From: Candidatus Spechtbacterales bacterium | GTDB taxonomy: Bacteria > Patescibacteriota > Minisyncoccia > Spechtbacterales > 2-12-FULL-38-22 | Direction of reading: 5' to 3' | Assembly (NCBI GenBank): GCA_040879145.1 | Contig: JBBDKX010000035.1 | Location: 1,122 to 65,121, forward strand | Length of the DNA: 64,000 nucleotides | In this document: one piece after another, positions 1 to 64,000 of the stretch | Layout: each line of letters starts with the position of its first letter | Position numbering within the stretch: position 1 is the first letter of the stretch | Notes under the pieces: generated by a model | Database searches by the model: none | Seen by the model: only the letters and a program-made list of their open reading frames with translations | What the model was told of the DNA's origin: nothing | Translations under genes and position numbers: made by a program

Positions 1-86
1 CCCAAAAGTTCGCGTGCCACATCAGCGGACGGTTTTGTATAAAAGTCTATACCTAATCTTTTTTGCATATAAATTATATTAACATA

Positions 87-111
87 AAACCGCCTCCAGG
101 GGCGGTTTTAA
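87..111. terminator. rho-independent terminator hairpin (bidirectional)
   Basis: aaaaccgcctccaggggcggtttta: GC stem with A/T runs on both sides; downstream of minus-strand ORF ending at 119. Confidence 0.6.
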
Positions 112-118
112 TGAACTA

Positions 119-439
119 TTAACTCACAAGTACCTTGCTATCTTCCGCAAGGATAATTTCTGCGGCACAAAACGGGCAGAATTTTACCTCAATCTCATCT
201 CTTGTTGTTGCAAGAGTAACAGCGAGCTTGCCGTTAAACTGAGTGAAGTTCAAACCGGGTTGTACCTGGCCTGAAACTTCATCAAAGGTCATTGCCTTCT
301 TATTGCCGGAATGGCAAAAAGTTGTGAAGAAATCACGGCAACAAAAATCGTTTTTAGTAAGCCGATACCCCTTGGCGTATCCGCTTTCATTGACTCCTGT
401 CGTGTAACGAATTACACACTGGTCGTTTCTTTGACCCAT
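119..439 (-). CDS. hypothetical Cys-rich protein (7 Cys, possible metal-binding)
   Basis: 106-aa ORF followed by terminator; CC and CxxxxxxxC and CPFC motifs; no family recognised. Confidence 0.45.
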   Translation of the reverse strand: MGQRNDQCVIRYTTGVNESGYAKGYRLTKNDFCCRDFFTTFCHSGNKKAMTFDEVSGQVQPGLNFTQFNGKLAVTLATTRDEIEVKFCPFCAAEIILAEDSKVLVS

Positions 440-543
440 TCTGCTCCTCCTTGTTTTGGAACTATGAATATAATATCACTTTTTTTGAAAATAGTCAACA
501 AATACCTACTTATTCGCTACTTAAAATCGTTGCCAGACAACAC

Positions 544-1683
544 TCACTTAAAGTACCTCTTCCCTTTTAACTTCTCCGGCATAAAATCCTCTTCTGTGTA
601 CTTTTCATAGTCTTTTCCATAATCCATCTCTTTCATAAGTTTTGTGGGAGCATTTCTTATTTTAAGCGGTACAGGCAGATTGCCGTGCTCTTTTACATCT
701 TTTTGTGCCGCCCGCAAAGCATCGTAAGCGCTCCTGTCCTTTTGTGCATTAGAAAGATAAGCGACTCCGTGTGCTAAATTTATTGCGCACTCAGGCATGC
801 CTATCTGCTCCACAGCGCGAAACACACCATTTGCGACAACAAGTGCTGTCGGCTGCGCTATGCCTATATCTTCACTGGAAAATATCACCATGCGCCTCGC
901 TATAAACTTCGGGTCCTCTCCCGCGTCCAGCATCCGCGCCAGGTAATACATGGCCGCATCCGCCTGACTTGCCCGCATGCTTTTTATAAAAGCGCTTATT
1001 GTATTGTAGTGCTCCTCCCCTTTTTTATCGTAACGCAGATATTTATCCTGCAAGGTATTCTTTAAATTCTCTACCGTTATTTTGCCGTAAAGTTCATTTG
1101 TATTTTCTAACATGCCCAATGCCTGTCGCGCGTCGCCGTTTGCAAGACGAACTAAAAAATCCTGTTCGTCTTTACCCATTTTAAATCCGCTTCTTGCAAA
1201 AATATGTTTCATCTCTTTTTCGTCCAATTCATTCAGCGTAAATACCCGGCACCTGGAAAGAAGCGGAGATATTACCTCAAAACTCGGATTCTCCGTTGTA
1301 GCTCCTATTAATATAAGCTCTCCGCTCTCCACATGGGGTAAAAGGAAATCCTGTTGGGCTTTGTTAAAGCGGTGTATCTCATCTAAAAACAGTATCTTTG
1401 GCCGGTCCTTAGTACTTGTATCAAGTATTTTTTTAATATCCGCTTTTCCCGCCGATACCGCCGACAGCTCAAAAAGTTCCGCCTTTAAGCTTTCGGCATA
1501 AATTCGCGCTAAAGTTGTCTTACCCACTCCGGGAGGTCCCCACAATATAAAAGAAAATAAATGCCCGCTCTCTATAGCAACACGAATAGGCCTGCCTTCC
1601 GCGACAAGATGTTCCTGTCCAACGAATTCATCCAGATTCTTTGGTCTTATTTTAGATGCCAATGGTTCTGTCATAGCGCTCAT
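544..1683 (-). CDS. rarA: replication-associated recombination protein A (AAA+ ATPase RarA/MgsA)
   Basis: Walker A GPPGVGKTTLARIYA, Walker B FLDEIHRFNK, sensor motifs, C-terminal MgsA helical domain. Confidence 0.9.
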   Translation of the reverse strand: MSAMTEPLASKIRPKNLDEFVGQEHLVAEGRPIRVAIESGHLFSFILWGPPGVGKTTLARIYAESLKAELFELSAVSAGKADIKKILDTSTKDRPKILFLDEIHRFNKAQQDFLLPHVESGELILIGATTENPSFEVISPLLSRCRVFTLNELDEKEMKHIFARSGFKMGKDEQDFLVRLANGDARQALGMLENTNELYGKITVENLKNTLQDKYLRYDKKGEEHYNTISAFIKSMRASQADAAMYYLARMLDAGEDPKFIARRMVIFSSEDIGIAQPTALVVANGVFRAVEQIGMPECAINLAHGVAYLSNAQKDRSAYDALRAAQKDVKEHGNLPVPLKIRNAPTKLMKEMDYGKDYEKYTEEDFMPEKLKGKRYFK

Positions 1684-1738
1684 TCTATCACAAAACGTGT
1701 GAAATATCAGTAAATAAAAACACCTCTTTCATGTCCAA

Positions 1739-1773
1739 GTTGACAAAACATAGGTTTTCAGTATATAATAGCC
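1739..1773 (+). promoter_or_regulatory. sigma70-like promoter TTGACA-N16/17-TATATAAT with ~180-nt 5' UTR
   Basis: ttgacaaaacataggttttcagtatataat upstream of DEAD-box helicase gene. Confidence 0.55.
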
Positions 1774-1953
1774 CTAAATCAAGTGAATCTCATATCCTGC
1801 CTGCACGGTTAAAATTACCGCAAGCGCGCAGGCAGGCGTTTATCTCTTGTTACATCAAGAGAAACTATAATCCAATACGCCCGGAGATATTCTCGCCAAA
1901 GGCGGGCAAACTTGTAAACTCACAAAAAATAATAATAGTGAGACGAATTTAAT

Positions 1954-3192
1954 ATGACACAAAGACACAACAATAGATCCTCAAACCGTTCGCGTTCCCA
2001 CAACAATAACCGGGGCTCATCTTCACGCCAAAACTATGGCGGAGGAAGAAGGCGCCATTCCGCTCCTCAAAATCGCGGAGGTCAAAGACAAAGCCTAAAT
2101 ATAAACACATTTATAAACAAGGCTGAAGCGATACAAAATACTGAAGAAAAAATAGTGCCAAAGCACAAATTCAGTGATTTTGCGATACACGAAAATCTAA
2201 AGCGTGCTATTGCCGCAAGAGATTTTACATCACCCACACCTATCCAGGATGAGGCAATACCTCATATCCTAAAAGGGCGTGACATTGTAGGGATAGCCAA
2301 CACAGGAACAGGAAAAACTGCAGCTTTTCTGATACCCCTTATAGACAAAATACTAAACAACCCTGACAAAAGGGTTCTTATTGTTACACCAACCCGCGAA
2401 CTTGCAAACCAAATACATAACGATGTAAGAAAACTTACGCCTCAAATGGGGATTTATTCTGTTTGTTGCGTTGGAGGAGCATCTATTGGTCCCCAGCTTC
2501 GTGACTTAAAGAGACGTCATAACTTTGTTATCGGAACCCCCGGACGCTTAAAGGACTTGATAGAGCGCGGAAACTTAAACCTTGCAAAGACAAGTACAAT
2601 AGTGCTTGACGAAGCAGACCGAATGTTGGACATGGGTTTTATTCACGACATGCGCTATCTTGTTGCAAGAATGCCCGAGCAACGCCATACGCTTTTCTTC
2701 TCAGCTACGCTTTCCAAAGACATTGAAAAACTTGTTAGCGATTTTCTGCGCGACCCTGTAACAGTGTCTGTAAAAACACAGGATACTTCAAAAAATGTTG
2801 ACCAGGATGTTATACGCGTAAACGGAAAAAACGCGAAGGTTGACGAACTGCACAACCTGCTCTTGCAGCCCGAATTTAATAAAGTACTGGTATTTGGCAG
2901 AACGAAGCACGGAGTTGAAAAACTATCTGTAGATCTTAGAAAACGAGGGTTTAAAACGGCCTCTATTCATGGAAATAAATCATACAACCAGCGTCAGAGT
3001 GCGCTCGGCTCATTCAAAGAAGACAGAGTACGCATACTTATAGCAACAGATGTTGCCTCCCGCGGACTTGATATTCCTGATGTAAGCCATGTTATAAACT
3101 TTGACATACCCAACACTTACGATGATTACGTGCACCGTATCGGCAGAACAGGCCGATGGGGCAAAACAGGAAAAGCTCTCACCTTCGTATAA
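1954..3192 (+). CDS. DEAD-box ATP-dependent RNA helicase with N-terminal R/S/N-rich region
   Basis: Q-motif TPIQ, Ax[29 protein letters not shown] motifs. Confidence 0.9.
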
Positions 3193-4982
3193 TGGAGATT
3201 AGAAATATAGCAATCATAGCCCATGTGGACCATGGTAAAACCACGCTTACAGACGCGATTATGCGCCAGACCGGCTCTACAAAGGAAGGTGTAAGTATGG
3301 ACTCCAACGATCTTGAGCAGGAACGCGGTCTTACGATTTACGCAAAAAACGCCTCCGTTGCATACAAGGGCACTAAAATAAACATAGTGGACACTCCAGG
3401 CCACGCGGATTTCGGTTCTGAAGTAGAACGGGTACTTCGCTCCATAGACTCCGTTATTCTTGTTGTGGACGCGCAGGAAGGTCCTATGCCACAAACCCGT
3501 TTTGTGCTTAAAAAATCGCTGGAACTCGGACACAAACCTATAGTTGTGCTAAACAAGATAGATAAGCCCGCGGCTAATCCGGCGCGCGCGCATGATGAAG
3601 TACTTGAACTGTTTTTTGACCTGGGCGCCGAAGAAGACCAGCTCAACTTTACAACAGTTTACGCAATAGGAGTAGACGGCGTTGCTATACGCGAGCTAAA
3701 AGACGAACGTAAAAATATAGAACCCCTACTGGATGTAATACTTGAAGAAGTTCCTCCCGCATCCGACAACAGTGAAGGGGCTTTAAAGGTGCAACCGTTT
3801 AACCTGGCGTACGATAACTTTCTCGGCAGACTTGCCATCGGCAGAATATACAGCGGTGTTTTAAAAGACGGCGCTAATGTTTTTATCAAAAAAGCTTCCG
3901 GCAAGATTGAATCAGGAAAAATAACAAAGGTTTTTACTTTTGAAGGAACTAACAGAAAAGAGGCGGCGCAGGCGCAAGCGGGAGACATTGTAATGCTCGC
4001 AGGACTGCCTGAAATTTATATAGGAGATACAATATGCGATTCTAAAGAAACAGAAGCGCTCCCTGCGATAGAGGTGGACGAGCCGACCATAGCTTTAAAT
4101 TTTTTAGTAAACAACTCCCCTTTTGCGGGGCGTGAAGGTAAATATGTAACAGGAAGGCAGATAAAAGACCGCCTGCTTAAAGAATTGGAGGTTAACGTTG
4201 GATTGCGCGTAGATTTTGAAGACGACCAAATGAAAGTGTACGGAAGAGGTGAACTACACATAGCCATACTTCTTGAAAACATGCGAAGAGAGGGATACGA
4301 ACTCCAGGTGTCACAACCCCAGGTAATAATAAAAGAAATAGACGGGGTAAAAAGCGAACCTTTTGAAGAGGTAATAGTAGATGTTCCGATGGAATCACAG
4401 GGAACAGTTATAGAAAAACTCTCACAAAGAGCTGTAATTATGATAGGAATAAAACAGGATGGTAACACTGTACGCCTTACTTTTGAAGGTCCCACCCGCG
4501 GGCTTTTGGGATACCGGGGACAATTTATAGTAGATACTAAAGGAGAGGGAATTTTTGCCAGTCGTTTTATAGGGTTCAAGCCACACGCGGGCAAGATACA
4601 AAAACGCAAGACGGGTTCCATGGCATCTATGGCAACAGGAAAAGCTCTTGGGTTTTCACTGTACAACCTGCAGGCAAGAGGCACTCTGTATATAGGGGCA
4701 AATACCGAAGTGTACGAAGGAATGGTAATAGGAAACACATCCAAAGGGGTAGACTTAGCGGTAAATCCCACAAAAGGGAAGCAGCTTACAAATATGCGCG
4801 CGAGCGGCTCAGACGATAACATATCCCTAACCCCACCCACTCCTGTCACAATAGAAGGCGGGCTGGAAATAATGCAGGACGATGAATATCTTGAAATAAC
4901 TCCAAAAAGCGTACGCCTGAGAAAACAACTCTTAACCGAAGTAGAACGGGCAAAGATAAAACGGCAGGAAAAATACGAATAA
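3192..4982 (+). CDS. typA: translational GTPase TypA/BipA
   Basis: [26 protein letters not shown]-motifs; ATG overlaps helicase stop (taATGg); ORF-track start 3156 is upstream of the likely ATG. Confidence 0.9.
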
Positions 4983-5004
4983 TCACACTCAATACCAAAA
5001 AAAT

Positions 5005-5039
5005 AAACGGGTCACTGCAGTGACCCGTTTATTTTTTTA
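5005..5039. terminator. rho-independent terminator (bidirectional)
   Basis: aaacgggtcactgcagtgacccgttt followed by T7; A-run on other side. Confidence 0.75.
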
Positions 5040-5055
5040 TAGTTAAATGTCGGCT

Positions 5056-5215
5056 TTACTTCTTTTCTGTTTCACCCTCTTCAGGCACTACTATCCAGGC
5101 AATAAGATATAAAATTACTCCGGGAAAAACACCCGTAAATACAACAGCCACTGCCATTATAAGCCGGAGTATGGTTGAATCTGTCTTAAGATACTCCCCT
5201 AATCCGCCGGCAATC
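5056..5215 (-). pseudogene. PspC-domain reading frame without own start codon (possible frameshifted C-terminal continuation of ORF 5199..5480)
   Basis: my translation of minus frame: RGIAGGLGEYLKTDSTILRLIMAVAVVFTGVFPGVILYLIAWIVVPEEGETEKK matches PspC family consensus; frame opens right after TGA, no ATG/GTG/TTG before domain. Confidence 0.4.
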
Positions 5216-5480
5216 CCTCTTCAATCCTTTTAGCTGTATTTTCTCTTTTGTTGACTATAATACCCCCGCCCGCTATATATTCATTACCGGACGATGTTTC
5301 TATTATTACAGGCATTGCCATGGAAGGTTCCTGAAAATATTTATTTTTACTCCACTCTATAACATCACCCGGCGTGCGAAATGTAATCGCGGTTTCTCCG
5401 TCTTGAAATCGCAATATTTCCTGATGCTGAAAAGATTCTTTTTCTTCAGAATTATTAAAATTAGGTTTTTCAAAATTCAT
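5199..5480 (-). CDS. hypothetical protein (93 aa), ends 1 frame off from downstream PspC domain
   Basis: ORF track; C-terminus ...KRIEEGLPAD* while shifted frame continues IAGGLGEY... Confidence 0.4.
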   Translation of the reverse strand: MNFEKPNFNNSEEKESFQHQEILRFQDGETAITFRTPGDVIEWSKNKYFQEPSMAMPVIIETSSGNEYIAGGGIIVNKRENTAKRIEEGLPAD

Positions 5481-5671
5481 ACATTAAAAATTAATTGTAC
5501 CTCTTTATAGTAGCAGATTAAAAACGAAATATAAATGAATTTTACTTCCCGTGGAGAGTGTTTAGATCTGATGAGGTCTGGCTTTGTAGGGTTTAGAGAA
5601 CTTAGGTATTTCATTAGACACCACACGCTTATATGAAATATAATAGATATGCTATAATTTAGTTAAATAGT

Positions 5672-6415
5672 ATGTCTAAAGAAAAAATACCAAAAATTGA
5701 AGATGTTGCGAATAAAGAAAATTGGGAAGATGCCAATGTAACATACGAATTTAAAGATGGTAAGTATATAGTGGGAAGGATAGAAATAACTGGATTAGAA
5801 TACTTATCCAAATTTGAAATGACTTCCGAGGAGGAAGATAAGTTTTTTAATGCTATATATAAATTATTTGCTTTAAATAATTTTAATCTGGAAGAAAAAG
5901 AGGTTGAACAAGATATAGGAAGAGAACAACCTATACGAAAATTGGTAAGAAAAATTACAATTAATTTTTCGCCTGAAGCTCCAAAAAAGTGGTACCAAGA
6001 ACACAAAAAGGAATTAGTGATTACTGGTAAATGGAATCAAAGTGGTCAAAATATTAAGCCTGACCCCTCAATTTTAGATAAGCAGAAAGAGTTGAAAGAT
6101 ATGTATCCAGATACATACCCTGGGGAATATAAAGACCCTTCAGAAGGGTTTATGGAAGAATATACAGGAAGTGTTACTATTTATCCAAATAATATTTCAG
6201 ATAAATCTGAATTATATATAACTACTTTTCATGAGCTGGCTCATGTAACTCAAAAATGGCAGGGTAGAAGTTTCATGTTAAATACGCCTATTGGCGCAAA
6301 ATACGGAGAAGAACCTCACGAGGTTGAGGCTGAAAATGTAGGCAAAAAATTTGCAGAAATGTTATTAGAATCAAAAAATAACAAAAAACATAAAACTAAA
6401 TTTAAAAAAAGATAA
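5672..6415 (+). CDS. hypothetical protein with HExxH motif (HELAH) and Lys-rich C-terminus; AT-rich gene
   Basis: 247-aa ORF, TATAAT-like box upstream, terminator downstream. Confidence 0.5.
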   Translation: MSKEKIPKIEDVANKENWEDANVTYEFKDGKYIVGRIEITGLEYLSKFEMTSEEEDKFFNAIYKLFALNNFNLEEKEVEQDIGREQPIRKLVRKITINFSPEAPKKWYQEHKKELVITGKWNQSGQNIKPDPSILDKQKELKDMYPDTYPGEYKDPSEGFMEEYTGSVTIYPNNISDKSELYITTFHELAHVTQKWQGRSFMLNTPIGAKYGEEPHEVEAENVGKKFAEMLLESKNNKKHKTKFKKR

Positions 6416-6431
6416 AAACAGTAAATAAAAT

Positions 6432-6460
6432 AATAGCCCTTAAAGGGGCTATTATTTTTT
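6432..6460 (+). terminator. rho-independent terminator
   Basis: aatagcccttaaaggggctatt + T6. Confidence 0.6.
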
Positions 6461-6485
6461 AGGTTAAAAATTAGGTGTCTCGGTC
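6455..6485. repeat. 31-bp direct repeat copy 1 (ttttagg(g)ttaaaaattaggtgtctYggtc)
   Basis: near-identical to 7536..7567. Confidence 0.7.
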
Positions 6486-6638
6486 TGTAAAACTTGCTAA
6501 ATATAAATATTTATGATATATAAAGACAAACCTCCAGAGCTTGTTGTAGTCATTATACCTCGCAATTTAGGGAATTGCGAGGGCTCATTATACCGTGCTT
6601 AAAAGGAGTGCGGTATCGACAAGCAAAGGAGATAAGCC

Positions 6639-6986
6639 ATGTCCGAAAAATACGTAGAGAACCCAAGCAACTTGAATAAATTCGATCTGGTGCAAAGCGG
6701 AAGAATAGAATTGGGAGTAATAGTCAGCGATCCCTTTTCTGTGAGCTGGCATGAACATGGTCCAATAGGTGATCCTAGTTCTTATGCTCTCGTAAACGAT
6801 AACATGGTCGTTGTTTGGCTTCCTCTGGAATCACGCACAGAGCTTTGCAGAATTGATAATCTGAATCTACTTAGCGTAGATATTGAAGATCTAAAACAGC
6901 GTTTTTCTGACCTTGTGTCAGATGCGTTGTTGGATGCTCATAGGCTTCGCGCAGCTGCCGATGCGATAGGTGAAAAGAAAGCATAG
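6639..6986 (+). CDS. hypothetical protein (115 aa)
   Basis: strong SD aaaggagataagccATG; terminator follows; higher GC than flanks. Confidence 0.55.
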   Translation: MSEKYVENPSNLNKFDLVQSGRIELGVIVSDPFSVSWHEHGPIGDPSSYALVNDNMVVVWLPLESRTELCRIDNLNLLSVDIEDLKQRFSDLVSDALLDAHRLRAAADAIGEKKA

Positions 6987-6999
6987 TTAGTTCTTTCTA

Positions 7000-7027
7000 C
7001 AGCCCTCTATTAGAGGGCTGTTTTTTG
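7000..7027 (+). terminator. rho-independent terminator
   Basis: cagccctctattagagggctg + T6. Confidence 0.7.
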
Positions 7028-7046
7028 TTATTGTTCCACAAAAATA

Positions 7047-7535
7047 CTATTCTAATGTAATCTTCTCCGGAGATAAATCTTCAAACTGTTCTTTTGAGTA
7101 AACACCGATACCTCTTAGCTGATTTTCCTCTCGTGTACTTGTTGTAAAAAGAGTAATGTGAGGCAGTGGAACTTCCAGATCAAGTCCTAGGATCAAATTT
7201 AACTGCGTATAAAATGTGGCGATATCCGACAAATCTATTAACTGGATATAGGATTCTCTTATTTCTGGCTGCCCTTCATCACTCTTGCTATCTTCCTCTT
7301 CGTAGTTTTTAGTGATGTGATAATATTCGGGTTTGAAAGAAAAAGACTAATTTAAATCTTGTGCGAGTTGTTCGATTTTGTTTAACAGTTGTTTCTTTTT
7401 GTCTTCGGGGAATAAATTTAATTTTTCTAAAATAGCTTCACCGGTTCTGCTTCCAATTAAAGTGAGATGGAATTCACTCTTCTCAGAAAGCCCTTCAATT
7501 TCTGCCTGGTTCAAGACGGTAAAGGCTTCTCGGGA
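7047..7535 (-). pseudogene. 2H-phosphoesterase (LigT/ThpR-like 2'-5' RNA ligase) gene with in-frame TAG and missing 5' end
   Basis: my translation: ...SEKSEFHLTLIGSRTGEA...QDLN*SFSFKPEYYHITKNY...VPLPHITLFTTS...; two HxT/S motifs, one continuous frame interrupted by TAG at 7343-7345; N-terminus cut by repeat copy 2. Confidence 0.5.
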
Positions 7536-7567
7536 TGTTTTTAGGGTTAAAAATTAGGTGTCTTGGT
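7536..7567. repeat. 31-bp direct repeat copy 2
   Basis: gtttttagggttaaaaattaggtgtcttggtc vs copy 1. Confidence 0.7.
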
Positions 7568-7576
7568 CGGATAGAA

Positions 7577-8377
7577 TTATTCCAATTTATTTCGAACCAC
7601 CTTCTCTTTCGCCTCGGATTCTATCTCTTGCCAATCCTCTTCACTAAAATGCCTTTCGTCACCCTCACGACGATAGTAATGCAGCCAATTTGTATTTTCT
7701 GAATATTTTTTATACATAACATTCAGCAAATTAGAGCTCACAGGATTAAGACCGAGTTGGCGCTCAATTTCCTCTACCTTTTCTACACTATTTGATTCTA
7801 TTTCTGCTGTGTATCCATAGCCGGTTACATTTTGTATATCTATTTGAGTATCTGCATCTATCTTATACAATTTTCTTCTGCTAGTCCAAATGGAGGTTTC
7901 TTTGGGCCCTAACTTGTATAATGCTTTGGAACATTCATACACATAGTCCCCATCAACAACAACATTGATCTCTACACGTTCTACATCATGCAACGGATTC
8001 TCACTCGCTTTAAATGTAAGCTCAATACTCTGAATAATATTATTTTCATCCAATCTCCCTCTAAGTCGAAGCTGTATGCGTATATCATCGGGAAGATGTG
8101 TTAACTGCTTTATTAAACTATCTACTCCCGCCATATAGTCAAAATTGAGTTTTTCCGCAAATTCCAAGGCCTGCTCTTTATTCATGGACTCATAAAAACG
8201 AGAGTCCTCATGATATTCTCCTATCATCTTGGTATTAGGAAAAAGAGATACTATTTTATCTTCTAACTTTTCTAGATCTTCTTCGGAAGCTAGTAAATAT
8301 TTACGCTCTATTTCTAAGCTGGGTTCGCGTTCTTTTGGATTAACTTCTGCTTCTTTTTTAGGAAATGATTCATCCAT
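7577..8377 (-). CDS. CYTH-domain protein (triphosphate tunnel metalloenzyme/class IV adenylyl cyclase-like) with C-terminal extension
   Basis: N-terminal EIERKYLL signature, RLRGR, ExE motifs near C-end of domain. Confidence 0.55.
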   Translation of the reverse strand: MDESFPKKEAEVNPKEREPSLEIERKYLLASEEDLEKLEDKIVSLFPNTKMIGEYHEDSRFYESMNKEQALEFAEKLNFDYMAGVDSLIKQLTHLPDDIRIQLRLRGRLDENNIIQSIELTFKASENPLHDVERVEINVVVDGDYVYECSKALYKLGPKETSIWTSRRKLYKIDADTQIDIQNVTGYGYTAEIESNSVEKVEEIERQLGLNPVSSNLLNVMYKKYSENTNWLHYYRREGDERHFSEEDWQEIESEAKEKVVRNKLE

Positions 8378-8448
8378 ATATTTTTATTACTTTTAATACC
8401 CTCCCGGTCACTTGCCCGTCCGTCCTTTGACGGGAACTAGCACATGAG

Positions 8449-8467
8449 TGTTGCCTCGCAGGGATTC
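8449..8467 (-). repeat. 19-bp duplicate of tRNA-Gln 3' end (tgttgcctcgcagggattc)
   Basis: identical to 8663..8681 in same orientation. Confidence 0.8.
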
Positions 8468-8662
8468 CGGGCTTCGCCCTAGAACCCTCGCTCTCTTCGT
8501 TCGCTCTTTGAAACCCCTCGGTTTCAACGCTATGCGCCTAAAGGCGCAAAACGGCATCCGCCACAGGGAACCGCGGTTCCCCGACCCCCTCCGCAGGTTC
8601 GAATCCCTGCTGTCAAAAAACCAGTATAATTTTAGCGGGATTAAACCCGCTAAAATTAACTA
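8468..8662. other. GC-rich structured segment with tRNA-like T-arm fragment (ggttcgaatccctgc, inverted) and several hairpins; possible pseudo-tRNA/att remnant
   Basis: hairpins gggaaccgcggttccc, tgcgcctaaaggcgca, gaaacccctcggtttc, agcgggattaaacccgct; cannot be folded into a canonical tRNA. Confidence 0.35.
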
Positions 8663-8664
8663 TG

Positions 8665-8735
8665 TTGCCTCGCAGGGATTCGAACCCCAGTTTTCGGTTC
8701 CAGAGACCGACGTTCTACCACTGAACTACGAGGCA
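8665..8735 (-). tRNA. tRNA-Gln (anticodon CUG)
   Basis: hand-folded: U1-A72 acceptor TGCCTCG/CGAGGCA, D-arm GTTCAGTGGTAGAAC, anticodon loop CTCTGGA, T-loop TTCGAAT; no encoded CCA. Confidence 0.7.
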
Positions 8736-8850
8736 ATATGTACAAATTTTTTAAAAACTTCTCTTCAACTACGGGGCAATGAACATTTTGTATCTTACCT
8801 TAATCAATATTCTTTATCAAGAAAAAGCCCCACAAAAAATGCGAGGCTCG

Positions 8851-8933
8851 TGCCGGAGGCGGGATTTGAACCCGCACGCTCATAGAGCAACGGAGTTTAA
8901 GTCCGTCATGTCTGCCTATTCCACCACTCCGGC
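8851..8933 (-). tRNA. tRNA-Leu (anticodon UAA), class II with long variable arm
   Basis: acceptor GCCGGAG/CTCCGGC, anticodon stem ACGGA/TCCGT loop CTTAAAC, variable hairpin, T-arm GCGGGTTCAAATCCCGC. Confidence 0.8.
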
Positions 8934-8980
8934 AAGGAACAAAGTTTTCTGCTTCGCATAAACATTTATGCGAAGTTTCG

Positions 8981-9052
8981 TGCGCGCGGCTGGGATTGAA
9001 CCAGCGACCTCCTGCGTGTAAGGCAGGCGCTCTTCCGCTAAGCTACGCGCGC
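8981..9052 (-). tRNA. tRNA-Val (anticodon UAC)
   Basis: acceptor GCGCGCG, anticodon stem CCTGC/GCAGG loop CTTACAC, T-arm GCTGGTTCAATCCCAGC. Confidence 0.8.
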
Positions 9053-9071
9053 AGTTTGCGAAGTGAAATAA

Positions 9072-9263
9072 TCACTTCTTTTTCTTATCTCTTTTTTCCT
9101 TGATGAGGAATCCCCGCCTCGCGCCTTCCGCGCGGGAAAGAGGAAATGGTTTGCCGTCATTTGCGGCAACAATTTCTTCCGCCTCATGGCGGGGCATTCC
9201 GCGTTGAACCATTGCCTCAACCCACTCTTCGCGGGTTAAGACCTGTACTTCGTTATCACTCAT
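9072..9263 (-). CDS. small hypothetical protein (63 aa, Lys-rich C-terminus)
   Basis: ATG overlaps stop of upstream small ORF (gATGAgtgataa); embedded in tRNA array. Confidence 0.4.
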   Translation of the reverse strand: MSDNEVQVLTREEWVEAMVQRGMPRHEAEEIVAANDGKPFPLSRAEGARRGFLIKEKRDKKKK

Positions 9264-9453
9264 CTTCACTCCTTTCTTTCTTGTACTTAGGGCAGACACG
9301 TGCCGCGCCTTCTACCCCTCCCGCAACACGGTCTTTCGTATTCTCCCGACAATAATCACACTGTATGACATGCCGGAACATTCTTTCATTTTCTTGGCGC
9401 GCCTCACGCACCTGTTCCGCGAGTGTCTTTTGCATTGTTACCTCCATACTCAT
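9256..9453 (-). CDS. small hypothetical protein (65 aa) with CxxC-x18-C zinc-ribbon-like motif, possible DksA/TraR-like
   Basis: coiled N-part AEQVREARQENERM then CDYC...VCPKY. Confidence 0.35.
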   Translation of the reverse strand: MSMEVTMQKTLAEQVREARQENERMFRHVIQCDYCRENTKDRVAGGVEGAARVCPKYKKERSEDE

Positions 9454-9469
9454 ACAAGGAACCGTCTCG

Positions 9470-9544
9470 TGCCCCCGGCAGGATTTGAACCTGCGACTTT
9501 CGGATTAGAAGTCCGATGCTCTATCCGGACTGAGCTACAAGGGC
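9470..9544 (-). tRNA. tRNA-Arg (anticodon UCU)
   Basis: D-arm GCTCAGTCCGGATAGAGC, anticodon stem TCGGA/TCCGA loop CTTCTAA, T-arm GCAGGTTCAAATCCTGC. Confidence 0.8.
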
Positions 9545-9616
9545 GTAGTATCCCCTCGCCTCTATTTTAGAGGCGAGGGGTTCGTCCTCCTTCTCGTAAA
9601 GATACGGAAGGACACG

Positions 9617-9689
9617 TGGGTCGTCAGGGAATCGAACCCTGAACCTTCGGGTTAAAAGCCCGCTGCTCTGCCAATTGAGCTAACGACCC
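9617..9689 (-). tRNA. tRNA-Lys (anticodon UUU)
   Basis: acceptor GGGTCGT/ACGACCC, anticodon loop CTTTTAA, T-arm CAGGGTTCGATTCCCTG. Confidence 0.8.
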
Positions 9690-9727
9690 GTGTGTAGCCC
9701 GCTGTCATTTATGACAGCGGGCTTGCG

Positions 9728-9802
9728 TGCGCCCGGCTGGCTTTGAACCAGCGACCCCCACTTTATAAGAGTGGTGCTCTCACCAGACTGAGCTACGGGC
9801 GC
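9728..9802 (-). tRNA. tRNA-Ile (anticodon UAU)
   Basis: acceptor GCGCCCG/CGGGCGC, D-arm GCTCAGTCTGGTGAGAGC, anticodon stem CCACT/AGTGG loop CTTATAA (34-36 = TAT). Confidence 0.7.
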
Positions 9803-10891
9803 CTATGAATCCTTTTCAGGACATAAAGCCACCACAGCGAGTTCAAGCGGTAGTTGCGGCAAGGGTGCCGTTTTCACACTATTGCTTGCTGTAATGAACT
9901 CGCGTATTATATCATAAATTTGTTTTTCCGTCAATTTTTGAGCCCCTAAAGAGGCGGTTTCCGCTTCTTCAGCTGTAAAATTAGCAGTAAGCATCTCTTT
10001 TGAAGACGGACTGAGTTTTAAAAGTAGTAATGTCCGCGCATACTCAATTACATTATTCGCAAACTGACGCATATCCCCTCCCTCTTTATTTAAATTATCT
10101 ATAAACTTAATTGCTTCTTCTTTTTTTAGTTCCGCTATTAGGCCGGTGAAAGAGGCGATTTTTTCAAAATCTGTAACTCCAAGAAGAGAGCGAGCTTTTG
10201 TAGCATCTATATTTCCAACAGAAAGCACCTTGCCTAAAATACTTTCGGCATCACGCAAAGAACCTCCTGAAGCGGCAACTACAAGGCGAATAACATCGTC
10301 ATCAAGTTTTTTATTCTCGCGTTTTATAAGATCACCCAATCTTGTGGTTATCTCTTCTGTGTTTAAATAACGAAAATCAAACCTCTGTGTTCTTGATATT
10401 ATGGTGGGCAAAACCTTATGAGGCTCTGTTGTTGCCAGTACAAAAACCACATGCGCGGGAGGCTCTTCAAGTGTTTTCAAAAGCGCATTAAAAGCATCTT
10501 TTGATAACATGTGTACCTCGTCTATTAGATACACTTTGTACTTTCCTTTGTTGGGTGAAAATCTAACTGCCTCTTTCAACTCTCTTATATCATCTATACC
10601 CCTGTTTGACGCGGCGTCTATCTCTATCAGGTCAACAAAAATTCCCTCGTCTACTTCACGACAAACTTCGCATTTAGCGCATGCCTCACTTTTTTGCTCC
10701 ACACAATTTAAAGTTTTCGCGAAAAGCCGTGCAGTTGTGGTCTTGCCCGTCCCTCGCGGTCCTGTAAACAAATAGGCATGGGCAACCTCATCCATCTTTA
10801 CCGCGTTTTGAAGCGTTGTAATTACATGTTCCTGCCCAACAACTTCACTAAAAGTTTTCGGACGATATTTTCTATATAGTACTTTAGACAT
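9803..10891 (-). CDS. dnaX: DNA polymerase III subunit gamma/tau (short form)
   Basis: YRPKTFSEVVGQ, GPRGTGKTTTARLFAK, zinc module CxxC..CxxC, SRTQRF. Confidence 0.9.
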   Translation of the reverse strand: MSKVLYRKYRPKTFSEVVGQEHVITTLQNAVKMDEVAHAYLFTGPRGTGKTTTARLFAKTLNCVEQKSEACAKCEVCREVDEGIFVDLIEIDAASNRGIDDIRELKEAVRFSPNKGKYKVYLIDEVHMLSKDAFNALLKTLEEPPAHVVFVLATTEPHKVLPTIISRTQRFDFRYLNTEEITTRLGDLIKRENKKLDDDVIRLVVAASGGSLRDAESILGKVLSVGNIDATKARSLLGVTDFEKIASFTGLIAELKKEEAIKFIDNLNKEGGDMRQFANNVIEYARTLLLLKLSPSSKEMLTANFTAEEAETASLGAQKLTEKQIYDIIREFITASNSVKTAPLPQLPLELAVVALCPEKDS

Positions 10892-10893
10892 AT

Positions 10894-11050
10894 AAATATT
10901 TATAAAGATTAAAATTTATTTACACAATATAATTTAAAATATCGTCCGAGGGAAGGGGTCGGGAAACGGAAGTTTCCCGTGGCGAATGTCGTTTTGCCCT
11001 GAGCTTGCCGAAGGACGACGGTCGCTATTTTCTATATAGTACCTTACTCA
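10894..11050. other. dnaX upstream region: 27/31-bp duplicate of dnaX start (encodes MSKVLYRK*) plus ~85-nt GC-rich structured element with GGAA-capped hairpin
   Basis: 11020-11050 atgagtaaggtactatatagaaaatag vs real start atgtctaaagtactatatagaaaatat; hairpin gggaaac-ggaa-gtttccc. Confidence 0.5.
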
Positions 11051-11076
11051 TAGTCAAATATTATCACAAACGCGGA

Positions 11077-11105
11077 GCAAAAGAAAATCCCACTACTTAC
11101 AGTAG
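11077..11105 (-). terminator. terminator hairpin downstream of M16 peptidase
   Basis: aatcccactacttacagtagcgggatt. Confidence 0.5.
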
Positions 11106-11131
11106 CGGGATTAAAAATTAAAGAATAATAT

Positions 11132-12409
11132 TTAGAGACTGGAAAAAAGCGTATCTTTCATTGAGCCCTTGTGCGGTCCTACCACAGCAAGCTGAAGGTT
11201 TGGTCCGAAAAAGACTTTAGGAACCAGGCCAACCACCTCTTTAGCGGTTACTCTTTCCCTGTTTTCCATCTCCTCTTTAGGAGTCGAGAAAGTGCCCGAG
11301 TACAAAAATTCCATAGCTAGCGAACTGGCAACAGAAGAACGGCTCTCGGATAAGCGAGAGAAACCAGACCTTAGCATGTTCTTTGCTTTGGCAAGCTCCC
11401 CTTCCGATATGCCGTGTTCCAATAAATTCGCGAACTCACGCCTTATAACCATAATGGTTTCCCCCACCTTAGATGGGTCTGTTCCCGCAGACACATAAGT
11501 AAACCCTGTATCTGTCGCCTGTTGGCTGGAGGAACTGACTGTATAGGCAAGGCCTCTGTTTTCACGAACTTCGCGAAAAAGCCTTGAACTCATGCCTTTG
11601 CCCAAAATGGTGGTTAAAAGATCCAGAGCCGGCACCTCAGGAGAACCGAAAGGAAATGATTTTGCCGCCAAAACAAAACTGCTTTGGGGTATGTCTTTGT
11701 ACGCCACCGATACGCGTTCCACTTTTTTGTTTTCAAGCGGAGGCATTTGAGGGCGCTCCCCTTGTGGAACGTCAGCGTAAAACTCATTGAGTATTGCCAG
11801 GGCTTTGTTTTCAGGCGGCAGATTTCCCGCAACCACGATAACCAAATTATTGCGGTTGAAATATTTTCTGTGCCAATAACGAAGCTTGTCAGTAGTGGTA
11901 CTTGCCACGGCTTCTCTTGTGCCTATCGTATTTTGCCCGGCAGGCTGGTCTCCATAAAGCATGGGCATTATCATGTCACCCAAAACATCACCCACATCTG
12001 ATTCCGAGCGTGCCATCTCCTGAAACACAACCAATTTTTCTTTTTCAAGCTCGCTTCCCCGCATAATGGGGTTTATTATCTGGTCCGACATGATGTCGGC
12101 AACACGGGCAAAATGCTCTACGAGAGCATCCACATAAAACCAAATAAACTCATTGTTGGTAAAAGCATTGTTGCTTGCGCCCATATCACTAAGTTCTACC
12201 GCAATCTCATGAGCTGTCTTTCTTCTTTTTGTACCTTTGAACATCATGTGTTCAAGTAAATGAGATATTCCGTTTCGCTTTGGGCTCTCGTACCTGCTTC
12301 CCGCACGCACAGCGCATATGTGGGTAAAAAAACCCGTACCGCGCATGGGAACCATAAGTACTGGAATACCATTATCCAGCTTTCGTTCTATTATTCTAAG
12401 GTCAATCAT
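11132..12409 (-). CDS. M16-family zinc peptidase (insulinase/pitrilysin-like)
   Basis: HxxEH motif HLLEHMMFKGT, downstream E; start at ATG 12409 with SD aaggaggg (ORF track start 12493 is upstream). Confidence 0.85.
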   Translation of the reverse strand: MIDLRIIERKLDNGIPVLMVPMRGTGFFTHICAVRAGSRYESPKRNGISHLLEHMMFKGTKRRKTAHEIAVELSDMGASNNAFTNNEFIWFYVDALVEHFARVADIMSDQIINPIMRGSELEKEKLVVFQEMARSESDVGDVLGDMIMPMLYGDQPAGQNTIGTREAVASTTTDKLRYWHRKYFNRNNLVIVVAGNLPPENKALAILNEFYADVPQGERPQMPPLENKKVERVSVAYKDIPQSSFVLAAKSFPFGSPEVPALDLLTTILGKGMSSRLFREVRENRGLAYTVSSSSQQATDTGFTYVSAGTDPSKVGETIMVIRREFANLLEHGISEGELAKAKNMLRSGFSRLSESRSSVASSLAMEFLYSGTFSTPKEEMENRERVTAKEVVGLVPKVFFGPNLQLAVVGPHKGSMKDTLFSSL

Positions 12410-12469
12410 GTTGACCCTCCTTTTAAAGAGCTTGTTAACTGCGCAAACTATAACACAGAACCATAAAAA

Positions 12470-12505
12470 AATAAACCCCTCACATCCTTGCATGTGAGGG
12501 GTTTT
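12470..12505 (-). terminator. rho-independent terminator
   Basis: cccctcacatgcaaggatgtgagggg flanked by T/A runs. Confidence 0.7.
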
Positions 12506-12511
12506 AAAAAA

Positions 12512-13810
12512 CTACCTTATTATTGTTTGCTCTCTGTGAGGTCCTACAGAGATAAATTTTGCTTTTGTCTTCATTGCGTCCTCTATCGCGCGTACATAAG
12601 CGCGAGCCTTCTTTGGCAGACGGGAATATTTGGTAATTCCCGAAATATCACTATTCCAACCATCAACCGGACGCAAGGCGGCCTGAGAACCTTCTTCCAA
12701 ACCGCAGGATACATCTTCGCAAACTGCCTGTTCATGTTCGCTGCAATTTTTATAACCAATCCCCACATAAAACTGCGGTAAACTATGTAAGACGTCAATC
12801 TTTGTAACCGCAATTGATGTAAAATCATTCCGCCTGTTCGCGTAAGATAAAAGAGGAAGGTCCAGCCACCCACACGCGCGCGGACGCCCTGTTGTAGCTC
12901 CGTATTCTTTGCCCCATTCACGGAGTTTATTATCCATAGCTCCTTCAAGTTTTGTAGGAAAAGCACCGGGACCAACCCGCGTACTATACGCTTTTACAAC
13001 GCCTATGCGCTCGTCTATGCGATTTGCGGGTATACCCGACCCTTGAGACGCGGCAGCAATCGTACAGGCACTTGAAGTGCAAAAAGGATACGTTCCGTGG
13101 TCTATATCCAAAAGCATGGCCTGCGCGCCTTCCAAAAGTATATTAGACCCCCTGTTTAAATACGAGTCTATCTCATTTTCGGCATTACATATCAGCCCGC
13201 GAACCTGCTCCGCGTATTCCATAAATTCACGGTACATCACTGAGGGGTTTGGTATATCCCAGTGTCTGTATAAAATCTGTAGGATAAGTTCGTACTCATT
13301 GTATTGATCAAAAAACCTATCTCTAAAATCGGTTCTCAGCAAATCGCCCGCGCGAAAACCTTTGCGGGCATGCTTAGCCGCAAATACAGGACCCATTCCT
13401 CTTTTGGTAGTTCCTATTTTTTTCTTTGGAGAACGTTTTAGCTCTTCAGCTTCGTCCAATAACACATGCCAGGGCATAACAAGATGCGCTTTTTTGCTGA
13501 TAATAACATTGTTTACATTCAGGCCTCCGGATTTAAGCTCGCTTATCTCCTGGGCAAGAGTAGGTATATGAACCGCGGTTCCCGCACCTATTACGTTCAA
13601 CGTTCTACTGTTGAACACTCCGGCGGGAACAATGTGAAGCTTTGCCACACCTTCGGGCATATCTTTGGTATGCTCGTTTTCTATTGTATGCCCGGCATTA
13701 TTACCTCCGTTAAAACGAATTACCATGTCAGCATCCTGTGCTAAAAGGTCAACTATTTTCCCTTTTCCTTCATCGCCCCACTGGGTTCCAATTACTGCGG
13801 TTACGGGCAT
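12512..13810 (-). CDS. purA: adenylosuccinate synthetase
   Basis: QWGDEGKGK, GTTKRGMGP, GATTGRPRACGWLD motifs. Confidence 0.95.
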   Translation of the reverse strand: MPVTAVIGTQWGDEGKGKIVDLLAQDADMVIRFNGGNNAGHTIENEHTKDMPEGVAKLHIVPAGVFNSRTLNVIGAGTAVHIPTLAQEISELKSGGLNVNNVIISKKAHLVMPWHVLLDEAEELKRSPKKKIGTTKRGMGPVFAAKHARKGFRAGDLLRTDFRDRFFDQYNEYELILQILYRHWDIPNPSVMYREFMEYAEQVRGLICNAENEIDSYLNRGSNILLEGAQAMLLDIDHGTYPFCTSSACTIAAASQGSGIPANRIDERIGVVKAYSTRVGPGAFPTKLEGAMDNKLREWGKEYGATTGRPRACGWLDLPLLSYANRRNDFTSIAVTKIDVLHSLPQFYVGIGYKNCSEHEQAVCEDVSCGLEEGSQAALRPVDGWNSDISGITKYSRLPKKARAYVRAIEDAMKTKAKFISVGPHREQTIIR

Positions 13811-13862
13811 TTATGCCTCCTTTTTTAAAATAACTGCCATTATTGTACACTACGAATGAAAA

Positions 13863-13895
13863 AAATAAAACAGGCATTTAGCCTGTTTTATTAAA
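13863..13895 (-). terminator. rho-independent terminator
   Basis: aaaacaggcatttagcctgtttt. Confidence 0.65.
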
Positions 13896-13921
13896 CTCTG
13901 TTATTTAAAAAATCGTAAATT

Positions 13922-15397
13922 TTATTTGGGTCTCATTGTCGGAAACAGTATAGATTCACGCAAAGCATGCGTACCCGTTAAAAACGCGGTAATACGATCT
14001 ACTCCCATCCCAAAACCAAAGGCAGGAGGCATGCCGTACTCCAAAGCTTCCACAAAATCCTCGTCCATAAACTGCGCTTCATCGTCTCCTTTTTTGCGGA
14101 GTTTTTCCTGTTTTTCAAAAAATTCACGCTGGCGTACAGGATCATTCAACTCCGAATACCCCTTTACAAGCTCCCACCCCGCTATTGCAAGCTGAAAACT
14201 TGCGGCATACTCCGGATTATCCTCAAGCGGTTTCGCCAATGGAAGCATCTCGCTTGGATGGTGTATAACAAATGTCGGATCAGATATTTTAGGCAGGCAA
14301 TATTTTTTATATATAGCATCAGCTACTTCTGTTTTTGAATACACATCCTTTTTTATATCAACGCCAAGTTCCCCGGCCTTTTTCTTTAATGCTTCAAAAT
14401 CATAGTCATCATAATTTACATCAGCATATTTCTGTAAAAGTTCGTTAAACCCTATGCGCTCCCACGGTGTTTTAAAGTTTATTTTTTTACCTTCATACTC
14501 ATAAACTGTTTTTCCCACAACTTTTTTTGCAAGATTTTTAACAAGCCTCTCTGTAAGTTTCATACCCTCTTTATAGTCGGAATACGCCCAGTAAAATTCA
14601 AGCATTGTAAACTCCGGGTTATGCGAATAATCCACACCCTCATTCCTAAAATTCCTGCCAAGTTCATAAACCTTTTCCATACCTCCAACTAAAAGGCGTT
14701 TTAGATAAAGCTCCGGCGCTACGCGTAAATACATATCCATATTCAGAGCGTTTAAATGGGTTTCAAAAGGGCGCGCCATAGCACCCCCGGGAATGGTTTG
14801 CAACATGGGTGTTTCAACCTCCATAAAACCTTCTTTTTCCAAAAAATTACGGCATTCAGAAATTATGCGCGAGCGCGTTTCAAATATTTCGCGTGTATCA
14901 TCATTCATTAAAATATCCAGATATCTTTTGCGGTATCTTTGCTCAATATCTTTTAGTCCGTGCCACTTTTCAGGAAGCGGACGTATAGACTTTGCTATAA
15001 CATCAAACTTTTTAACATCCAGGGTTTTCTCTCCCCTTTTTGTTGTAAAAAGAGTACCTTCTATGTTTAAAAAATCTCCCACATCAAGCAGAGCTTCCAC
15101 GTCTTCATATATATTTTTACCTAAGCCATCCTCTCTAAAAGCAATTTGTATAGAACCGGAACCATCTTTTATATTCCCAAAGGTAAGTTTTCCGTGCTGG
15201 CGTATAGACATAAGACGACCGGACAGGCGCACCAGTTTTTCCGCTTTAGACAGCTTGGCAAAATCGCTCAAAAGCTCATGGGTTGCATGAGTGTTTTTTA
15301 CGCTTACAGGATAGGGATTGTGCTGTCTTTCAATAAGCACCTTACGCTTACTTAAACGATTTTTTATTATTTCTTTAAGTGTTCTTTTTTCTGTCAT
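13922..15397 (-). CDS. lysS: lysyl-tRNA synthetase (class II)
   Basis: OB-fold N-domain, motif 2 YELGRNFRNEG, motif 3 GMGVDRI. Confidence 0.95.
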   Translation of the reverse strand: MTEKRTLKEIIKNRLSKRKVLIERQHNPYPVSVKNTHATHELLSDFAKLSKAEKLVRLSGRLMSIRQHGKLTFGNIKDGSGSIQIAFREDGLGKNIYEDVEALLDVGDFLNIEGTLFTTKRGEKTLDVKKFDVIAKSIRPLPEKWHGLKDIEQRYRKRYLDILMNDDTREIFETRSRIISECRNFLEKEGFMEVETPMLQTIPGGAMARPFETHLNALNMDMYLRVAPELYLKRLLVGGMEKVYELGRNFRNEGVDYSHNPEFTMLEFYWAYSDYKEGMKLTERLVKNLAKKVVGKTVYEYEGKKINFKTPWERIGFNELLQKYADVNYDDYDFEALKKKAGELGVDIKKDVYSKTEVADAIYKKYCLPKISDPTFVIHHPSEMLPLAKPLEDNPEYAASFQLAIAGWELVKGYSELNDPVRQREFFEKQEKLRKKGDDEAQFMDEDFVEALEYGMPPAFGFGMGVDRITAFLTGTHALRESILFPTMRPK

Positions 15398-15506
15398 TTT
15401 TAAAACTTATACTAGTACCCTTATATTTTATTATACCTTAATCCAAAAATAAACCCCGTTAGAAGCAGGAAGCAAAACGCTATCCATTTTCTAACAGGGT
15501 ACACAC

Positions 15507-16370
15507 TTACTCAGAATTATTACTCTTTTCAGTATCAATTATCCTTATATTCTCTTCGGCGAGTTCCCAAAGCTGCCTGCGCGCTTCTTGTTCCGCGTTC
15601 TTGCGCATACCAGCGACAATTTCTTCCGCTTCCTCGCGCGACTGCCCCGTTGATTCCACAATACTCTCTATGAGCTCTTCGGTCATCTCAGGAGAATAAA
15701 AACCTGTTTCAAAATCTCTGGCAATATGCTCTTCTATCATTCGCTCCATGTCAAAAAGGGCGACTATCTGCTTTCCCATATGTCTTTTTTCCGGGGAAAC
15801 CATTCCGACAGCGCGCCTTGATGCCACAGCCCTTTCGGCAAGCAAAATCTCGCGTTCGTACCATCCGACAAGAATGGTAAGGTGCATGCGCAGCGAGTGT
15901 CCGCAAGGCAGAAATTCAGACGCTCTTCCATCTTCCTCGCAGTCTCCATTTCCACAAGGACATCCCGAAGATGTTTGCCCAAGCTCTTTTCCCGCCTTTT
16001 CGAGCAAGTCTTCCAATTCCTTAATCCTGTTAGTTTTCAGATACTCATTCTTCACAAATATCTGATAAAAAGGAATAAGTGAGGTAAAAAATCCAACATC
16101 GTCACCTGCAGGGGTAACATTAATACCCGGGGGCAGTTCCAAGTCGCTATTTGCGAGCTTATACGCGTCATTTACAACTCTGAAAGTCTCCAAAAAAGTC
16201 TTAACTGTAGTATTGTCGCCGGAAATTAGCTTATCGCGAACCATTGTGTCCAGAATGTCATAGAAGACATGTGCTTCAAAAGCGCCAAACCTCCAAACTT
16301 CTCCGGGCAGCGGTTCTCTGACAGAATTATCGCGTACAAAGTTAAAGATAGATTCTTCAGAAATTCCCAT
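15507..16370 (-). CDS. hypothetical protein with central Cys cluster (CPCGNGDCEE...CGH)
   Basis: ATG at 16370 with SD aaggagg 8 nt upstream; ORF track extends to 16436. Confidence 0.5.
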   Translation of the reverse strand: MGISEESIFNFVRDNSVREPLPGEVWRFGAFEAHVFYDILDTMVRDKLISGDNTTVKTFLETFRVVNDAYKLANSDLELPPGINVTPAGDDVGFFTSLIPFYQIFVKNEYLKTNRIKELEDLLEKAGKELGQTSSGCPCGNGDCEEDGRASEFLPCGHSLRMHLTILVGWYEREILLAERAVASRRAVGMVSPEKRHMGKQIVALFDMERMIEEHIARDFETGFYSPEMTEELIESIVESTGQSREEAEEIVAGMRKNAEQEARRQLWELAEENIRIIDTEKSNNSE

Positions 16371-16470
16371 ATTTAGACCTCCTTTCTGTAAGGTACTATT
16401 TGAGCTTAAAATACTACAAAAACAAGTTTTTGTCAAACCTAAAAAATTGACTCATGACCCTGAGTTAATT

Positions 16471-16507
16471 ATAAAAAAACGACTCATAGTGATGAGTCGT
16501 TTTTTTA
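16471..16507. terminator. bidirectional terminator
   Basis: aaaaaaacgactcatagtgatgagtcgttttttt. Confidence 0.75.
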
Positions 16508-16960
16508 TGCGATTTTTGTTATCCTATATTTCCTTTTTCCTTTCGGTGTATGCACCTCTACATCCTCGCCCACTTTTTTGCCCATAAGGGCTCTCCCTAA
16601 TGGAGATGCGGCTGATATTTTACCCGCCGAAGCATCCGCCTCTTCGGTGCTTACCAACACAACTTTTGACTTATTGTTTGAAGTGGTTGCAAACTCCACA
16701 CTGGCGCCAACACTTACAATATCCTTATTCCTGCGTTTTATGATTACAGCTATGCGAATCTTCTGCTCCAGTTCTTCTACTCTACTTTCCAAAGCAGTCT
16801 GGGCTTCTTTAGCAGCAAGATAATCGGCGTTTTCATCCATATCTCCCTGTTGAGCCGCCTCTCTTAACCATTCCGCTATCTCCCACTTTTTTACTGTTTT
16901 AAGTTCTTCCAACTCACGTTTGAGCTGATCCAGCCCTTTCTTAGTAAAATATTCTTCCAT
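16505..16960 (-). CDS. greA: transcription elongation factor GreA
   Basis: coiled-coil N-domain with GDMDENADYLAAKEAQ, FKBP-like C-domain. Confidence 0.9.
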   Translation of the reverse strand: MEEYFTKKGLDQLKRELEELKTVKKWEIAEWLREAAQQGDMDENADYLAAKEAQTALESRVEELEQKIRIAVIIKRRNKDIVSVGASVEFATTSNNKSKVVLVSTEEADASAGKISAASPLGRALMGKKVGEDVEVHTPKGKRKYRITKIA

Positions 16961-17053
16961 AAAATAGGACGCAAAACCTTGCAGGGTTGTGGGTTGTTAA
17001 TATATCCCACATTCCACAATGCAAACAACTTTTTTATTTTGCGCTGCTTTAAA

Positions 17054-19075
17054 TTAATTAATATTTTCCGAAACATCTTCAGAAACCGTCTCCGCTTCAG
17101 GCGCCGTTTGTACGGGAACAGGTTTCGGATAAAGCTCCGGGTGCCAGATTTTAAAATAAGAATCCAATATTCTGTATGCCACACGTACCGCGTTGTTACT
17201 GCCCTCTCCTTCTTCAAGCAAAACGGTAATTGTCACTTCAGGATTCTCATACGGTGCGAAACCTGTAAACCACGCGTTGTTCTTTCTTGCCGTCTGAGCC
17301 GTCCCTGTCTTTCCCGCCGAAGTTACCGGCAAATTTCTAAAATAAATACTGCTTCCTGTCTGAACTGCCTGCCTCATTCCCTCTCTCACAACATTAATGG
17401 AACTTTGGGAAAGGAAATTTTCATTAATTATATCATTCTTTCCGGACTCCTGCATTACACCATCCTGTGAATAAATCCCGGAAACAATATTGGGCCTAAA
17501 AAGGGTTCCTCCGTTAGCAAACACAGATGTGGCTGCAGCCACTTGCAGTGGTGTTGCAAGAATATCCCCCTGTCCTATGCTGGCGTTATAAGTATCTCCT
17601 ATCTGCCAGCGCTCACCTTTTGTCTCCATTTTCCACTCAGGATCAGGTACACGTCCGGAACTTTCGGAACCAAAATTTATACCAAGCTGCGTGCCCCATC
17701 CAAACTCTTTCAACCAGCGTGCCATTCTTTCTATGCCCAAACCTTTTTGGGACTCATAACCGCCTCCTATCGTGTAGAAATATACATTACTTGATACAGC
17801 AATTGCACCCCTCATGTCAACAGCTCCATGATTTTTGTTGTCATTAAAACGATAAACAACAGAGGGATCGTATACGCTTGGTACACTGATATAGCCGTGA
17901 GTTTGCAGTACTTTATCCGCGCTTATTATGCCCTCTTCAAGAGCCGCAGCCGCTATAAAAGGTTTGATAACAGACCCGGTAGCATACTCTCCAAGCGCTA
18001 CTCTGTTAATAAGAGGGCTTTTGGGGTCTTGAAAATATGCCTCTGCCTGTCCTTCTGTAAGGCCCGCAACAAAGTGGTTTGGGTCAAAGTCAGGCAGACT
18101 AACCATCGCAAGTATGTCACCGTTAGAGGGGTTCATAACCACGGCAGCAACAGAGGTAATTCCGTACTCGCGCAGGGAATCCTTCAGTATCTGATAGGTC
18201 TCGGTCTGTAGCCTGTTGTCTAAAGTCAGCTGTATAGAACTTCCCTCTTTTACGGGTTGCAGAACTTTTTCCTCCACAACATCTCCTTTTGCGGTTACAA
18301 ATTTAGCAAAAAGACCCTTAGTACCCCGTAAAAACCTCTCATAATAGAACTCTACACCCTTTTTACCAACGTTATCCGTCAAAGAGTACCCTGACAGCTT
18401 TTCTGTCTCTTCGGCCGTAATAGAGGCAGTATAGCCTATCAGATGCGAATATACGCTACCATGCGGATAAACTCTCTGGGGGCGCTCCTCAAGGGAGAGT
18501 GGCGGATAATCAGTCAATAAAGACCTCACTCGCGAAACCTCAGATTCTGTGAGGTTTTTTGCTATAACAAGACTGCCAAGATTTCGCTCCTGAGCGGAAG
18601 ATATAATTCTATAAAAATAGTCACTTGAAAATCTGTCAAAATATTGCGCCAAAGAAACAGAGAGGTTTTCAGCTTCCTCTTCAGGAAGCTTGCTTGGATC
18701 CAGTATTAAATTAAAGCCAAGCTCGGAGTAAGCGAGTACTTCACCATCAGAAGATGTTATCTCACCCCGAGGAGCGCCCATGTCATGAACTCTTTGCGCG
18801 TTAAGCGTAGCTAATTCTTTGTACTCATTCCCATAACGCACATTGAGATACACACCATAACCTGCCAAAAAAACGAGTATCGCAAATATTCCCAAAAAAA
18901 AGATACGAGTAGATGTGGGATTAACCGGAACTTCCAGTTTTTGCTCTCCATCTTCAAAAAGCGGACTTGAGGCATCACTAAAAACATCTTCAGGAGTAAT
19001 ATCGCTTCTTGCATGAAGAGGCACCCAAAGATCAGATGGGTGCTTAGAGCGTTTCAAGCTGTTAAACAAAGGCAT
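17054..19075 (-). CDS. mrdA: penicillin-binding protein 2 (peptidoglycan D,D-transpeptidase)
   Basis: N-terminal TM, SxxK (TGSVIKP), SSN, KTGTA motifs. Confidence 0.85.
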   Translation of the reverse strand: MPLFNSLKRSKHPSDLWVPLHARSDITPEDVFSDASSPLFEDGEQKLEVPVNPTSTRIFFLGIFAILVFLAGYGVYLNVRYGNEYKELATLNAQRVHDMGAPRGEITSSDGEVLAYSELGFNLILDPSKLPEEEAENLSVSLAQYFDRFSSDYFYRIISSAQERNLGSLVIAKNLTESEVSRVRSLLTDYPPLSLEERPQRVYPHGSVYSHLIGYTASITAEETEKLSGYSLTDNVGKKGVEFYYERFLRGTKGLFAKFVTAKGDVVEEKVLQPVKEGSSIQLTLDNRLQTETYQILKDSLREYGITSVAAVVMNPSNGDILAMVSLPDFDPNHFVAGLTEGQAEAYFQDPKSPLINRVALGEYATGSVIKPFIAAAALEEGIISADKVLQTHGYISVPSVYDPSVVYRFNDNKNHGAVDMRGAIAVSSNVYFYTIGGGYESQKGLGIERMARWLKEFGWGTQLGINFGSESSGRVPDPEWKMETKGERWQIGDTYNASIGQGDILATPLQVAAATSVFANGGTLFRPNIVSGIYSQDGVMQESGKNDIINENFLSQSSINVVREGMRQAVQTGSSIYFRNLPVTSAGKTGTAQTARKNNAWFTGFAPYENPEVTITVLLEEGEGSNNAVRVAYRILDSYFKIWHPELYPKPVPVQTAPEAETVSEDVSENIN

Positions 19076-19083
19076 ATTTCCTT

Positions 19084-20145
19084 TTATTTAAGCCTGGGTG
19101 GCTTTTGATTGTAATTCATATCCACTAAAACTTCCCGTAACTGATCTATATTTTCAAGCACAACACCTGTTCCTCTAACAACGGCTGTCAAAGGGTCTTC
19201 GGCGATACGTACAGGCATCTGAGTCTCTTTTTGTATAAGCTCATCGAAACCGCGAAGTAAACTTCCGCCTCCCGCAAGAACGATTCCGCGCTCCATTATG
19301 TCGGCTAAAAGTTCTGGTGGAGTTTGTTCAACTGTACCCTTAATGGCGGTTGCCAAAGCATTAACTGAAGGTGTTAATGCTTCGCGAATATGCTTATCCT
19401 GAATTATTATTTCTTTTGGTAAACCTGTAATAAGGTCTCTTCCGCGCATAGGCATTGAGATTGTTTCTTCCAAAGGAAGTACGGATCCGGCCGCTATTTT
19501 AAGATTTTCAGCTGTCCTTTCTCCAAGAAGTAGGTTAAATTCTTCACGAGCGTAATTTACGATATCCTCATTTAACCTGTCTCCCGCAATGCGTAATGAA
19601 CGCGCAACCACTATACCTCCGAGAGATATTACAGCTACCTCGGTAGTACCTCCTCCTATGTCTATTATCATATTTCCCGAAGGCTCCTGAACATCGAGGC
19701 GCGCGCCAATTGCGGCAGCCATAGGCTCTTCTATTAAATACACCTCACGGGCTCCCGCGGCTTTTGCTGCATCTTCAACAGCGCGTTTTTCTACTTCGGT
19801 AACTCCCGATGGAATCCCTACAACAACACGCGGACGTGGAAGAAAGCGAAGTGGCTCAGAGTGAACTTTATCTATAAAATATTTAAGCATCTGCTGTGTT
19901 ATCTCAAAATCTGAAACCACGCCGTCCACCAAAGGACGTGAAGCTACAATATGAGCAGGTGTTTTACCCACCATTCTCCTGGCCTCCTCGCCTATAGCAA
20001 GAACACGCCCGGTTTTTTGGTTTATAGCGACAACAGATGGTTCGTTTATAGCTATTCCTTTTTTCCGAACATAAACAAGTGTATTTGCGGTACCAAGGTC
20101 TATTCCTATGTCTAGAGAAAAGGCTCCTAAAATTTTATTTAACAT
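19084..20145 (-). CDS. mreB: rod shape-determining protein MreB
   Basis: DLGTANTLVYV, GGGTTEVAVISLGG actin-fold motifs. Confidence 0.9.
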   Translation of the reverse strand: MLNKILGAFSLDIGIDLGTANTLVYVRKKGIAINEPSVVAINQKTGRVLAIGEEARRMVGKTPAHIVASRPLVDGVVSDFEITQQMLKYFIDKVHSEPLRFLPRPRVVVGIPSGVTEVEKRAVEDAAKAAGAREVYLIEEPMAAAIGARLDVQEPSGNMIIDIGGGTTEVAVISLGGIVVARSLRIAGDRLNEDIVNYAREEFNLLLGERTAENLKIAAGSVLPLEETISMPMRGRDLITGLPKEIIIQDKHIREALTPSVNALATAIKGTVEQTPPELLADIMERGIVLAGGGSLLRGFDELIQKETQMPVRIAEDPLTAVVRGTGVVLENIDQLREVLVDMNYNQKPPRLK

Positions 20146-20216
20146 ACAATTGAATGGTTAAATGGCCAAATGGCTGGTAGAGATGGTAAAAACTTAACCA
20201 TTTAGCCATTTGGGAA
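20146..20216. repeat. AAATGGCTAAATGG-family palindromic element (copy 1)
   Basis: ggttaaatggccaaatggctgg ... ttaaccatttagccatttggg; overlaps proS stop; related copy at 26418..26498. Confidence 0.6.
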
Positions 20217-21438
20217 GATTATTGATTTTTATAATTTCCTCTTTATCTGAACTTCTTCTCTTTATCTCAAAACCCCCGGCTTTCAAACTGCGCTCGCTTA
20301 CAACTACACGCAACGGAATTCCTATAAGATCGGAGTCTGCAAACTTCTGTCCGGCTGAAATATCTTGCCTGTCATCATATAGCACTTCTGTGTTTTGAGC
20401 AAGCAGTTTTTCATATAATTTATCGGCATCTTTTTCACCTCCTGAAAGCGCGATAAGATGCACCTTGAAAGGCGCTATTTCATCGGGCCACACAATACCT
20501 TTACCATCGGAGAGTACCTCAACTATAGTTCCCATTAACCTGCCAAGCCCTATGCCATAACTCCCCATTACAACCGGGTGGTTTTCTCCTTTTTCATCCG
20601 AATACGTAAAGCCAATTGCGTCAGAAACTCGCGTCCCAATGGGGAATATATTTCCAATTTCAACAGATCGCTTTTCTTCCAGCTTATCCTTAACTAATCC
20701 CAGCTCCTCTATTGTTTCATCTGTAAACACCTCTTTGTTTATAGCAAGTTTTTTATCTTTATCAATAAAAATGGTGTCCTCTCCTGCCTCTGATAAAACC
20801 TGAAACTCATCCGACCAGGGGCCGAACACACTCCCGTCCGCGCGGGTTAAATATGTTTTTTCCTTCAAACCAACCCGATCCACGATATTAAAATAGGCTT
20901 TTTTGGCTTCTTCATAAAAATGCATGAGCTCATTTTCTGTTCGTGAAAATGAATACATGTCTTTCATAAAAAATTCTCTGCCTCTCATAATACCGCTCTT
21001 TGCTCTCAACTCGTTACGGAATTTTGTCTGAAACTGATACACAGAAAACGGCAAATCCTTATATGAAGAAGTATGGTTTTTTAACATCTCGGCAATCACT
21101 TCTTCGTGGCTAAAAGCAAGGCCGAGATCCGACCCGTTTTTTAGTTTTGTCTTAAACCAAACATCCACTTTTTCATCATCCCATTTGTCCGCTTTTTTCC
21201 AAATCTCAGAATCCTGTAGAGTGGTCATTTCTATTTCCTGTCCACCTATTGTATTCATTTCTTCACGAATAACCCTCTCTATTTTTTTTAACACGCGCAA
21301 ACCAAGAGGCAAATATGAATAAACGCCCGCCATTTCTTTATTTATAAATCCCCCACGAATTAAAAGTATCGCGTTTTTTGAAACCTCATCTTTTGGGGCT
21401 TCTTTCCTTGTTTTTGTAAATAGGTTTGACTGACGCAT
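20194..21438 (-). CDS. proS: prolyl-tRNA synthetase (short, no editing insertion)
   Basis: class II motifs, N-term MRQSNLFTKTRKEAP..., C-terminal anticodon-binding domain. Confidence 0.85.
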   Translation of the reverse strand: MRQSNLFTKTRKEAPKDEVSKNAILLIRGGFINKEMAGVYSYLPLGLRVLKKIERVIREEMNTIGGQEIEMTTLQDSEIWKKADKWDDEKVDVWFKTKLKNGSDLGLAFSHEEVIAEMLKNHTSSYKDLPFSVYQFQTKFRNELRAKSGIMRGREFFMKDMYSFSRTENELMHFYEEAKKAYFNIVDRVGLKEKTYLTRADGSVFGPWSDEFQVLSEAGEDTIFIDKDKKLAINKEVFTDETIEELGLVKDKLEEKRSVEIGNIFPIGTRVSDAIGFTYSDEKGENHPVVMGSYGIGLGRLMGTIVEVLSDGKGIVWPDEIAPFKVHLIALSGGEKDADKLYEKLLAQNTEVLYDDRQDISAGQKFADSDLIGIPLRVVVSERSLKAGGFEIKRRSSDKEEIIKINNLPKWLNG

Positions 21439-21440
21439 GG

Positions 21441-21478
21441 TTTTGTCCCGATACCACCCAAATCTTTGATTCGCTTGC
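21441..21478 (-). promoter_or_regulatory. conserved leader motif directly upstream of proS ATG (gcgaatcaaagatttgggtggtatcgggacaaaacc)
   Basis: near-identical motif precedes rpsK ATG at 34318..34356. Confidence 0.55.
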
Positions 21479-21557
21479 AGTATCGTGGATCCTCGACGCT
21501 ATAACAAAATCAAAGATTTTGATAGCGTCGGGATTCGCAAGCTCACAAAACAAGATT

Positions 21558-21650
21558 ACACTGATAACAACTGATACCACTGATGATTTTTACATGCATC
21601 AGCGTAATCAGCCATTATCTGTGATATCTAAGCGAGCGAAGCGAGCTTAA
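21558..21650. repeat. cactgatRa...gatgattttta repeat family copy 1
   Basis: similar to 31801..31895; ends in cgagcgaagcgagcttaa module. Confidence 0.55.
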
Positions 21651-22729
21651 AAAAATCTATTTATATCGTGTACTGTAATTAAAACTATTAGCAGTATCAG
21701 TAGCACAAAACCTGTAGCATGTGCCGCTGTCTCCACTTTACTGCTAACAGGGGAACCTTTTATCTTCTCTGCTACCAAAAAGGCGAATCTTCCGCCATCA
21801 AGCGCGGGGAAGGGAACTATGTTCAAAATACCGAGACTTAAAGATATTAGCGCTATAAATTGCAATACGTAGGTAAGCCCGAGGTCGCGAACGGTTCCTG
21901 TCATAATGGCTATGCCTACCGGACCCGAAATGTCTTCGGGTACGCTCCCATCAACTACAGCCTGTTTTACAGTACTGCCAAAAACACTTACCGAGGCGAC
22001 AGTGAGATTATATGTTGTCTTAGCTCCTTCAACTAATGCTGTGTGGGGTGGGTGTTGTATAACACCTATTCGTACCAAACTTATTCCTGTAGCTCCCTGA
22101 CCTTCCGGAATATCCTCGCGTGCCAAAATTGAAAACTCCAAAGTATCCTTACCTCGTTCTACTGTAAATAACAATGTTTCACCCGTGTGTCCAGATATAA
22201 AATCGGATACTTCGCCGGCAGATTGAGCTGATGTAACACTCTCCCCTGCTTGAATACTTAAAATTTTGTCTCCCGTTAAAATACCCGCGCTCTCAGCGGG
22301 AGAGTCCTTCACAACACTTATTATCTGAACCGCTACATCTTTGACATTGGAAGGGGTTTCTTCGTCTCCTATTATTGTGGGAGCGCCTATCATGTGGACT
22401 GCTGAAAAGAAGACGTACGCTACCAAAAAATTCATTACAACACCTGCAACTATGACCAGAGATTTTTTCCAAAAAGGTCTGCCCGCAAAACTGCGCGGAT
22501 CATTCCTGTCTTTGCCGTCCTCTCCGTGTATCTTTACGAAGCCCCCTATCGGAAATAAATTAAAGGTATATGTTGTCTCCCCTTTTTTTATTCCAAAAAG
22601 CTTTGGAGGAAATCCAAAACCAAACTCATCCACGCGCATTCCACTCTTTTTAGCCACGATAAAATGACCAAACTCATGAGTCAGGACTACAATTCCCAGT
22701 ATTAATATAAATAGTAATATTGTTAACAT
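21647..22729 (-). CDS. rseP: RIP metalloprotease RseP (site-2 protease, M50 with PDZ)
   Basis: HEFGHFIVAK HExxH in TM, PDZ domain, LDGG motif. Confidence 0.85.
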   Translation of the reverse strand: MLTILLFILILGIVVLTHEFGHFIVAKKSGMRVDEFGFGFPPKLFGIKKGETTYTFNLFPIGGFVKIHGEDGKDRNDPRSFAGRPFWKKSLVIVAGVVMNFLVAYVFFSAVHMIGAPTIIGDEETPSNVKDVAVQIISVVKDSPAESAGILTGDKILSIQAGESVTSAQSAGEVSDFISGHTGETLLFTVERGKDTLEFSILAREDIPEGQGATGISLVRIGVIQHPPHTALVEGAKTTYNLTVASVSVFGSTVKQAVVDGSVPEDISGPVGIAIMTGTVRDLGLTYVLQFIALISLSLGILNIVPFPALDGGRFAFLVAEKIKGSPVSSKVETAAHATGFVLLILLIVLITVHDINRFF

Positions 22730-22764
22730 TTTTAGGTTTTAGGTTTTAGGTTTTAGGTTTTAAG
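22730..22764. repeat. tandem aggtttt x5 immediately upstream of rseP start
   Basis: tttttaggttttaggttttaggttttaggtttt. Confidence 0.7.
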
Positions 22765-22793
22765 TGTAATACCTAACCCCTAATACCTAGAAC

Positions 22794-23342
22794 CTACTGC
22801 TCAAGTATCTCCCTCTCTCGCCCATCAATAGCTTCTTCTACTTTTTTGTTATACGCGTTTATCATATCCTGCAGAGCTTCTTTCTGTTTAAACTTCTCGT
22901 CTTCGGATATTTCTTTATTTTTTTCGGCGTCATCCAAGTCCTTAAGCGCTTCTTCTCTTATATTTCTCATACTTATGCGCGCGCTCTCGCCAAATTTATG
23001 AGCCTCTTTCGCAAGCTCTTTCCTTCTCTCTTCTGTAACAGGCGGCAAAGTAATACGAATAGAGTTACCTTCAACAACAGGATTAACATTCATGTCCGAC
23101 TGCCTTATCGCGTTTTGCACAGCGCCCACAAGAGCGGCGTCCCATGGCTGTATCAAAATCTGATTATTTTGCGGTATACTCACAGATGCCACCTGTTGCA
23201 GAGGCATTTTTGAATCATAAGCATCCACGGGAATATCTTCTACCATTCCCGCGTTAGCGCGCCCGACACGAAGACTTTTTAAATCTCCTGCCAGAACTTC
23301 CATCGTTTTTTCTAATTTTGGACTTATATCACTATTTTGCAT
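22794..23342 (-). CDS. frr: ribosome recycling factor
   Basis: Frr-family sequence, 182 aa. Confidence 0.85.
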   Translation of the reverse strand: MQNSDISPKLEKTMEVLAGDLKSLRVGRANAGMVEDIPVDAYDSKMPLQQVASVSIPQNNQILIQPWDAALVGAVQNAIRQSDMNVNPVVEGNSIRITLPPVTEERRKELAKEAHKFGESARISMRNIREEALKDLDDAEKNKEISEDEKFKQKEALQDMINAYNKKVEEAIDGREREILEQ

Positions 23343-24192
23343 ATTTTTTTATTGAAAGACCCTCTAACGCGTAGCGCACATTAACGTTGGTAGTCATTAA
23401 GTTTTGATAAATATTCAAAAGGTCGCTTAATAATTTTTCATTCGCGGGCATGTTGCTTCGGGCAATCTCCATCCAAACACGAAGCGCTTCGGCAACATCT
23501 CTCCTGTCCTCCATTTTGGCATATTTTTCACTTATTTTAAAGCTCTCAGAAAGAGAATTTTTAAAAAAAAGGTCCCAATCCGTCCTGTATCCTTTTATTT
23601 TTTTACGATAATCTTTATCATCCAACATTCTTTTGGCAAAACCGGGGCGTCCACTCCAATGAAGTTTTAATTCTTTTATAGGTTCGGTATTGAGTTCTTT
23701 TTCTATCACTTCATCGGCAACCATTAAAAACTTCATCTCCGTACAACGGGAACGTATAGTCTCCAAAATAATCTCAGGGTAAGAACTGCACAATATAAAT
23801 ATAGTATCGCCTCGCGGTTCTTCTATCATCTTTAACAAGGAATTGGCTGCATCCGTGTGCATATTGTGAGCAGCCGGTATTATAACTATTTTATACTTTC
23901 CTGAAAAGGGTGAAGTATAAAGCCGTTTTTTTAAATCCTGCGCGTCTTCAATGGGCAAAGGGCTCGGGGTTTCTATAATATCGGGCCCTCCTTCGCGCAA
24001 GGCTACGGAAGGGTCAAGTACCCCGCCATCTTCAAACTGAAGCCATGCGGCGATTTGGCGGGCAAATTCAAGCTTACCCACGCCTTCAGGTCCTGTAAAT
24101 AAAAAGGCGTGCGCTAAATTATCATTAGCGCTCATATCTTTAAACATTTTAAATTGTTTGGGGTGAAAATTTAACATTAAAAAATGTATCAT
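23332..24192 (-). CDS. holB: DNA polymerase III delta' subunit
   Basis: AHAFLFTGPEGVGK Walker A, SRC motif; true start possibly at internal Met (24147 or 24135). Confidence 0.75.
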   Translation of the reverse strand: MIHFLMLNFHPKQFKMFKDMSANDNLAHAFLFTGPEGVGKLEFARQIAAWLQFEDGGVLDPSVALREGGPDIIETPSPLPIEDAQDLKKRLYTSPFSGKYKIVIIPAAHNMHTDAANSLLKMIEEPRGDTIFILCSSYPEIILETIRSRCTEMKFLMVADEVIEKELNTEPIKELKLHWSGRPGFAKRMLDDKDYRKKIKGYRTDWDLFFKNSLSESFKISEKYAKMEDRRDVAEALRVWMEIARSNMPANEKLLSDLLNIYQNLMTTNVNVRYALEGLSIKKYAK

Positions 24193-24296
24193 TTAATACA
24201 TAATATACTTTATACAGCAATTTTTAAATGTTCCACTGCACCTACCTGTATGCCAATTGAAACATGAACCGGCAGGCAGGGTGAAACATTTAAAAA

Positions 24297-24325
24297 TTGA
24301 CATTTTGTATATTTTGTGCTATTTT
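24297..24325 (+). promoter_or_regulatory. sigma70-like promoter TTGACA-N17-TATTTT
   Basis: ttgacattttgtatattttgtgctatttt, 35 nt upstream of SD ggaggaaag. Confidence 0.5.
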
Positions 24326-24359
24326 TATAGTAGTTCATACCACTATAGAAGGAGGAAAG

Positions 24360-24629
24360 ATGGAAGAGAAAATATCCAGAATATTTTTACCGACTATTCT
24401 TTTGGTTGCTTCTTCAAGCCTTTTACTATTTCTTATTGCAAGGATGGCATTTGTTGGTTTGACAGATGAAATACTTGTAAATTTCTTAGCAATATTTATG
24501 CTATTTGCTATAGGAGCCAGTATATCCCTATATACACTCATACAAAATATCGTACTCGCGATAACGGAACGGCACTGCACACATCAAGCACATAACTTGG
24601 AAATGGATACTCAGAAGGAGGAACGATGA
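24360..24629 (+). CDS. small membrane protein (89 aa, 2 predicted TM)
   Basis: strong SD ggaggaaagATG; hydrophobic segments. Confidence 0.55.
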   Translation: MEEKISRIFLPTILLVASSSLLLFLIARMAFVGLTDEILVNFLAIFMLFAIGASISLYTLIQNIVLAITERHCTHQAHNLEMDTQKEER

Positions 24630-24994
24630 AACCAAGATTTGCGGAAATCGCACGCAACATTGAAATTTCATTTCGCAAAGTAGTAGAATCTATATCTATG
24701 CTTGTAGGAAGTATTTTCATAGTCGTACTGGCAAGCATGATTGCAAGTTATCCGTCTCAAGTCGTGATGGTTCTTATCTCTATAACCCTTCTGGGCGCGG
24801 GCTCAAGAAAGCTCTACTCTTCAGGAAAAGATCTCCTAGTATACATTGTACTGGATGATCACGCTACAGACATGCGAATTTTCAATGAAGTGGGAGAGGT
24901 TGATAAAGAGTTGGATGAGATTAGAAAACCCAACCTATCCACAATTCGTGGCGCAAGCACAGACGGCGGAGATATACCACTGCCGACAAAATAA
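24626..24994 (+). CDS. small membrane protein (122 aa, 2 TM, acidic C-tail); translationally coupled
   Basis: ATGA overlap with upstream stop, SD aaggagg; terminator follows. Confidence 0.55.
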   Translation: MKPRFAEIARNIEISFRKVVESISMLVGSIFIVVLASMIASYPSQVVMVLISITLLGAGSRKLYSSGKDLLVYIVLDDHATDMRIFNEVGEVDKELDEIRKPNLSTIRGASTDGGDIPLPTK

Positions 24995-25002
24995 GCACCT
25001 TA

Positions 25003-25031
25003 AAACGACCCTCCGGGGTCGTTTTTTTTAT
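25003..25031 (+). terminator. rho-independent terminator
   Basis: aaaacgaccctccggggtcgtttttttt. Confidence 0.8.
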
Positions 25032-25158
25032 TAAAAACCCGGTTGAGGTTTCAAGTAATACTTTATGAAGTCATAAGCGGGAAAATATGCGTTTCGCAGT
25101 ATAATGTAAAAAACTCAATAGTCTCGGCTTTTCAGCTTTCCGCTTATTTCTAGGAAGT

Positions 25159-25212
25159 GGCGAGGAGCGGAATAAGACGTAGATGACAACTACGTTGTTG
25201 AGCACCGCAGCC
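25159..25212. repeat. ggaataagacgtagatRAYAACTACGTYGTT-core repeat copy 1 (flank modules swapped relative to copy 2)
   Basis: cf. 44049..44104. Confidence 0.55.
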
Positions 25213-25245
25213 GCTGACAAAGAAATAAGCGAAAAGATAAAGCCA

Positions 25246-26415
25246 CTATGCCACCTCCCACTCGTGCGCCAATATACGCTTTAGCACCCTCTTAAATTCA
25301 TTTTGAAACCTCTCGGTATTATATCTATTTCCTATATTTCTCATCATTACGGGATTATATCCCTCATAGTTGTTCACAAGACGCCTTACACCATCAGCCA
25401 AAACTGCCGGATGCAAGTCATCAAAAAACTCCCCGCTTACACCTTCCACAACACTCTCAAGTACCCCTCCCGCGCGGTAAGCTAAAACGGGCTTGCCAAA
25501 AATCATAGCTTCTACAGCGGATATGCCAAAATCTTCACGACCCGGATATATATAAGCAAAACAGTTCTCATATGCGTACTGCACAATATCATCAGGCTGA
25601 CGTCCAAGAAAAATAACATTATTGGAAGCCAGTTTTTCAAGCTCTTTTTTCTCCGGACCATCACCAATAACCACTAAAGGATACTTCATTCTACTGAATG
25701 CCTCTACGGCAATATCTATGTTTTTATAATCCTGAAGCTGTGAGACTATCAAAAAATACTTTTCAGGCAACTCTGCAAGAATACTTTTTTTGTGCATAGC
25801 ATCAGAACGCTGTCCGTTTTCCAGGAGTTCTAAACTCGCGCACGGATAAACAACAAAAGAATCTTTATTGTAATATTTTTTAATACGCTGCTTTGTGTTT
25901 TTGGAATTTGCTATAAAATAATCCACACGCGCCGCCGCATTAAAATCCCAAAGCCTGAAAAAGTGCAGAGTCATTTTTTCCAGTATGTGTTTTATAATGC
26001 CGTCCCTTTTTCGCCTCTTCTCTTCTTTAAATTCCCAAAGATGTTTCGTGGGTGTGTGGCAGTAACTTATATGTATGGTATCAGGGCTTGTAATTACCCC
26101 CTTTGCAAAAAAGGCGGAGGATGAAATTACAATGTCATATTTTTGAAGATCAAAATTCTCCATAGCAGGTATGGCTAATGGCGCCAAATAACGAAACCTG
26201 GAATGTAATTTTTTAGGAAACTTTTGCAAAAAAGATGTGCGAATATCGGCTGCCGGAAAATAAATATCAGCAAGTTCCGGGTCGCTAAAAAGAGTATATA
26301 TAGGCGCTTTTGGAAAAATACTATGCAACACACGTAAAACACGTTCGGCTCCGCCAAACTGTGTCATATAATCGTGCACTAATGCGACTTTTAACTTGTT
26401 GTTAGTTTGGTTCAC
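25246..26415 (-). CDS. glycosyltransferase family 4 (GT-B, group 1)
   Basis: C-terminal EGFGxxxxEAMxxGxPVV-type motif (ISAVEAMIFGKPVLAY, GGVLESVVEG). Confidence 0.8.
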   Translation of the reverse strand: MNQTNNKLKVALVHDYMTQFGGAERVLRVLHSIFPKAPIYTLFSDPELADIYFPAADIRTSFLQKFPKKLHSRFRYLAPLAIPAMENFDLQKYDIVISSSAFFAKGVITSPDTIHISYCHTPTKHLWEFKEEKRRKRDGIIKHILEKMTLHFFRLWDFNAAARVDYFIANSKNTKQRIKKYYNKDSFVVYPCASLELLENGQRSDAMHKKSILAELPEKYFLIVSQLQDYKNIDIAVEAFSRMKYPLVVIGDGPEKKELEKLASNNVIFLGRQPDDIVQYAYENCFAYIYPGREDFGISAVEAMIFGKPVLAYRAGGVLESVVEGVSGEFFDDLHPAVLADGVRRLVNNYEGYNPVMMRNIGNRYNTERFQNEFKRVLKRILAHEWEVA

Positions 26416-26417
26416 AA

Positions 26418-26498
26418 AAAATAAATGGCTAAATGGTTAATTGTTAAATGGTTAATTATTTTTTACCAGCCATTTAGCCGTATAGCCATTTAACTATT
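26418..26498. repeat. AAATGGCTAAATGG-family palindromic element (copy 2)
   Basis: aaatggctaaatggttaattgttaaatggttaatt ... ccagccatttagccgtatagccatttaac. Confidence 0.6.
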
Positions 26499-26512
26499 AC
26501 GAGTACGGCTAT

Positions 26513-27541
26513 TTATTTCTTACTCATTACACTTCGCTTATAGACCTCCAAATTCTCAAGCGCTATTCCTGTGCCTTTTACTACGCACAAGAGAGGCTCG
26601 TCTGCAACATAAGCGGGTACGCCCGTTGCTTCCGATAACAACTCATCAAGATTTTTTAAAAGCGACCCGCCACCGGTCATAACCATTCCCTTATCCATAA
26701 TGTCTGCAGAAAGCTCAGGAGGAGTTTCGCGCAAAACAGATTTTACTGTGAGAACTATCTCTTTTAAGCGCTCGGATATGGCATTGGTTATTTCATTAGT
26801 CTTTACCTCAATATTTTTAGGCAGGCCTGATGTCATGTCGCGACCGCGCAACTGAAAGACTTCCTCGTCTTTAAGCGGAAGAGCGCTACCTATTGTTATT
26901 TTTATCTCCTCTGCGGTTCTTTCTCCAATGGCTAGATTGTACTGGCTCTTAATATAGCCCACAATGGCGCTGTCTATTTTGTCACCCCCAACGCGCGTTG
27001 AAGCGTTAGACACAATACCCCCCAGTGAAATAACAGCCACCTCGGTGGTGCCACCCCCTATATCCACAACCATGTTTCCGCTTGGTGAATTAATAGGTAT
27101 ACCCGCACCTATCGCTGCAAGTACAGGCTCTTTTACCACATAGGCGGCCTTGGCACCCGCATTCATAGCAGATTGCACTACAGCCCTTCTTTCTGTTGAG
27201 GTAATGCCTGCAGGAATAGATATCATTATTTCAGGTTTTTTAAGCCGCACCCTCCCTGACGCTTTATTTACGAAGTATCGAATCATAGATTCGGTTACTC
27301 TGTAATCGGCAATGACACCATCTTTCAATGGTCTGTGAGCAACTATGCTGTCAGGTGTCATGCCTATCATTTCTTTTGCCTCTTTACCAACAGCCAATAT
27401 GGTGTTGTCCCAAACAGATACCGCAACTACAGAGGGTTCATTCACGATTATTCCTCTTTTTGGCACATACACAAGAGAGTTTGCGGTGCCCAAATCTATT
27501 CCTATTTTTGATGGTGATAACATATGGTCGCTATGCTCCAA
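26513..27541 (-). CDS. MreB-like actin homolog (second paralog)
   Basis: IDLGTANSLVYV, GGGTTEVAVISLGG. Confidence 0.85.
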   Translation of the reverse strand: MEHSDHMLSPSKIGIDLGTANSLVYVPKRGIIVNEPSVVAVSVWDNTILAVGKEAKEMIGMTPDSIVAHRPLKDGVIADYRVTESMIRYFVNKASGRVRLKKPEIMISIPAGITSTERRAVVQSAMNAGAKAAYVVKEPVLAAIGAGIPINSPSGNMVVDIGGGTTEVAVISLGGIVSNASTRVGGDKIDSAIVGYIKSQYNLAIGERTAEEIKITIGSALPLKDEEVFQLRGRDMTSGLPKNIEVKTNEITNAISERLKEIVLTVKSVLRETPPELSADIMDKGMVMTGGGSLLKNLDELLSEATGVPAYVADEPLLCVVKGTGIALENLEVYKRSVMSKK

Positions 27542-27662
27542 TTTTTAATTTAAAATTTTAATTGAATGCCTTAATTTATAATGTTTTAACCTGCCTGCCC
27601 GCTCCGCCGAGGAAGCGAGGCGAGCCGGCAGGCAGGTAGGAATTAAATAATTTGAAATTGTT

Positions 27663-28982
27663 TTAAAATTTGAAATTTGAAATTTGCGATGCGTCAACTG
27701 TGTTGAGCGGTGCTTCATAATTTATTCTCTCTATGTCCGCCCCAAGACTGCGTAACCTTTCTTCTATCCTCTCATAGCCCCTGTCTACCTGGTAAGCATT
27801 TTCTAATATGGTTTCTCCTTCTGCAATCAGTCCCGCAATGATAAGAGACATCCCTCCTCTTATATCTTCTCCCCGTATGGTTACACCCCTGAGTTTTGTG
27901 GGGCCTATTACTTCAGCTCTGTGATCATCCATTATATTAACCTTAGCTCCCATTTTCTGCAATTCCTTAAGATAGCTCAAACGCCTTTCATAAAGAGGAT
28001 CGTGCACAATAGTAGACCCCTGCGTCTGTGTAGCCAGTACACCTATGGGAGATTGAAGGTCTGTGGGAACTCCCGGGTATATCATCATCTGCATTTTAGG
28101 CATAAACAACTGCCTCGCCTTTCTTACAAATACAGTTCTTTGGTCTTCAATTGTAAAATCGGCTCCAAATCTTTTTAGTTTTTGCAGAAAAAGCTCAAGA
28201 TGGGAAAGTGGAAAATCATGTATACGCAGGGCTCCTCCGGCACACAACGCGGTCACAATAAATGTTCCCGCCTCTATATAATCCCGCACCACCTCATGTT
28301 CTGCTCCATAGAGAGCTGTCCTGCCTGTAATGATTGCTCTGTGGTTGGGCAAAAGATGAATGTCCGCGCCCATTTTATTCAGAAATTCAACAAGATTTTC
28401 TATGTGCGGTTCTGTAGCTAATATTGAAACTTCAATTTTATAAGGAAGAAGACTTGCCGCCATCAATAAATTTTCTGATGCCGTTACACTAAATTCATCC
28501 AGAACAACCTTTCTGACAATCGGGACCTTCGGGGTTTTGCGTATAGTAAAGTATCCCTCTTCGGCAATCACCTCATATCCGAGATCGGAAAAAACATTAA
28601 AATGAGTATCGAGACCGCGCGCGCCTATTTTGTCACCCCCCGGATAAGGCATTCTAACCTCGCCAAATCGTCCCAAAAGAGGACCTATAAAAACAACGGA
28701 AGATCGCAACTCCCTAACCATGTCTGCCGGCATTTTATTAGGATCTATGTTGCTGTTGTCTATGGCAACAACACCTTCCTCGCGCTTTATTCGCGCCCCC
28801 ATCTTTTCCAAAATTGCCAGCATAACATTAACATCACGAATATCAGGCAACCCCTTCAAAACACATTGATGGGATGTAAGCAAAGTAGCCGCAACCAGCT
28901 TTGTTGCAGCGTTTTTCGAGCCCTGGACACTAATCTCTCCTTCCAGTACCCGTCCGCCGCGGATTCTAAACGCCTCCATCAT
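27663..28982 (-). CDS. murA: UDP-N-acetylglucosamine 1-carboxyvinyltransferase
   Basis: GSKNAATKLVAATLL, catalytic Cys-containing loop, EPT fold repeats; ORF-track start 29018 is TTG, ATG at 28982/28979 more likely. Confidence 0.85.
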   Translation of the reverse strand: MMEAFRIRGGRVLEGEISVQGSKNAATKLVAATLLTSHQCVLKGLPDIRDVNVMLAILEKMGARIKREEGVVAIDNSNIDPNKMPADMVRELRSSVVFIGPLLGRFGEVRMPYPGGDKIGARGLDTHFNVFSDLGYEVIAEEGYFTIRKTPKVPIVRKVVLDEFSVTASENLLMAASLLPYKIEVSILATEPHIENLVEFLNKMGADIHLLPNHRAIITGRTALYGAEHEVVRDYIEAGTFIVTALCAGGALRIHDFPLSHLELFLQKLKRFGADFTIEDQRTVFVRKARQLFMPKMQMMIYPGVPTDLQSPIGVLATQTQGSTIVHDPLYERRLSYLKELQKMGAKVNIMDDHRAEVIGPTKLRGVTIRGEDIRGGMSLIIAGLIAEGETILENAYQVDRGYERIEERLRSLGADIERINYEAPLNTVDASQISNFKF

Positions 28983-29141
28983 TGGAATTATAATATCACC
29001 TGAATTTATGAAATACAAGTTGATTTTTGCCTGCTTTTATTATACAAAAATATAAGGTTAAATTTTGTTGTAATTGCTAACTTGTATTGATAATATACAG
29101 TAGTGGAACAAAAATATTCATCTGCAATACTGCACTAAAAA

Positions 29142-30569
29142 ATGCGCTACAAAACACGAAGAAATTTATTTATACTTTTTACCCTGCTGTTTTTTGTAAG
29201 TATAGTCCCTGTTATTTTATACACACAAGGATATCGTCTCGATACTCAAAAACTAACCCTGACAAAAACAGGCGGTCTTGATTTAAATGTTATAAATTCA
29301 GGTTCGGAAGTATATTTAAACGGCAAGTTCCAAAGAGAAACAAATTTTATTTTTAGAAATGCCGTATTTAGAAACATACTTCCTGGAGATTACAATATAG
29401 AAATAAAAAAGGATGGATACCATGCATGGCAAAAAACAGAAGCAGTCAAAGAAGGACAAGTAACCAAATTCACCACAATACGCCTTTTTCCTGTTGAACT
29501 GACAGGGGGAATATTGATGAAAGACGTCCAAAATATATTTATATCCCCAAATGAAAAATATTCAATAATCCAAACTCCATCCCCTGCAACTACGGAGGGA
29601 GAAACAACAAGCCAGCTTACATACTATGACTTAAATGTAAGACTGCCCATACCTTTACTTACGATACAATCCGATGAAGTAATACGAAGCGTTAAGTGGT
29701 CTCCTTCCGGAATATTTTCAATTTTAATAGACGATAATATAAATTCCACACTATATACAGGAGCCGGAGCTGAGGGAGAAGTAGGTCTCGTAAACTGGAG
29801 TGTGTTTTTAAGAAGGAGTTATCCCACAGCTTTTAATGAAGATGCTATAGTACTACCCGACAATTCCAGGGACGTAATATACGTAATGACACTTGAAGAG
29901 GATGACACATATTCCCTAAACAGGGTGGAGTTAACCCAGGGTATAATACGTCCGGATATAGTAACCGGTATATTGGGATTTACCATAGCAGACGAGAATA
30001 TGTTTTACCTGGATGAACTCGGGTCTTTAAAAAGAACAAACATATCCGGTAGAGACACTGTGGAAATCACGCCAACCGCGATATCAAATCCCCGAAAAGA
30101 TTTGACCAAAATAATTGTACGCGGAGACAGGCGCGCCATTGCTGTAATAAACAGTGGAGCTTTGTTTATTTGGCAGGAAGACCAACCACTGGAAAAAGCG
30201 GATGACGGAGTGATAAACGCCTCTTTCTCTCCCGACAATAATAAAATACTCTATACAAAAAAAGATGAAGCGGCTATTTACTGGACTGAAGATGTTTTTG
30301 GACCGCCAAAACATCTTATCGGAGACATAGAAAGAGTACCATTTGAAAACATAAATAATGCCGCGTGGGTAGGATACGAGTCAAATCATATTGTCTTACA
30401 ATCACCCACCAGTATTATGTTTACGGAATTAGATGAAAGAGGCGGCAGAAATACAGCCGAATACAATGTTTTAACCGAAGAAAGCGGAGTTTTTGCATCC
30501 AATTTAGAACGCCAGGAGGTCTATACCTTGCTTCCGGATAAAAACTTCGTATTTCTTAAATACGAATAG
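29142..30569 (+). CDS. membrane-anchored PEGA-domain protein with beta-propeller (TolB-like) C-terminal region
   Basis: N-terminal TM; PEGA-like VYLNGK...LPGDYNIEIKKDGY...W; FSPDNNKILY repeats. Confidence 0.55.
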   Translation: MRYKTRRNLFILFTLLFFVSIVPVILYTQGYRLDTQKLTLTKTGGLDLNVINSGSEVYLNGKFQRETNFIFRNAVFRNILPGDYNIEIKKDGYHAWQKTEAVKEGQVTKFTTIRLFPVELTGGILMKDVQNIFISPNEKYSIIQTPSPATTEGETTSQLTYYDLNVRLPIPLLTIQSDEVIRSVKWSPSGIFSILIDDNINSTLYTGAGAEGEVGLVNWSVFLRRSYPTAFNEDAIVLPDNSRDVIYVMTLEEDDTYSLNRVELTQGIIRPDIVTGILGFTIADENMFYLDELGSLKRTNISGRDTVEITPTAISNPRKDLTKIIVRGDRRAIAVINSGALFIWQEDQPLEKADDGVINASFSPDNNKILYTKKDEAAIYWTEDVFGPPKHLIGDIERVPFENINNAAWVGYESNHIVLQSPTSIMFTELDERGGRNTAEYNVLTEESGVFASNLERQEVYTLLPDKNFVFLKYE

Positions 30570-30584
30570 GAAAGAATACCTTTT

Positions 30585-30640
30585 ACGCGTGAACAAACTA
30601 AAAGCTCCGGATGTTCGGAGCTTTTAGTTTGTTCACGCGT
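30585..30640. repeat. perfect 25-bp inverted repeat with 6-nt loop
   Basis: acgcgtgaacaaactaaaagctccg-gatgtt-cggagcttttagtttgttcacgcgt; no U-tract either side. Confidence 0.8.
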
Positions 30641-30650
30641 AAATACAAAC

Positions 30651-30743
30651 CTACTTTTTCTTTCGGTGTCTCATTCGCCTGCGCATCTTCTTTCTTTTGC
30701 GCCTTTTAACAGATTTTCTTTTGTTTTTTAACTTAGTACCCAT
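30651..30743 (-). CDS. candidate 30-aa highly basic peptide (MGTKLKNKRKSVKRRKRKKMRRRMRHRKKK)
   Basis: my translation of minus strand; not in ORF track (<60 aa); lies between rpsI and the 25-bp palindrome. Confidence 0.3.
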   Translation of the reverse strand: MGTKLKNKRKSVKRRKRKKMRRRMRHRKKK

Positions 30744-30764
30744 GATATTTTATTCACTTTGTTC

Positions 30765-30894
30765 ATAAAAAGTATAGAGTATGCAGTATACAATATACAG
30801 GAGTGCTTTGTAATTAGCTTTGCTGAATACTCTATACTATATACTCTATACTTGAACGAGCGCGAAGCGTGAGTTTTAAGCTCGCTTCGCGAGT
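30765..30894. repeat. ~120-bp palindromic intergenic repeat, family A copy 1
   Basis: agtatagagtatgcagtatacaatatacaggagtgctttgtaattagctttgctgaatactctatactatatactctatacttgaacgagcgcgaagcgtgag. Confidence 0.8.
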
Positions 30895-31407
30895 TTATCG
30901 CTTGCTCCACTGTGGAGCTTTGCGAGCTTTTTTAAGTCCGTATTTCTTTCTTTCCTTTTCTCTCGGATCTCTCTTGAGAAATCCGGATTTTTTAAGGCGA
31001 AGTCTCATTTCTGCGTCATATTTTACAACCGCACGCGCAAGTCCGTGCCGTATCGCCTCTGCTTGTCCCCTGGAGCCTCCCCCATTAACAATTACGGACA
31101 CTTCAAACTTCTCAAGCATCTTAAGTTTGCGCAAGGGTCCGTTAGCTGCTGTAATCAAATCTTCTGTAGGAAGATATTTTGTATGGTCTTCACCGTTTAT
31201 GGTAAATTTGCCGGAACCATTGTCCCAAATACGCACACGGGCAACAGAAGATTTCCTTCTTCCCACTCCCTCAAAATACTTACCTTCTTTTTTTACGGTC
31301 TTTTTAGCTTTTGCCGGAACTGCCTTCTTTGCAGTTGTTTTCTTGGCCTTAGCCGGAGTTTTTTTCTTTGCGGTTGTTTTAGTTTCTGCCATTTTTTTAT
31401 TTTTCAA
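30895..31407 (-). CDS. rpsI: 30S ribosomal protein S9 with ~45-aa Lys/Ala/Thr-rich N-terminal extension
   Basis: GRRKSSVARV ... RDPREKERKKYGLKKARKAPQWSKR. Confidence 0.95.
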   Translation of the reverse strand: MKNKKMAETKTTAKKKTPAKAKKTTAKKAVPAKAKKTVKKEGKYFEGVGRRKSSVARVRIWDNGSGKFTINGEDHTKYLPTEDLITAANGPLRKLKMLEKFEVSVIVNGGGSRGQAEAIRHGLARAVVKYDAEMRLRLKKSGFLKRDPREKERKKYGLKKARKAPQWSKR

Positions 31408-31819
31408 CTATTAATCTCTTCATTCTGCCTTTTCTTAGGCGGTTGTCAGGCAACATTCTCTCAACGGCTTTTCTTATAACCCATGTAGGGTCCTTTTCGA
31501 ACATCTCCTCATATGTCTTGCCATAAATTCCGCCTGGATACCCTGAATAATGCCAGTAGATCTTGTCGGTCTTTTTCTTTCCTGTCACCTTGACCTTCTT
31601 GGCATTAACAACTTTGACGACGGTATCATCATCCATATTAGGCTTATAAGCAGGGCTGTGTTTTCCCTGCAAATATACAGCTATTTCCGTAGAAAGGCGT
31701 CCCAAAATCTGCCCCTTGGCATCCAGTTCAATAACCTCTTTCTTGCTTTCTGTTTTTTTTGAGGTTTTAGTTGTTATTTTCTTTTTACTCATATTTTTGA
31801 TTACACTATTTGATTGCAC
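31397..31819 (-). CDS. rplM: 50S ribosomal protein L13
   Basis: GQILGRLSTEIAVYLQGKH...PGGIYGKT. Confidence 0.95.
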   Translation of the reverse strand: MQSNSVIKNMSKKKITTKTSKKTESKKEVIELDAKGQILGRLSTEIAVYLQGKHSPAYKPNMDDDTVVKVVNAKKVKVTGKKKTDKIYWHYSGYPGGIYGKTYEEMFEKDPTWVIRKAVERMLPDNRLRKGRMKRLIVEK

Positions 31820-31895
31820 TGATGATAACTGATATCACTGATGATTTTTATCTGCTATCTGCGAAATCAGCTATTATCAGTGAAATCTGAAGCCT
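31801..31895. repeat. cactgatRa...gatgattttta repeat family copy 2
   Basis: cactgatgataactgatatcactgatgatttttatctgctatctgcgaaatcagctattatcagtg. Confidence 0.55.
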
Positions 31896-32245
31896 TACTC
31901 AACAAATTCAATAATTGCCCTTTTAGCAGCATCTCCCCTACGCACTCCCCTTTTTACTATTCTTGTATAGCCACCGGGTCTCTCTTTAAAGCGCGGCCCT
32001 ATCTCTTTTAGTAACTTCTCAACGATCTCTCCTGTAAATTCACGGTTCAACATTCTGCGTACATGCAGAGAATCATTACCGCTCTTTGTAACCAACTTTT
32101 CAATAAAAGGGCGAAGTTCTTTTGCTTTAGCCTCTGTAGTTTCTATTCTTTCATTTTTAACCAAAGCCTCCGCAAGAGAGCGAATTAACGCTTCGCGCTG
32201 GTCTTTCTTTCTATGAAATTTTCGTCCTTTTACAGATTTTTTCAT
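31895..32245 (-). CDS. rplQ: 50S ribosomal protein L17
   Basis: L17 family sequence. Confidence 0.95.
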   Translation of the reverse strand: MKKSVKGRKFHRKKDQREALIRSLAEALVKNERIETTEAKAKELRPFIEKLVTKSGNDSLHVRRMLNREFTGEIVEKLLKEIGPRFKERPGGYTRIVKRGVRRGDAAKRAIIEFVE

Positions 32246-32253
32246 ATTTAAAA

Positions 32254-33048
32254 TTATTTCTTCTTCTTAGCTGCAGGCTTCTTCTTTGCAGTTGTTTTCT
32301 TGGTGGCTGTCTTCTTGGCTGTAGCTTTTTTCTTTGTTGCAACTTTCTTCTTTTTCTTGCCCTGTAGTTCCTGTAAAACGTTGAAGTGATTAACAAGAAC
32401 ACCTACTGCGTGCTCAAACGCGTCCTCAGGATCAATTGTTCCATCAGTTACAATTTCAAGTACCAACTTATGATAGTCGGTCCTATCTCCAACTCGCATG
32501 TTTTCCACTTCAAAATTAACCTTTTTAACGGGAGTGAATACCGAGTCAAGACTAATTACTCCTATCTCTTTCTTCTCTTCATCTTCTTGATTTTGAACAT
32601 AGCCTAAACCGGACTCTACTTTTAACTCCATCTCAAAAGTTGTTTTTGGCGAAGTTATGCTCGCTATATGTAAATCTTTGTTTATTATTTCAACCTGGGA
32701 GGGTGTTTCAATATCTCCCGCCTTTATATCCTTTGGACCTTTCACTTTCAATTTAAGAGTCCTGGGCTCTGAACCATGAAGTTTTAATCTTATCTGCTTA
32801 AGATTAAGACTTAGTTCAATTCCGTCTTCAAGTACGCCGTCTATTGTTGAAAATTCGTGTGGAACTCCCGCTATTTTTACTGATGTTATAGCAGCTCCCG
32901 GCAAAGATGCGTACAACGCGCGTCTTAAGGCATTTCCTATTGTAGATCCAAATCCAGGATAAAGCTCGCTAATCTCAATAACGGCTCTGCTGTCGCTCTT
33001 TTCTACAACTTTAGGTTTTTTGGGCAATGATAGTGAAACTGATTCCAT
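32254..33048 (-). CDS. rpoA: DNA-directed RNA polymerase alpha subunit, N-terminal domain only, with Lys-rich tail instead of alpha-CTD
   Basis: alpha-NTD motifs GNALRRALYASLPG; ends GKKKKKVATKKKATAKKTATKKTTAKKKPAAKKKK. Confidence 0.9.
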   Translation of the reverse strand: MESVSLSLPKKPKVVEKSDSRAVIEISELYPGFGSTIGNALRRALYASLPGAAITSVKIAGVPHEFSTIDGVLEDGIELSLNLKQIRLKLHGSEPRTLKLKVKGPKDIKAGDIETPSQVEIINKDLHIASITSPKTTFEMELKVESGLGYVQNQEDEEKKEIGVISLDSVFTPVKKVNFEVENMRVGDRTDYHKLVLEIVTDGTIDPEDAFEHAVGVLVNHFNVLQELQGKKKKKVATKKKATAKKTATKKTTAKKKPAAKKKK

Positions 33049-33219
33049 ATTTTTTATTTCCTACCTGCGTCGCATTTTGCAACACGGCAGGCAGGCGCTT
33101 CGCTCACATAACCGCTGATATATGCTAATTTTGCGGATTTTATGCAGATAGTATCCGCATTAATCTGCTTTAATCCGTATTAATCCGCGGTTTAAGCGAA
33201 GCGTTAGTGAGCTTAATTA

Positions 33220-33711
33220 TTATCGTGAATAAAACTCTATAACTGTTTGAAAATTAAACGGCTGTATTTGTTCTTTAATATCAGGTAAAGATTTTACCTT
33301 TAACTCCTTTTTCTTTTTATCTAAAACCAACCATGATGGAGGATTGAGGTTCTTTACTCTTATCTCGTAATCGGCAAATATTCCCTTTACAGCGCTTGTT
33401 TCTTTGACTGTTATAATATCGCCAGGGCGCACCTGATAAGATGCTATGGTAACCTTCTTTCCGTTTACTTGCATATGCCCATGGCTTATAAGCTGCCTTG
33501 CCATCCGCCGTGTTGGCGTGAATCCTCCCGCAAAAACAATGCTATCCAGACGAAATTCAAGTAAAGAAAAGATATTTTCGGGCTTTTGTCCCTTATCAAA
33601 ATACCGCCTGAATTGCTTTTCGCGCAACCCATACTCTTCGCGGATTTTCTGTTTTTCCGCAAGCTGTAAACCGTACTCTGATTTTTGTCTTGGTCTTCCT
33701 CCTTTTGCCAT
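33220..33711 (-). CDS. rpsD: 30S ribosomal protein S4 (short form)
   Basis: S4 domain RLDSIVFAGGFTPTRRMARQLISHGHMQVNGKKV. Confidence 0.9.
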   Translation of the reverse strand: MAKGGRPRQKSEYGLQLAEKQKIREEYGLREKQFRRYFDKGQKPENIFSLLEFRLDSIVFAGGFTPTRRMARQLISHGHMQVNGKKVTIASYQVRPGDIITVKETSAVKGIFADYEIRVKNLNPPSWLVLDKKKKELKVKSLPDIKEQIQPFNFQTVIEFYSR

Positions 33712-33809
33712 AATAATTATTTGTGGCTAAGCCCTTTGGGCCGCCATCCCGGCCGTTAGGCCTAGGGACTTCACTCACAAATTTAGGATTTAGGAATTAG
33801 GAGATAGGA

Positions 33810-33862
33810 GTTAGCTTTTTTTACGTTTTCTAATTCCTATTTCCTAAGCCCTAATTCCTGCG
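33810..33862. repeat. tttttttacgttttctaattcctaWttYctaa...ttcctgcgagc repeat (copy 1)
   Basis: cf. 34487..34545. Confidence 0.6.
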
Positions 33863-33874
33863 AGCTTTAGTGAG

Positions 33875-34312
33875 TTATACTCTTCTTCTTTTAGCCGGCC
33901 TGCATCCATTGTGGGGCAGTGGCGTAACATCTTTAATTGCAGTAACATTCAACCCTTTGCCCGTTAAAGCTCTGACAGAAGAATCTCTGCCGGCCCCTAT
34001 CCCTGTAACATAGATATGCACCTCTTTCATGTCAACATTTTCCAATTTACTTAAAAGTATGTCTACAACCTGTGTCGCGGCATACGGAGTAGCCTTTCTC
34101 GGTCCCTTAAAGCCCGCGGCACCCGCAGTTGACCACGCCAAAACATTGCCGTCCTGGTCTGAAGCGGTAAGCATTGTATTGTTGTAACTTGCGCGCACAT
34201 AAATATTCCCTCGTTCAACTATACGAGCTTTCTTTTTATTCTTGGCTTTCTGAGCGTCCGTTTTGGATGCCTGATCGCCTGCTTCAACTATTGCTACACG
34301 TTTTTTACCCAT
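33875..34312 (-). CDS. rpsK: 30S ribosomal protein S11 with Lys-rich N-terminal extension
   Basis: S11 family core; C-terminal region GIGAGRDSSVRAL. Confidence 0.95.
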   Translation of the reverse strand: MGKKRVAIVEAGDQASKTDAQKAKNKKKARIVERGNIYVRASYNNTMLTASDQDGNVLAWSTAGAAGFKGPRKATPYAATQVVDILLSKLENVDMKEVHIYVTGIGAGRDSSVRALTGKGLNVTAIKDVTPLPHNGCRPAKRRRV

Positions 34313-34317
34313 AATTT

Positions 34318-34356
34318 TTTGTCCCGATACCGCCCGAATCTTTGATTCGCCTGCCT
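34318..34356 (-). promoter_or_regulatory. conserved leader motif directly upstream of rpsK ATG (gcgaatcaaagattcgggcggtatcgggacaaaaaatt)
   Basis: same motif as upstream of proS; preceded by CCTGCCTGCC hairpin. Confidence 0.55.
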
Positions 34357-34486
34357 GCCGGTTTACATGCCGATTGGCATGCAGGCAGGCTCACAAAAAG
34401 TGAACAGTAAGCAGTGAACAATTAACAACAGGGCTCCGTTTTTTCTTTTCTACTGTTTCCTGTTCACTGTTTACTGTTATCTGCGA

Positions 34487-34545
34487 GCTTTAGTTTTTTT
34501 ACGTTTTCTAATTCCTAATTTCTAATTCCTAATTCCTGCGAGCCT
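34487..34545. repeat. tttttttacgttttctaattcc... repeat (copy 2)
   Basis: gagctttagtttttttacgttttctaattcctaatttctaattcctaattcctgcgagc. Confidence 0.6.
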
Positions 34546-34615
34546 GTCTGCGTGCGTTCACCTGTCTGCCGTGCTTGCGGCACAGGTAGACGCACAGGCA
34601 GGCGTTAGTGAGCTA

Positions 34616-35005
34616 TTAAGTTGCGGATGGGGGCGGTTTTCTTCCCGATCCCACTGTGGTTCTTTTATTTCCGCGAACTGTCCTGGAATTAACACGCGTC
34701 CTCTGTCCACGGACGGGAAGTCCTTTCTGGTGTCTTGAACCCCTGTATGTACCTATATCTTTAAGACGCTTTACGTTCTCACGAACATCTCTCCTTAAAT
34801 CACCTTCTATCAAATGTCCTTCAGATATGGCGTTCCTAAGTTGGTTAAGCTGATCGCCTGTAAGATCCTTTATTCTTATGTTTTCGTCTATGCCTGCATC
34901 CTTAAGTATCTTGCGACTCAAAGTACGCCCTATGCCATGCACATAAGTAAGGGCAATAACTACTCTTTTATTGTCCGGAATCTCAACTCCTGCTATTCTT
35001 GCCAT
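34616..35005 (-). CDS. rpsM: 30S ribosomal protein S13
   Basis: [10 protein letters not shown]...[25 protein letters not shown]. Confidence 0.95.
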
Positions 35006-35011
35006 AATGAT

Positions 35012-35129
35012 TTTATCCTTGCCTTTGTTTATGCTTCGGATTTGTTTTGCATATCACATAAACACGGCCCTTCCTACGAACAACCTTGCATTGATTGCAT
35101 ATTTTTTTTACCGAAGCTCTAACTTTCAT
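35012..35129 (-). pseudogene. rpmJ: 50S ribosomal protein L36 gene with 1-nt frameshift at A8 tract (as sequenced)
   Basis: my translation: [10 protein letters not shown] then +1 frame [28 protein letters not shown]; 118 nt = 39 codons + 1. Confidence 0.7.
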
Positions 35130-35141
35130 AATTTAGGTCCT

Positions 35142-35363
35142 TTATTTAAAACGATAAACAATTCTACCTCTGCTTTCACCCTCGGAAGGTATTTCTATTT
35201 TAACCCTGTCACCGACCAAAATACGTATCCTGTGTATTCTCATTTTCCCGGATACATATGATAGTACTTCACGCCCGTCCTCCAGCTCTACACGAAACAG
35301 GGTGTTTGGGAATGCTTCTAAAACAACCCCTTCTATACTTTCTATATTATTGTTTTGTGCCAT
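35142..35363 (-). CDS. infA: translation initiation factor IF-1
   Basis: S1-like OB fold, EGVVLEAFPNTLFRVELEDGREVLSYVSGKMR. Confidence 0.95.
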   Translation of the reverse strand: MAQNNNIESIEGVVLEAFPNTLFRVELEDGREVLSYVSGKMRIHRIRILVGDRVKIEIPSEGESRGRIVYRFK

Positions 35364-35631
35364 AAAGTGACTATGTTGAACTCAAATCTATTAAACTCAG
35401 ACCTCTACAATGATAACAAAATAAAAAAAATAGGTCAACCCCCACACCAATTTATGGGATTTCTTAGCTACTATAATGAAATTATTGACGGTATAACAAA
35501 TTGGTAGTGGGGGTCAACCCCTATTTTTAATAGGTCCCTAGGCCTTTGGCTGGTGGCTAGGCGTAAAGCCGCCATCCCGGCTCTGCCTAGGGAGATCCCG
35601 GCCCGCCCGCGCGGGTCTAGGGACTTCGCTT

Positions 35632-35742
35632 CACGAAAAGTACAAAGTATACAGTATTTGATATGCAGGGGTGCTTTATAATTAGCTTTGCTTAATACTA
35701 TATACTGCATACTGTATACTTGAACGAGCGAAGCGAGCTTAA
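35632..35742. repeat. family A palindromic intergenic repeat copy 2
   Basis: cacgaaaagtacaaagtatacagtatttgatatgcaggggtgctttataattagctttgcttaatactatatactgcatactgtatacttgaacgagcgaagcgagc. Confidence 0.8.
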
Positions 35743-37562
35743 TATTCCACCTCTATTTTCACCTTTTTTGGATTATCGGGCACACTTTTTACCCAAAATG
35801 GCCAAAACATGACCTGTGCCCTGCGCAGTGATTCATTTGCTGAAAGGATTCTCCTGACCTCTGCCTCATCTTTCCCTATAACATCCTTTAAAATAGCGGA
35901 GGTATCTACTACCATATCAAATCGTTGGTTCGCTTTAAGGTTAAACTCGGCATATCCGGCTTCATAATTTGCCTCTTTTACTGTATATTCCACATCCCTC
36001 TCTTCGGCAAGCTCAAATTCCTTGCTGTACTGTGTAGAATTTATAAAATAATGCGCAATTGAATTGCTTATATCTTCCTCTTTTATAAGAAATGCCTGGG
36101 CCACTCCAACGAATCTCACTGTAAAATCATCCTTTGGCTCACCAACTACAGCATCAATATCTAAAGACTCTACATGCGCGCCAAGAGACTCTTCAAGCAT
36201 TTTAAGATCGTCCGGAACTTTACTCCTGAGGCTTTGTTCAAGAGCTGGTAAAAATTCGTCCTGTATTCTTGCCCTAGCTCCCTCTATGTCCTCTTCTGTC
36301 GGAACAGTAGCCACCCCTTGAAATCCGCCCGTCATTGAATTTTCGCTCTTTCCGTAAAAAGCCAGATATTTTGGATCGCCCTGAAATCCGGGAATAGAGA
36401 AGGTGGTAGGTCCTATATTAAAACTATCTCCTGCCTCATCAGCACGTACATCAACAGAAACAGAACTGGCTATTATCCTTCCTCCTTCTATTTGCGCGCC
36501 CGGAACAACTACGGTTTCGGTTGTTCTAAAAAGTTTATTTTCAGAAGACATAAGTCTTGTGTTTGCAACCAAAGTTTGTGGACTTGAGCTGTACTCATTA
36601 TAAATTGTTACCCCACCGACGGAAAATTCTTCCAATTGCGCCTCACCTGTCGCCTTGTATACAAATGTCTCTTCTTTTCTCTCCTCTAAAATTTGAGCCG
36701 GTATAGTACTTCGATTATAGTCAGCGGAGGAAATATTACTGTCAGCCACCACTGCAAACTCCATTTGGTCTTGCACAACATGCGGACTTAAAACTATTGT
36801 TGCTTTAGGAAGAACACTTGTCGCCAAATACCCCACACCAACCACGACTGCGACAATTCCGACAAAACCCAGTAAATACAAGGGTTTCTTCAAAAAAGCG
36901 GGAAGGGATAGATTTTTCATCTTTCCTGTTGCAAATCTTCCCGCCCTTGCGCCAACAGATGCGCCTGGAAGAGAAAATCCTTTGCTTGATTTTGAAAAAA
37001 CATCCCTTCGTTCCTCTTCCGGGTCGTATCTTTTAACAGGCATATCAGGTTCTGCATCTTCCGTGTCCGTATTTAATGTGTCTTCTTTTTTAGTTTTGGG
37101 CTCCTCAAAAGACCGAGGGGCAAATATACCACCGGTCTTCTCATCTGCCTCAACACTGTCAGACGCAACAATGCCTCCGCTTCTTGTTTTTCTAAGATCT
37201 GTTGTATGTTCAAGATACTCTTGTCTGCTTGTGGGCGGCAATATATCCGTGACAGAGCGGGCATAATGCCCCGAGTGCGTTGTTGTAGAAATATTAGCTT
37301 TATCTTCCACCTCATCTCTAACTTTTAATCCGGCCTTAGCGGCAAGGTTTTGTATTCTTGAATCTTCGGAAATAACAACAACTTCCTTATCAACGTCTTC
37401 GGATGCCCTTTTAATCAGTCTTAAATTCAAAACATTTTGGGCTATAAACGCCTCGCTCGGAATAAGCAAAAACACCAGTCTAGATTCAGACGTTACTACT
37501 TTATCTATAACTGAAGTAAGTTCTTCAGAAGGTCCTACTTTTATCACACTGCCTTTTGTCAT
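35739..37562 (-). CDS. hypothetical bitopic membrane protein (607 aa; ~230-aa cytoplasmic N-domain, TM, large C-terminal domain)
   Basis: TM KPLYLLGFVGIVAVVVGVGYLATSVL; no family recognised. Confidence 0.5.
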   Translation of the reverse strand: MTKGSVIKVGPSEELTSVIDKVVTSESRLVFLLIPSEAFIAQNVLNLRLIKRASEDVDKEVVVISEDSRIQNLAAKAGLKVRDEVEDKANISTTTHSGHYARSVTDILPPTSRQEYLEHTTDLRKTRSGGIVASDSVEADEKTGGIFAPRSFEEPKTKKEDTLNTDTEDAEPDMPVKRYDPEEERRDVFSKSSKGFSLPGASVGARAGRFATGKMKNLSLPAFLKKPLYLLGFVGIVAVVVGVGYLATSVLPKATIVLSPHVVQDQMEFAVVADSNISSADYNRSTIPAQILEERKEETFVYKATGEAQLEEFSVGGVTIYNEYSSSPQTLVANTRLMSSENKLFRTTETVVVPGAQIEGGRIIASSVSVDVRADEAGDSFNIGPTTFSIPGFQGDPKYLAFYGKSENSMTGGFQGVATVPTEEDIEGARARIQDEFLPALEQSLRSKVPDDLKMLEESLGAHVESLDIDAVVGEPKDDFTVRFVGVAQAFLIKEEDISNSIAHYFINSTQYSKEFELAEERDVEYTVKEANYEAGYAEFNLKANQRFDMVVDTSAILKDVIGKDEAEVRRILSANESLRRAQVMFWPFWVKSVPDNPKKVKIEVEY

Positions 37563-37613
37563 GGATGGTTAGTGAATGCGAGCCATGGCGAAGTGTGAAC
37601 TTACAGCCATGAG

Positions 37614-37652
37614 CACCCCGCACATAAAATTGATAATCAATTTTATGTGCGG
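37614..37652 (-). terminator. perfect palindrome hairpin nested in a larger inverted repeat
   Basis: ccccgcacataaaattgataatcaattttatgtgcgggg. Confidence 0.6.
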
Positions 37653-37693
37653 GGTGAGTAATTCTAAGCTCGCTACATTCACTAAGAATTACT

Positions 37694-38986
37694 TTATTGG
37701 TCTTGTATTAGTTTCACCATACGGCTTAATGTTTTGGTTAATAAAGTATCTTTTTCTATTGAGATATGTAAAAGATGGTCCGCAATACCCGCCACAGAAA
37801 CAAGCTGAGAGTGAGAATTTACAGATTCATCTATTTTAATATTCTCAAACATTGCCGGATCCAAAATATGTATTTTAGGCGGTTTCAAAAAAGAAAGTTC
37901 ACGCTTCCACTTTCTTTTACGTATTATATCATCAATCAAAGGAATATGCCCACCGCCCCCATGAACAAATATCTCACCGGGAAGCAAGGTTGTCCGTGAA
38001 AACTCTTTCAATATCATTTCCAGTGCGCTCAAAAACAGTGAAATCTCTCCCTGCAAAATGTCCTCAACAACACCCAAAGCATTTCCGCTCAGGTTTCCGT
38101 TGCTATATCTGAGTTTTATATTTTCAGCCTCCCAAAACCCAATTTCAAAATGAGACGCAATACGGCGCGTAAAAGATTCTCCGCCAAAAGAAAAGGTTCT
38201 TATGTCCTCAAACTTGCCCTTTCTTGCCAAACTAACGCGCGTCGTCTTGCCGCCTATGTCTATAATAATACCTTCAAACTCTTCGCCATGTTTTCTACGC
38301 AAGGCGCTGAACACAGCATAGGGCTCATAAATAAGCGAGGTAAGATTGAATTTTAATTGCCGGGCAACCTCATCAAAAATATTTTTATAAAATATCGGTA
38401 AATACGCGTTAAACACACTAATATAAAGCTCTTCACCATCAAAACCTATGGGGTTTGTAACTTTATAGCCGTCTATTCTCACATCCTGAATTGAAGAATT
38501 TATAAGCAAAACGTCGGTTTCCGAGTACCCGCTATCTACTACAAACCTACGTCTTATATCTTCGTACGCCTTCAACTCCGCGTTGTGTATGGCGTTTTTC
38601 AACTCTCTCAAATCAATCTTTGCCTCAGGATTTTCCCGTTTATAAATATATGAAAAATTATGGCCGTAGACCATTTCCGAAGCCAGCCCTATTACTATAT
38701 CTTTCGTCCTGCCTGATCTCGCCTTGCGTCCACTAAAGATGCTGTCAAAAGCTCTTTTTACGGTAGAGGTTATCTGTTTAATATGTTCAACCTCATCTGT
38801 AGCGCCTGTGTTGTGAGTGTGTAACTCCTCGGCTACACGTAAAATAGTCGCCTCTTTAGACTGCTTGTTTATCTCAACAAGCGCAAGCTTTACACTGCTT
38901 CTTCCAAGATCAAGAACATATAAATTCTCATACTTTTTTGAGAACAAGTATTTAAAAAATTTCGGCTTTCGCAAAAGCTTTTTCAT
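37694..38986 (-). CDS. actin-fold ATPase of the FtsA/PilM family
   Basis: VLDLGRSSVKLALVE N-terminus, IIDIGGKTTRVSLARKG; 430 aa. Confidence 0.6.
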   Translation of the reverse strand: MKKLLRKPKFFKYLFSKKYENLYVLDLGRSSVKLALVEINKQSKEATILRVAEELHTHNTGATDEVEHIKQITSTVKRAFDSIFSGRKARSGRTKDIVIGLASEMVYGHNFSYIYKRENPEAKIDLRELKNAIHNAELKAYEDIRRRFVVDSGYSETDVLLINSSIQDVRIDGYKVTNPIGFDGEELYISVFNAYLPIFYKNIFDEVARQLKFNLTSLIYEPYAVFSALRRKHGEEFEGIIIDIGGKTTRVSLARKGKFEDIRTFSFGGESFTRRIASHFEIGFWEAENIKLRYSNGNLSGNALGVVEDILQGEISLFLSALEMILKEFSRTTLLPGEIFVHGGGGHIPLIDDIIRKRKWKRELSFLKPPKIHILDPAMFENIKIDESVNSHSQLVSVAGIADHLLHISIEKDTLLTKTLSRMVKLIQDQ

Positions 38987-39052
38987 TACTATAAGTATAG
39001 CATGAATAATATTTGCGCTTCACGTGGATAACTACCTTAAATAATTTTAAAA

Positions 39053-39122
39053 TGTACATCTTTTCTGCTATAGCAGAAAAGATGTACATAAACAAAAACT
39101 CAGGAAATTATTCCTGAGTTTA
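39053..39122. terminator. two consecutive hairpins
   Basis: tgtacatcttttctgctatagcagaaaagatgtaca and aaactcaggaaattattcctgagttt. Confidence 0.55.
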
Positions 39123-39160
39123 CGCCAAATAGAGAAATTCTCACTCCTTTACCTTCATCT

Positions 39161-39424
39161 TTAATCATTCAAAAGAGTTGCCCTATACAAAAGTTCGTCC
39201 AATACTCCAATTACAACATTGTGGTCTGACCAACCCTCTGAAGTTGGATATGCCGCATGTATTCCCATATAAATTATACCCAGAGCTTCTTCTTCTGAAA
39301 CAGCTTCCACAAGGCACACATTATGGAGTATTTTCTTTGTAAGTGCTATTTTGTCTTCAGCAGAATCTACATCCGTGTGTTCTTGAATAACCACGAAAGA
39401 TCCGATATAACGAGTTTTAGACAT
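39161..39424 (-). CDS. hypothetical small protein
   Basis: ORF track 39161..39505; internal Met MSKTRY more plausible start. Confidence 0.35.
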   Translation of the reverse strand: MSKTRYIGSFVVIQEHTDVDSAEDKIALTKKILHNVCLVEAVSEEEALGIIYMGIHAAYPTSEGWSDHNVVIGVLDELLYRATLLND

Positions 39425-39641
39425 CTTTTCTCCTTCCAGTGAACTAAAACAAAAATACCACAAATTAATGTGGTGGTCAATAAATTTAAACCAACGCGGA
39501 GCCAATTTTTCTTTTAAGTAGCTCTCGGAAGCGGAAAAGCTTGGTTCCCGTCAGGGATTTTGCGCTGAGAGGCAGCGGCGGATTTTCGCTGGAAAAATCC
39601 GACCGCGGTACTTAAAAGAAAAGATTGGCGGAGCGTACACT

Positions 39642-41510
39642 CTACTCTAAAACCGCCTTAATTCGTCTTTTCCCGGCAGAGATACTCTCTTCTTTTTTTA
39701 TCTTAAAATGTCCGAGTTCAGATGTGTTCTTTACATGCGGGCCACCACAGTATTCAAACGAGTACATCTCGCTTCGCTCTGCTGTGGCAGGGTCGGCTCC
39801 TATGCCATAAACTCGCACAGTATCGCCATATGTATCTTCAAAAAGCCCTATCGCCCCCATTTCTTTTGCTTTTTCTTTCGAAATATCACTGTAATAAACA
39901 GGAAGCGCCTCTTTTACTTTTTGGTTCACAATGTCTTCGGTTTCCTTTATCTCGTCAGGAGTCATTTTCTCCCCGTGCGAAAAATCAAACCGTAACCGCT
40001 CAGGAGTTATATTGCTTCCTGTTTGGAACACATGGCTTCCCAGCACATCACGCAGCGCCTGGTGCAAAAGATGAGTTGCGGTGTGATATTTTACAGACAT
40101 CTCAGAGTGGTCAGCAAGACCCCCTTTGAACTTTTGCTCAGCTCCCGCGCGTGAAAGCGCTTTGTGTTTTTCCATCTCTTTTTCAAAACCTTCTCTGTCA
40201 ACATTCACACTCTTTTCTTCCGCCAATTCAAGTGTAAGGTCAAATGGAAAGCCATAAGTAGAAAACAAAATAAACGCCTCTTCTCCTGATATCTCTTTTT
40301 TCTCTGCAAGTTTCTCAAACTCTTTTAGTCCTTTAGTTAATGTCCTCCTGAATTTTTCTTCCTCTTTTTTTATGGCATCCTCTATTTCTTTTTGTTTTTC
40401 AGCAAGCTTAGGATAGGCCTCTTTATAATTTTCTACAACAGCAGGTACAAGCTTGTGCAAAGTGTTTTCTGTAATTCCCAAAAGGTCCATATGGCGTACA
40501 CTTCTTCGCAAAAGACGGCGTGTTATGTAACCCGAGTCTGTGTTGCTTGGGCTGGCGCCGTCGGCTATTACAAAAACGGCGGCGCGCAAATGGTCGGCAA
40601 CCACCCTGAAAGAATGCTGAAACTCCGCATTTGAATATGTCTTCCCCGATGCTTCCTCAAGGTTTTTTATTATCTTTTTAAAAACATCTATTTCAAACAC
40701 ATCGCCGTTATTATTAGAGGCCGCAGTTATCCTCTCAAGCCCTCCGCCAAAATCAACATTTTTTTGGGGAAGATTTTCAAAAGTACCACCTTCTGTTTTT
40801 ATGTACTCCATAAAAACAGAGTTTCCTATTTCCAAAAACCTGCCACAGTCACAGTTGGGGTGGCAAACCTCGCCAAAAGCCGAATCGTGCTCCGTTCTAA
40901 AATCATAAAAAATTTCCGAATCAGGACCTCCGGGTTCTCCCGCGGGCATATTTTGGGGCATTCCCGCGCGGCTCCACCAATTCTTTTTCGCGTCGTAATA
41001 AAATATTCTGCCACCCTGCATGCCAAGCTCTCCCGCGTTTTCAACATCTTTTGCTTCTATCCCTTTTTCTTCAAATATTTTTTTCCAGATTTCAACAGAT
41101 TCTGTATCACGAGGTATATTATTTGCCTCGTCTCCCGCAAAAACGGTTACGTAAATATTATTTGAATCAAGCCCTACAACATCTGTCAAAAATTCAAAAA
41201 ACCATGGAATCTGTTCCTTTTTAAAGTAAACGCCCAAAGACCAATTCCCGAGCATTTCAAAAAAAGTCGTATGGCGGTTATCACCTACCTCCTCTATGTC
41301 CTCTGCGCGAAAACTTTTTTGAGAGTCCACAAGCTTGTTACCATCAGGATGTTTTTCTCCAAGCAGATAGGGTAAAAGGGGCTGCATGCCCGAACCTGTG
41401 AAAAGGGTTGTCGGATCGTTCTCAGGTAAAAGCGAAGCTGAGGGTATGACAGAATGCCCTCTTTCTTCAAAGAATTTTAAATATTTTTGGCGTATCTCAT
41501 TGGAAGTCAT
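39642..41510 (-). CDS. alaS: alanyl-tRNA synthetase (catalytic + editing domains, lacks C-Ala domain)
   Basis: class II AlaRS N-terminus, editing HxxxH...CGGxH, 622 aa. Confidence 0.9.
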   Translation of the reverse strand: MTSNEIRQKYLKFFEERGHSVIPSASLLPENDPTTLFTGSGMQPLLPYLLGEKHPDGNKLVDSQKSFRAEDIEEVGDNRHTTFFEMLGNWSLGVYFKKEQIPWFFEFLTDVVGLDSNNIYVTVFAGDEANNIPRDTESVEIWKKIFEEKGIEAKDVENAGELGMQGGRIFYYDAKKNWWSRAGMPQNMPAGEPGGPDSEIFYDFRTEHDSAFGEVCHPNCDCGRFLEIGNSVFMEYIKTEGGTFENLPQKNVDFGGGLERITAASNNNGDVFEIDVFKKIIKNLEEASGKTYSNAEFQHSFRVVADHLRAAVFVIADGASPSNTDSGYITRRLLRRSVRHMDLLGITENTLHKLVPAVVENYKEAYPKLAEKQKEIEDAIKKEEEKFRRTLTKGLKEFEKLAEKKEISGEEAFILFSTYGFPFDLTLELAEEKSVNVDREGFEKEMEKHKALSRAGAEQKFKGGLADHSEMSVKYHTATHLLHQALRDVLGSHVFQTGSNITPERLRFDFSHGEKMTPDEIKETEDIVNQKVKEALPVYYSDISKEKAKEMGAIGLFEDTYGDTVRVYGIGADPATAERSEMYSFEYCGGPHVKNTSELGHFKIKKEESISAGKRRIKAVLE

Positions 41511-41548
41511 AACTTCCCTATTATAGCAAAATTATTGTTTATCGCAAC

Positions 41549-41851
41549 TTACAGTCCCCTTCTCTCGTGGTGGTCGCCGTAGCGAAGTTCACGCTCCAAA
41601 TCCTGAAGCTCCCTGCTTCTTCTTTTTTTAGATACCTCCTTAACGCGTATATCGTTCTCTAATCTTCTTATCTCAACCTGTCTCTTTCGCAAATCGCGAC
41701 TGGCTTCATTTATGGTCTGTTCAAGCTTTTCCTCTTCTTTTTTCGCTTCCAATAGCTTTTTATTTAATTCTTCAAGCTCACCCTCCTCTTTTTCAAGCAT
41801 CATTCTAAAATGCTTAATATCGCGGGGGGATATGTCTCCTTGCATTATCAT
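41549..41851 (-). CDS. hypothetical coiled-coil protein (100 aa)
   Basis: E/K/R-rich heptads; terminator-like hairpin 41888-41916 upstream. Confidence 0.4.
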   Translation of the reverse strand: MIMQGDISPRDIKHFRMMLEKEEGELEELNKKLLEAKKEEEKLEQTINEASRDLRKRQVEIRRLENDIRVKEVSKKRRSRELQDLERELRYGDHHERRGL

Positions 41852-41935
41852 ATGCTCTTATTATACATCATTATGGGACAAAATAAAAAAACAGCCCCTT
41901 AAATATTGGGCTGTTATAAAAAATTGGGGTGGTAA

Positions 41936-42211
41936 TTAGTCTTGTTCTTCAACAAGCTCTATTCTTACCTTTGTATGGGGTGATTCTTTGTCGTAAATAA
42001 ATTCCTTTTTTAAAACCCTGTATTTCTTGCCTTCTTTCAACTGTCCGGGTCCGTTTTTTGTGCCATCAGCTACCACATCAATGAAAAATACTTTTTCTTC
42101 CACAGAGCCATCTCCTTTTTTGTCCGGCATATATGATATTCTTTGAGAAAACTCCGCTAAACGCAATGTATTCTTGCGCAATCGCTTGCGTTCTTCATCT
42201 GTTAGAGCCAT
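41936..42211 (-). CDS. hypothetical protein (91 aa)
   Basis: ORF track only. Confidence 0.4.
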   Translation of the reverse strand: MALTDEERKRLRKNTLRLAEFSQRISYMPDKKGDGSVEEKVFFIDVVADGTKNGPGQLKEGKKYRVLKKEFIYDKESPHTKVRIELVEEQD

Positions 42212-42289
42212 ACGAAACCTCCTCTTAAGTACTGAGTATACTCTACCAAAATTTTAAAAAATGTCAAAAATTTAAACCCGATTTTTATT

Positions 42290-42907
42290 CTATTGTACAA
42301 CCTTCGTCAAAACCTTGCCTATTCTCTCCGCCATTATTTTATTTCCGGCGTCATTTGGGTGTATAGAGTCGTGCATAAGGTCGCGATTCTTTAAAATATT
42401 CTTTAAAATATTCGGAACAAAAGCGCTTCTGGTTTCTTTGGCAAGTTCTTCGTATTCGTCGTCATAAGGATCAAGTAATTTTCCCGGAATACCCACAAGC
42501 ACAACTACCGCCCCTTCGGCCTGTATGCGGGTTATTATTTGCTCCAGATTATTAAGAGTTTCTTCTTTTGGTATGCGGCGCAAAACATCATTACCGCCAA
42601 GTAAAATTATTACAATTCGCGGGTTTTTATCCAAAACATCACTATCTAAACGCGCCAAAGCGCTTTCTGTTGTATCTCCGTTCACTCCCGCGTTTGTTAT
42701 CTCCTCGCTTATATCACGGCTTAAAACATCTACCCAATTATTCCCCTCGGTTGCTCCGGCGCCATAAACTAAGCTATCCCCAAACGCCACAATGTTTTTA
42801 CCTGCAACAGGTTGCTTTACATCCCGATTCTCACGCGTAAAAAAATACACAACCCCCACGATCAGCAAAACAACCGCAATATAAATTATTATTTTATTTA
42901 AATTCAT
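42290..42907 (-). CDS. SGNH/GDSL-family hydrolase (lipase/esterase) with N-terminal TM/signal
   Basis: block I FGDSL, block III GGND, block V DSIHPN. Confidence 0.8.
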   Translation of the reverse strand: MNLNKIIIYIAVVLLIVGVVYFFTRENRDVKQPVAGKNIVAFGDSLVYGAGATEGNNWVDVLSRDISEEITNAGVNGDTTESALARLDSDVLDKNPRIVIILLGGNDVLRRIPKEETLNNLEQIITRIQAEGAVVVLVGIPGKLLDPYDDEYEELAKETRSAFVPNILKNILKNRDLMHDSIHPNDAGNKIMAERIGKVLTKVVQ

Positions 42908-43002
42908 ACTTATAGTTTACCAAAACAAAAGCCGGCTCCAAAGAGCACAAAAATACACAGGTTCAACCTGTGTATTTTACACAAACTAAAAACCGGCTCT
43001 TT

Positions 43003-43043
43003 AGAGCCGGCCACGACCGTAGTGTAATGTCAGATTGAAAATA
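43003..43043. repeat. cacgaccgtRgtgtaatgtcagattgaa direct repeat copy 1
   Basis: cf. 43860..43918; flank gene 43078..43791. Confidence 0.65.
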
Positions 43044-43072
43044 AAAAACAGACCTTCCGAAGGTCTGTTTTA
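43040..43072. terminator. bidirectional terminator
   Basis: aaaaaacagaccttccgaaggtctgtttta. Confidence 0.7.
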
Positions 43073-43077
43073 AAGAA

Positions 43078-43791
43078 CTAATTCGTTTCCGGTTCAATTT
43101 GCAGCTTCACACATGCTTTATCATACACGGCAGCAACTAAGCGACCGATAAGAGTTTTCCTTAACCTCGGCCATGCTTTTACTATCAAAGTGATAATAAA
43201 GGCCAACAAAGGCAAGCCGACAAAAGCTACAGCGCCCAAAGTAAGCAGCAGAGAACGCCAAGACTCAGCTGTCTGAGGAAGGAACGGTCCTTCGGCTTCA
43301 ACAAATAATCCTTCTGTAACGCCTTTGTATATAAGATAGGGAATAGCCACCACTAAAATAAGTATTGCGGGTAGCCACCAAGATAAAAACGCCACCAATT
43401 TCCAGTAAGTAGGGCAAATCCGAACTTCTTCGGGCACATCTTTAATAAATACTGTCCAGCCGCTATCGGTTACAATTTCTTTGTCCGGAGTGTAATTCTG
43501 GATAATCTTATACAGCCATGAACCCCTTGGCACCTGCCCTTTTTCGTTCAAAACGAAAAAAGTAGCAAATAGTAAAGCAACAGCCGGTATAAGCAGTAAC
43601 ACAACGACGACAACTGCAGCGAATAGCTTAGATCTAATATCTTCTATAAACAGAGGATCGCCGGGAAAATAACTATCATCAGCACCAACATACCTTGTCG
43701 GATGCCAATTCTGCCACAACCAAATAATTCCCACGTTTAAGAGCGCTATAAAGCCAACAAGCGATAATCTTGATTTGATCATTCCATTCAT
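43078..43791 (-). CDS. hypothetical polytopic membrane protein
   Basis: several hydrophobic helices; ORF track. Confidence 0.5.
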   Translation of the reverse strand: MNGMIKSRLSLVGFIALLNVGIIWLWQNWHPTRYVGADDSYFPGDPLFIEDIRSKLFAAVVVVVLLLIPAVALLFATFFVLNEKGQVPRGSWLYKIIQNYTPDKEIVTDSGWTVFIKDVPEEVRICPTYWKLVAFLSWWLPAILILVVAIPYLIYKGVTEGLFVEAEGPFLPQTAESWRSLLLTLGAVAFVGLPLLAFIITLIVKAWPRLRKTLIGRLVAAVYDKACVKLQIEPETN

Positions 43792-43859
43792 TCCATTTCC
43801 TTTCTGTCAAAGTAACTGCCGAAATTCTAACACAAAACATATAGTACGTCAATTTTTTC

Positions 43860-43918
43860 TAACCACAATCTGACATTACACCACGACCGTGGTGTAATGT
43901 CAGATTGAACAAAATAAA
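43860..43918. repeat. direct repeat copy 2, here as a perfect palindrome caatctgacattacacc-acgaccgt-ggtgtaatgtcagattg
   Basis: sequence comparison with 43003..43043. Confidence 0.65.
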
Positions 43919-44048
43919 TGCATCATAATATGATGCATTTATTTGGAATTGACTCATAAATGACTCACAAATAATCAACTCATGCTATGAGTCGATTATT
44001 TATAGTATGGTGCGGAACTTTCAAAAATTTGGATGCAATACAAGGCGT

Positions 44049-44104
44049 GGCCGAGCACCGGAATAAGACGTAGATAATAACTACGTCGTTGAGGAGCGCA
44101 GGCC
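44049..44104. repeat. ggaataagacgtagat...ctacgtcgtt repeat copy 2
   Basis: cf. 25159..25212. Confidence 0.55.
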
Positions 44105-44137
44105 ACAACACAGTAGTGCGTCAAATTTTAAAGTTCC

Positions 44138-45229
44138 TTACCTTATTATTCCGCCTCCCAATACCTCTTCGCCCTTGTATATAACCGCCATCTGTCCGGG
44201 AGTAACCGCCCTTTGGGGTTCTTTAAACTTAAGCACAACCTTACCGTTATTTTCCATCAATTCCGCCTCCTCAGGCTCCTGGCGGTAGCGAATGCTCGCA
44301 GTTACCTTTAATGGCATTTGAGGTGTAGCATTAATCCAAGCCATATCTTCAAGCACTAAAGAATTCTCAAACAATTTATCCTCATACCGTGTTCCTACAA
44401 TAAGCTTGTTTTCTTTTATATCTTTATCTACTACATAGTAAGGCACGCCTCCCCCTCCCGTACCAACACCCTTTCTTTGACCGATTGTATAGTACTGCAC
44501 TCCTTTGTGCTCTCCTATTTCCTCTCCACCAACAGTAACTACAACCCCGGGCTTTTGGGGAATATATTCTTCAAGAAACTGACTCACATCCACTTTTCCT
44601 ATAAAGCAAAGCCCTTGAGAATCCTTTTTTTCAGAATTTGGAAGATTATACTTTCGCGCCAATTCACGCACTTTTGGTTTTGGTAACTCACCTATCGGAA
44701 ACATCGCCCGCGCCAAACGCTCTCCAGGCACACGGTGCAAAAAATATGTCTGGTCTTTATTTTTATCAATACCCCTAAGCAATTTAATCATCCCTTTGTC
44801 GCTTGATATGCGCGCATAATGCCCCGTTGCCATATAATCCGCTCCAAAATCATTTATCGCCTTATCATAAAAAACACCGAATTTAATTTCGTTATTGCAC
44901 ATCACATCAGGATTTGGGGTTCGCCCTGCCCCATATTCACTGACAAAATAGTCTACAACCCGTGCTTTATACTCATCTACCAAGTCAACACTGTAAAAAG
45001 GAATACCTATGGTTTGCGCCGCGCGCCGCGCCCAATACTCATCTTCTTCCGCCGTGCACCCTGCTAAAGCTTGTGCTGAGCTTGCCGAAGCATCATCGGC
45101 GTTCCAGCAACGCATAAAAACACCAACGACATCATATCCCTGTTCTTTAAGCAGTGTGGCAGAAACACTTGAATCCACACCGCCTGACATTGCGACTACT
45201 ACTTTTGTGTTTTTATTCACTTTGCTCAT
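44138..45229 (-). CDS. mnmA: tRNA-specific 2-thiouridylase
   Basis: PP-loop VAMSGGVDSSV, catalytic Cys residues. Confidence 0.9.
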   Translation of the reverse strand: MSKVNKNTKVVVAMSGGVDSSVSATLLKEQGYDVVGVFMRCWNADDASASSAQALAGCTAEEDEYWARRAAQTIGIPFYSVDLVDEYKARVVDYFVSEYGAGRTPNPDVMCNNEIKFGVFYDKAINDFGADYMATGHYARISSDKGMIKLLRGIDKNKDQTYFLHRVPGERLARAMFPIGELPKPKVRELARKYNLPNSEKKDSQGLCFIGKVDVSQFLEEYIPQKPGVVVTVGGEEIGEHKGVQYYTIGQRKGVGTGGGGVPYYVVDKDIKENKLIVGTRYEDKLFENSLVLEDMAWINATPQMPLKVTASIRYRQEPEEAELMENNGKVVLKFKEPQRAVTPGQMAVIYKGEEVLGGGIIR

Positions 45230-45310
45230 AAAAATAATTTCAAATTGCGAACGAAGTGAGCTTTATTATACCACATTTTTACAAAAATAAAACCCTTAAG
45301 CTACGCATAC

Positions 45311-45354
45311 AGGCTCTACTATCACCCTCAGAGGGTGCCAGTAGAGCCTGTTTA
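45311..45354 (-). terminator. terminator hairpin (nested)
   Basis: caggctctactatcaccctcagagggtgccagtagagcctg + ttatt. Confidence 0.6.
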
Positions 45355-45357
45355 TTG

Positions 45358-46029
45358 TTACTTGGTAATATTGCTGATTAGCCACTCGGATAGTTCGTCC
45401 ATAAACTCAGGGTGTTTTTTAAAAATATCAGTACCATGACCGCCCTCCTCATAAATACGGGTCTTAACACGCTCTCCTCCGCAATCTGCTATTTCTCCTA
45501 CCGCTCTAAACGAATCTGGCACGTTTGGGTCGTCCTTTGTAGCAGCCATATATATCGCCTGACCGGCGCGTAATTTCTTAATCAAAGGCAGTGTTTCTAT
45601 GCCGTGATAATCAAACCCGGGAGAAAGAGCAAAACCGACCTGCGATTGCGGGTTTTGCGCCATATACTGTATAGACAAGTTTGCTCCTATAGACGCGCCA
45701 CCGACAACAATATTTTTAATTTCCACACCTTTATTTATAAAAAAATCCTGCGCAGCCAAAACATCAAACATTTTTTCCTGTTGCTGTTTGCTTGAAAATT
45801 CCCTGTAATCCAACTTCCCTCCTTGTGTACTTTCACCATGCCCGCGCTCGTCTATCGCTAAAACCTGAAATCCTTTTTCCAACAATAAAGACGCAAATTC
45901 ATCCCAACTCTCTTTGGTTGAAGGCATCATATGAAGCAAAATAACAGCAGGCGATGTTTCATCGCCTGCCGGATAGTAATCTCCTACTATTTTTATATTA
46001 TCTTTAGTTGTAAGCGTAACCTTTTCCAT
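45358..46029 (-). CDS. alpha/beta-fold hydrolase (dienelactone hydrolase/esterase-like)
   Basis: GxSxG nucleophile elbow GGASIG; catalytic Asp/His candidates. Confidence 0.7.
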   Translation of the reverse strand: MEKVTLTTKDNIKIVGDYYPAGDETSPAVILLHMMPSTKESWDEFASLLLEKGFQVLAIDERGHGESTQGGKLDYREFSSKQQQEKMFDVLAAQDFFINKGVEIKNIVVGGASIGANLSIQYMAQNPQSQVGFALSPGFDYHGIETLPLIKKLRAGQAIYMAATKDDPNVPDSFRAVGEIADCGGERVKTRIYEEGGHGTDIFKKHPEFMDELSEWLISNITK

Positions 46030-46032
46030 AAA

Positions 46033-47724
46033 TTATTCCCCAATCACCCCTATGTCTTTTAACAGATCCCTCAAACCCTCATTATCCGGGCCTTTTTTAT
46101 TTTTAGAATTTTTCTTTTCAACAGGAGGTTTACTTTCATTTTGAGGTTTTTTTTGTTGTTGTCCATCTCCAGCTTGAGGTTTTTTAGCCGGCGGGCCGTC
46201 GCCACGCTGAATAGGGCTTTGTCCTCGCGAAGGCGGGCGATACGGCTTCTGTTGGGGCGAGTCTGTCTGTGCACTACGCGAAGGCGGGCCGTCGCCACGC
46301 TGAAGCGAGCTTTGGCCTCGCGAAGGCGGGCGGTTTTTATTTAAATTGGGCGCTGGAAACTTCTGCATTGCCTCAGACATGCTTATTGGCTTTTCATTTT
46401 CTTTTTGCTCCTGCGCTTTTTTAGCAGGCACAGTAACCGGCCTCATCTTTGTGCTGACATCCCATTCTTGTATAACCTTCTCCATTTCTTGCCGTGAAGT
46501 TCCGTACTTATCGCGGGAACGCTTTATTATTTCTTCTGTCAATCTCTCCGCATGCCCGGGCTCAAGCGGGGCTATTGTGCGAGCGGCAAACGCGCGGTGT
46601 GTAATTCCGTCTATCATTAGCTTTAAAGCTATATTAAACTTGGGCAAGTTCACCAGATCGTCTACCATAAACTCGGGTGTAAACTCTTTCTCTATATGTT
46701 CTGCATCCTCAGCGCCTACCCGGAATGTAATAAACGTGCCTATATTACCGAATACGGCATCGCGCACTTCTTCATCCATTTGTGCTATATATTGGTGTGC
46801 CAAAATTAAGCAAAGGCGATACTTTCTCGCTTCTGAAAGTATTCCCTCAAAAGCCTCGGAGGCAAAGTTCTGGAACTCATCAACATAAAGAAAGAAGTCA
46901 CGTCTTTGGGCTTCGGGAGTGTCTATCCTGCTCATGGCCGCCAAATAAAGCTTTGTTATCGCCATAGCTCCAAGTAAACGGCTGTTATCCTCTCCGATGC
47001 GTCCCTTTGAAAGGTTCATAATAAATATCTTCCCGTCATCCATTATCTTTCTCATGTCTATGGTAGATACTTTCTGGCCCACAATATTACGAATTAAAGG
47101 AGCTGTTGTAAACTGCCCGATCTTATTTTGTATGGAAGCTGTAGCTTCAGACGCAAGCCGGTCTGAGTATTTCGCAAACTCTTCAAGCCAAAAGGAGCGC
47201 ACAATAGGGTCTTTCACATAGCTTAAAACCTCATTCCTGAAATTCTTATTAGCCATCATACGGTTAACATCCAAAAGTGTCGCGTCGGGATATTCAAGAA
47301 GAGCTAAAATTGTATTATTCAAAATATATTCCATTCTGGCGCTCCACACATCCACCCAAATTTTCTTAAACACACCCATAAGCCCGCTTGCCACAAGGTG
47401 TCTCTGGTTATATCCGACATCTTCAAGAAGATTTAAACCCATCGGAGCATCAGCATCAGCAGGATTGAAATACACAACATCGTCCATTCGTTCGGGTGGC
47501 ACAAAACTCAAAAGGGTCTCAGCAAATTCACCGTGCGGGTCTAAAATACCGAGGCCGTTCCCGTTTATAATATCCTGAATCGCCATATTCTGTATCATGT
47601 TCGTCTTACCCATTCCAGTCTTTCCTATGATGTACATATGGCGGCGGCGGTCATCAGTTTTTATGCCAAACCTGTCGCTGCGCCCCCTGTAATTCAATTG
47701 TCCAAAATAATTTATTTCTTCCAT
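46033..47724 (-). CDS. FtsK/HerA-superfamily P-loop ATPase (VirD4/TraD/VirB4-like, AAA_10/DUF87-like) with disordered repeat-containing C-terminus
   Basis: Walker A IIGKTGMGKT, ILDPHGEF, Walker B FFLYVDEFQNF, RKYRLCLILAHQ; ATG at 47724 (ORF-track N-extension is encoded by a CCTGCCTGCC hairpin). Confidence 0.65.
   Translation of the reverse strand: MEEINYFGQLNYRGRSDRFGIKTDDRRRHMYIIGKTGMGKTNMIQNMAIQDIINGNGLGILDPHGEFAETLLSFVPPERMDDVVYFNPADADAPMGLNLLEDVGYNQRHLVASGLMGVFKKIWVDVWSARMEYILNNTILALLEYPDATLLDVNRMMANKNFRNEVLSYVKDPIVRSFWLEEFAKYSDRLASEATASIQNKIGQFTTAPLIRNIVGQKVSTIDMRKIMDDGKIFIMNLSKGRIGEDNSRLLGAMAITKLYLAAMSRIDTPEAQRRDFFLYVDEFQNFASEAFEGILSEARKYRLCLILAHQYIAQMDEEVRDAVFGNIGTFITFRVGAEDAEHIEKEFTPEFMVDDLVNLPKFNIALKLMIDGITHRAFAARTIAPLEPGHAERLTEEIIKRSRDKYGTSRQEMEKVIQEWDVSTKMRPVTVPAKKAQEQKENEKPISMSEAMQKFPAPNLNKNRPPSRGQSSLQRGDGPPSRSAQTDSPQQKPYRPPSRGQSPIQRGDGPPAKKPQAGDGQQQKKPQNESKPPVEKKNSKNKKGPDNEGLRDLLKDIGVIGE
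46190..46332. repeat. two ~50-bp direct repeats inside the ATPase coding region (encode RPPSRGQSxxQRGDGPP twice)
   Basis: ggcgggccgtcgccacgctgaa...cctcgcgaaggcgggcg at 46190-46239 and 46283-46332. Confidence 0.75.
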
Positions 47725-47766
47725 GATTTTTGTTTCGCCTGCCTGCCGGCAGGCAGGGCTCCGCCT

Positions 47767-47895
47767 CACGAAAAGTATAAAGTATACAGTATTCAGTATA
47801 TAGGAGTGCTTTATAATTAGCTTTGCTTAATACTATATACTAAATACTGTATACTTGAACGAGCGAAAGGTGAGTTCCAAGCTCGCTTTGCGAGC
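47767..47895. repeat. family A palindromic intergenic repeat copy 3
   Basis: cacgaaaagtataaagtatacagtattcagtatataggagtgctttataattagctttgcttaatactatatactaaatactgtatacttgaacgagcgaaaggtgag. Confidence 0.8.
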
Positions 47896-49128
47896 TTATG
47901 TAGGCAATCCACTTGGTGGTTCCGATGTTCTTGAGGGCACTCTCGGCATAAGCGGGGCTCTTACTACCCTTCCAGGGAAATGATACATCGTAGCTATTTC
48001 TTCAGTACTCAAAACGTAGGGACTGGTGGCAAAATCAAGATACCTCCCTTTATAAGCTGCGAGTATATTGCGTTTGCGAATATAATTTCTAAACTTTTTA
48101 AAAAGAATAAGAGAACCTTTTGGAAAAGAACCTGAATGCGGACGAAAGCTATTTAAACCGCTAAACTGTCTAAGGTAGCCGTGCAAACCCGCGAGATGTT
48201 CACCGTGCCAGACATCTTTTCTTGCCACATAAACAGCGCGGAGCATGGTATTAAATTTAATTTTAGAATCTTTTATCTCAATTTTTTCTATATTCATACG
48301 CTCTCCTGGTGTCATTCGTGTCATATCACTTTGTGTTTTTTCAGGTTTTTTTTTCTGCCCGCCTCCACCAAAAGCGTTAAAAATACTTGTAAGCGGGTCT
48401 ACATATTTTGTACCCGAGTCCCTGCCTACCAGTTTATCTATCTCACTCTTTGCCTTGCCCTCAACTTCGCTAAGAACAGGGCTTATGACAACCTGCATCC
48501 ACATATGCTCCCCTTCTTCCATTTTAGAAACAAGTTCCGCGTACTGAGATATCGGGTCCATACGCCTGTCTTCATCCAAATCTTCAAACTCAATATATGT
48601 TCTTATAGGATAAACCCAACTTCTGTTAAGTGTATATTCCGCACCCCATACCTCATAACTCTCTCCGGGCACATCGGCAGGCAAATCCGCGGTATAATCC
48701 GGGACTTCTTCTATCGCGGCGTCAGAATACTGTGAATATACTTTAGATTCAACAAAATTACGCTGCGATCTTTTGCAGCGTATATAAAAATGCAACCTTC
48801 CGGCTGTTCCCACCATCTCAAGACTAAACCGGTCAATTACAACACCCTCTGTCCACTTTTCGCGGCTGGTTAGCGGACTCCAAACTCCGTGCAAGCCCTC
48901 AAGCACATTCTCCATAGCTTTGGGGGTTTTTAGAACATCCGGGGGTAAAGATACCTCGAGCACTATCCAGTCCAGTTTTTTAGAATATTGAGACCTTTTA
49001 TTGCGCAGATACAAAGGATGAACTTTTGAAAACAGGTAAAACGGAACTATGACCCACCAAGTGGCCTTAAATAAGTTCCATAAAATTAAACCTGCAAATT
49101 GTAGTATTTCTACCAGTGTAGAAGGCAC
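47896..49128 (-). CDS. hypothetical protein with N-terminal TM anchor (410 aa), upstream partner of the ATPase
   Basis: TM LVEILQFAGLILWNLFKATWWVIVPFYLF; GGGG/KKK-rich linker; no family recognised. Confidence 0.5.
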   Translation of the reverse strand: MPSTLVEILQFAGLILWNLFKATWWVIVPFYLFSKVHPLYLRNKRSQYSKKLDWIVLEVSLPPDVLKTPKAMENVLEGLHGVWSPLTSREKWTEGVVIDRFSLEMVGTAGRLHFYIRCKRSQRNFVESKVYSQYSDAAIEEVPDYTADLPADVPGESYEVWGAEYTLNRSWVYPIRTYIEFEDLDEDRRMDPISQYAELVSKMEEGEHMWMQVVISPVLSEVEGKAKSEIDKLVGRDSGTKYVDPLTSIFNAFGGGGQKKKPEKTQSDMTRMTPGERMNIEKIEIKDSKIKFNTMLRAVYVARKDVWHGEHLAGLHGYLRQFSGLNSFRPHSGSFPKGSLILFKKFRNYIRKRNILAAYKGRYLDFATSPYVLSTEEIATMYHFPGRVVRAPLMPRVPSRTSEPPSGLPT

Positions 49129-49140
49129 AACAGTAGCTCG

Positions 49141-49240
49141 CTTCGCGAGCAGGTTATAGGTTTTAGATTTCAGGTATCAGACTATCGCTTAATTTTTGAG
49201 TCTAACACCTATTACCTAACACCTATTACCTATCTTATAA
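49141..49240. repeat. aggttttag / taggtatcag / acacctattacctaac x2 leader repeat
   Basis: related segments at 22730..22800 and 60115..60195. Confidence 0.5.
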
Positions 49241-49243
49241 GGG

Positions 49244-50338
49244 TTATGCCAGGTAGTATTTATTGCCTTCGTCTTTCTTAAAGTGAGTTCTGTTCTGTAA
49301 ATTGAGCAAAATTGTATTTTTTTGCACTTTTCTCTGGTCCATTACACGATCCACCAAGACTTCTCTTTCTACCGGCTTTCCCTCTTCTTTTAATATGTTC
49401 ATTATAACATCTTTTACTGTACCAGGCATATAACCCCAGTTCGCAAGTGCGTAGATCCCCCGACCTATTAATACAAATCTTTCATCCTTTATAAGTTCGT
49501 TATGAACAGTTTGAGGATGAGTTTTTTTAGAATTTTTAAACCTAAAAGGAGCGTCGTCTATTCTGTGCGCGAGTTCTCTAAAATGAAGAGGATCTCCATG
49601 TCTGTGTAACACAAGAAATACCTTGTCTCTTACTCCGCGAGGTGTAATCTGGGGCCATTCAGCTAATCCCCACTGATTAAACGGACCAAGCTCTATCTTC
49701 TTAGAAGCACCTAAAAGTATATGTAGATTATCTTCAGTAACAGGCAGGAATTCTCTATTCGCCTCCTCAGCTTTAACCATAAGCTCTTCAGCATCTATGG
49801 GTTCGCCTGTCTTTTCCATGCTTTCAACAATGCCGGTCAAAAGTACTTTAACCTTTTCAGCACTTTCTTTGTTTACAGCCCAACTTGCCTGAAAATCATC
49901 GCTTTCTTTAATCTTTACAAAAGAGTCATTCAAAGCCAAAAGCAATGAGAGATATGGACGATGGGCATCAGAAGCTAAAGTTTCTACAAGAACTTCCTCT
50001 GACACAACACCGCAGTGTTCATTTAAATAATTATTTATCTCGTCAAAAGCGGGGGTAAGAAATTCATACTCAGCAGAATTTCTTATCTTCAAATAAGACG
50101 CCTCCTCTATCTGTCGCACCCTCTCCCTTGTAATATTATAAGCACCCCCGATCTTCTCGAGAGTTTGTCTCTCTCCACCTGTACCAATGCCGTGCCTTCG
50201 CGCGAGTATTGTGCTGTTTCTATCAGACAACACTCCAAGCGTTTTTCCTATAACAGGCTTTACATTGAGCTTTTTTACTTGAGTTGCTTGTGGCATATAA
50301 GTTAGTGGTTTACTTTTTACTTGTGTTTGACTTTTCAT
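49244..50338 (-). CDS. protein with sigma-70 region 4-like HTH near N-terminus, remainder unknown
   Basis: GERQTLEKIGGAYNITRERVRQIEEASYLKIRN; alternative start Met15 (50296). Confidence 0.55.
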   Translation of the reverse strand: MKSQTQVKSKPLTYMPQATQVKKLNVKPVIGKTLGVLSDRNSTILARRHGIGTGGERQTLEKIGGAYNITRERVRQIEEASYLKIRNSAEYEFLTPAFDEINNYLNEHCGVVSEEVLVETLASDAHRPYLSLLLALNDSFVKIKESDDFQASWAVNKESAEKVKVLLTGIVESMEKTGEPIDAEELMVKAEEANREFLPVTEDNLHILLGASKKIELGPFNQWGLAEWPQITPRGVRDKVFLVLHRHGDPLHFRELAHRIDDAPFRFKNSKKTHPQTVHNELIKDERFVLIGRGIYALANWGYMPGTVKDVIMNILKEEGKPVEREVLVDRVMDQRKVQKNTILLNLQNRTHFKKDEGNKYYLA

Positions 50339-50423
50339 AATTTAATCATACTTTTAAAATACTGTCAACACCCTTCATGCTTCCTTCCTCTTTCTGGAAG
50401 AACACTTTATGTCTTGCGACGGC

Positions 50424-51332
50424 TTAAGCTTTTCTCAAGCGCTCTGCCCAGCTAACAAGAATAGGGCTTGCTATAAAGATAGAAGAGTACGTTCCTATGG
50501 CAATACCTACAATTAATGTGAAGATGAAATTATGTATTGTTTCTCCCCCAAAAAAGAATACGGCAAAAAGAACAAGTAGTGTTGTTAAAGATGTGTTCAA
50601 AGATCTGACAACACTCTCTTTAACACTTGCCGAAACAAGTTCGTTAAAGTCTTTTTGGTTGCCAAAACGAAGTATATTCTCTCTCACCCTGTCAAACACA
50701 ACAATAGTGTCGTTTACAGAGTAACCCACTATGGTAAGCAGGGCCGCAATAAAAGGAACACCCACCTCTGTACCTTTAAAATGGGTAAATATTGCAAAAA
50801 ATCCAACCGTTATAATAACGTCGTGAAACAACGTAATTAAAGCGATGACACCATATCGCACGGAACCCAAAGGGTACGATATTCTGCGGAATGCCCACGC
50901 GACATAAACAACAATCATAGCAAGCACAAGCCCCATGGCCCAAGCGGATTTGCTTATTGTTTCACGGCCTATCACAGGCCCCACGCTTTGAAACTGTTTC
51001 TCTTCTACTTCAGCTTCACTTGCCTCGGTTATTTTAGCTAAAATCTCCTGGTGTGTTTCCTCATCAACATCGCGAAAACGCAAAATAAGAGAGTCGTCTC
51101 CTCCCTGTTGAATACTAATGCTTCCCAAATCAATATCACTCAAAGCGCTTGTCACATCCTCACGCGAAAGTATTGTTATATTGCCATCCTCATCCGGTAA
51201 AAAACCGACCTCCATCAAAGAGCCGCCTTTGAAATCTATACCTAAAGGCAACTTAAATACCGCGACTCCTATAATACTCACAGTTATAAGTACAGTAGAT
51301 AATATATAAAATATTTTTCTCTTTTCTATCAT
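50424..51332 (-). CDS. secF: protein translocase subunit SecF
   Basis: SecD/SecF family TM core, SVNDTIVVFDRVREN. Confidence 0.9.
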   Translation of the reverse strand: MIEKRKIFYILSTVLITVSIIGVAVFKLPLGIDFKGGSLMEVGFLPDEDGNITILSREDVTSALSDIDLGSISIQQGGDDSLILRFRDVDEETHQEILAKITEASEAEVEEKQFQSVGPVIGRETISKSAWAMGLVLAMIVVYVAWAFRRISYPLGSVRYGVIALITLFHDVIITVGFFAIFTHFKGTEVGVPFIAALLTIVGYSVNDTIVVFDRVRENILRFGNQKDFNELVSASVKESVVRSLNTSLTTLLVLFAVFFFGGETIHNFIFTLIVGIAIGTYSSIFIASPILVSWAERLRKA

Positions 51333-51341
51333 AATTAATAG

Positions 51342-52883
51342 TTAACGCGACCAGATAAATTTAATGGTTTCAAGTTTGCCTGTTAAAAACAACTTCATAA
51401 GATACTTTGTTACAACCATCGCGGAGAACATGCTAACAACAATACCCAGCCCCAGCGTTAAAGCGAACCCCTGCACGAAACTTGTTGAAAACCAAAACAG
51501 TATTACAGCAGTGAGCAGGGTTGATATGTTTCCGTCTCTTATTGAAGGCCACGCTCTTTCAAACGCCTTATCTACAGCATAAGACACATTTTCAACATCT
51601 CTTAACTCTTCCCGCAAACGCTCAAAAATAAGCACATTGGCATCTACGGCCATTCCAATAGACAGTATAAGACCTGCTATTCCGGCAAGTGTGAGTGTAA
51701 TAGGTATTGTCTTTATAAGCGCCAGGATAAACGCTATGTACATCAAAAGAGAGACAGCCGCTAAAAGACCGCTAAAACGATACATAATAACTATAAACGC
51801 GAGAACTGCCAAAACAGCTATGGCTCCCGCACGCAGGCTTGCCGCAAGCGACTCTTCACCGAGCGCGGCGCCTATTCTCTGTTGGGCTATAATGCTTATC
51901 GGAACAGGAAGCGCTCCCGCGTTTAGGTTTCGTACGAGCTCTCTTGCCTCATCTACAGTAAAGTTTCCGGTTATAACAGCTTGTCCGCCCGCTATTGCCT
52001 GGTTTACTGTAGGAATAGAAACAGGTGTTCCATCAAGATATATAGCAACTACAGAACCGATATTTCTCTTTGTTATTTCCTCAAACAACTCCGAACCCTC
52101 TTCATTAAACTGCAACCCTATTTGTAGCTCTCCGGTCTGCGGATGTGTCGTCACACTAGCCCTTTCTAAAAATTGTCCCGTGAGACTTGTACTTCTAAAA
52201 CACGGGTCTTCTCCGAGTATCTGGGTAAATGTCGCTATTCCCTGAGTATTGGCGCCGCTACAAATACTTGCAATCTGTTGGTCGCTAATCTCTCCTTGTT
52301 CTTCCACAAATCCGGATAAAACCTGAGACAGCGCCTGTTTTTGTTCTTCAAAAGGTCTTACCTCTTTGAACTCCAAAAACGGAGTCTGTCCTATTTGTTC
52401 TATGGCCTTATCCGGGTCGCTTATTCCCGCAAGTTCAACTATAAGGCGTGATGAATCATCACCCTGCTCTATTTGCACCACAGGTTCTGAAACCCCAAGG
52501 AAGTTAACTCGTCTTTCTATCGCGTCGCGTAAAGATTCCATAGCATCCTTCTGGTCGCTTTCTCTTATGCCGGAGAGATTGGCTTCATATACCAGGTGGA
52601 TGCCACCCTGCAAATCAAGACCTAAAGAGTAAGGACTTTCAGAGAATTTAGGAACGCGTGCAAAATTATCAATGGCGCGTAAAACTCCCCACTTGTCATA
52701 CTGTCCCACGTACCGGTTTGCATCTACAGCTTCCAGTTTAGGGTTTGACCAATCCGCAAACTGGTTCCAGTATTTAGGGTAATCTAAATTAGCCGCAAAA
52801 AATGCGGCAATCAAAATTAGAAATACAAATATCCAAGTTTGTCCTCTCTTTGTTGGTTTACGAAAAAGTCGCTTCAAAAACAT
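51342..52883 (-). CDS. secD: protein translocase subunit SecD
   Basis: GLDLQGGIHLVYE periplasmic domain, C-terminal 6 TM; ATG at 52883 (ORF track TTG start 52937). Confidence 0.9.
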   Translation of the reverse strand: MFLKRLFRKPTKRGQTWIFVFLILIAAFFAANLDYPKYWNQFADWSNPKLEAVDANRYVGQYDKWGVLRAIDNFARVPKFSESPYSLGLDLQGGIHLVYEANLSGIRESDQKDAMESLRDAIERRVNFLGVSEPVVQIEQGDDSSRLIVELAGISDPDKAIEQIGQTPFLEFKEVRPFEEQKQALSQVLSGFVEEQGEISDQQIASICSGANTQGIATFTQILGEDPCFRSTSLTGQFLERASVTTHPQTGELQIGLQFNEEGSELFEEITKRNIGSVVAIYLDGTPVSIPTVNQAIAGGQAVITGNFTVDEARELVRNLNAGALPVPISIIAQQRIGAALGEESLAASLRAGAIAVLAVLAFIVIMYRFSGLLAAVSLLMYIAFILALIKTIPITLTLAGIAGLILSIGMAVDANVLIFERLREELRDVENVSYAVDKAFERAWPSIRDGNISTLLTAVILFWFSTSFVQGFALTLGLGIVVSMFSAMVVTKYLMKLFLTGKLETIKFIWSR

Positions 52884-52937
52884 ACCTTGAATATGATAAT
52901 TAAGTTTACAAAGAAAATCAAGGGGGTTCATCCCCAA

Positions 52938-53012
52938 GCCGGTTCATTTTAGCCGGTCGGACTCTTTCTTCCGACCCCTTTACTTCCAACCTTACTATAA
53001 GTCCTATTCTTC
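52938..53012 (-). promoter_or_regulatory. promoter-like module with TA(A/T)AAT box, hairpin ggtcggaagaaaNagtccgacc and ATAGGAC 9-bp repeats, upstream of secD
   Basis: near-identical module at 53715..53813 upstream of ssrA. Confidence 0.5.
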
Positions 53013-53029
53013 AAAAACAAAAAGCACCA

Positions 53030-53285
53030 CATTTAAGTGGTGCGAAGAACATTAGGTGGCTGCACTCTCCCGTTACTCAAGCGGAAGAGTGCAGCATTTC
53101 CAACGCCGACAGCTTCGCTGTCGGGCATCCTCGATTGCTTTGCAATCGGGACAAGTGCCGAGGTCGGAAAAATTAGGCCGCGCGCCCCCGGAGAAAGGGT
53201 GAAGAGCCCAGAAGGGGCGCGCGACCTATAGGGCGAGTGCGACTCAGTGTCCGCCATCACAGTGAGAGCAGAACGGCACAGGCCC
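53030..53285. other. GC-rich 250-nt segment with 5+ stable hairpins immediately 3' of tmRNA; candidate structured RNA or terminator cluster
   Basis: gctgcactctcccgttactcaagcggaagagtgcagc, cgacagcttcgctgtcg, gcgcgccccc...ggggcgcgc, gcaccacttaaatgtggtgc. Confidence 0.3.
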
Positions 53286-53643
53286 TGGTGGAGGTGCCGG
53301 GAATTGAACCCGGGTCCGGCGTAATATTCATAAGCGTTTTAGTTTACGTGCGTTGACTCCGTAAAATTTCGGAAGGGTTATACAGAGACAGATTCACCTT
53401 TCCTATCCGTTGTTCAGTGTCCCTTGCAAAGCACTTCGGAAAAAGCTTTGCTTCGGCAAGCACTCTGGTTCTTCTTAGCTTAGAATGCGTGGGCTAAGAA
53501 GCTGGTTGCTCTTTCAGGCGGCAGCCAGGAGGCCTCTGCTATTTGTGGCAGTTATATGTTTCCAGCGACGGTTTACGAGCACACGCTGGTTTCTCGGCAC
53601 GAGTTCTTAGTTTCAACGACACCGTCGAGACCAATTCACCCCC
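53286..53643 (-). ncRNA. ssrA: tmRNA (SsrA), one-piece, CCA encoded
   Basis: 5' GGGGGUGAAUUGGUCUCGACG..., 3' ...GGACCCGGGUUCAAUUCCCGGCACCUCCACCA; acceptor stem pairs. Confidence 0.9.
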
Positions 53644-53714
53644 ATGAGTTTAAAGGTACAATTTGTGTGGACCGGTTTTTGACAGAAACCAGTCCGGAAA
53701 AACTGCGGCAAGTA

Positions 53715-53813
53715 TCAGTTGCCGGTTCATTATAGCCGGTCGGACTATTTCTTCCGACCCCTTTACTTCCAATCATCCTATAGGTCCTATTCGTCCTATA
53801 GGTCCTATTCTTC
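53715..53813 (-). promoter_or_regulatory. promoter-like module (TATAAT box + hairpin) with four ATAGGAC 9-bp tandem repeats, ~95 nt upstream of tmRNA 5' end
   Basis: ggaagtaaaggggtcggaagaaatagtccgaccggctataatgaaccggc; gaataggacctataggacgaataggacctataggat. Confidence 0.5.
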
Positions 53814-53935
53814 AGAAACAAAGGGGTTGTGGAGACACTTAAGGCGGTCTCCATTTGCCTTTCTTTGCTTTCTTCCTATATGGCAAAGAACTACACGTTT
53901 TTAGGGCGGTCTCTTCCGTGCGCCGCCAGGCCGCT

Positions 53936-54238
53936 TCAGACGGGTTGCAGTTGGTCCGGGTCAACAATGACAAGTCTCGTAGACTTGCCCTGCTTCCGGT
54001 CCAACTCCACCGTGTAGTTCGGGAAGTCCAGAATCTCTGTTCCGTTCTTTTCCGTCACGGTGGTGATACCGGCAACTGCCGGACAGCGGTGTTCGTCGGG
54101 AACTCCGACGACCACACCCTGAAGGGTGCCCCGGCGAGTGCTAACCACCCGGCGATGTAAGCTCTCATTGAGAGTAAGCACCTCAACCGGAAGGATAACG
54201 AACACGCGCGTTCCCACCTGAAGTCTATTTTCGGCCAT
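53936..54238 (-). CDS. hypothetical protein (100 aa) in GC-rich segment
   Basis: strong SD ttaaggaggtgaaATG; no family recognised. Confidence 0.5.
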   Translation of the reverse strand: MAENRLQVGTRVFVILPVEVLTLNESLHRRVVSTRRGTLQGVVVGVPDEHRCPAVAGITTVTEKNGTEILDFPNYTVELDRKQGKSTRLVIVDPDQLQPV

Positions 54239-54239
54239 T

Positions 54240-54560
54240 TCACCTCCTTAAGGTGTTGTGAAAGGTTCAAGGGAAGAGGTTTCGGAATAACTGCCGCGTT
54301 CGCTTTGTTATCCTACTTCCTCTCCCCCGCATTTAAACCCAGTCAAGTAATTCTGCCGCGGCCTGAGTGCTGGGTCACCCTCAAGCTGCAGAGCCGGTCA
54401 AAATTCGGACACCACTACCACCGACAGGCAATGTGGTTCCTACTCTGCTTCCTCAGAAGCATTCAGATAAACACAGTTCCTGTATTCATCTAAATACCGC
54501 CGATTATTAAAGATTGAGTGCCGCCGGCGCTCAATTCCAGTAAGCAGCAGACTACTGGAA
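54240..54560 (-). other. ~320-nt GC-rich highly structured leader/ncRNA candidate upstream of the 100-aa ORF
   Basis: 12-bp stem ccgccggcgctc/gagcgccggcgg with nested ccagta..tactgg hairpin, further helices. Confidence 0.35.
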
Positions 54561-54708
54561 GAGCGCCGGCGGAACCTGTAAGGATGTTAAACACCCCAAA
54601 CCTTAAGAACGAACTACATTATAGCATTTATGTATAAAAAAGTCAACACCCACGACACTATATAGAATGAATTCCTCATTAATTTTCAAATATGCTATAG
54701 TAGAACAT

Positions 54709-57699
54709 ATGAGTGATACAAAAAATACTAACTCTCTAACCAAAAAACAAAAGGAGGCGGTAGAGTCCAACTCGCCGGCAACAATAGTTATAGCCGGTCC
54801 GGGTACAGGAAAAACTCACATACTTGCCTCGCGCATAGAGTATTTAGTTGAAAAACAGAATATTTCTCCTGAAAATATTCTCGCGCTTACGTTTTCAAAA
54901 AGCGGCGCGTCTTCTATGAAAGAGCGGGTAGTTAAATTTCTGGGGGAAGAGGGTTACAAAATAACAATAAACACATTTCATGGTTTTGCATCTTCCCTGT
55001 TTGAAGAAGATCCCGAAGTATTTGAATTCGGACGAAACTTAAAAGAAGCAACAGATATAGACCGCGGAAAGATAATAGAAAATATAATTGACGAGCTTAC
55101 CGAAGAAAATAAATTAAAAGCCCTGCACTCCCCTTACGACAGATATTTTTACTTTAAAGATATTTCAAACGCGATAAAGCAAATAAAAAAAGAAGGCATC
55201 AGTGTTGAAGAATTTAAAAAATCAGTTGAGGACTGGCAAAACAGACTGGACACAATGCCCGACGAAGAAAAACTCTCAAGCCGTGGGCCAACAAAGGGAG
55301 AAGTTAAAAAAGTATTTAAAGACGAACAAAAGCAGATAGACAAAAACCGCGAGCTTGCACTTGTATATGAAAAATACGAAGAGGTATTAAAAAAAGACCA
55401 CAAGTTTGATTATGAAGATATGATAATACGCGCCATAAACGGCCTTGAGAAATCAGAAGATTTACGCCACGACCTTCAATCAAAATACAAAGCAATTTTA
55501 GTAGATGAATATCAGGACACCTCAGGGGGTCAAAACAAACTCTTCTTTCTGCTAATTTCCCAAGACCCTAACATATTTGTTGTCGGAGACGATGACCAGG
55601 CAATATATCGCTTTCAGGGAGCAACAATAGAGAACTTCCGCCAGCTTATACAAAAATTTCCGGATGCAAACATAATAAGTTTAGAAGATAACTTCCGCTC
55701 GCCACAACTTCTTTTAAACGCGGCGCTAAACATGGTGCAGGTAAACGAAAAACGTATTACCCCTGAAATGGGCCTACCTGATAAGAGTCTTTTAGCGCAT
55801 GGCGAATATAAAGATTCTCAGGATATATCTATAAGTGAATTTGAAAACGATATGGCGGAACACTCATTCCTTATAGAAAAGATACAGGAATTAAAAAAGG
55901 AAGGCGCGGAGTGGCACGACATTTCCGTTATTACCCGTACAAACAAAGAGCAGTCTGAAATATCCGAAATATTACGCCATCACGGCATGCCTGTATTTAT
56001 CTCAAGCGACAAAGACGCTCTCGATGAGCCCCGTGTCTCTTCTCTTTTTGCCATGGCGGCAGCGTGTATGAATCCGTTTGATAACGACAACCTGCTTGAA
56101 ATGCTTCTTCATCCCGCAACCCCTATGGTGCGTGAAGATGTATGGAAAATACTGGAAGCATATGACAAAAAAACAGATAAATCTCTCTATTCCGTGTTTG
56201 GGCGGCTGTTAGACGACAGTAAATTCTCCAATACCGATGCCGCGCAAAAAACTTACGACATTATCCACGAGCTTTCGGGTTCACACACAACAAAAAGCGG
56301 AGCGCACTGGTTTAAAGAGGTGTTGGATAAAACAGGTTTTCTTGAGTGGGTACTCACACAGGAAGAATATCCCTACATTCTTGCCAACATACGCGCGCTT
56401 ACAGACGAAGCAAAAAGAATACAGGCGGGAAACCCGGGCTTTAGAATGCGCGATATAATGGAGCATTTCCGCTCGCACCGAAGGCTGGGCATACCCCTCA
56501 AACCCACACTCGCGGATTTTGCGTTCAACAACGCGGTTCAGGTTATGACAGCGCATAAGGTAAAAGGGCTTGAGTACAAAAACGTATTTATAGTTCACGC
56601 TGTTGAGGCAAGTTGGTCAAAAAAACAAACGTCCAAAGGACTAAAGCTTCCTGAAGGTGTTCCAGTGCCCGAACAAGACGCCGAAGACGACAGAAGGCTT
56701 TTCTATGTTGCTTTAACCCGCGCCAAAAATAAAGTTTTTATAACCTACGCCAAAACATACACGCGCGGAATTGACGGCATGGCAGAAGACGCGCGCCAAA
56801 CCCAGCCATCTCTGTTTATAGAAGAACTAAAAAAACACATAAGTTACAAGGCAATAGAAAAAGAAGTAGAAGACTACCTTGTAAAAAGCCTGCGCGAACC
56901 TGGGAGCTTCGGCAATCTTGAACGCGAAATAGTAAAAAATATCGTAACTGCCCCCACCTACGCGCTAAACCCCACAAGCTTCAACTCATTCTTGCGATGC
57001 CCAAAAGGATTTTTATATGAAAAAATACTTCAGGTACCCACAGTTCAGAGTTTTTCTTTAACCTATGGAAATGCTGTGCACTGGGCGCTGCAACGACACT
57101 TTCAGACTCCTCAAAACAAAAGAAGCTTTGAAAATATACAAAAACTTATAAACCGGTACATAGACGAAAACTCCACATTAAGTGAGGCTGAAAATAAAAA
57201 AATGTCAGAACGAGCGAAAGAAAACCTTGCCGATTACTGGGAGTATAATTTAAAAAATGAAGCTCAGCCGGTTGCGGTTGAATACAGGTTCAGGCGCGGT
57301 TCTATGGCATGGGAAGACGTGCGAATTGCGGGCAACATAGATAAAGTATCCCTTATTACAGGGAATGATGTCCGGCTTGTGGATTATAAAACCTCTGAAA
57401 AACATAAAACCCAAAACGCGATACTCGGTAAAACACAGGACAAAAAAGCTCCCGATATGCACAGGCAGCTTATGTTTTATAAACTTCTCGCCGAAACAAG
57501 CGATATCTTCACTTACTCACCTAAAGAGTTCATGTTGGATTTTGTGGAACCTAACGTGCAGATAGTAGTGCCTGTAGAGCAAGACGCCTACCTGGAATTT
57601 AAAGAAACGCTCAAAAACGCATGGGGTTCAATACAGACACTTGAATTTCTGAATGAAGAGGGTTGTAACGAGTGCAAATATTGCAAGTTAGCTTCTTAG
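54709..57699 (+). CDS. UvrD/PcrA-type SF1 helicase fused to C-terminal PD-(D/E)XK (Cas4/RecB-like) nuclease with Cys cluster
   Basis: AGPGTGKT, DEYQDTS, VVGDDDQAIYRFQGA; C-term LVDYKTS and CNECKYCK; ORF track start 54667. Confidence 0.85.
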   Translation: MSDTKNTNSLTKKQKEAVESNSPATIVIAGPGTGKTHILASRIEYLVEKQNISPENILALTFSKSGASSMKERVVKFLGEEGYKITINTFHGFASSLFEEDPEVFEFGRNLKEATDIDRGKIIENIIDELTEENKLKALHSPYDRYFYFKDISNAIKQIKKEGISVEEFKKSVEDWQNRLDTMPDEEKLSSRGPTKGEVKKVFKDEQKQIDKNRELALVYEKYEEVLKKDHKFDYEDMIIRAINGLEKSEDLRHDLQSKYKAILVDEYQDTSGGQNKLFFLLISQDPNIFVVGDDDQAIYRFQGATIENFRQLIQKFPDANIISLEDNFRSPQLLLNAALNMVQVNEKRITPEMGLPDKSLLAHGEYKDSQDISISEFENDMAEHSFLIEKIQELKKEGAEWHDISVITRTNKEQSEISEILRHHGMPVFISSDKDALDEPRVSSLFAMAAACMNPFDNDNLLEMLLHPATPMVREDVWKILEAYDKKTDKSLYSVFGRLLDDSKFSNTDAAQKTYDIIHELSGSHTTKSGAHWFKEVLDKTGFLEWVLTQEEYPYILANIRALTDEAKRIQAGNPGFRMRDIMEHFRSHRRLGIPLKPTLADFAFNNAVQVMTAHKVKGLEYKNVFIVHAVEASWSKKQTSKGLKLPEGVPVPEQDAEDDRRLFYVALTRAKNKVFITYAKTYTRGIDGMAEDARQTQPSLFIEELKKHISYKAIEKEVEDYLVKSLREPGSFGNLEREIVKNIVTAPTYALNPTSFNSFLRCPKGFLYEKILQVPTVQSFSLTYGNAVHWALQRHFQTPQNKRSFENIQKLINRYIDENSTLSEAENKKMSERAKENLADYWEYNLKNEAQPVAVEYRFRRGSMAWEDVRIAGNIDKVSLITGNDVRLVDYKTSEKHKTQNAILGKTQDKKAPDMHRQLMFYKLLAETSDIFTYSPKEFMLDFVEPNVQIVVPVEQDAYLEFKETLKNAWGSIQTLEFLNEEGCNECKYCKLAS

Positions 57700-57733
57700 G
57701 AATTAGGCTTTAGCTTTTTAGGCAAAAATAAAA

Positions 57734-57795
57734 ACGGGTCACTGCACCTGCCTGCGCCGAGTGAAGCGCGGCAGGCAGGGTGACCCGCTTTTTTA
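57734..57795 (+). terminator. rho-independent terminator
   Basis: cgggtcactgcacctgcctgcgccgagtgaagcgcggcaggcagggtgacccg + T7. Confidence 0.8.
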
Positions 57796-57805
57796 TGTAC
57801 TAAAA

Positions 57806-57846
57806 CCAATAAGTCCTATAAGTCCTATTGGTCCTATTGGTCCTCT
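57806..57846. repeat. ATAGGAC-type 9-bp tandem repeats (x4) overlapping the M50 protease stop
   Basis: ccaataagtcctataagtcctattggtcctattggtcctc. Confidence 0.6.
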
Positions 57847-58499
57847 TTGTGTGAATTTATCAGCTCAGCAGTACCTGCCTGCCAAAGAAAAAAAGCTATA
57901 ATAGAAAACCAGATAAGGCTAAACATATTTACTCCGGCAAAAACCAGATAACCCAATCCAAACACAATAAACGCGTGGCTTACAGACACCGCGGCAACAA
58001 GCCCCTTGTGCCTATCTTTTGTAACCGCCCAGGCTATAGAATGAAACACTCTTCCTCCGTCCAAAGGAAACAAAGGTAAGATGTTAAATACTCCTACAAT
58101 AAAGTTAAAATAAAGAAGGAGTTGTAAAACAGGGATTGCAATCCCGGGAATATCAAAAAAATGGTCTGAAAGCAAAATAAGTCCGACCAAAGCAAAACTT
58201 GCAAGCGGGCCGGAAAATCCGATTAAAAATGCCTGAAAAGGCTTTTTACCCATGTGTTCAAGGTGTGCCCCCATGCCAAGAAACATAACGCGTATCTGCC
58301 TGCATGGAATTTTAAACATCCTACCTGTAAATACGTGCATAAACTCATGCGTCAAAAGGCTCAAAAAAGCAAGGAGGGCGAAAACACCGACACCTACCAT
58401 GCTTGTAATTACACCCATCCCCCACCAAGCGAAAATACCCATAAGAAACAACGCGTCAAATCCGGCAACTATATCAGTGCCAAAAAGTCTAAAGCGCAT
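57834..58499 (-). CDS. M50-family intramembrane metalloprotease (SpoIVFB-like, no PDZ)
   Basis: HEFMHVF HExxH in TM, LDGG motif, multiple TM. Confidence 0.8.
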   Translation of the reverse strand: MRFRLFGTDIVAGFDALFLMGIFAWWGMGVITSMVGVGVFALLAFLSLLTHEFMHVFTGRMFKIPCRQIRVMFLGMGAHLEHMGKKPFQAFLIGFSGPLASFALVGLILLSDHFFDIPGIAIPVLQLLLYFNFIVGVFNILPLFPLDGGRVFHSIAWAVTKDRHKGLVAAVSVSHAFIVFGLGYLVFAGVNMFSLIWFSIIAFFLWQAGTAELINSHKEDQ

Positions 58500-58596
58500 T
58501 TAGTACCTGCCTTTCTGTTTTTAAAAATCTACTGCATAGCGTACCACAAAAAAATTGCAATTCAAACTAAAAATACTCTGCCATGGCAGAGTATTT

Positions 58597-59232
58597 TTAG
58601 TAAAGTCCTTCCAGTGGGTCATTATCCTTTGGCTTTCCGCGGGCAGGAGAGGCATTTCTGCCGTATTCCTGAAAATAGTAGGCAATCATCCCCCAGTTAA
58701 GTTGGTGGTAAAGCTTCATTAAATCCTGCTCTATTTTGTTGGGCGCTATATGGTTTGTAAGTTTGAGTTTTCTGGCTACGCGCTTAACATGCGTATCTAC
58801 AGGTATTCCCTCCGCTTTGCCATATAATCGGTACTGTACGATATTTCCTGTTTTGCGCGCGACACCCGGCAATTTTACCAGTTCATTTATATCATTGGGT
58901 ATCCTGCCCTTGTAATCATCGCGTATAATTCTCGCGGAATTAACCACATTCTTGCCTTTTGTTTTATAAAAATTAATTGATTTTATCTCACTCTGAAAAG
59001 TTCTTATATTGGCATCAGCAAAATCATCTACATCCTTATATTTTTTAAACAATTTATCAGTTACGTTGTTTACATGATTATCCGTTGCTTGCGCGGACAT
59101 AATAACAGCGGCTAAAAGCTGCATGGGTGTTGCAAAGTTCAACTGAATACCGGCATTTGGATATGCTTTCATAAGATGCTTTAGAATTCTCAAAGCGCGT
59201 TTTTGTTTTTCTTGAAAAATTTCTTTAGGCAT
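58597..59232 (-). CDS. nth: endonuclease III-family HhH-GPD DNA glycosylase (no C-terminal FeS loop)
   Basis: HhH motif LVKLPGVARKTGNIV; 211 aa. Confidence 0.8.
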   Translation of the reverse strand: MPKEIFQEKQKRALRILKHLMKAYPNAGIQLNFATPMQLLAAVIMSAQATDNHVNNVTDKLFKKYKDVDDFADANIRTFQSEIKSINFYKTKGKNVVNSARIIRDDYKGRIPNDINELVKLPGVARKTGNIVQYRLYGKAEGIPVDTHVKRVARKLKLTNHIAPNKIEQDLMKLYHQLNWGMIAYYFQEYGRNASPARGKPKDNDPLEGLY

Positions 59233-59252
59233 AGATTTTGTTCGCTAACGCT

Positions 59253-59385
59253 CACGAAAAGTATAAAGTATTCAGTATACAGGGGGTGCTTTGTAATTAG
59301 ATTTGCTGAATACTCTATACTATATACTGCATACTTGAACGAGCGTGAAACATAAGTTCTAAGCTTGCATGGCGAAGCGTCCGCT
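59253..59385. repeat. family A palindromic intergenic repeat copy 4
   Basis: cacgaaaagtataaagtattcagtatacagggggtgctttgtaattagatttgctgaatactctatactatatactgcatacttgaacgagcgtgaaac. Confidence 0.8.
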
Positions 59386-59402
59386 AATTTAACAAAATAA
59401 AA

Positions 59403-60110
59403 CTACATGTTAAGATATTCATCCCACTTGCGATAAAGCTCGCGAGTAGCTATTACATCGTAATAATTATATTGCGCAATCTCCTTGTATCTTTTATCAT
59501 GAAAGGCTTTAGGAACATCCTTTCCCTCTATTTCGCCTTCCCTTTTTGGGCTTTCAATCCCGAACGCCTGTGCGGCAAAATGGAGCTTAGGTTTTCTGAA
59601 CATAGCGCCATAAAAAGTAAGCTGGTCCTGTAAATCTATATGTTTCGCTCCCCTCTGGAGTGGCAAATACCTGTTGCTCAGTAAATTTTGCGTGGGCTTA
59701 ATACCGTGCACAGCAGAGCGTATCATAAGATAAGGAATATCAAATCCCCTGCCGTTAAAAGTAATAAAGCAATCATAATGACTGGCAACATCCCAAAAGC
59801 GTTCTAAAATCTCCGCCTCCGTCCCCACGCGGTATTTTACGCCCTCGTCCTCCCAGTCCTCCATGTCCTCATCCGGTGCCTGAAAATAAACCGCGCCGTT
59901 ATCATCTCCGTCTAAAATAGCAACAGATACTATCTCGCCCAAAAAAGGAGAAAATGGAAAGCCCTCTTTTACACTCTCAAGAGATTTTTCAAGATCCTCC
60001 TCTGTACGCGATTCCCTCTCAGCCCACTCATTAAAAATTTCCTTTGATTTTTCATCAAATTCATCATAGGGTTTACCCACTGTTTCTATATCAAGCACTA
60101 AGTAGTTCAT
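59403..60110 (-). CDS. RNase H-like 3'-5' exonuclease (DEDD/PolB-exo-like)
   Basis: YLVLDIETVG exo I motif, FNGRGFDIPYL exo II, YYDV exo III. Confidence 0.65.
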   Translation of the reverse strand: MNYLVLDIETVGKPYDEFDEKSKEIFNEWAERESRTEEDLEKSLESVKEGFPFSPFLGEIVSVAILDGDDNGAVYFQAPDEDMEDWEDEGVKYRVGTEAEILERFWDVASHYDCFITFNGRGFDIPYLMIRSAVHGIKPTQNLLSNRYLPLQRGAKHIDLQDQLTFYGAMFRKPKLHFAAQAFGIESPKREGEIEGKDVPKAFHDKRYKEIAQYNYYDVIATRELYRKWDEYLNM

Positions 60111-60114
60111 GGTT

Positions 60115-60195
60115 TTATTCGGTTTCGCCTCCTAAAACAGGTTTTAGGTATCAGCTATTAGGTACTGCACCAGTGTAATACCTATTACCTGCGAT
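60115..60195. repeat. aggttttag/taggtatcag/taatacctattacct leader repeat
   Basis: cf. 22730..22800 and 49141..49240. Confidence 0.5.
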
Positions 60196-60353
60196 GCTAT
60201 GCAAGCCTATTTATATGTTATCACTAAAACAGGTACATTCCAAATCAATTGCCGGTACTAACCCAAAAAAGGCTCAAATGAGCCTTTTTAAATGTTTCAA
60301 CCTACCTACGCCAATGCTTCGGCAGGCAGGCGCCGTGCCTCATGTTGAAACGT

Positions 60354-60815
60354 TTATTTTTCTTCTTTACCCTTTCTTTTGTGGAAAAAGTCTTCCAACA
60401 ACCACGAACTTGACTGCACTTTATCGCCAAGATTGTATACCATTTTACATCCTATCTCTTCACACACGTCGGATTCAGGAGTGTTGTGCTCTTTGCGGTC
60501 TCCGCCATTTCCAAAAATAGCCGGCTTCACTTTGCGCAAAGCGTCGGCAACACTCATATCTTTCGGGTTTTTAGGATGCTCTGTAATAAAAACCCTGTCT
60601 ACCACCTCAAGGGCTTCTATTATATAGGCACGCTCCTCTTCAGGCATAAAGCCATATCCCTTTTTTTCTTCAAGCCAATTATCATTATTCAATATTACAA
60701 CAAGCTCATCTCCAAGCTTTTTTGCCTCCTTAAACAGCTGAACATGTCCCTTGTGTAGCGGGTCAAACCCCCCACTTACGGCAACTATGGTCTTTTTATC
60801 TTTTTTATTCACCAT
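60354..60815 (-). CDS. cytidylyl/adenylyltransferase-family nucleotidyltransferase (HIGH-type; RfaE domain II/TagD-like)
   Basis: VSGGFDPLHKGH (HxGH), ILNNDNWL; ORF track start 60839. Confidence 0.7.
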   Translation of the reverse strand: MVNKKDKKTIVAVSGGFDPLHKGHVQLFKEAKKLGDELVVILNNDNWLEEKKGYGFMPEEERAYIIEALEVVDRVFITEHPKNPKDMSVADALRKVKPAIFGNGGDRKEHNTPESDVCEEIGCKMVYNLGDKVQSSSWLLEDFFHKRKGKEEK

Positions 60816-61455
60816 CTTTATGTGTATATAACTTATCAACTTGCGCGAGAAGTTCTTCCCGTTCCTCTTCTGTTAAATTCATCTTTTCAATATATTCTTT
60901 ACCACCCTCTTTATAATTCAGTAAAAACTCGTGCACATATTCCCTTATATCGCCCTGCCCGCCAAATGCTTCTTCTATATCAATATTTAGCTCTTCTGTT
61001 ACTTTTCTAATTTGTTTCAACGCGTAAGCCCAGGCATCACGCTCGTCTTTGCTTTGAAGTTTTTCAAACAACTCCGCATCAGATGTGTCTCTCGAAAGTA
61101 ACAAACGCTCTTTTCCTACTATATGCGCTAAGTGTTCTTTTTGAGTATTAAACGCCAGAACGTGTCCTATTTCATGCAAAACACTCAGTGCGTATTTCCA
61201 ACCCTCGCTTCTTGCCTCTTCCGTATCTATCCACACCTCCTTTCCGGAAGCCCATGCAAATGTTCCGAAATCATTGTTTTCAACAATCTTCCAACCTTCA
61301 GGTAAAAGTTCGTTTAAAACAAATTTTTTACCCTCCGCATTTTCCAGTTCAACAATAACTTCGCCTTCTTCATTTTCTTTCATTCTAAAAACACCGGCTT
61401 CGTTTTTAAGCTCTATATCTTTTAACTTTTCGGATGGAGATTCAAAAGTTTTCAT
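60805..61455 (-). CDS. hypothetical protein with HExxH motif (VLHEIGHVLAF), putative metallopeptidase-like
   Basis: 216-aa ORF; acidic; overlaps next gene start. Confidence 0.5.
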   Translation of the reverse strand: MKTFESPSEKLKDIELKNEAGVFRMKENEEGEVIVELENAEGKKFVLNELLPEGWKIVENNDFGTFAWASGKEVWIDTEEARSEGWKYALSVLHEIGHVLAFNTQKEHLAHIVGKERLLLSRDTSDAELFEKLQSKDERDAWAYALKQIRKVTEELNIDIEEAFGGQGDIREYVHEFLLNYKEGGKEYIEKMNLTEEEREELLAQVDKLYTHKDGE

Positions 61456-61497
61456 AGAAATATACAGATATATATAAAGAGGGGGTTCCGATCTGTT

Positions 61498-62037
61498 TTA
61501 TTTAGTTTGCAAAAATTCTTTTAACTTCGTTAGCGCCAAATACCTGTGGCTCATTTTATTTTTTTCCTCATACGGCATCTCGGCATATGTTTTATTATAA
61601 CCTTTTGGCTGAAAAATAGGATCCCACCCAAACCTTTCTCCTGCGGGTTTTACAATGTTGCCCTCTACGTCTCCTTCAAAAAAATGGATATTATCTTCGC
61701 CGTTCGCGTATCCTACTATCAATTTAGCTGTCGCTTTTGTGTTATCCAGTTTATTTACAAAGTCATATATACCCTCAGCACCCAGAGACTGTAAAAACCA
61801 TTTTATAAAAGGTCCGGGAAGCTCCCCTCCCAAAGCGTCAAACACCAAGGACACATCATCCACTATAAATTCCCCTTCGTGGTGGCGCATTGCCTCGTTA
61901 AGTTTTGCCTTTATAACATTGTGCGCGTCTATGTCCTGAAGTTCTGGCAGGTCTATATCCAGCTGTTGCATATCAACGTCCAAAATCGCCTTCGCCTCTT
62001 CAAACTTATTCTTATTGCTTGTTATAAAATAAAGCAT
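61498..62037 (-). CDS. rdgB: non-canonical purine NTP pyrophosphatase (Ham1/RdgB)
   Basis: MLYFITSNKNKFEEAK, FGWDPIF motifs. Confidence 0.9.
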   Translation of the reverse strand: MLYFITSNKNKFEEAKAILDVDMQQLDIDLPELQDIDAHNVIKAKLNEAMRHHEGEFIVDDVSLVFDALGGELPGPFIKWFLQSLGAEGIYDFVNKLDNTKATAKLIVGYANGEDNIHFFEGDVEGNIVKPAGERFGWDPIFQPKGYNKTYAEMPYEEKNKMSHRYLALTKLKEFLQTK

Positions 62038-62127
62038 AGTTTTATTTACACAACATTATATCAAACTTTAATACAGAGTTTATTTTATATTTCTTATTTT
62101 AACCCTTTATAAAATGATTTTCACTCA

Positions 62128-62156
62128 TTGACATATTTTACTTTCGATTATATAAT
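62128..62156 (+). promoter_or_regulatory. consensus sigma70 promoter TTGACA-N17-TATAAT
   Basis: ttgacatattttactttcgattatataat; SD aaggag follows. Confidence 0.65.
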
Positions 62157-62193
62157 AATACTACCTATCGTTCTTTAGACAAGGAGTGTCATA

Positions 62194-62580
62194 ATGTCCA
62201 CATTCGGAACATGCGCGCTATGCAAAAAAGGTGGCAAGGGAGGAGTCTTAACAAGTGGCGATATCTACAATGATGGAAGTCATGTGGGTATCTCCCCTCC
62301 TCCACTTGCATTTTATTGCTCAGATTGTACAAAAAAGCATCCCGAAAAAATCCCTAATTTTGAGGATGAGATAGACCGGGCTTTTGCTAAAAAGGGTCTG
62401 TGCGGTTTCCTTGAGGCCTATGTGGGTCACTGCAGAAATAGTAAACCATGTGACCTGCACAACGAACAAAAATGCTGGAAATGCAGCAAACCCGCAACGC
62501 GCAATTGCACCAGCAGCGCATTGAGCTTTGTGTGTGGAACACCTGAATGCGCGGAACACTCACACTCAGAAACACATTAA
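62194..62580 (+). CDS. Cys-rich hypothetical protein (128 aa, ~16 Cys in CxxC/CxC pairs)
   Basis: CALC, CSDC, CWKC, CGTPEC; strong promoter and SD; terminator follows. Confidence 0.55.
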   Translation: MSTFGTCALCKKGGKGGVLTSGDIYNDGSHVGISPPPLAFYCSDCTKKHPEKIPNFEDEIDRAFAKKGLCGFLEAYVGHCRNSKPCDLHNEQKCWKCSKPATRNCTSSALSFVCGTPECAEHSHSETH

Positions 62581-62620
62581 TGTGCACCTGTTTTTACCAA
62601 AAATAACAAATTGTACCTCA

Positions 62621-62650
62621 AAAACCACGGGTTTAGCCTGTGGTTTTTTA
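62621..62650. terminator. terminator hairpin
   Basis: aaaaaccacgggtttagcctgtggtttttt. Confidence 0.7.
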
Positions 62651-62656
62651 ATTATT

Positions 62657-62875
62657 TCAATCTATAAATTCAAACCTTTTTATTTTTTTGCCATCCAGCT
62701 CAACCTCTTCTGTAAACATTTCAAGCGGGCGCGCCCACAAACCGCCCTCGTCATAAAGCGCGCGGTAAACCACTAATTCCTCAAGCGTCTCAGAATGCCG
62801 CGCTGTGCCAACAACTTCGTACTCCCCGCCTTTGTAATGCCTGTATTTTCCTAATTTTATTTTTTCCATAAACAC
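62657..62875 (-). CDS. DUF1653-family small protein
   Basis: YRHYKGGEY...YRALYDEGGLWARP signature. Confidence 0.7.
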   Translation of the reverse strand: MFMEKIKLGKYRHYKGGEYEVVGTARHSETLEELVVYRALYDEGGLWARPLEMFTEEVELDGKKIKRFEFID

Positions 62876-64000
62876 TATCCGCCTATGCGAGCACTTCCCC
62901 CCGCACTACCCTCATGCTTGTTATGTTCAGGCGCGTCAATAAGCCCGCACTTTTTATATTTGAGTCCGCTACCACAAGGACAGGGGTCATTACGCCCAAT
63001 GTTTTCAGCATTTTTAGGTTTTGAGCCTTCTGACGATTGCTTACTGTTATCTGTTGTCTGTTTATTAGAAACTATATTCTGTGCCACCCTTTGTGCTGTA
63101 TGGTCGTGACTATGGTCGTGTTGAATATTTATTTTAAATAAAGAGGTAACTATCTGTGTTCCTATAGATTCCAGTAAAGTGTGGTACAGGTTTATCCCTT
63201 CGTTTTTATATTCAACAAGAGGGTCGCGCTGCGCGTATGCGCGAAGCCGCACATCCTGCCGCATATAATTCATAGCATCCAAATGGTCCATCCAAAGCAC
63301 ATCTATACTGCGTAAAACAAGCCATTTTTCCGCTCTGCGCATAGTTTCAGCGCCAACCTGCTCTTCCCGCGCGCGCATGGCGTTTGATATCGCGCCACGC
63401 ACAAATTCCTCTACTTTTGCGCGCGCTTCTGCCGGGTTTTTAACAGAATCGGCTACTTCTGTAAGTTTTTTGGCAAGGTCGCCTTCCACAGGTAAAATGC
63501 CTTCAATGTCCGCGGAGATTTCTTTTATGTTCCACTGCTCTTTATACTCGGCTCCGATATGATAATCAAACATCCGCTTCAAATGGTCTTCAATATATCC
63601 CTCAACCACTTTTTTTGTCTCATCTCCTTCTGCCGCCAAAACCTGATCACGTTTTTTATATATAGTTTCTCGGTGCTTGTTTAAAACCTCGTCATAATCA
63701 AGCAGTCGTTTTCTTGTATCAAAGTTCATACCCTCTATCTTTCCCTGCGCGCTCTCTATCGCGTTTGAAACTATCTTATTTTCTATCGGCTGGTCTTCAG
63801 GTACCTGAAAACGTTCCATTATATTTTGTATCCTGTCTCCTCCAAAGACACGCATAAGTTCGTCTTCCAAAGAAAGGTAAAACTGCGAAGAACCCGGGTC
63901 TCCCTGACGCCCCGCCCTTCCCCTTAACTGGTCATCTATCCTGCGTGCTTCGTGGCGCTCAGTTCCCAAAACATGCAAGCCACCCGCATCTTTAACGCGG
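62875..64000 (-). CDS. secA: preprotein translocase ATPase SecA, C-terminal part (gene continues beyond window)
   Basis: C-terminal zinc finger CPCGSGLKYKKCG; helical wing/scaffold region; open to window edge. Confidence 0.9.
   Translation of the reverse strand, partial: RVKDAGGLHVLGTERHEARRIDDQLRGRAGRQGDPGSSQFYLSLEDELMRVFGGDRIQNIMERFQVPEDQPIENKIVSNAIESAQGKIEGMNFDTRKRLLDYDEVLNKHRETIYKKRDQVLAAEGDETKKVVEGYIEDHLKRMFDYHIGAEYKEQWNIKEISADIEGILPVEGDLAKKLTEVADSVKNPAEARAKVEEFVRGAISNAMRAREEQVGAETMRRAEKWLVLRSIDVLWMDHLDAMNYMRQDVRLRAYAQRDPLVEYKNEGINLYHTLLESIGTQIVTSLFKINIQHDHSHDHTAQRVAQNIVSNKQTTDNSKQSSEGSKPKNAENIGRNDPCPCGSGLKYKKCGLIDAPEHNKHEGSAGGSARIGG

Follow-up and report, generated by a model that had tools for sequence, protein, structure and literature searches.

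An AT-rich, mosaic-looking patch beside tRNA-Gln in a Candidatus Spechtbacterales genome, with a CYTH-family gene and a 2H-phosphoesterase pseudogene

We analysed a window of 64,000 nt (GCA_040879145.1, contig JBBDKX010000035.1, positions 1,122 to 65,121, forward strand) from Candidatus Spechtbacterales, a lineage of the candidate phyla radiation, and within it an islet of ~3 kb (5481–8447) next to a tRNA array. The features of the islet and its borders, in window coordinates, are as follows.

5056–5480, − strand: PspC-domain gene, left neighbour of the islet (frame translations)
5484–5498, + strand: repeat R0, TTAAAAATTAATTGT, on the left border of the islet; 13 of its 15 bases are common to R1 and R2
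5615–5644, + strand: promoter-like site, TAGACA and TATAAT 18 nt apart (consensus scan, 11/12 matches)
5672–6415, + strand: gene of a Lys/Glu-rich HExxH protein, 247 aa (open reading frame list)
6427–6458, no strand assigned: bidirectional terminator-like hairpin 3′ of the HExxH gene (13-bp stem, T/A runs on both sides)
6455–6485, + strand: repeat R1, TTTTTTAGGTTAAAAATTAGGTGTCTCGGTC, member of the D4 family of direct repeats, with 90% identity to R2
6639–6986, + strand: orphan ORF of 115 aa (open reading frame list)
6999–7021: terminator-like hairpin downstream of the 115-aa ORF (terminator scan)
7047–7553, − strand: 2H-phosphoesterase pseudogene (translation and alignment with intact relatives)
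7538–7568, + strand: repeat R2, separating the CYTH stop codon from the 2H pseudogene
7577–8377, − strand: intact CYTH/triphosphate-tunnel metalloenzyme gene, 266 aa (ORF, motifs, AF2, Foldseek)
8449–8467, − strand: tRNA-Gln 3′ end duplicated without mismatch over 19 nt (T-stem 3′ strand, acceptor 3′ strand and discriminator), outside the islet
8500–8625, + strand: GC-rich structured segment (fold z-score −5.2)
8627–8658: terminator hairpin on the 3′ side of tRNA-Gln (terminator scan)
8664–8735, − strand: tRNA-Gln(CUG), last of the six-tRNA array 8664–9802 (ARAGORN and Rfam)

An earlier note on this DNA had described the islet as more AT-rich than its flanks, and a windowed profile bore this out: its GC content was 35.3% against a mean of 41.9% (sd 1.8, minimum 38.2) for windows of the same size taken elsewhere in the 64 kb (z = −3.6), making it the lowest-GC 3-kb stretch there. 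It was also the top tetranucleotide outlier of the window (z 3.9, after base-composition normalisation). The AT-richness was uneven across the parts, with 29% GC in the intergenic stretch 5481–5671, about 30.5–30.6% in the HExxH gene, 36.3% in the CYTH gene, 36.6% in the 2H pseudogene and 43% in the 115-aa ORF, which had rightly been singled out as richer in GC and lies at about the window average; pseudogenes and spacers of 29–35% GC make up much of the 3 kb. In codon usage the anomaly held for the HExxH gene, whose GC3, at 0.219, was the smallest among the 60 ORFs compared (mean 0.381, sd 0.059; z −2.7), but not for the CYTH gene (0.308) or the 2H pseudogene (0.343), neither of which was a clear outlier. 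Amino-acid composition (K+E+N+I+Y+F: 50% in the HExxH and 44% in the CYTH protein) accounted for a very low GC2 of 0.28 in both genes. The CYTH gene had 35–36% GC in each carrier genome (four different genomes), and its AT-richness is therefore intrinsic to the gene. The HExxH cassette is thus the sole part of the islet that looks foreign in composition, and it may be of foreign origin; the tetranucleotide deviation of the whole patch would also be compatible with one foreign source for all of it.

The CYTH protein comprises a tunnel domain (residues ~20–212) and a helical C-terminal extension (~213–266). Its ExExK motif reads EIERK (residues 22–26), and E22, E24, K26, R104, R106, R108, K123, E133, E136, E192 and E194 are invariant in its subfamily, which a set of 5.8 billion proteins clustered at 90% identity represents by six clusters. 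The AF2 model (pLDDT 84, pTM 0.81) predicts a beta-barrel tunnel fold, for which the best Foldseek matches in the PDB (5e-10 to 1e-8; target TM 0.64–0.76) were 7nsf (SaTTM, 4.8e-10), then 2een, 1yem and 3n0z, with SaTTM, PH1819 and CyaB among the top matches; 2een was also matched by PDB profile (1.3e-4). The islet protein gave no PF01928 match at E ≤ 1 and stayed below every Pfam/NCBIfam threshold, and Pfam CYTH was sub-threshold in three of the six subfamily members (best E 2.1e-4). The motifs and structural matches support the CYTH assignment made in the earlier note, as well as the C-terminal extension described there, which is ~55 aa long and conserved across the subfamily. The protein shares the ExExK motif, the Arg/Lys lining of the tunnel and the C-terminal ExE with known CYTH/TTM enzymes (PF01928; SaTTM 7nsf, PH1819 2een, CthTTM-type tri/polyphosphatases), and differs from them in two helical insertions and in the extension, which runs past the usual plug helix.

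Class IV adenylate cyclases (CyaB) are marked by an HF motif four residues ahead of ExExK and by an xRxR strand that has lost its central Arg, and thiamine triphosphatases by the Trp of a WxRxR motif (PMC8233210). The islet protein does not look like a CyaB, with E-P-S-L and no HF motif preceding ExExK and with R104 and R106 invariant, or like a thiamine triphosphatase, the Trp site of WxRxR holding Q/T/A/V across the subfamily. With neither the HF motif nor the WxRxR Trp, and with the central Arg kept, it therefore fits a triphosphatase by the published criteria (PMC8233210). By inference the protein would be a two-metal triphosphate-tunnel hydrolase, in which E22/E24 and E192/E194 may serve as metal ligands and K26, R104/R106/R108 and K123 as phosphate ligands; its substrate is likely to be inorganic tri/polyphosphate or an NTP-like compound. 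A protein that profile libraries leave “hypothetical” can be annotated as a CYTH/TTM triphosphatase whose C-terminal extension is specific to its lineage. Its nearest relative (55% identity) comes from another Spechtbacterales MAG, and in one distant contig (L009) the CYTH gene adjoins a helicase copy 60% identical to the DEAD-box helicase encoded at 1954–3192, 4.4 kb from the CYTH gene in the window. This adjacency, together with the constantly low GC, makes the CYTH gene look resident, and probably long-term resident, which speaks against the view that the islet arrived as a single foreign piece.

The translation of the 2H pseudogene carries two HxTx motifs (HLTL and HITL) and by itself matched no curated profile. 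Its intact relatives are 172–265 aa long (mostly ~170–200 aa) and 38–51% identical to it; in an alignment of 103 relatives H40, H140 and T142 are invariant, T42 is kept in at least 90%, and the HxT motifs lie ~100 residues apart. The family has the same two HxT motifs as the 2H superfamily (ThpR/LigT, CPDase, Acb1, PF22547) and is predicted to form its beta-alpha lobes. The matches to its predicted fold were almost all 2H enzymes, at low TM-scores (0.3–0.43), with drCPDase, Acb1 and numerous phage proteins labelled “2'-5' RNA ligase superfamily” as the best. The PF22547 (2H-SAK) profile reached 23.8 bits, short of its 27-bit cut-off (E 5.7e-5), matching four of the 103 members, and PF13563 (2_5_RNA_ligase2) was likewise sub-threshold, matching two. 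The two invariant His in HxT motifs, the fold matches and the sub-threshold 2H-SAK hit together corroborate the proposed 2H-phosphoesterase, and place in that superfamily a family of 751 representatives, mostly from Patescibacteria, that has no curated model. An orthologue of ThpR/LigT was rejected: hhalign of the family profile against E. coli ThpR aligned 33 columns round the second motif with a probability of 1.7%. The islet family is thus not orthologous to ThpR/LigT, and its copy in the islet is a pseudogene.

Two disruptions were found in that copy. An in-frame TAG (7347–7349) replaces a TGG at a Trp that is kept in at least 90% of the 103 relatives, and the N-terminal 20–45 codons are missing together with the start codon: the frame has no ATG and is closed upstream by a TAA (7554–7556). 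Judged from its sequence, the gene is dead through the Trp-to-TAG change and the 5′ loss, as had been claimed. The missing 5′ part was sought beside R1 and not found there. Intact relatives have NUDIX, NADAR, histidine-phosphatase and pyrophosphatase genes as neighbours, and for this reason the ancestral role was probably turnover of nucleotides or ADP-ribose-phosphate rather than RNA repair; these neighbours offer a lead to nucleotide/ADP-ribose-phosphate metabolism in organisms of very reduced metabolism.

The gene at 5672–6415 encodes, as the earlier note had it, a Lys-rich HExxH protein (13.8% Lys). Its family comprises four clusters, in which H187, E188 and H191 of the motif (HELAH) and several downstream Glu are invariant; its matches were sub-threshold only (DUF6782, E 0.029; phrog_10499, 0.004), and a PDB search returned no relative. 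We regard it as a putative small cytoplasmic zincin-type metallopeptidase. The promoter-like site ends 27 nt upstream of its start codon and may act as its promoter. The 115-aa ORF had no match in Pfam, NCBIfam, PHROGs or PADLOC, and none of the fetched loci held a relative.

The repeats lie at the block boundaries. The pattern TTAAAAATTANNTGT occurs three times in the 64 kb, both strands counted (0.02 expected), each time on the + strand and at a boundary (5484, 6464 and 7547), against a background rate, measured over 2.1 Mb from related loci, of ~1.2 per Mb of strand; R0 is a 15-nt copy with two mismatches, and its significance was assessed post hoc. The 24-mer of R1/R2 had no match in shuffled sequences, and the flanks of R1 and R2 did not align. 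The repeats mark off two ~1-kb units, one being the HExxH cassette and the other the 115-aa ORF with the dead 2H gene. As the same repeat bounds each unit, the arrangement suggests that insertion or recombination took place step by step at a single short site; a search for a recombinase that might use the repeats identified none. Integron cassettes and Xer-dependent dif modules are cassette arrays that site-specific recombination builds. The islet units may resemble these in being ~1 kb long, in holding one or two genes and in having short direct repeats as separators, but they have no attC-like palindrome and no nearby IntI or other recombinase, and the repeat copies are only three, one of them degenerate. 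The three same-strand TTAAAAATTA(GG/AT)TGT copies, two of which reach 31 nt, might be attachment sites at which ~1-kb cassettes were gained serially at a tRNA-proximal hotspot by a recombinase encoded elsewhere, an idea that we hold to be highly doubtful; if true, it would mean that a candidate-phyla-radiation genome accretes cassettes in an integron-like or Xer/dif-module-like manner.

The islet had been said to end exactly at the tRNA array. What abuts its right border, at a distance of 1 bp, is the copy of the tRNA-Gln 3′ end; tRNA-Gln itself lies 216 bp away. The 19-nt sequence has two copies only in the 64 kb (8449–8467 and 8663–8681; 0 expected), which enclose 195 bp (8468–8662) between the tRNA and the islet. 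A third copy, decayed ones included, was not found with up to three mismatches or by local alignment, and the left edge of the islet carries none. All ORFs of 5.0–8.4 kb were listed and profile-scanned, and none matched an integrase or recombinase. That the islet integrated at the tRNA, as the earlier note suggested, is accordingly not borne out. The setting shares with integrase-borne tRNA-linked islands an atypical composition beside a tRNA and a nearby 19-nt duplicate of the tRNA 3′ end, and differs from them in having no integrase, in the tRNA-proximal position of the duplicate and in a distal border without a repeat. The enclosed 195 bp include the structured segment 8500–8625, which matched no Rfam family and holds an inverted copy of an element upstream of dnaX (10918–11042, − strand), as found by blastn, alignment and a covariance model. 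On the other side of the islet, a 1-nt frameshift near 5205–5215 splits the PspC gene: its N-terminal part is a 93-aa ORF (5199–5480), and the domain runs on in another frame to 5056 (joined frames against Pfam PspC, E 1.3e-15), the PspC frame having no start codon of its own ahead of residue M of a 33-aa ORF. The locus thus shows recombination scars, namely the duplicate of the tRNA-Gln end, the inverted dnaX-upstream duplicate and the frameshifted PspC gene.

The model drawn from the earlier note joins these elements into a horizontally acquired islet at tRNA-Gln with a co-functional CYTH and 2H (LigT-like) operon for RNA-end processing or nucleotide signalling, now decaying. The two genes do lie on the same strand, ~20–60 nt apart with no intervening terminator, and both families have phosphorylated nucleotides or RNA ends as substrates (PMC8233210, PMC4201822); the composition and tetranucleotide outlier, and the tRNA-Gln copy at the right border, would also agree with such an acquisition. 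However, the pairing was missing in every other context examined, with no 2H gene near CYTH in three other distinct CYTH contexts and no CYTH gene near 2H in four other distinct 2H contexts, and from typA to dnaX there was no RNA ligase, kinase or cyclase gene of the Pnkp-Hen1 or RtcA/RtcB type; a LigT plus CYTH module found no backing here, and a bacterial RNA repair cassette was rejected. Set beside the missing integrase, a tRNA repeat pair that spans 8468–8662 and not the islet, the bare left edge, and a CYTH gene that is AT-rich in each genome and helicase-linked in L009, these findings make an acquired operon of this kind improbable.

A purely vertical history, in which a poorly constrained stretch drifted AT-rich and the repeats arose by local duplication or slippage, would account for the very low GC2 that stems from amino-acid composition, for the CYTH gene being AT-rich in every carrier and for the share of the 3 kb taken up by pseudogenes and AT-rich spacers; the equivalent slot in a related contig (L052) also dips to 28% GC. 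We nevertheless consider it unlikely, given the extreme GC3 of the HExxH gene, a relative of which in L096 is not AT-poor relative to its contig, and repeats placed exactly at unit boundaries. The four gene families of the islet were also absent from all 80 typA neighbourhoods of related genomes, among which the best TypA identity was 82% and synteny was already scrambled; an exact tRNA-Gln scan of relatives gave no hits and a DnaX scan at most 53% identity. An assembly artefact, with a 3.5-kb piece mis-joined from another population or organism, or with the TAG and the frameshift as sequencing errors, is very improbable. A Logan contig from the same run (L001), the sole independent assembly and probably built from the same reads, is identical over 5009–8533 and reproduces both disruptions exactly. 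It breaks near a palindromic terminator (4997–5038) and within the repeat-rich segment, and since it covers 5009–8533 only, its confirmation stops short of the typA and tRNA-Gln junctions. The atypical composition of the piece also suits a mis-join, and one base substitution in the 2H gene and one homopolymer frameshift in PspC, within a G run, are changes that sequencing errors could produce. Yet the closest relative of the CYTH protein also belongs to this order, the helicase linked to CYTH in L009 has its counterpart outside the Logan piece, and the k-mers with which assemblies are usually built are longer than the 19-nt repeat.

We therefore favour, with moderate confidence, reading the islet as a mosaic, partly decaying accessory patch, and not as one system; it fills a variable slot that has tRNA-Gln at its dnaX end and typA at the other. 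In the order of events that we infer, the CYTH gene, which is intact and belongs to a small subfamily restricted to its lineage, would be the long resident; the 2H gene just downstream on the same strand has been killed by the Trp-to-TAG change and the 5′ loss; and the left two-thirds of the islet would have been gained stepwise as the two repeat-bounded units, the HExxH cassette having brought its own promoter and terminator (both predicted). The islet, fairly ordinary on the whole, does not amount to a functioning island for RNA repair; its value lies mainly in annotation, and it leaves current understanding unchallenged. It may serve as an example of how tiny candidate-phyla-radiation genomes keep small variable, decaying patches by tRNA genes: the order dnaX, tRNA-Gln, differing genes and typA was seen in three related contigs (L017, L052 and L082), with GC going down to 28% in the equivalent slot of L052.

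The islet between typA and the tRNA array (5481–8447) had a GC content of 35.3%, against a mean of 41.9% (sd 1.8, minimum 38.2) for the other 2967-bp windows of the 64 kb, making it the lowest such stretch in the window (z = −3.6). Its AT-richness relative to the flanks, reported in the earlier note, was thus borne out, and the four genes described there were all found in place.

Features of the islet and its surroundings
1954–3192, DEAD-box helicase gene
3156–4982, + strand, typA, left of the islet
5056–5480, − strand, PspC-domain gene, left neighbour of the islet
5481–5671, spacer, GC 29%
within the islet, HExxH gene, GC 30.5%
within the islet, 115-aa ORF, GC 43%
7553–7047, − strand, frame of the 2H pseudogene with HLTL and HITL motifs, GC of the remnant 36.6%
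within the islet, CYTH gene, GC 36.3%
8664–9802, − strand, array of six tRNA genes, right of the islet
9803–10891, − strand, dnaX, beyond the tRNA array

The AT excess was uneven across these parts. A codon-usage profile singled out the HExxH gene, with the lowest GC3 among 60 ORFs (0.219; mean 0.381, sd 0.059), as the sole synonymous-site outlier of the islet, whereas the CYTH gene (0.308) and the 2H remnant (0.343) lay within the normal spread. Much of the AT excess of the HExxH and CYTH genes reflects amino-acid composition, since K, E, N, I, Y and F together made up 50% and 44% of their products, compared with 34% in TypA and DnaX. Two tetranucleotide outliers were found in the window; the islet ranked top after base-composition correction (z 3.9), and the other was the tmRNA region (51500–55000, around the tmRNA gene at 53286–53643), which was also a GC outlier and carries a 101-aa ORF of 57% GC at 53855–54160.

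The CYTH-like protein (266 aa) is identical to NCBI entry WDZ40_03595, and the HExxH protein to WDZ40_03575, both from a ‘Candidatus Spechtbacterales bacterium’ MAG, which places the genome in the candidate phyla radiation (Patescibacteria). Like every other islet protein, the CYTH-like protein had no threshold match in Pfam, NCBIfam, PHROGs or PADLOC, and five other clusters of relatives (42–55% identity) were all that a word-indexed search recovered from 5.8 billion proteins. The family alignment contained the invariant residues E22-x-E24-x-K26, R104-x-R106-x-R108, K123, E133/E136 and E192-x-E194, which are hallmarks of triphosphate tunnel metalloenzymes. An AlphaFold model built from this alignment was confident (pLDDT 84, pTM 0.81), and its best PDB matches were SaTTM (7nsf, E 4.8e-10), PH1819, Pfu-838710 and the Yersinia class IV adenylate cyclase; PH1819 was also reached by the family sequence profile (E 1.3e-4), and three of the six family members matched Pfam CYTH below threshold. 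In cyclases, ‘HF’ stands four residues ahead of ExExK and the central Arg is gone, and thiamine triphosphatases have a WxRxR motif (Vogt et al., PMC8233210). The window protein has E-P-S-L before the motif, both Arg are invariant, and the Trp position is Q, T, A or V across the family. Because the sequence thus departs from both the cyclase and the thiamine triphosphatase patterns, we infer an activity of the tri/polyphosphatase or NTP-phosphohydrolase type, and the product is probably a stand-alone two-metal triphosphatase. The C-terminal extension that had been considered unusual is real and conserved in the family: in alignment and model, residues ~213–266 form helices with invariant M221, Y222, Y225, W231, Y234, R242, F244, W249, E251 and E253. 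The GC content of the CYTH gene was 35.4–36.5% in all four genomes compared and always lower than that of neighbouring genes; its AT-richness is therefore a property of the gene. In L009, a contig of another genome, the CYTH gene lies two genes from a DEAD-box helicase 60% identical to that at 1954–3192, a single case suggesting that it is a long-standing inhabitant of the helicase neighbourhood.

The 2H frame is interrupted by one in-frame TAG at 7347–7349, is closed upstream by TAA and has no ATG. Twenty-one intact relatives (158–265 aa, mostly about 170–200) showed 37–52% identity; their N-termini were 20–45 residues longer than the window copy, and the TAG aligned to a Trp at least 90% conserved, so that the change was TGG to TAG, a single transition. 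This alignment confirmed inactivation by an in-frame stop and 5′ truncation. Recoding of TAG was rejected, as TAG terminates other window genes, such as the 93-aa and 115-aa ORFs. An exhaustive profile search yielded 751 family representatives at E ≤ 1e-3, and in 103 of them the only invariant columns were two His and one Thr of the HxT motifs. The model of P0009, an intact relative, was very confident (pLDDT 95.8), and its structural matches were weak yet consistent, namely drCPDase, Acb1 and a phage phosphodiesterase in the PDB and, in BFVD, almost exclusively proteins named Acb1, ‘2′-5′ RNA ligase superfamily’, ‘cyclic phosphodiesterase’ or ‘Swiss Army Knife 2H phosphoesterase’. The Pfam 2H-SAK match of the family fell just below threshold (23.8 vs 27 bits). 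The gene represents a divergent branch of the 2H superfamily that lacks a curated model, and the window copy is dead; the earlier label ‘LigT-like’ holds loosely, at superfamily level, but the gene and E. coli ThpR/LigT are not orthologues. In another relative, P0019 (L010/L011, 6001–6588), three in-frame TGA codons are translated as Trp in the source. At least two of them occupy positions that are Gly in relatives, so that code 25, in which TGA is read as Gly, is probably in use in this organism.

The earlier note had read LigT plus CYTH as an RNA repair or nucleotide-signalling module. Profile searches of the six-frame translations of all listed CYTH and 2H loci revealed no CYTH–2H adjacency outside the window, and no RNA ligase, kinase or cyclase lies beside the window pair, which speaks against such a module. 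Since no other examined CYTH or 2H locus has both genes, the pairing is most likely fortuitous, judging from gene neighbourhoods.

Neighbourhoods of CYTH genes and intact 2H genes in other genomes
CYTH, L002/L003: HExxH-like protein, 133-aa protein, peptidase M23, CYTH
CYTH, L005/L006: CYTH, then a conserved 136-aa protein
CYTH, L009: CYTH, 136-aa protein, DEAD-box helicase
2H, first: peptide deformylase, RsmH
2H, second: SelR, SpoU
2H, third: nitroreductase, NUDIX, pyrophosphatase
2H, fourth: NUDIX, NADAR, histidine phosphatases, LMW phosphatase

The 136-aa protein is encoded on the same strand, 3′ of CYTH (L005 9921–10331, L006 1302–1772, L009 969–1379). It is absent from the window, has no Pfam or PADLOC match and is a possible functional partner for CYTH proteins of this subfamily. 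In L093 and L094/L095, intact 2H genes directly adjoin NUDIX hydrolases, NADAR, histidine phosphatases and inorganic pyrophosphatase, and these neighbours hint that the 2H family acts in the turnover of nucleotides or ADP-ribose phosphates. The 2H domain was found fused only to a PRK/uridine-kinase-like domain and to a methyltransferase, which is uninformative.

The HExxH protein had three relatives with 51–53% identity by BLASTP (55–56% in the alignment), among which HELxH and several downstream Glu were invariant; family matches were all sub-threshold, and no relative was found among solved structures. A promoter-like site close to the consensus lies 27 nt upstream of its gene and a bidirectional terminator follows it, and the GC content of the gene was 11 points under the window average, whereas the relative in L096 was not below its own contig. 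The gene is a self-contained cassette, and its product may be a small cytoplasmic zinc peptidase gained in that form. A HExxH–CYTH linkage found no support: L002 also has an HExxH protein 1.3 kb from CYTH, and it resembled the window protein over just 29 residues at the motif (E 0.0017, probability 15%), too little to establish homology. The 115-aa ORF had no relative in Pfam, NCBIfam, PHROGs, PADLOC or the fetched loci and might not be a genuine gene.

Relatives have one tRNA-Gln immediately after dnaX, with typA another 3–8 kb along on the same strand. Between tRNA-Gln and typA the gene content differed in every such genome (for example transglutaminase-like, zinc-ribbon and orphan genes in L052; TfoX, ABC ATPase, GIY-YIG and HI0933 in L082), and the interval is therefore a variable slot; a stretch of 28% GC also occurs in the L052 interval. 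Unlike in relatives, dnaX and tRNA-Gln of the window point towards typA, and five more tRNAs separate them (Ile-UAU, Lys-UUU, Arg-UCU, Val-UAC and Leu-UAA, − strand, within 8664–9802), all reading A-ending codons. The tRNA-Ile(UAU) seems normal for the group because it was also found near typA in five related loci. A TypA search of genome contigs returned 80 loci (best 82% identity) with unconserved synteny and no islet gene; in metagenome contigs, the exact tRNA-Gln 71-mer had no match, and a DnaX search gave nothing useful (identity at most 53%, a generic motif dominating).

Taken as a whole, the islet is an ordinary variable region, probably a patch without collective function, and its 2H gene is inactive; the CYTH and 2H enzymes each add a new, divergent member to a well-known superfamily. 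A single RNA-repair islet integrated at a tRNA, as the earlier note had proposed, is unlikely. The 3′ end of tRNA-Gln (8663–8681) does have a perfect 19-nt duplicate at 8449–8467, which resembles an att scar left by an integrated element that was very small or has been deleted, but the pair encloses only 8468–8662 (195 bp), on the tRNA-proximal side of the islet, and the islet has no recombinase gene. No third att copy, not even a decayed tRNA-Gln fragment, was found at the left border. Should the duplicate reflect an integration, the 195-bp GC-rich piece, and not the islet, would be what was inserted. Purely vertical drift is unlikely as the origin of the patch. An assembly or sequencing artefact is improbable; the sole second assembly, a Logan contig (L001) identical over 5009–8533, stops short of both junctions and probably derives from the same reads.

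The patch also contains a 31-nt direct repeat (copies 90% identical, 6455–6485 and 7538–7568), whose 24-nt core had no match in any shuffle. The pair brackets exactly the 115-aa ORF and the 2H remnant; deleting one copy and the DNA between would leave a convergent pair of HExxH, terminator, repeat and CYTH stop. A 15-nt core (≤2 mismatches) has one more same-strand copy in the 64 kb, at 5484–5498, three bases from the left border set in the earlier note and spotted after the fact; five such matches occurred in 2.1 Mb of related loci. Given the positions of the cores (5484, 6464 and 7547) and this scarcity, the islet's left two-thirds resembles a pair of units (980 and 1083 bp) divided by one shared short sequence. 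We take them to be the outcome of insertion in steps, or of recombination, at a single site, with the third copy being post hoc and no recombinase known for such a site; cassette accretion at the repeat is quite improbable. A circular-element model for the unit of 115-aa ORF and 2H remnant was rejected, the missing 2H 5′ end not lying beside the first copy.

A 1-nt frameshift within a G run (near 5205–5215) appears to divide the PspC-domain gene, putting a 93-aa ORF and the PspC domain in separate frames; the joined sequence matched Pfam PspC at 1.3e-15, and either the gene is a true pseudogene or the homopolymer was misread in sequencing. Between this gene and typA, a perfect 21+21-nt palindrome (AAAAAAATAAACGGGTCACTG / CAGTGACCCGTTTATTTTTTT, 4997–5038) is probably a bidirectional terminator, and the Logan contig breaks inside it. 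The GC-rich segment 8500–8625 (+) is an inverted copy of an element just upstream of dnaX (10918–11042, −), with 81% identity across 47 nt in blastn and a longer match under the covariance model; the tRNA array and dnaX are therefore bracketed by the two copies. The PspC frameshift and this inverted copy are further signs of decay and rearrangement. The element comprises a GGGAAC..GTTCCC hairpin with GACCCCCTCC after it and is possibly an undescribed small RNA or else a substrate for recombination; segment 8448–8662 matched no Rfam family on either strand. A third copy, with a terminator after it, was found in a distant Paceibacterota contig (L066 16135–16265, −), and a covariance model from the three copies detected no others in 1.4 Mb of related loci. 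Viral origin was also considered and rejected, as neither the element nor two small array ORFs had a match in viral contigs. These ORFs (~50% GC, 9072–9453, −) lie between tRNA-Val and tRNA-Arg and have no family match; one encodes 65 aa with a CxxC...C pattern and the other 63–75 aa, and they overlap by 8 nt (ATGAGTGA) if the second begins at an internal ATG (63 aa).

Follow-up and report, generated by a model that had tools for sequence, protein, structure and literature searches.

Translation can be initiated independently of a Shine-Dalgarno (SD) sequence on A-rich initiation regions, as in Bacteroidota and in initiation that depends on ribosomal protein S1. Among the repeats that occupy intergenic DNA, the REP/BIME elements (bacterial interspersed mosaic elements) of enterobacteria and pseudomonads are short and palindromic, are built as mosaics of modules, and often lie in operons, where they are co-transcribed (PMC3333891, PMC2817692). 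The Correia repeat enclosed elements (CREE) of Neisseria and other MITE-like repeats are described as inverted-repeat elements of approximately 100–150 nt that lie beside genes and are co-transcribed, and whose hairpins can be RNase III substrates and alter the expression of the adjacent gene (PMC2649163, PMC3184786). Putative mobile promoters are similar upstream sequences that precede non-homologous genes of one genome (Nijveen, Matus-Garcia and van Passel 2012; PMC3575422).

The locus described here lies in a 64-kb window (the whole stretch of DNA that was analyzed, 64,000 nt) of a Patescibacteria genome. An initial annotation had drawn attention to a short sequence, hereafter the motif, that stands immediately 5′ of the start codons of two unrelated genes, proS and rpsK, and had read it as a conserved leader that replaces the SD sequence, possibly a shared translational operator, a leaderless-like initiation context, or the 3′ end of a mobile repeat from which expression signals are obtained. 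Our analysis suggests that the motif is probably the start-codon-side tail of a lineage-specific, modular and palindromic intergenic repeat (referred to below as the cassette), enlarged by a private insertion.

Results

Two copies of the motif precede proS and rpsK

The 34-mer GCGAATCAAAGATTYGGGYGGTATCGGGACAAAA, which can also be written as the pattern GATTNGGGNGGTATCGGGA, occurs in exactly two copies in the 64-kb window, both on the minus strand (21441-21474 and 34317-34350). When up to 3 mismatches were allowed, the pattern gave two matches only, with 0.00 expected from 100 shuffles, and neither Hamming scans of the halves and the core nor a local-alignment scan of the 64 kb detected extra partial copies above the shuffled background. 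The two copies are identical at 32 of 34 positions, both mismatches being T/C, and the stretch that they share reaches 4 nt further in the 5′ direction, giving 38 nt at 92% identity (repeat family D16). The copies are composed as follows.

Copy 1, 21441-21474, minus strand, 34 nt: GCGAATCAAA at 21465-21474, GATTTGGGTGGTATCGGGA at 21446-21464 and CAAAA at 21441-21445
Copy 2, 34317-34350, minus strand, 34 nt: GCGAATCAAA at 34341-34350, GATTCGGGCGGTATCGGGA at 34322-34340 and CAAAA at 34317-34321

In both copies, GCGAATCAAA corresponds to the 5′ part of a generic tail, GATTTGGGTGGTATCGGGA or GATTCGGGCGGTATCGGGA to the private insertion, and CAAAA to the generic A-rich end. The genes on either side of the two copies are listed below.

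proS, 20194-21438, minus strand: ProRS of 414 aa without an INS domain (TIGR00409, 396 bits), downstream of copy 1
RseP, 21647-22729, minus strand: directly upstream of proS, on the same strand
rpsK, 33875-34312, minus strand: uS11 of 145 aa (TIGR03632, MEX0877941.1), downstream of copy 2
rpsM, 34616-35005, minus strand: directly upstream of rpsK, on the same strand

The RseP-proS gap measures 208 nt and the rpsM-rpsK gap 303 nt. A spacer of 2 nt (CC) separates copy 1 from the proS ATG (21438), and one of 4 nt (AATT) separates copy 2 from the rpsK ATG (34312), which confirms that two copies are placed immediately 5′ of these start codons. The identification of the two genes as those of ProRS and uS11 also holds, on the basis of TIGR00409 and TIGR03632, respectively, and the palindrome noticed within the motif, AATCTTTGATT, is present in both copies. 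The coordinates initially assigned were correct for the proS site, whereas those for rpsK (34318-34356) were off by one or two bases from the actual 34317-34350. Homologues of the ProRS were all from Paceibacteria/Spechtbacterales, the best of them being 73% identical.

The motif cannot be coding sequence. It was rejected as an N-terminal coding extension, in that both ORFs begin at the first start codon past the preceding in-frame stop, and as coding sequence in general, in that its frame relative to the ATG differs between the copies because the spacers are 2 and 4 nt long. A derivation from the 3′ end of rpsM was likewise discarded: the resemblance between GTGGGATCGGGAAGAAAACC and GTGGTATCGGGACAAAACC had a local score of 23 against shuffled maxima of 20-27, and was attributed to chance.

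A family of modular intergenic cassettes

Cassettes occupy at least nine gaps in the 64-kb window and follow a common order: the stop codon of the upstream gene, CTCAC, a palindrome composed of arrays of 7-nt words, TTTTGTGAGC, optional GC hairpins, an A-rich tail, and the ATG of the next gene. The 5′ edge, CTCAC (or GCTCGC), lies 0-5 nt past the upstream stop codon. The body is a long imperfect hairpin, the arms of which are tandem arrays (TRF) of a 7-nt, sometimes 8-10-nt, word. The palindrome is closed by GTGAG within the full closer, (T)TTTGTGAGC(GAAGCG), the core of which is also written (T)TTTNGTGAGC, and self-contained hairpin modules may follow it. The 3′ end is the A-rich tail GCGAA(N)CAAAAAT, which runs into the ATG of the next gene; CTCAC and GTGAG close the palindrome, and the tail lies outside it. 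The decamer TTTTGTGAGC precedes both copies of the motif, and the hairpins between this closer and the motif are non-homologous. The two cassettes have the following parts.

21551-21646, minus strand: array palindrome of the proS cassette, made of CACTGATRA words and beginning directly past the RseP stop codon
21541-21550, minus strand: closer TTTTGTGAGC of the proS cassette, which makes up the 3′ side of its long palindrome of arrays; at least six other cassettes have it too
21475-21540, minus strand: proS-specific module from closer to motif, consisting of TT, GCGAATC and a 57-nt segment
34399-34615, minus strand: composite 5′ part of the rpsK cassette, placed after the rpsM stop codon and consisting of CTCAC, a GC hairpin, a truncated AGGAATT array and a complete ACAGTRA palindrome
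34389-34398, minus strand: closer TTTTGTGAGC of the rpsK cassette
34351-34388, minus strand: rpsK-specific module of 38 nt, a REP-like GC hairpin CTGCCTGCATGCCAATCGGCATGTAAACCGGCAGGCAG of the word family CCTGCCTGCC/GGCAGGCAGG

The 57-nt segment upstream of proS, which has the direct repeat GCGAATC on both flanks, holds a near-perfect hairpin, CCGACGCTATCAAAATC-TTT-GATTTTGTTATAGCGTCG. The apex of this proS hairpin contains a third occurrence of the palindrome AATCTTTGATT, and the segment also holds CCACGATACTGC, which is able to pair with GGTGGTATCGGG of the motif.

Several parts of these two cassettes recur elsewhere in the window. The right arm of the proS array and the array that precedes rplM (31812-31855; repeat family D15) share 86% identity, and the truncated AGGAATT array of the rpsK gap shares 92% with the one preceding rpsD (D5). 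A 112-nt body of the TATACT type is common to four cassettes (D1), the copies of this subfamily being 61-89% identical. The word GGCAGGCAGG, with at most one mismatch, gave 24 matches against 2.5 expected, and these are mostly paired in intergenic hairpins. Modules are shuffled among the cassettes, and their combinations vary from gap to gap. The remaining cassettes considered here, of which the first two have sister tails without the insertion, are as follows.

47725-47774, minus strand: TTTTCGTGAGG, a GC hairpin, GCGAAACAAAAATC and the ATG of a VirD4/TrwB-like ATPase gene
59233-59260, minus strand: TTTTCGTGAGCGTTAGCGAACAAAATCT and then the ATG of an HhH-GPD glycosylase gene, the tail ending in GCGAACAAAATCT-ATG
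33049-33108, minus strand: sister tail upstream of rpoA, with ATGTGAGCGAAGCG, a GC hairpin, AAATAAAAAAT and ATG
33712-33783, minus strand: sister tail upstream of rpsD, with TTGTGAGTGAAG, a structured module, ACAAATAATTATT and ATG
26420: cassette in which a glycosyltransferase gene apparently starts at the closer's own GTG
30753: degenerate copy, ahead of a small basic ORF
35639: exception, with no start codon immediately downstream

The cassettes at 47774, 59260, 33108 and 33783 carry the same closer, and their tail, GCGAA(N)CAAAA(N)AT(N)-ATG, is shorter. When the tails were aligned, the proS and rpsK leaders of the window corresponded to GCGAA-N-CAAA...AAAA(T)-ATG plus an extra 19-22 nt, GATTYGGGYGGTATCGGGA(C), and this insertion was found in no other aligned tail and in none of the scanned collections. 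At its 5′ side, the homology between the two copies has its edge within the 3′ arm of a GC hairpin (GCAG in one, GCAA in the other).

Preferential abutment on start codons had been named as the test of the motif. Applied to the parent cassette only, it showed that the tails do adjoin starts, but the 5′ ends adjoin stops to the same degree, since a cassette takes up its gap from end to end. No duplication is consistently present on both sides of the cassettes, GCGAATC being doubled only around the proS hairpin module, and no transposase or RAYT (Y1/HUH) was present among the proteins scanned in the 64-kb window.

Distribution in relatives and in sequence collections

Four contigs drawn from the S11 90% cluster (L007-L010) were compared with the window between rpsM and rpsK. 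In three of them (L008, L009 and L010), S11 is identical to that of the window at 97.3% of aa and 93.2% of DNA positions, and S13 at 96.9%. Their rpsM-rpsK gap is 126 nt long and contains one plain cassette, TAA-ACTCAC..(ACAAG arrays)..TTTT(G/A)TGAGCGAAGCGAAACAAAAATATT-ATG. The orthologous rpsK site of this relative (S11 97% identical) lacks the motif and has only GCGAAACAAAAATATT-ATG. The rpsK gap of the window differs from that of L008 by the GC hairpin and by an indel of approximately 22 nt. In the fourth contig (L007, S11 92% identical in aa), the gap is reduced to 14 nt and is without a cassette. The motif is thus found upstream of rpsK in 0 of 4 contigs.

Upstream of proS, the motif was also detected in 0 of 4 relatives (L001, L004, L005 and L011). 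In L011, which has the nearest ProRS (73%), the RseP-proS gap is 25 nt. In L001 and L004 (ProRS 69%) and in L005 (67%), the RRF-RseP-proS-mreB synteny is kept, and the DNA upstream of proS is unrelated sequence with a −10-like box near the ATG and no closer.

Exact-pattern scans gave 0 matches for AAAGATTNGGGNGGTATCGGGAC in GTDB representative genomes and JGI metagenomes, and 0 matches for GATTNGGGNGGTATCGGGAC in IMG/VR. A scan of GTDB genomes and JGI metagenomes for the plain tail, TGAGCGAAGCGAAMMAAAAWT, gave true matches in one JGI metagenome only (L021 and L036), which is also the source of L008; the remaining matches were single chance ones in unrelated taxa. L021 carries rpsH-rplF-rplR-rpsE, and every gap between these genes is filled from stop codon to ATG by near-identical cassettes ending in GCGAACAAAAATT-ATG. 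In the L008 organism, the gaps filled in this manner are rpmJ?/rpsM, rpsM/rpsK, rpsK/rpsD, rpsH/rplF, rplF/rplR and rplR/rpsE. This close relative carries at least seven near-identical cassettes, and all of its sampled ribosomal-operon gaps are filled. Two further relatives (L069 and L070) have compact operons.

We conclude from these comparisons that the cassette family is limited to a narrow clade and that its members are gained and lost at orthologous sites. They evolve far faster than the flanking genes, because genomes with 93% identical rpsK have different array words ahead of this gene. The 34-nt variant postdates the separation of the window organism from the L008 organism. As a description of the motif, conserved leader is therefore not appropriate: it is a lineage-private, young variant of the tail, present in two copies. 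We found no description of such elements in Patescibacteria in a limited search of the literature.

Initiation signals, RNA families and predicted folds

When a generic anti-SD tail was assumed in place of the host's own, SD-like pairing of −6 kcal/mol or below was obtained for 15 of the 44 genes in the window. Many of the window genes have no purine run, and their upstream DNA is A/T-rich. In this genome, starting without an SD sequence is the rule. Its absence is not special to proS and rpsK, because most of the window genes are without one, and the view that the motif replaces the SD sequence as a distinctive trait is not upheld, given that only about one-third of the 44 genes have SD-like pairing. 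The observation that the motif has no SD-like purine run is essentially correct, yet a GGGA lies 7-9 nt upstream of each ATG; a GGGYGG lies 15-17 nt upstream. With the same assumed generic anti-SD, the duplex energies were −9.2 kcal/mol for proS and −5.5 kcal/mol for rpsK, values that involve bulged pairings further upstream. In several of the window genes, a TATAAT-like box was seen within 10-20 nt of the ATG.

At the gathering threshold, Rfam models detected only tRNAs and tmRNA in the whole window, and a cmscan search of both gaps at E≤10 gave no T-box, ribosomal-protein leader or riboswitch. A ribosomal-protein leader thus has no Rfam match here, and the motif is not kept at the orthologous rpsK site (L007, L008-L010). 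No sigma-70-like site was found on the gene strand of either gap at the threshold of the consensus scan.

The predicted folds consist of one long hairpin, from just past the stop codon to the closer, with the extra modules forming self-contained hairpins and with the tail and AUG mostly left single-stranded. In these folds, the mean probability of being unpaired between −15 and +12 was 0.92 and 0.77 for plain cassettes and 0.64-0.73 for the copies of the motif. The insertion starts with GATTYG, an inverted copy of the preceding CGAATC, so that a 6-bp hairpin with an AAA loop is predicted, and one of the differences between the copies substitutes G-U for G-C in this small helix, which is kept. 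Of the palindrome AATCNNNGATT, two occurrences lie in the proS gap and one in the rpsK gap. Its candidacy as an over-represented operator half-site was rejected, the four matches observed being reached in 17 of 100 shuffles.

Discussion

Origin and possible role of the motif

On balance, we favor the interpretation that the 34-nt sequence is no autonomous leader and represents the derived tail of a dispersed modular repeat. The variant would have arisen after the split from the relative in which rpsK is 93% identical in DNA, and a recent event of patchy recombination, gene conversion or transposition would have carried the tail from one cassette to another 13 kb away. The edge of homology within the arm of the GC hairpin points to patchy recombination or gene conversion, not to clean transposition, and the donor of the copied tail was probably rpsK-like. 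The cassettes are presumed to be transcribed within the RseP-proS and rpsM-rpsK operon mRNAs, as intercistronic RNA, because their host gaps sit in operons that are compact in relatives. In such transcripts, the cassette hairpins would fold on themselves, and the A-rich, largely unpaired tail would offer ribosomes an SD-poor landing site at the next cistron. An insertion of more than 100 nt into a tightly coupled operon might be tolerated only if it carried a usable initiation region, and this need would therefore account for the polar orientation of the cassettes and for the A-rich end kept at the ATG. The private insertion, which would add a 6-bp hairpin and a GGGA at SD distance (a weak SD at best), is probably either neutral or mildly modulatory. 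Of the possibilities raised in the initial annotation, only that of a mobile-repeat terminus providing expression signals fits these data, the motif being the ATG-proximal tail of a repeated modular cassette.

A more ambitious proposal, to which we would give an outside chance, is that the cassettes of Patescibacteria constitute a class of polar, self-folding intercistronic elements that has not been described before and that preserves coupling, with the insertion as a tuning module. The folded hairpin would place the terminating ribosome within approximately 15 nt of the next AUG, and translational coupling and SD-less re-initiation would in this way survive insertions of 100-300 nt in essential ribosomal-protein operons. 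The arrays of 7-nt words would turn over very fast, and the 19-nt insertion at proS and rpsK would be a functional tuning module.

A gene-specific shared operator is unlikely. A cis-regulatory RNA of this kind, which we regard as improbable, would allow a common trans factor (protein or small RNA) to co-regulate the translation of ProRS and S11; its target, given the same low credence, would be the hairpin CGAAUC-AAA-GAUUYG and/or GGGYGGUAUCGGGAC beside the start codon. The copies are 32/34 identical despite their unrelated adjacent modules, their placement 2-4 nt from the ATG is constant, both hosts are genes of the translation apparatus, and the G-U versus G-C difference keeps the small hairpin; such identity beside unrelated hairpin modules could reflect selection on the motif instead of recency. 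However, the relative with a 97% identical S11 has a plain tail at the orthologous rpsK site, the motif is missing upstream of proS in all four relatives examined, GTDB genomes, JGI metagenomes and IMG/VR gave 0 matches, and there is no Rfam family. The sequences flanking the insertion are, moreover, those of a generic repeat tail that also stands ahead of the VirD4-like ATPase and DNA glycosylase genes, and two copies alone provide no covariation support. The shared translational operator suggested at the outset is not supported, given the absence of the motif from the orthologous rpsK and proS sites and from GTDB, JGI and IMG/VR. A function at the DNA level, whether as a promoter-proximal element, as the whole 5′ UTR of a nearby start or as a regulator operator at AATC-N3-GATT, appears very doubtful. 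A weak TTGTTA-17-GATACT (8/12, read by eye) does end 5 nt before the proS copy, AATCNNNGATT is found in both gaps (twice upstream of proS), and the reuse of upstream regions before unrelated genes is known (PMC3575422). Against this, neither gap contains a sigma-70-like site on the gene strand, nothing comparable lies upstream of the rpsK copy, operons whose gaps are as short as 14 and 25 nt in relatives have no need of an internal promoter, and the count of AATCNNNGATT is not above chance (17/100 shuffles).

That the gene downstream of copy 1 encodes an aminoacyl-tRNA synthetase raises a further possibility, namely that the proS element is related to tRNA(Pro), either as a degenerate T-box or as an anticodon-arm mimic (UU-UGG-GU / UU-CGG-GC) bound by ProRS. 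Such a mimic would parallel the E. coli thrS operator. Proline anticodons are contained in both copies (UUUGGGU at proS and UUCGGGC at rpsK), UGGGUGGUAUCGGG of the proS copy matches AGGGUGGNACCGCG, which we take to be the T-box sequence, at 11 of 14 positions, and the upstream CCACGAUACUGC of the proS leader can pair with GGUGGUAUCGGG. We nevertheless find the idea scarcely credible, and the Rfam and structure checks already speak largely against it: neither a T-box (RF00230) nor any other Rfam match was obtained at E≤10, a Stem I and a specifier loop are lacking, the only helices further upstream are those of the array palindrome and of a near-perfect hairpin that has no internal loop, and the would-be anticodon falls within the predicted 6-bp helix and not in a 7-nt loop. 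In addition, the second copy precedes rpsK and has CGGU for UGGU, with C where U would pair with A76 of the tRNA, and relatives lack the element upstream of proS. A reading as pure debris, in which the insertion and its copying are neutral products of error-prone repeat recombination without any role, strikes us as quite improbable. It is compatible with a motif that is lineage-private, present in two copies and patchy at its homology edges, with cassette 5′ ends that adjoin stops just as the tails adjoin starts, and with the plain tail of the close relative, which works without the insertion. It differs from the derived-tail interpretation solely in denying a generic initiation role; yet a sequence 2-4 nt from the start codon of an essential gene necessarily lies within the translation initiation region, and A-rich ends that are unpaired in the predicted folds are kept in both copies.

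If the derived-tail interpretation is correct, the 34-nt motif alone matters little: it is a young duplicate and not a sequence to be catalogued as a conserved leader or a riboswitch candidate. The cassette family is more noteworthy than the motif. A reduced Patescibacteria genome, normally compact, carries structured repeats of 100-300 nt in nearly all gaps of its essential ribosomal-protein operons, always in one orientation and always with the A-rich tail at the next start codon. The family offers a natural experiment on re-initiation in SD-poor bacteria after intercistronic insertion, and on how quickly repeats between genes are replaced compared with the genes themselves. It is, in addition, a warning that motifs shared upstream of unrelated genes in MAGs are often the termini of repeats.

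Comparison with known systems

The cassettes behave most like REP/BIME mosaics and CREE/MITE elements, but they can be placed beside these and the mobile promoter families by analogy only, there being no sequence in common. Four traits set them apart from all of these: hypervariable arms of 7-nt words between constant closers, strict polarity, occupation of the gap from one codon to the other, and a conserved A-rich tail. TIGR-Tas arrays were considered and set aside, being tandem and located beside a tas gene, whereas the cassettes are dispersed intercistronic palindromes. Like REP/BIME elements, the cassettes are mosaics of palindromic intergenic modules, and the GC-rich, REP-like hairpin family CCTGCCTGCC..GGCAGGCAGG is used as one of these modules. 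In contrast to REP/BIME elements, the body of the cassette is A/T-rich and consists of tandem 7-nt words that vary from copy to copy between the constant closers CTCAC and GTGAG. The cassette is also polar, with its tail always towards the downstream ATG, and extends over the entire gap between the stop and start codons. Its sequence does not resemble REPs, and no RAYT/Y1 was seen in the 64 kb.

With CREE, ERIC, RUP and BOX, the cassettes share that they are non-coding, contain inverted repeats and lie adjacent to genes. As expected of MITEs, they occur as dispersed non-coding copies (at least nine in 64 kb), with filled and empty orthologous sites. Conserved terminal inverted repeats of the MITE type and a target-site duplication could not be defined for them, GCGAATC around the proS hairpin module being the one candidate duplication. 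They differ from CREE/MITE elements in having no promoter-like hexamers at their ends, and in having arms made of hypervariable word arrays.

The resemblance to initiation on SD-independent A-rich regions lies in the last 6-12 nt before the ATG, which are A-rich and predicted to be unpaired. This trait, however, belongs to the genome as a whole and to the generic tail; it is not peculiar to the 34-nt motif, and the insertion is G-rich and partly structured. As with mobile promoters, a homologous upstream region stands ahead of the non-homologous genes proS and rpsK. Unlike mobile promoters, the shared piece, 38 nt plus a 10-nt closer, lies within operons and has no recognizable promoter, and the part in common is the initiation-proximal piece of an intercistronic spacer.

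Word arrays between constant closers

About 13 intergenic gaps of the window contained palindromes in which each arm consisted of three to five tandem copies of one word, 7 nt long or sometimes 8–10 nt; such palindromes form the body of the cassette, a modular repeat running from stop codon to ATG. The following sites were recorded:

Word-array palindromes in the window
22730-22796
26422-26455
30771-30852
31817-31845
33153-33188
33783-33814
34451-34537
35702-35720
47772-47855
49202-49233
59258-59335

The words were TTTTAGG, TAAATGGT, AGTATAC, ATCCGCATTA, TTAGGAG, TACTGTT, CTAATTC, CTAACAC and CACTGATRA, and the word changed between gaps. The closers CTCAC/GTGAG were constant, while the array words varied. 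The word at the rpsK site also differed between the window and a relative with 93% identity in the flanking gene, where the arrays consisted of ACAAG words.

The TATACT-type cassette body with the loop CAAAGCTAATTAYAAAGCAC constituted a 112-nt repeat family with four copies in the window (61–89% identity). All four were on the minus strand, each 5′ of a gene unrelated to the others.

Copies of the 112-nt TATACT-type repeat
30753-30864, minus strand
35621-35732, minus strand
47756-47867, minus strand
59236-59347, minus strand

Cassettes in related genomes

Two contigs of the closest relative, L008 (positions 1-1358) and L021 (1-2663) from JGI metagenome 3300031965, were sampled at the gaps of the operons rpsM-rpsK-rpsD and rpsH-rplF-rplR-rpsE; a near-identical cassette of approximately 120 nt, extending from stop codon to ATG, was present in every sampled gap. 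The corresponding gaps in four other relatives (L007, L069, L070 and L011) measured 5–31 nt.

Position of the cassette relative to the start codon

The family-4 glycosyltransferase gene (25246-26415) apparently starts at the GTG within the cassette closer TTTTTGTGAAC (26410-26420), with neither a spacer nor a Shine-Dalgarno sequence. Because this gene appears to begin at the closer's GTG, we suggest that the closer can be located at, or very close to, a translation start.

The cassette at 35621-35738 was the only one in the window whose tail did not adjoin a start codon. It lies in a long gap (35006-35738) between a 607-aa ORF and rpsM, which is arranged in this order:

cassette, 35621-35738
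structured GC-rich module
two TTGACC-containing promoter-like stretches, with infA and rpmJ, small genes below the 80-aa ORF cutoff

GC-rich hairpins and other repeats

The sequences CCTGCCTGCC/GGCAGGCAGG are the basis of a REP-like family of GC-rich hairpins, with 24 matches in the window at no more than one mismatch, compared to 2.5 expected; for the most part, these matches formed inverted pairs within intergenic gaps. Two further intergenic repeats, each in two copies, did not belong to the cassette family.

Hairpins and two-copy repeats
REP-like GC-rich hairpins: 1796-1836, 24271-24280, 27590-27640, 33086-33095, 34350-34389, 47738-47757, 57747-57779, 60321-60330
Two-copy repeat, 73% identical: 25161-25242 and 44052-44133
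Two-copy repeat, 89% identical: 43011-43048 and 43881-43918 (part of the hairpins around 43000-43900)

The tmRNA gene (53286-53643) was flanked on both sides by a 75-nt direct repeat (52938-53012 and 53721-53795; 91% identical), possibly a scar left by integration or duplication.

Translation genes

The ORF for ribosomal protein S4 (rpsD, 33220-33711) encodes 163 aa and matched the bacterial S4 model at positions 35–200 only. S4 of the relative L007 is likewise short (162 aa); since L007 shares this form, the N-terminal segment of approximately 35 aa seems to be missing from this lineage. ARAGORN called the following tRNA gene:

9727-9802, tRNA-Ile, anticodon TAT (UAU)

The AUA codon in bacteria is usually read by a tRNA with a lysidine-modified CAU anticodon, and the UAU anticodon is uncommon.

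Follow-up and report, generated by a model that had tools for sequence, protein, structure and literature searches.

Gene Order and Spacing of the infA-rpsI Operon

Ribosomal-protein and RNA-polymerase genes usually form a compact operon, but in the tiny-genome bacterium considered here, a member of the Patescibacteria (order Spechtbacterales), this operon is spread apart by small hairpin-forming repeats. Within the 64-kb stretch of DNA that was analyzed (hereafter, the window), the order infA-rpmJ-rpsM-rpsK-rpsD-rpoA-rplQ-rplM-rpsI is intact, with all genes on the minus strand (NCBIfam profiles), a strand assignment absent from an earlier sequence-only reading of the locus. The cluster opens with a tight block of infA (35142-35363), rpmJ (35013-35129) and, as its final gene, rpsM (uS13; 34616-35005; TIGR03631, E 1e-45), in which the gaps measure 12 nt (infA-rpmJ) and 7 nt (rpmJ-rpsM). 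It continues with rpsK (uS11; 33875-34312; NF003698, E 7e-47), rpsD, which encodes a short 163-aa form of uS4 (33220-33711; NF003717, E 4e-51, profile positions 40-202), rpoA (32254-33048; TIGR02027, E 1e-76), whose 264-aa product lacks the alpha-CTD, and rplQ (bL17; 31895-32245; TIGR00059). The overlapping pair rplM-rpsI (30895-31819; TIGR01066 and NF001099) completes the series, with rplM at 31397-31819 (the ATG at 31792 being its likelier start) and rpsI at 30895-31407.

The sequence-only reading had described the rpsM-rpsK-rpsD-rpoA-rplQ cluster as split by long spacers, and our measurements bear this out at three junctions: rpsM-rpsK (303 nt), rpsK-rpsD (163 nt) and rpsD-rpoA (171 nt). 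The gap of about 75 bp given for rplQ-rplM also holds, at 75 nt (102 nt when measured to the likelier rplM ATG), and rpoA-rplQ (8 nt) and rplM-rpsI (overlapping) are as tight as described.

Architecture of the Repeat Elements

The spacers are mosaics of recurring modules, most of which have more copies elsewhere in the window: a stop-abutting GCTCRC/GCGAAGC clamp, long hairpins with arms of 7-nt tandem units, a TTTTGTGAGC right end, CCTGCCTGCC hairpins and an A-rich leader. Read on the sense strand, a typical unit begins at the upstream stop codon TAA with a GC-rich GCTC(G/A)C clamp, often accompanied by a GCGAAGC-type mini-hairpin, and proceeds through an AT-rich hairpin of 25-35 bp, with arms of degenerate tandem heptamers that differ from family to family and a family-specific loop. 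To the right, TTTT-GTGAGC(GAAGCG) is followed by an optional CCTGCCTGCC or other GC-rich hairpin, and the unit ends in an A-rich leader, (GCGAAC)AAAAAT, that runs into the ATG of the next gene.

All elements described below lie on the minus strand. The rpsM-rpsK spacer opens with a module abutting the stop codon, TAA-TAGCTCACTAACGCC, after which stands a GC-rich hairpin of the CCTGYC type (34544-34615). Next comes a Family B half element (34494-34543; 92% identical to 33816-33865) made up of GCTCGCAG, a GGAATTA heptamer arm (TRF period 7) and the loop AAAACGTAAAAAAA; its right arm is missing and the next element stands in its place, as in a nested or truncated copy. That element is a hairpin with ACAGTRA heptamer arms (34389-34493; inverted repeats I3/I7, fold, TRF period 7/14), bounded by the left end CTAAAGCTCGCAG and the right end TTTTTGTGAGC. 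A 43-nt CCTGCCTGC hairpin, GCCTGCCTGCATGCCAATCGGCATGTAAACCGGCAGGCAGGCG (34348-34390), and a repeated 5' leader module, GCGAATCAAAGATTCGGGCGGTATCGGGACAAAAAATT (34313-34350), complete the spacer; the latter ends at the rpsK ATG and is 87% identical to the leader of an aaRS-like gene starting at 21438. The rpsK-rpsD spacer holds a full Family B element (33773-33874; repeat search, TRF, fold), in which stop-abutting CTCACTAAAGCTCGCAG leads into a hairpin of AGGAATT-type heptamers around the loop AAAACGTAAAAAAA, closed on the right by AAATTTGTGAGT. Then comes a GC-rich module, GAAGTCCCTAGG...GCCGGGATGGCGGC...TAGCCAC, with an A/T-rich leader ending at the rpsD ATG (33712-33772); a related sequence with indels lies at 35532-35640, upstream of infA. 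The rpsD-rpoA spacer combines a Family D element (33097-33219; fold, TRF period 10), built of stop-proximal TAATTAAGCTCACTAACGCTTCGC, a long hairpin of ~10-nt GCGGATTAA-type units and the right end GTGAGCGAAGC, with a CCTGCCTGCC...GCAGGTAGG hairpin and the leader AAATAAAAAAT before the rpoA ATG (33049-33096; motif search, fold), the 3' arm of that hairpin overlapping the SD-like AGGTAGGA.

The rplQ-rplM spacer (31793-31894) is a decayed Family C element of CTGATRA units, 82% identical to a copy at 21540-21650 that retains the left end TTAAGCTCGCTTCGC and the right end TTTTGTGAGC; TAACTGA is also present once in this spacer. The spacer at 30744-30894 separates rpsI from a conserved K/R-rich ORF of 30 aa and carries ACTCGCGAAGCGAGC, a mini-hairpin of the GCGAAGC kind, together with a Family A copy; in the latter, a 7-nt AGTATAC hairpin encloses a conserved 22-nt loop, AGCAAAGCTAATTAYAAAGCAC. 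A further Family A copy (35622-35738) adjoins the stop codon of an upstream 607-aa gene (TAA followed by GCTCGCTTCGCTCG...).

The aattagg/taattcc heptamer arrays are confirmed (TRF and repeat search), and GCKYTAGTGAGC has exactly three copies in the window, directly after the stop codons of rpsM, rpsK and rpsD; an exact motif search of the window did not find it after the rplQ stop. Sites matching CCTGCCTGCC with at most one mismatch number 24 window-wide against 2.4 expected and are found in the rpsM-rpsK and rpsD-rpoA spacers, but are missing from rpsK-rpsD. Exact TTTTTTTACGTTTTC occurs twice, at 33816 and 34494.

Window-wide, period 7 appears in 20 of 49 TRF rows, and lag-7 autocorrelation reaches 0.318 vs. 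~0.275, in intergenic DNA only. Fold z-scores against dinucleotide shuffles are -6.7 (rpsM-rpsK), -5.6 (rpsK-rpsD) and -7.2 (rpsD-rpoA), a stability well beyond chance. Intergenic DNA makes up only ~11% of the window and holds 18-19 of its 21 long inverted repeats, and a [GA]CTC[GA]C clamp lies 0-8 nt from the stop codon in 7 of 52 minus-strand genes (~0.4 expected). The window holds four Family A copies, each on the minus strand; Family B (92% identity), Family C (82%), the leader module (87%) and the GC-rich module have two each. Module copies also flank unrelated genes, including those for an aaRS, a T4SS-coupling-protein-like product and an HhH-GPD glycosylase, and occur in the divergent promoter region 24193-24296. 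There are no compensatory changes among the four Family A copies and sense and antisense folding energies are similar, and thus there is no direct evidence of selection on RNA structure.

Comparison With Related Genomes

Gaps at the three junctions were compared in ~75 Patescibacteria relatives, where the medians are 25 nt (rpsM-rpsK), 18.5 nt (rpsK-rpsD) and 54.5 nt (rpsD-rpoA); the 303 nt of the window's rpsM-rpsK spacer exceeds every one of these relatives (maximum 243 nt). The closest relative found, L082 (protein identity 85% for rpsM, 92% for rpsK, 89% for rpsD and 82% for rpoA), lacks all three large spacers, with gaps of 14, 5, and 58 nt, respectively, and blastn homology to it ends at the stop codons and restarts 4-9 nt ahead of the next ATG. 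The sequence-only reading had proposed such a comparison, and what it returned was absence in this relative, not identical long spacers free of repeats. At ~20% nucleotide divergence, no clear target-site duplications were recognized at the junctions relative to L082. In L085, a relative fully syntenic with the window over >20 kb, 12 shared junctions hold ~321 nt of spacer vs. ~1535 nt in the window, about five times less.

Placement of the elements varies within the Spechtbacterales. The same element architecture is present in L002, L003, L004, L008 and L085 at other junctions, and in L004 rpsI and the K/R-rich 30-aa ORF lie ~6 nt apart where the window has its spacer. The 43-nt hairpin of the rpsM-rpsK spacer is 100% identical in L003 (4231-4273), another species whose rpoA is only 69% identical to that of the window, and there it sits at the rpsK-rpsD junction in the opposite orientation. 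This more distant species also carries a Family D-like element at the same rpsD-rpoA junction, so that loss of an ancestral spacer in L082, and not an insertion, could account for this junction. The metagenome and viral collections scanned held no further copy of the Family A loop, and mobility beyond the lineage is consequently documented for the 43-nt module only.

Origin of the Spacers

We consider that the spacers are probably mosaics of small, non-coding palindromic elements of the MITE/REP-BIME/ERIC/SPRITE kind, which have proliferated, with some decay, between the genes of this lineage, those of the infA-rpsI operon included, and would be co-transcribed within that operon. One of two suggestions in the sequence-only reading, repeated insertion of small elements, is supported by the missing spacers of L082, the module copies at unrelated loci and the inverted 43-nt module in another species.

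The other suggestion, a lineage-specific organization in which each spacer would end transcription of the gene before it and start that of the gene after it, with r-protein genes transcribed singly, we regard as unlikely. The elements do stand directly after stop codons, and the 3-5 T that follow the heptamer hairpins (TTTTTGTGAGC, CTTTTCGTGA) are nearly sense-only (7 sense and 1 antisense TTTKTGAGC right ends), such that they resemble weak unidirectional intrinsic terminators and weak termination or attenuation is possible. However, a consensus scan calls no canonical hairpin-plus-T-tract terminator in the three large spacers, yet textbook terminators follow other genes of the window. The promoter half of the suggestion is not supported: in the three large spacers, the promoter scan found no sense-strand sigma-70-like site, although clear TTGACx-17-TATxAT and TG-TATAAT promoters occur elsewhere in the window. 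The best and only convincing site of the region, TTGACC-17-TATCAT with TG (35410-35438, minus strand), lies upstream of infA and is likely the operon promoter; the GGGGTTGACC motif is also found upstream of infA in L084 and L085. Because rpoA lacks the alpha-CTD, promoter architecture may be unusual and could escape a sigma-70 scan. Nevertheless, the closest relatives have no such spacers at these junctions, which argues against a conserved regulatory design, and the same modules are present in the divergent promoter region as well.

A purely local origin, whereby the spacers grew in place through heptamer slippage and fold-back duplication without a mobile element, appears somewhat less probable again. 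In many bacteria, heptamers slip most readily among the long simple repeats (Mrazek, 2007, as relayed in PMC4679880), the arms differ among elements, unit copy number varies, and neither a transposase or RAYT domain (~50 ORFs scanned in the window) nor a target-site duplication (vs. L082) was found. Such growth leaves unexplained, however, the near-identical non-repetitive loops, clamps and leader at unrelated loci (e.g., the 22-nt Family A loop, n = 4; the Family B loop, n = 2; the leader module, n = 2) and the identical, inverted 43-nt module of another species. It is very improbable that these strongly structured RNAs immediately upstream of r-protein genes are lineage-specific autoregulatory leaders, such as S4- or L13-binding mRNA structures, given that the three large spacers match no Rfam leader even at E<=1, that the modules also flank the unrelated genes named above, and that they are missing in L082. 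Equally hard to credit is an assembly or binning artifact, with chimeric joins at repeats. The source is a contig of a metagenome-assembled genome (MAG), repeats are assembly-prone, and the Logan contig L001 breaks within the rpsD-rpoA repeat; yet this independent contig is 100% identical to window positions 32216-33181, including 133 nt of the rpsD-rpoA spacer, which argues against the misassembly raised by the sequence-only reading, as do the synteny with L085 and the same element architecture in independent MAGs of other studies.

Relation to Known Repeat Systems

CPR/Patescibacteria-specific searches of the paper collection consulted yielded no account of such repeats. Elsewhere, BOX, RUP and SPRITE elements cluster together and insert into each other, Correia elements are cleaved by RNase III, and ERIC elements at 3' ends change mRNA levels (review PMC10969869). 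The window elements resemble all of these in kind, sequence similarity not being expected, as they are small (~50-130 bp), non-coding and multi-copy, with inverted termini and long hairpins (PMC10969869). Like BOX/RUP/SPRITE and other MITEs, they are mainly intergenic, often in 3' UTRs or inside operons; they cluster and nest in one another, as BOX/RUP/SPRITE do, and have the terminator-like hairpin plus T's of SPRITE. Correia and ERIC elements are transcribed together with neighboring genes and affect how mRNA is processed and how stable it is, which would be a further likeness. Unlike pneumococcal and other MITEs, the window elements have no identified target-site duplication or parent IS, their stems consist of degenerate 7-nt tandem units whose sequence varies between families sharing clamps, they adjoin a stop codon on one side and an A-rich leader or ATG on the other, and their host is a Patescibacteria genome.

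The classic role of REPs is to protect upstream mRNA, as in the malE-malF case. Like the REP/BIME (REPIN) sequences of gamma-proteobacteria (PMC3116915, PMC3733652), the CCTGCCTGCC...GGCAGGCAGG hairpins are 25-45-nt GC-rich extragenic palindromes that join other motifs in mosaics, in either orientation, within operons. Unlike them, they lack a consistent GTAG/CGTC tag, their loops are variable and long, their copy number comes from one window, and that 64-kb window contains no RAYT gene. Cyanobacterial STRR heptamers can pair as the two sides of one RNA helix, P12 of RNase P. STRR sequences are intergenic heptamer tandem repeats, going by Mazel (1990) and the title of Vioque (1997) as cited in PMC2858038, and the TAACTGA repeats of Beggiatoaceae are tandem heptamers confined to intergenic DNA, including the inside of ribosomal-protein operons (PMC4679880). 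The window heptamers are likewise short, tandem and restricted to intergenic DNA, also within a ribosomal-protein operon, but they always form two complementary hairpin arms between conserved clamps, heptamers of many different sequences occur and arrays are short (3-5 units), whereas the Beggiatoaceae repeats are direct repeats just upstream of start codons. A sense-strand stem-loop and T run right after the stop codon also recall Rho-independent terminators, but the elements have AT-rich stems of 25-35 bp with periodic mismatches, only 3-5 T precede GTGAGC, the consensus scan makes no call, and ordinary terminators occur elsewhere in the genome.

Implications for the Operon and the Lineage

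If the spacers are indeed spreading palindromic elements, transcription would still proceed from the conserved infA promoter, and the elements would form stable stem-loops within a polycistronic mRNA and break translational coupling. Their hairpins would probably be 3'-end protecting, processing or weakly attenuating for the upstream cistron, and the retained A-rich leader may let the downstream cistron initiate independently. The heptamer arms would most likely diversify through replication slippage after insertion. As the elements also lie between many other genes, they represent a flavor of known bacterial "junk/regulatory" repeat and not a new operon type. The phenomenon is not operon-specific: it is genome-wide, with copies counted in one 64-kb window, and common to the order Spechtbacterales.

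Organization of the Ribosomal Protein Operon

The prevailing view of Patescibacteria (CPR) genomes is that they are streamlined and gene-dense and that their ribosomal protein operons are conserved and tightly coupled. In the Candidatus Spechtbacterales contig JBBDKX010000035.1, NCBIfam matches place infA, rpmJ, rpsM, rpsK, rpsD, rpoA, rplQ, rplM and rpsI in the canonical order on the minus strand. The infA-rpmJ (12 nt), rpmJ-rpsM (7 nt) and rpoA-rplQ (8 nt) junctions are tight, and rplM and rpsI overlap. A sequence-only reading had described the operon as split by repeat-laden spacers, and its distances prove correct; measured here are 303 nt for rpsM-rpsK (34313-34615), 163 nt for rpsK-rpsD (33712-33874), 171 nt for rpsD-rpoA (33049-33219) and, for rplQ-rplM, 75 nt to a GTG start, or 102 nt to a more plausible ATG at 31792. 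The motifs it named are likewise all present. GCKYTAGTGAGC occurs three times in the 64 kb, each time directly 3' of the rpsM, rpsK or rpsD stop codon, and TTTTTTTACGTTTTC twice; CCTGCCTGCC-like matches number 24 across the whole window against 2.4 expected, with eight paired hairpins among those listed; and the aattagg/taattcc arrays are resolved by TRF as period-7 tandem repeats.

A chimeric assembly, which the same reading had allowed for as the undoing of its claim, is argued against by an independent Logan assembly (L001) that is 100% identical to 32216-33181, including 133 nt of the rpsD-rpoA spacer, by synteny with L085, a contig of a relative, and by the shared architecture of metagenome-assembled genomes from other studies. 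The L001 contig end falls inside the rpsD-rpoA repeat, as is the case with short-read contigs.

The rpoA gene (32254-33048, minus strand) encodes 264 aa, with a profile match up to about position 250 of 300-340 and a lysine-rich tail, and the protein appears to have no alpha C-terminal domain; the rpoA products of L085 and of L082, the closest contig compared, carry PF01193 and PF01000 only. Ribosomal protein S4 (33220-33711, minus strand) has 163 aa, with about 38 residues missing from the N terminus relative to its bacterial counterpart, and is identical to an NCBI entry derived from a Candidatus Spechtbacterales metagenome-assembled genome. Its 48 closest homologues (at least 50% identity) are nearly all 157-167 aa long, with one of 179 aa, and distant ones measure about 200-210 aa; those with a name among the 48 belong to Spechtbacteria or Spechtbacterales. 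N-terminal extensions relative to the family profiles are seen on the minus strand in S9 (30895-31407; ~44 aa, rich in Lys, Ala and Thr), S11 (33875-34312; ~25 aa) and L13 (31397-31819; ~18 aa), and K-rich DNA repeats (families D3-D5) are common to the S9 extension and the rpoA tail. Downstream of rpsI, a Lys/Arg-rich ORF of 30 aa (30651-30743, minus strand; MGTKLKNKRKSVKRRKRKKMRRRMRHRKKK) is conserved at the nucleotide level, again after rpsI, in the related contigs L004 and L003. It has no Pfam match, and we take it to resemble the very small basic ribosomal proteins, bS22-like in kind.

Anatomy and Distribution of the Spacer Elements

Read on the sense (minus) strand, every large spacer is a mosaic of modules, and the three fold with z scores of -6.7, -5.6 and -7.2 against dinucleotide shuffles. 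The recurring unit starts where a TAA stop codon runs into GCTC(G/A)C, often with mini-hairpins of the GCGAAGC type, a motif found in 17 copies against 7.4 expected. Its core is a long AT-rich hairpin with a family-specific loop and arms composed of three to five degenerate heptamers (AGGAATT, ACAGTRA, AGTATAC or CTGATRA, the last marking Family C) or of ~10-mers (GCGGATTAA). There follows TTT(T)GTGAG(C/T), often succeeded by GAAGCG, and then frequently a GC-rich hairpin, either CCTGCCTGCC...GGCAGGCAGG or the module GTCCCTAGG...GCCGGGATGGCGGC, before an A-rich leader that runs up to the next ATG. The short GC-rich ends of an element, or clamps, form the pair TAAGCTCRC ... TTTTGTGAGCGAAGCG. The arrangement in the rpsM-rpsK spacer is nested or truncated: a Family B (AGGAATT) element without its right arm precedes an ACAGTRA element that is complete, and the right clamp of the latter pairs in the predicted fold with the Family B left clamp.

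Most of these modules recur elsewhere in the window. Family A (AGTATAC arms) has a 22-nt loop, AGCAAAGCTAATTAYAAAGCAC. Its four copies all lie on the minus strand: one in the gap between rpsI and the small ORF, one 5' of infA, and two more at 47.8 and 59.3 kb. The two copies of Family B are 92% identical. The rplQ-rplM spacer is a partly decayed copy, 82% identical to an element at 21.5 kb that has kept both clamps; the 38-nt leader of rpsK is 87% identical to that of an aaRS-like gene at 21.4 kb; and the GC-rich module 5' of rpsD has a related counterpart 5' of infA. Intergenic DNA makes up only about 11% of the window but holds 18-19 of its 21 long inverted repeats. Autocorrelation at lag 7 (also 14 and 21) reaches 0.318 versus ~0.275, in intergenic DNA only, and 20 of the 49 rows of TRF output have period 7. 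The clamp [GA]CTC[GA]C lies 0-8 nt from the stop codon in 7 of 52 minus-strand genes, against an expectation of ~0.4 estimated from motif frequency. Judged by their sequence, the spacer modules are repeats and not locus-specific sequence. When metagenomes were scanned with the Family A loop, the only match was a chance one within a glycosyltransferase gene, and scans of viral contigs with that loop and the loop of a 43-nt hairpin from the rpsM-rpsK spacer gave none.

Comparison with Related Genomes

The best relatives in genome collections are Spechtbacteria and other Patescibacteria with rpoA identities of 65-70%, and exact look-up of the window rpoA, rpsK and rpsD proteins returned a 966-nt Logan contig only. 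In L082, a Logan contig of 2.66 kb whose proteins are 82-92% identical to those of the window, the spacers measure 14 nt (rpsM-rpsK), 5 nt (rpsK-rpsD) and 58 nt (rpsD-rpoA), and blastn homology with the window stops at each stop codon and restarts 4-9 nt 5' of each start. The rpoA-rplQ spacer is reversed in size, at 77 nt in L082 versus 8 nt in the window. L085 (S4 identity 67%) is collinear with the window for more than 20 kb, and its spacers at 12 shared junctions total ~321 nt versus ~1535 nt in the window. The comparison of orthologous junctions proposed with the sequence-only reading thus finds L082 and L085 without these elements there, and the suggestion that small elements were inserted into the operon gains support from the missing spacers in L082 and the recurrence of modules at unrelated loci. 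The stretch aligned with L085 (21.6-47.8 kb) also holds several small or unknown genes that L085 does not have, among them 24297-24994 (plus strand), 41549-43791 (minus strand), which includes a GDSL lipase, an alpha/beta hydrolase gene (45358-46029) and a doubtful 114-aa ORF (39161-39505).

Among ~75 Patescibacteria, with gaps computed from the longest ORFs and not assuming the short form of S4, the medians are 25, 18.5 and 54.5 nt at the three large-spacer junctions and 19, 9 and 4 nt at three others. Gaps of at least 150 nt occur at the three junctions in 6 of 75, 5 of 72 and 4 of 78 relatives (5-8%), and the 303 nt of the window is matched by none of the ~75. Elements of this type are also present in other Spechtbacterales (L002, L003, L004, L008 and L085), at other junctions: L002 has GGCTCGCGG-[TAGTAAC-type arms]-TTTTGTGAGCTTGCGAACAAAAATC at infA-rpmJ, L003 has elements at rpmJ-rpsM and rpsK-rpsD, and L004 has TAAGCTCACTTCGTGAGCAG-[TAGGTAG arms]-AATTTTGCGAAGC. 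The rpsM-rpsK spacer shares its 43-nt hairpin CCTGCCTGC with the rpsK-rpsD spacer of L003, where the copy is inverted and 100% identical; the rpoA of that contig is only 69% identical to that of the window. For the rpsD-rpoA spacer alone, insertion may not be the explanation: a Family D-like element (~10-nt units) sits at that junction in the window and L003 alike, and may be ancestral, with later loss in L082.

Transcription and Possible RNA-Level Effects

The sequence-only reading had offered, as its other explanation, that each gene carries its own promoter and terminator. A sigma-70 scan (-35 and -10 hexamers 16-18 nt apart) found no sense-strand site in any of the three large spacers, so the promoter half of this explanation is not supported; weak termination may occur. 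Outside them, a weak match (9/12) lies at 31902-31873, and upstream of infA there is one strong promoter, TTGACC-17-TATCAT with TG (35438-35410). At 35421-35531 (minus strand), an inverted pair of GGGGTTGACC around a 61-nt spacer forms a large palindrome that includes the promoter -35 box; the GGGGTTGACC motif is also found upstream of infA in L085 and in L084, a further contig compared, and is absent elsewhere in the window.

No canonical terminator (GC-rich stem and at least 5-6 T) was detected on the sense strand in a scan of the three spacers, where the element hairpins have AT-rich stems followed by 3-5 T; ordinary terminators are obvious 3' of other genes of the window. At 30582-30643, between a convergent gene for a 475-aa PEGA-domain protein and the small ORF, an inverted repeat of 28 bp without mismatches encloses a 6-nt loop and looks like a bidirectional terminator of another style than the heptamer hairpins. 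At gathering score, Rfam matches across the whole window are limited to tRNAs and tmRNA, with no leader RNA, and at E<=1 the 30.5-35.8 kb stretch yields only chance miRNA-like hairpins and no ribosomal-protein leader. Adjoining the tmRNA gene is a gene-free stretch of 506 nt (54161-54666) that folds at -191 kcal/mol. A sub-threshold sRNA match aside, it resembles no family in Rfam at gathering score or at E<=0.1. Because the spacers have no promoter, canonical terminator or Rfam leader, we infer that the infA promoter still drives the operon, whose mRNA would then contain the elements.

Hairpin and U-tract are oriented 7:1 in the sense direction in the window, and those copies inspected in relatives are sense-oriented too. 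Within an mRNA the elements could plausibly act in weak termination or attenuation, in protection of 3' ends after processing, or in targeting by RNase III/E; such effects on mRNA have been recorded for elements of the REP, Correia and ERIC types (PMC10969869). The orientation bias could equally have come from an insertion mechanism specific to one replication strand, since nearly all genes in the region share one strand. No selection on RNA structure is evident: a covariation test found no compensatory changes among the four Family A copies, and although the sense strand has more G-U pairs (140 versus 86) and a lower total energy (-1487 versus -1420 kcal/mol), the bias is small, the two strands fold about equally well, and the difference is not decisive.

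Relationship to Known Repeat Classes

In kind, the elements are small intergenic palindromic repeats. They resemble MITEs (taken as non-coding, multi-copy and ~50-500 bp) in their length of 50-125 nt, their 2-4 copies per family in 64 kb and their want of a conserved ORF; in their inverted ends, left GCTCGC(TTCGC) and right (GCGAAGC)GTGAGC, which make the whole element an imperfect palindrome; and in their presence/absence polymorphism, being missing in L082 and L085 and found at other junctions in L002, L003 and L004. The empty sites of L082 reveal no clear target-site duplication, only possible TAA...TAA pairs at two junctions, at ~20% divergence. Pfam searches of ~50 window ORFs found housekeeping genes only and no transposase or RAYT domain.

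The CCTGCCTGCC hairpins are GC-rich extragenic palindromes in many copies, as REPs are (criterion 20-40 bp), and the spacer mosaics recall BIMEs. REP/REPIN sequences carry a conserved terminal GTAG or CGTC tag (PMC3733652). Here, in contrast, there is no consistent terminal tag, GGTAGG lying in the stem of some copies only. No RAYT (Y1 transposase) gene was found within the 64-kb window. Tandem 7-nt units enriched in intergenic DNA are shared with the cyanobacterial STRR. These were reportedly described in RNase P by Vioque in 1997, and Elhai is said to have treated small dispersed repeats in 2008. The TAACTGA repeats of Beggiatoaceae are also found inside ribosomal protein operons (PMC4679880). 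Both STRR and TAACTGA are direct repeats, however, whereas those of the window are clamp-bracketed hairpins. A TIGR-Tas array (PMC12045711) was rejected, there being neither a 36-nt periodic array nor a Tas-like protein, as was CRISPR, there being no repeat-spacer array. Searches specific to CPR/Patescibacteria in the literature collection used here turned up no account of such repeats. What distinguishes the elements is their heptamer-periodic stems, their conserved clamps at the stop codon and start-proximal leader and their minimal-genome host, together with their being common to the order Spechtbacterales, including one module identical across species.

Implications for Spechtbacterales Biology

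It is conceivable, though in our estimation rather unlikely, that the elements are orientation-specific "intercistronic cassettes" found throughout Spechtbacterales, kept by selection and spread by a mechanism that is not IS-like. Such a cassette would be a portable module in one piece, joining a stop-abutting clamp, a heptamer-periodic U-tract hairpin and an ATG-abutting A-rich leader. Selection would favor it for breaking up the translational coupling within operons of a minimal genome, so that each cistron could be tuned separately, and its spread might include exchange between species.

The clamps, loops and orientation bias provide a concrete set of elements for tests of mRNA processing, termination and translation coupling. 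There are practical consequences as well. Short-read assemblies are fragmented by these repeats, with Logan contigs ending within them, and the repeats may give rise to spurious ORF calls, such as 30869-31414 (plus strand), 35471-35710 (minus strand) and 21426-21650 (plus strand). These three and 34971-35261 (plus strand) are mechanically called ORFs of 74-181 aa that run through repeat spacers or antisense to ribosomal protein genes, and all four are likely spurious. For the lineage itself, structured repeat mosaics of 100-300 nt are tolerated amid essential, stoichiometrically balanced genes, with about five times the spacer DNA of a syntenic relative. Even minimal genomes, it follows, allow small palindromic repeats to proliferate, and the compactness of operons is evolutionarily labile across short distances.
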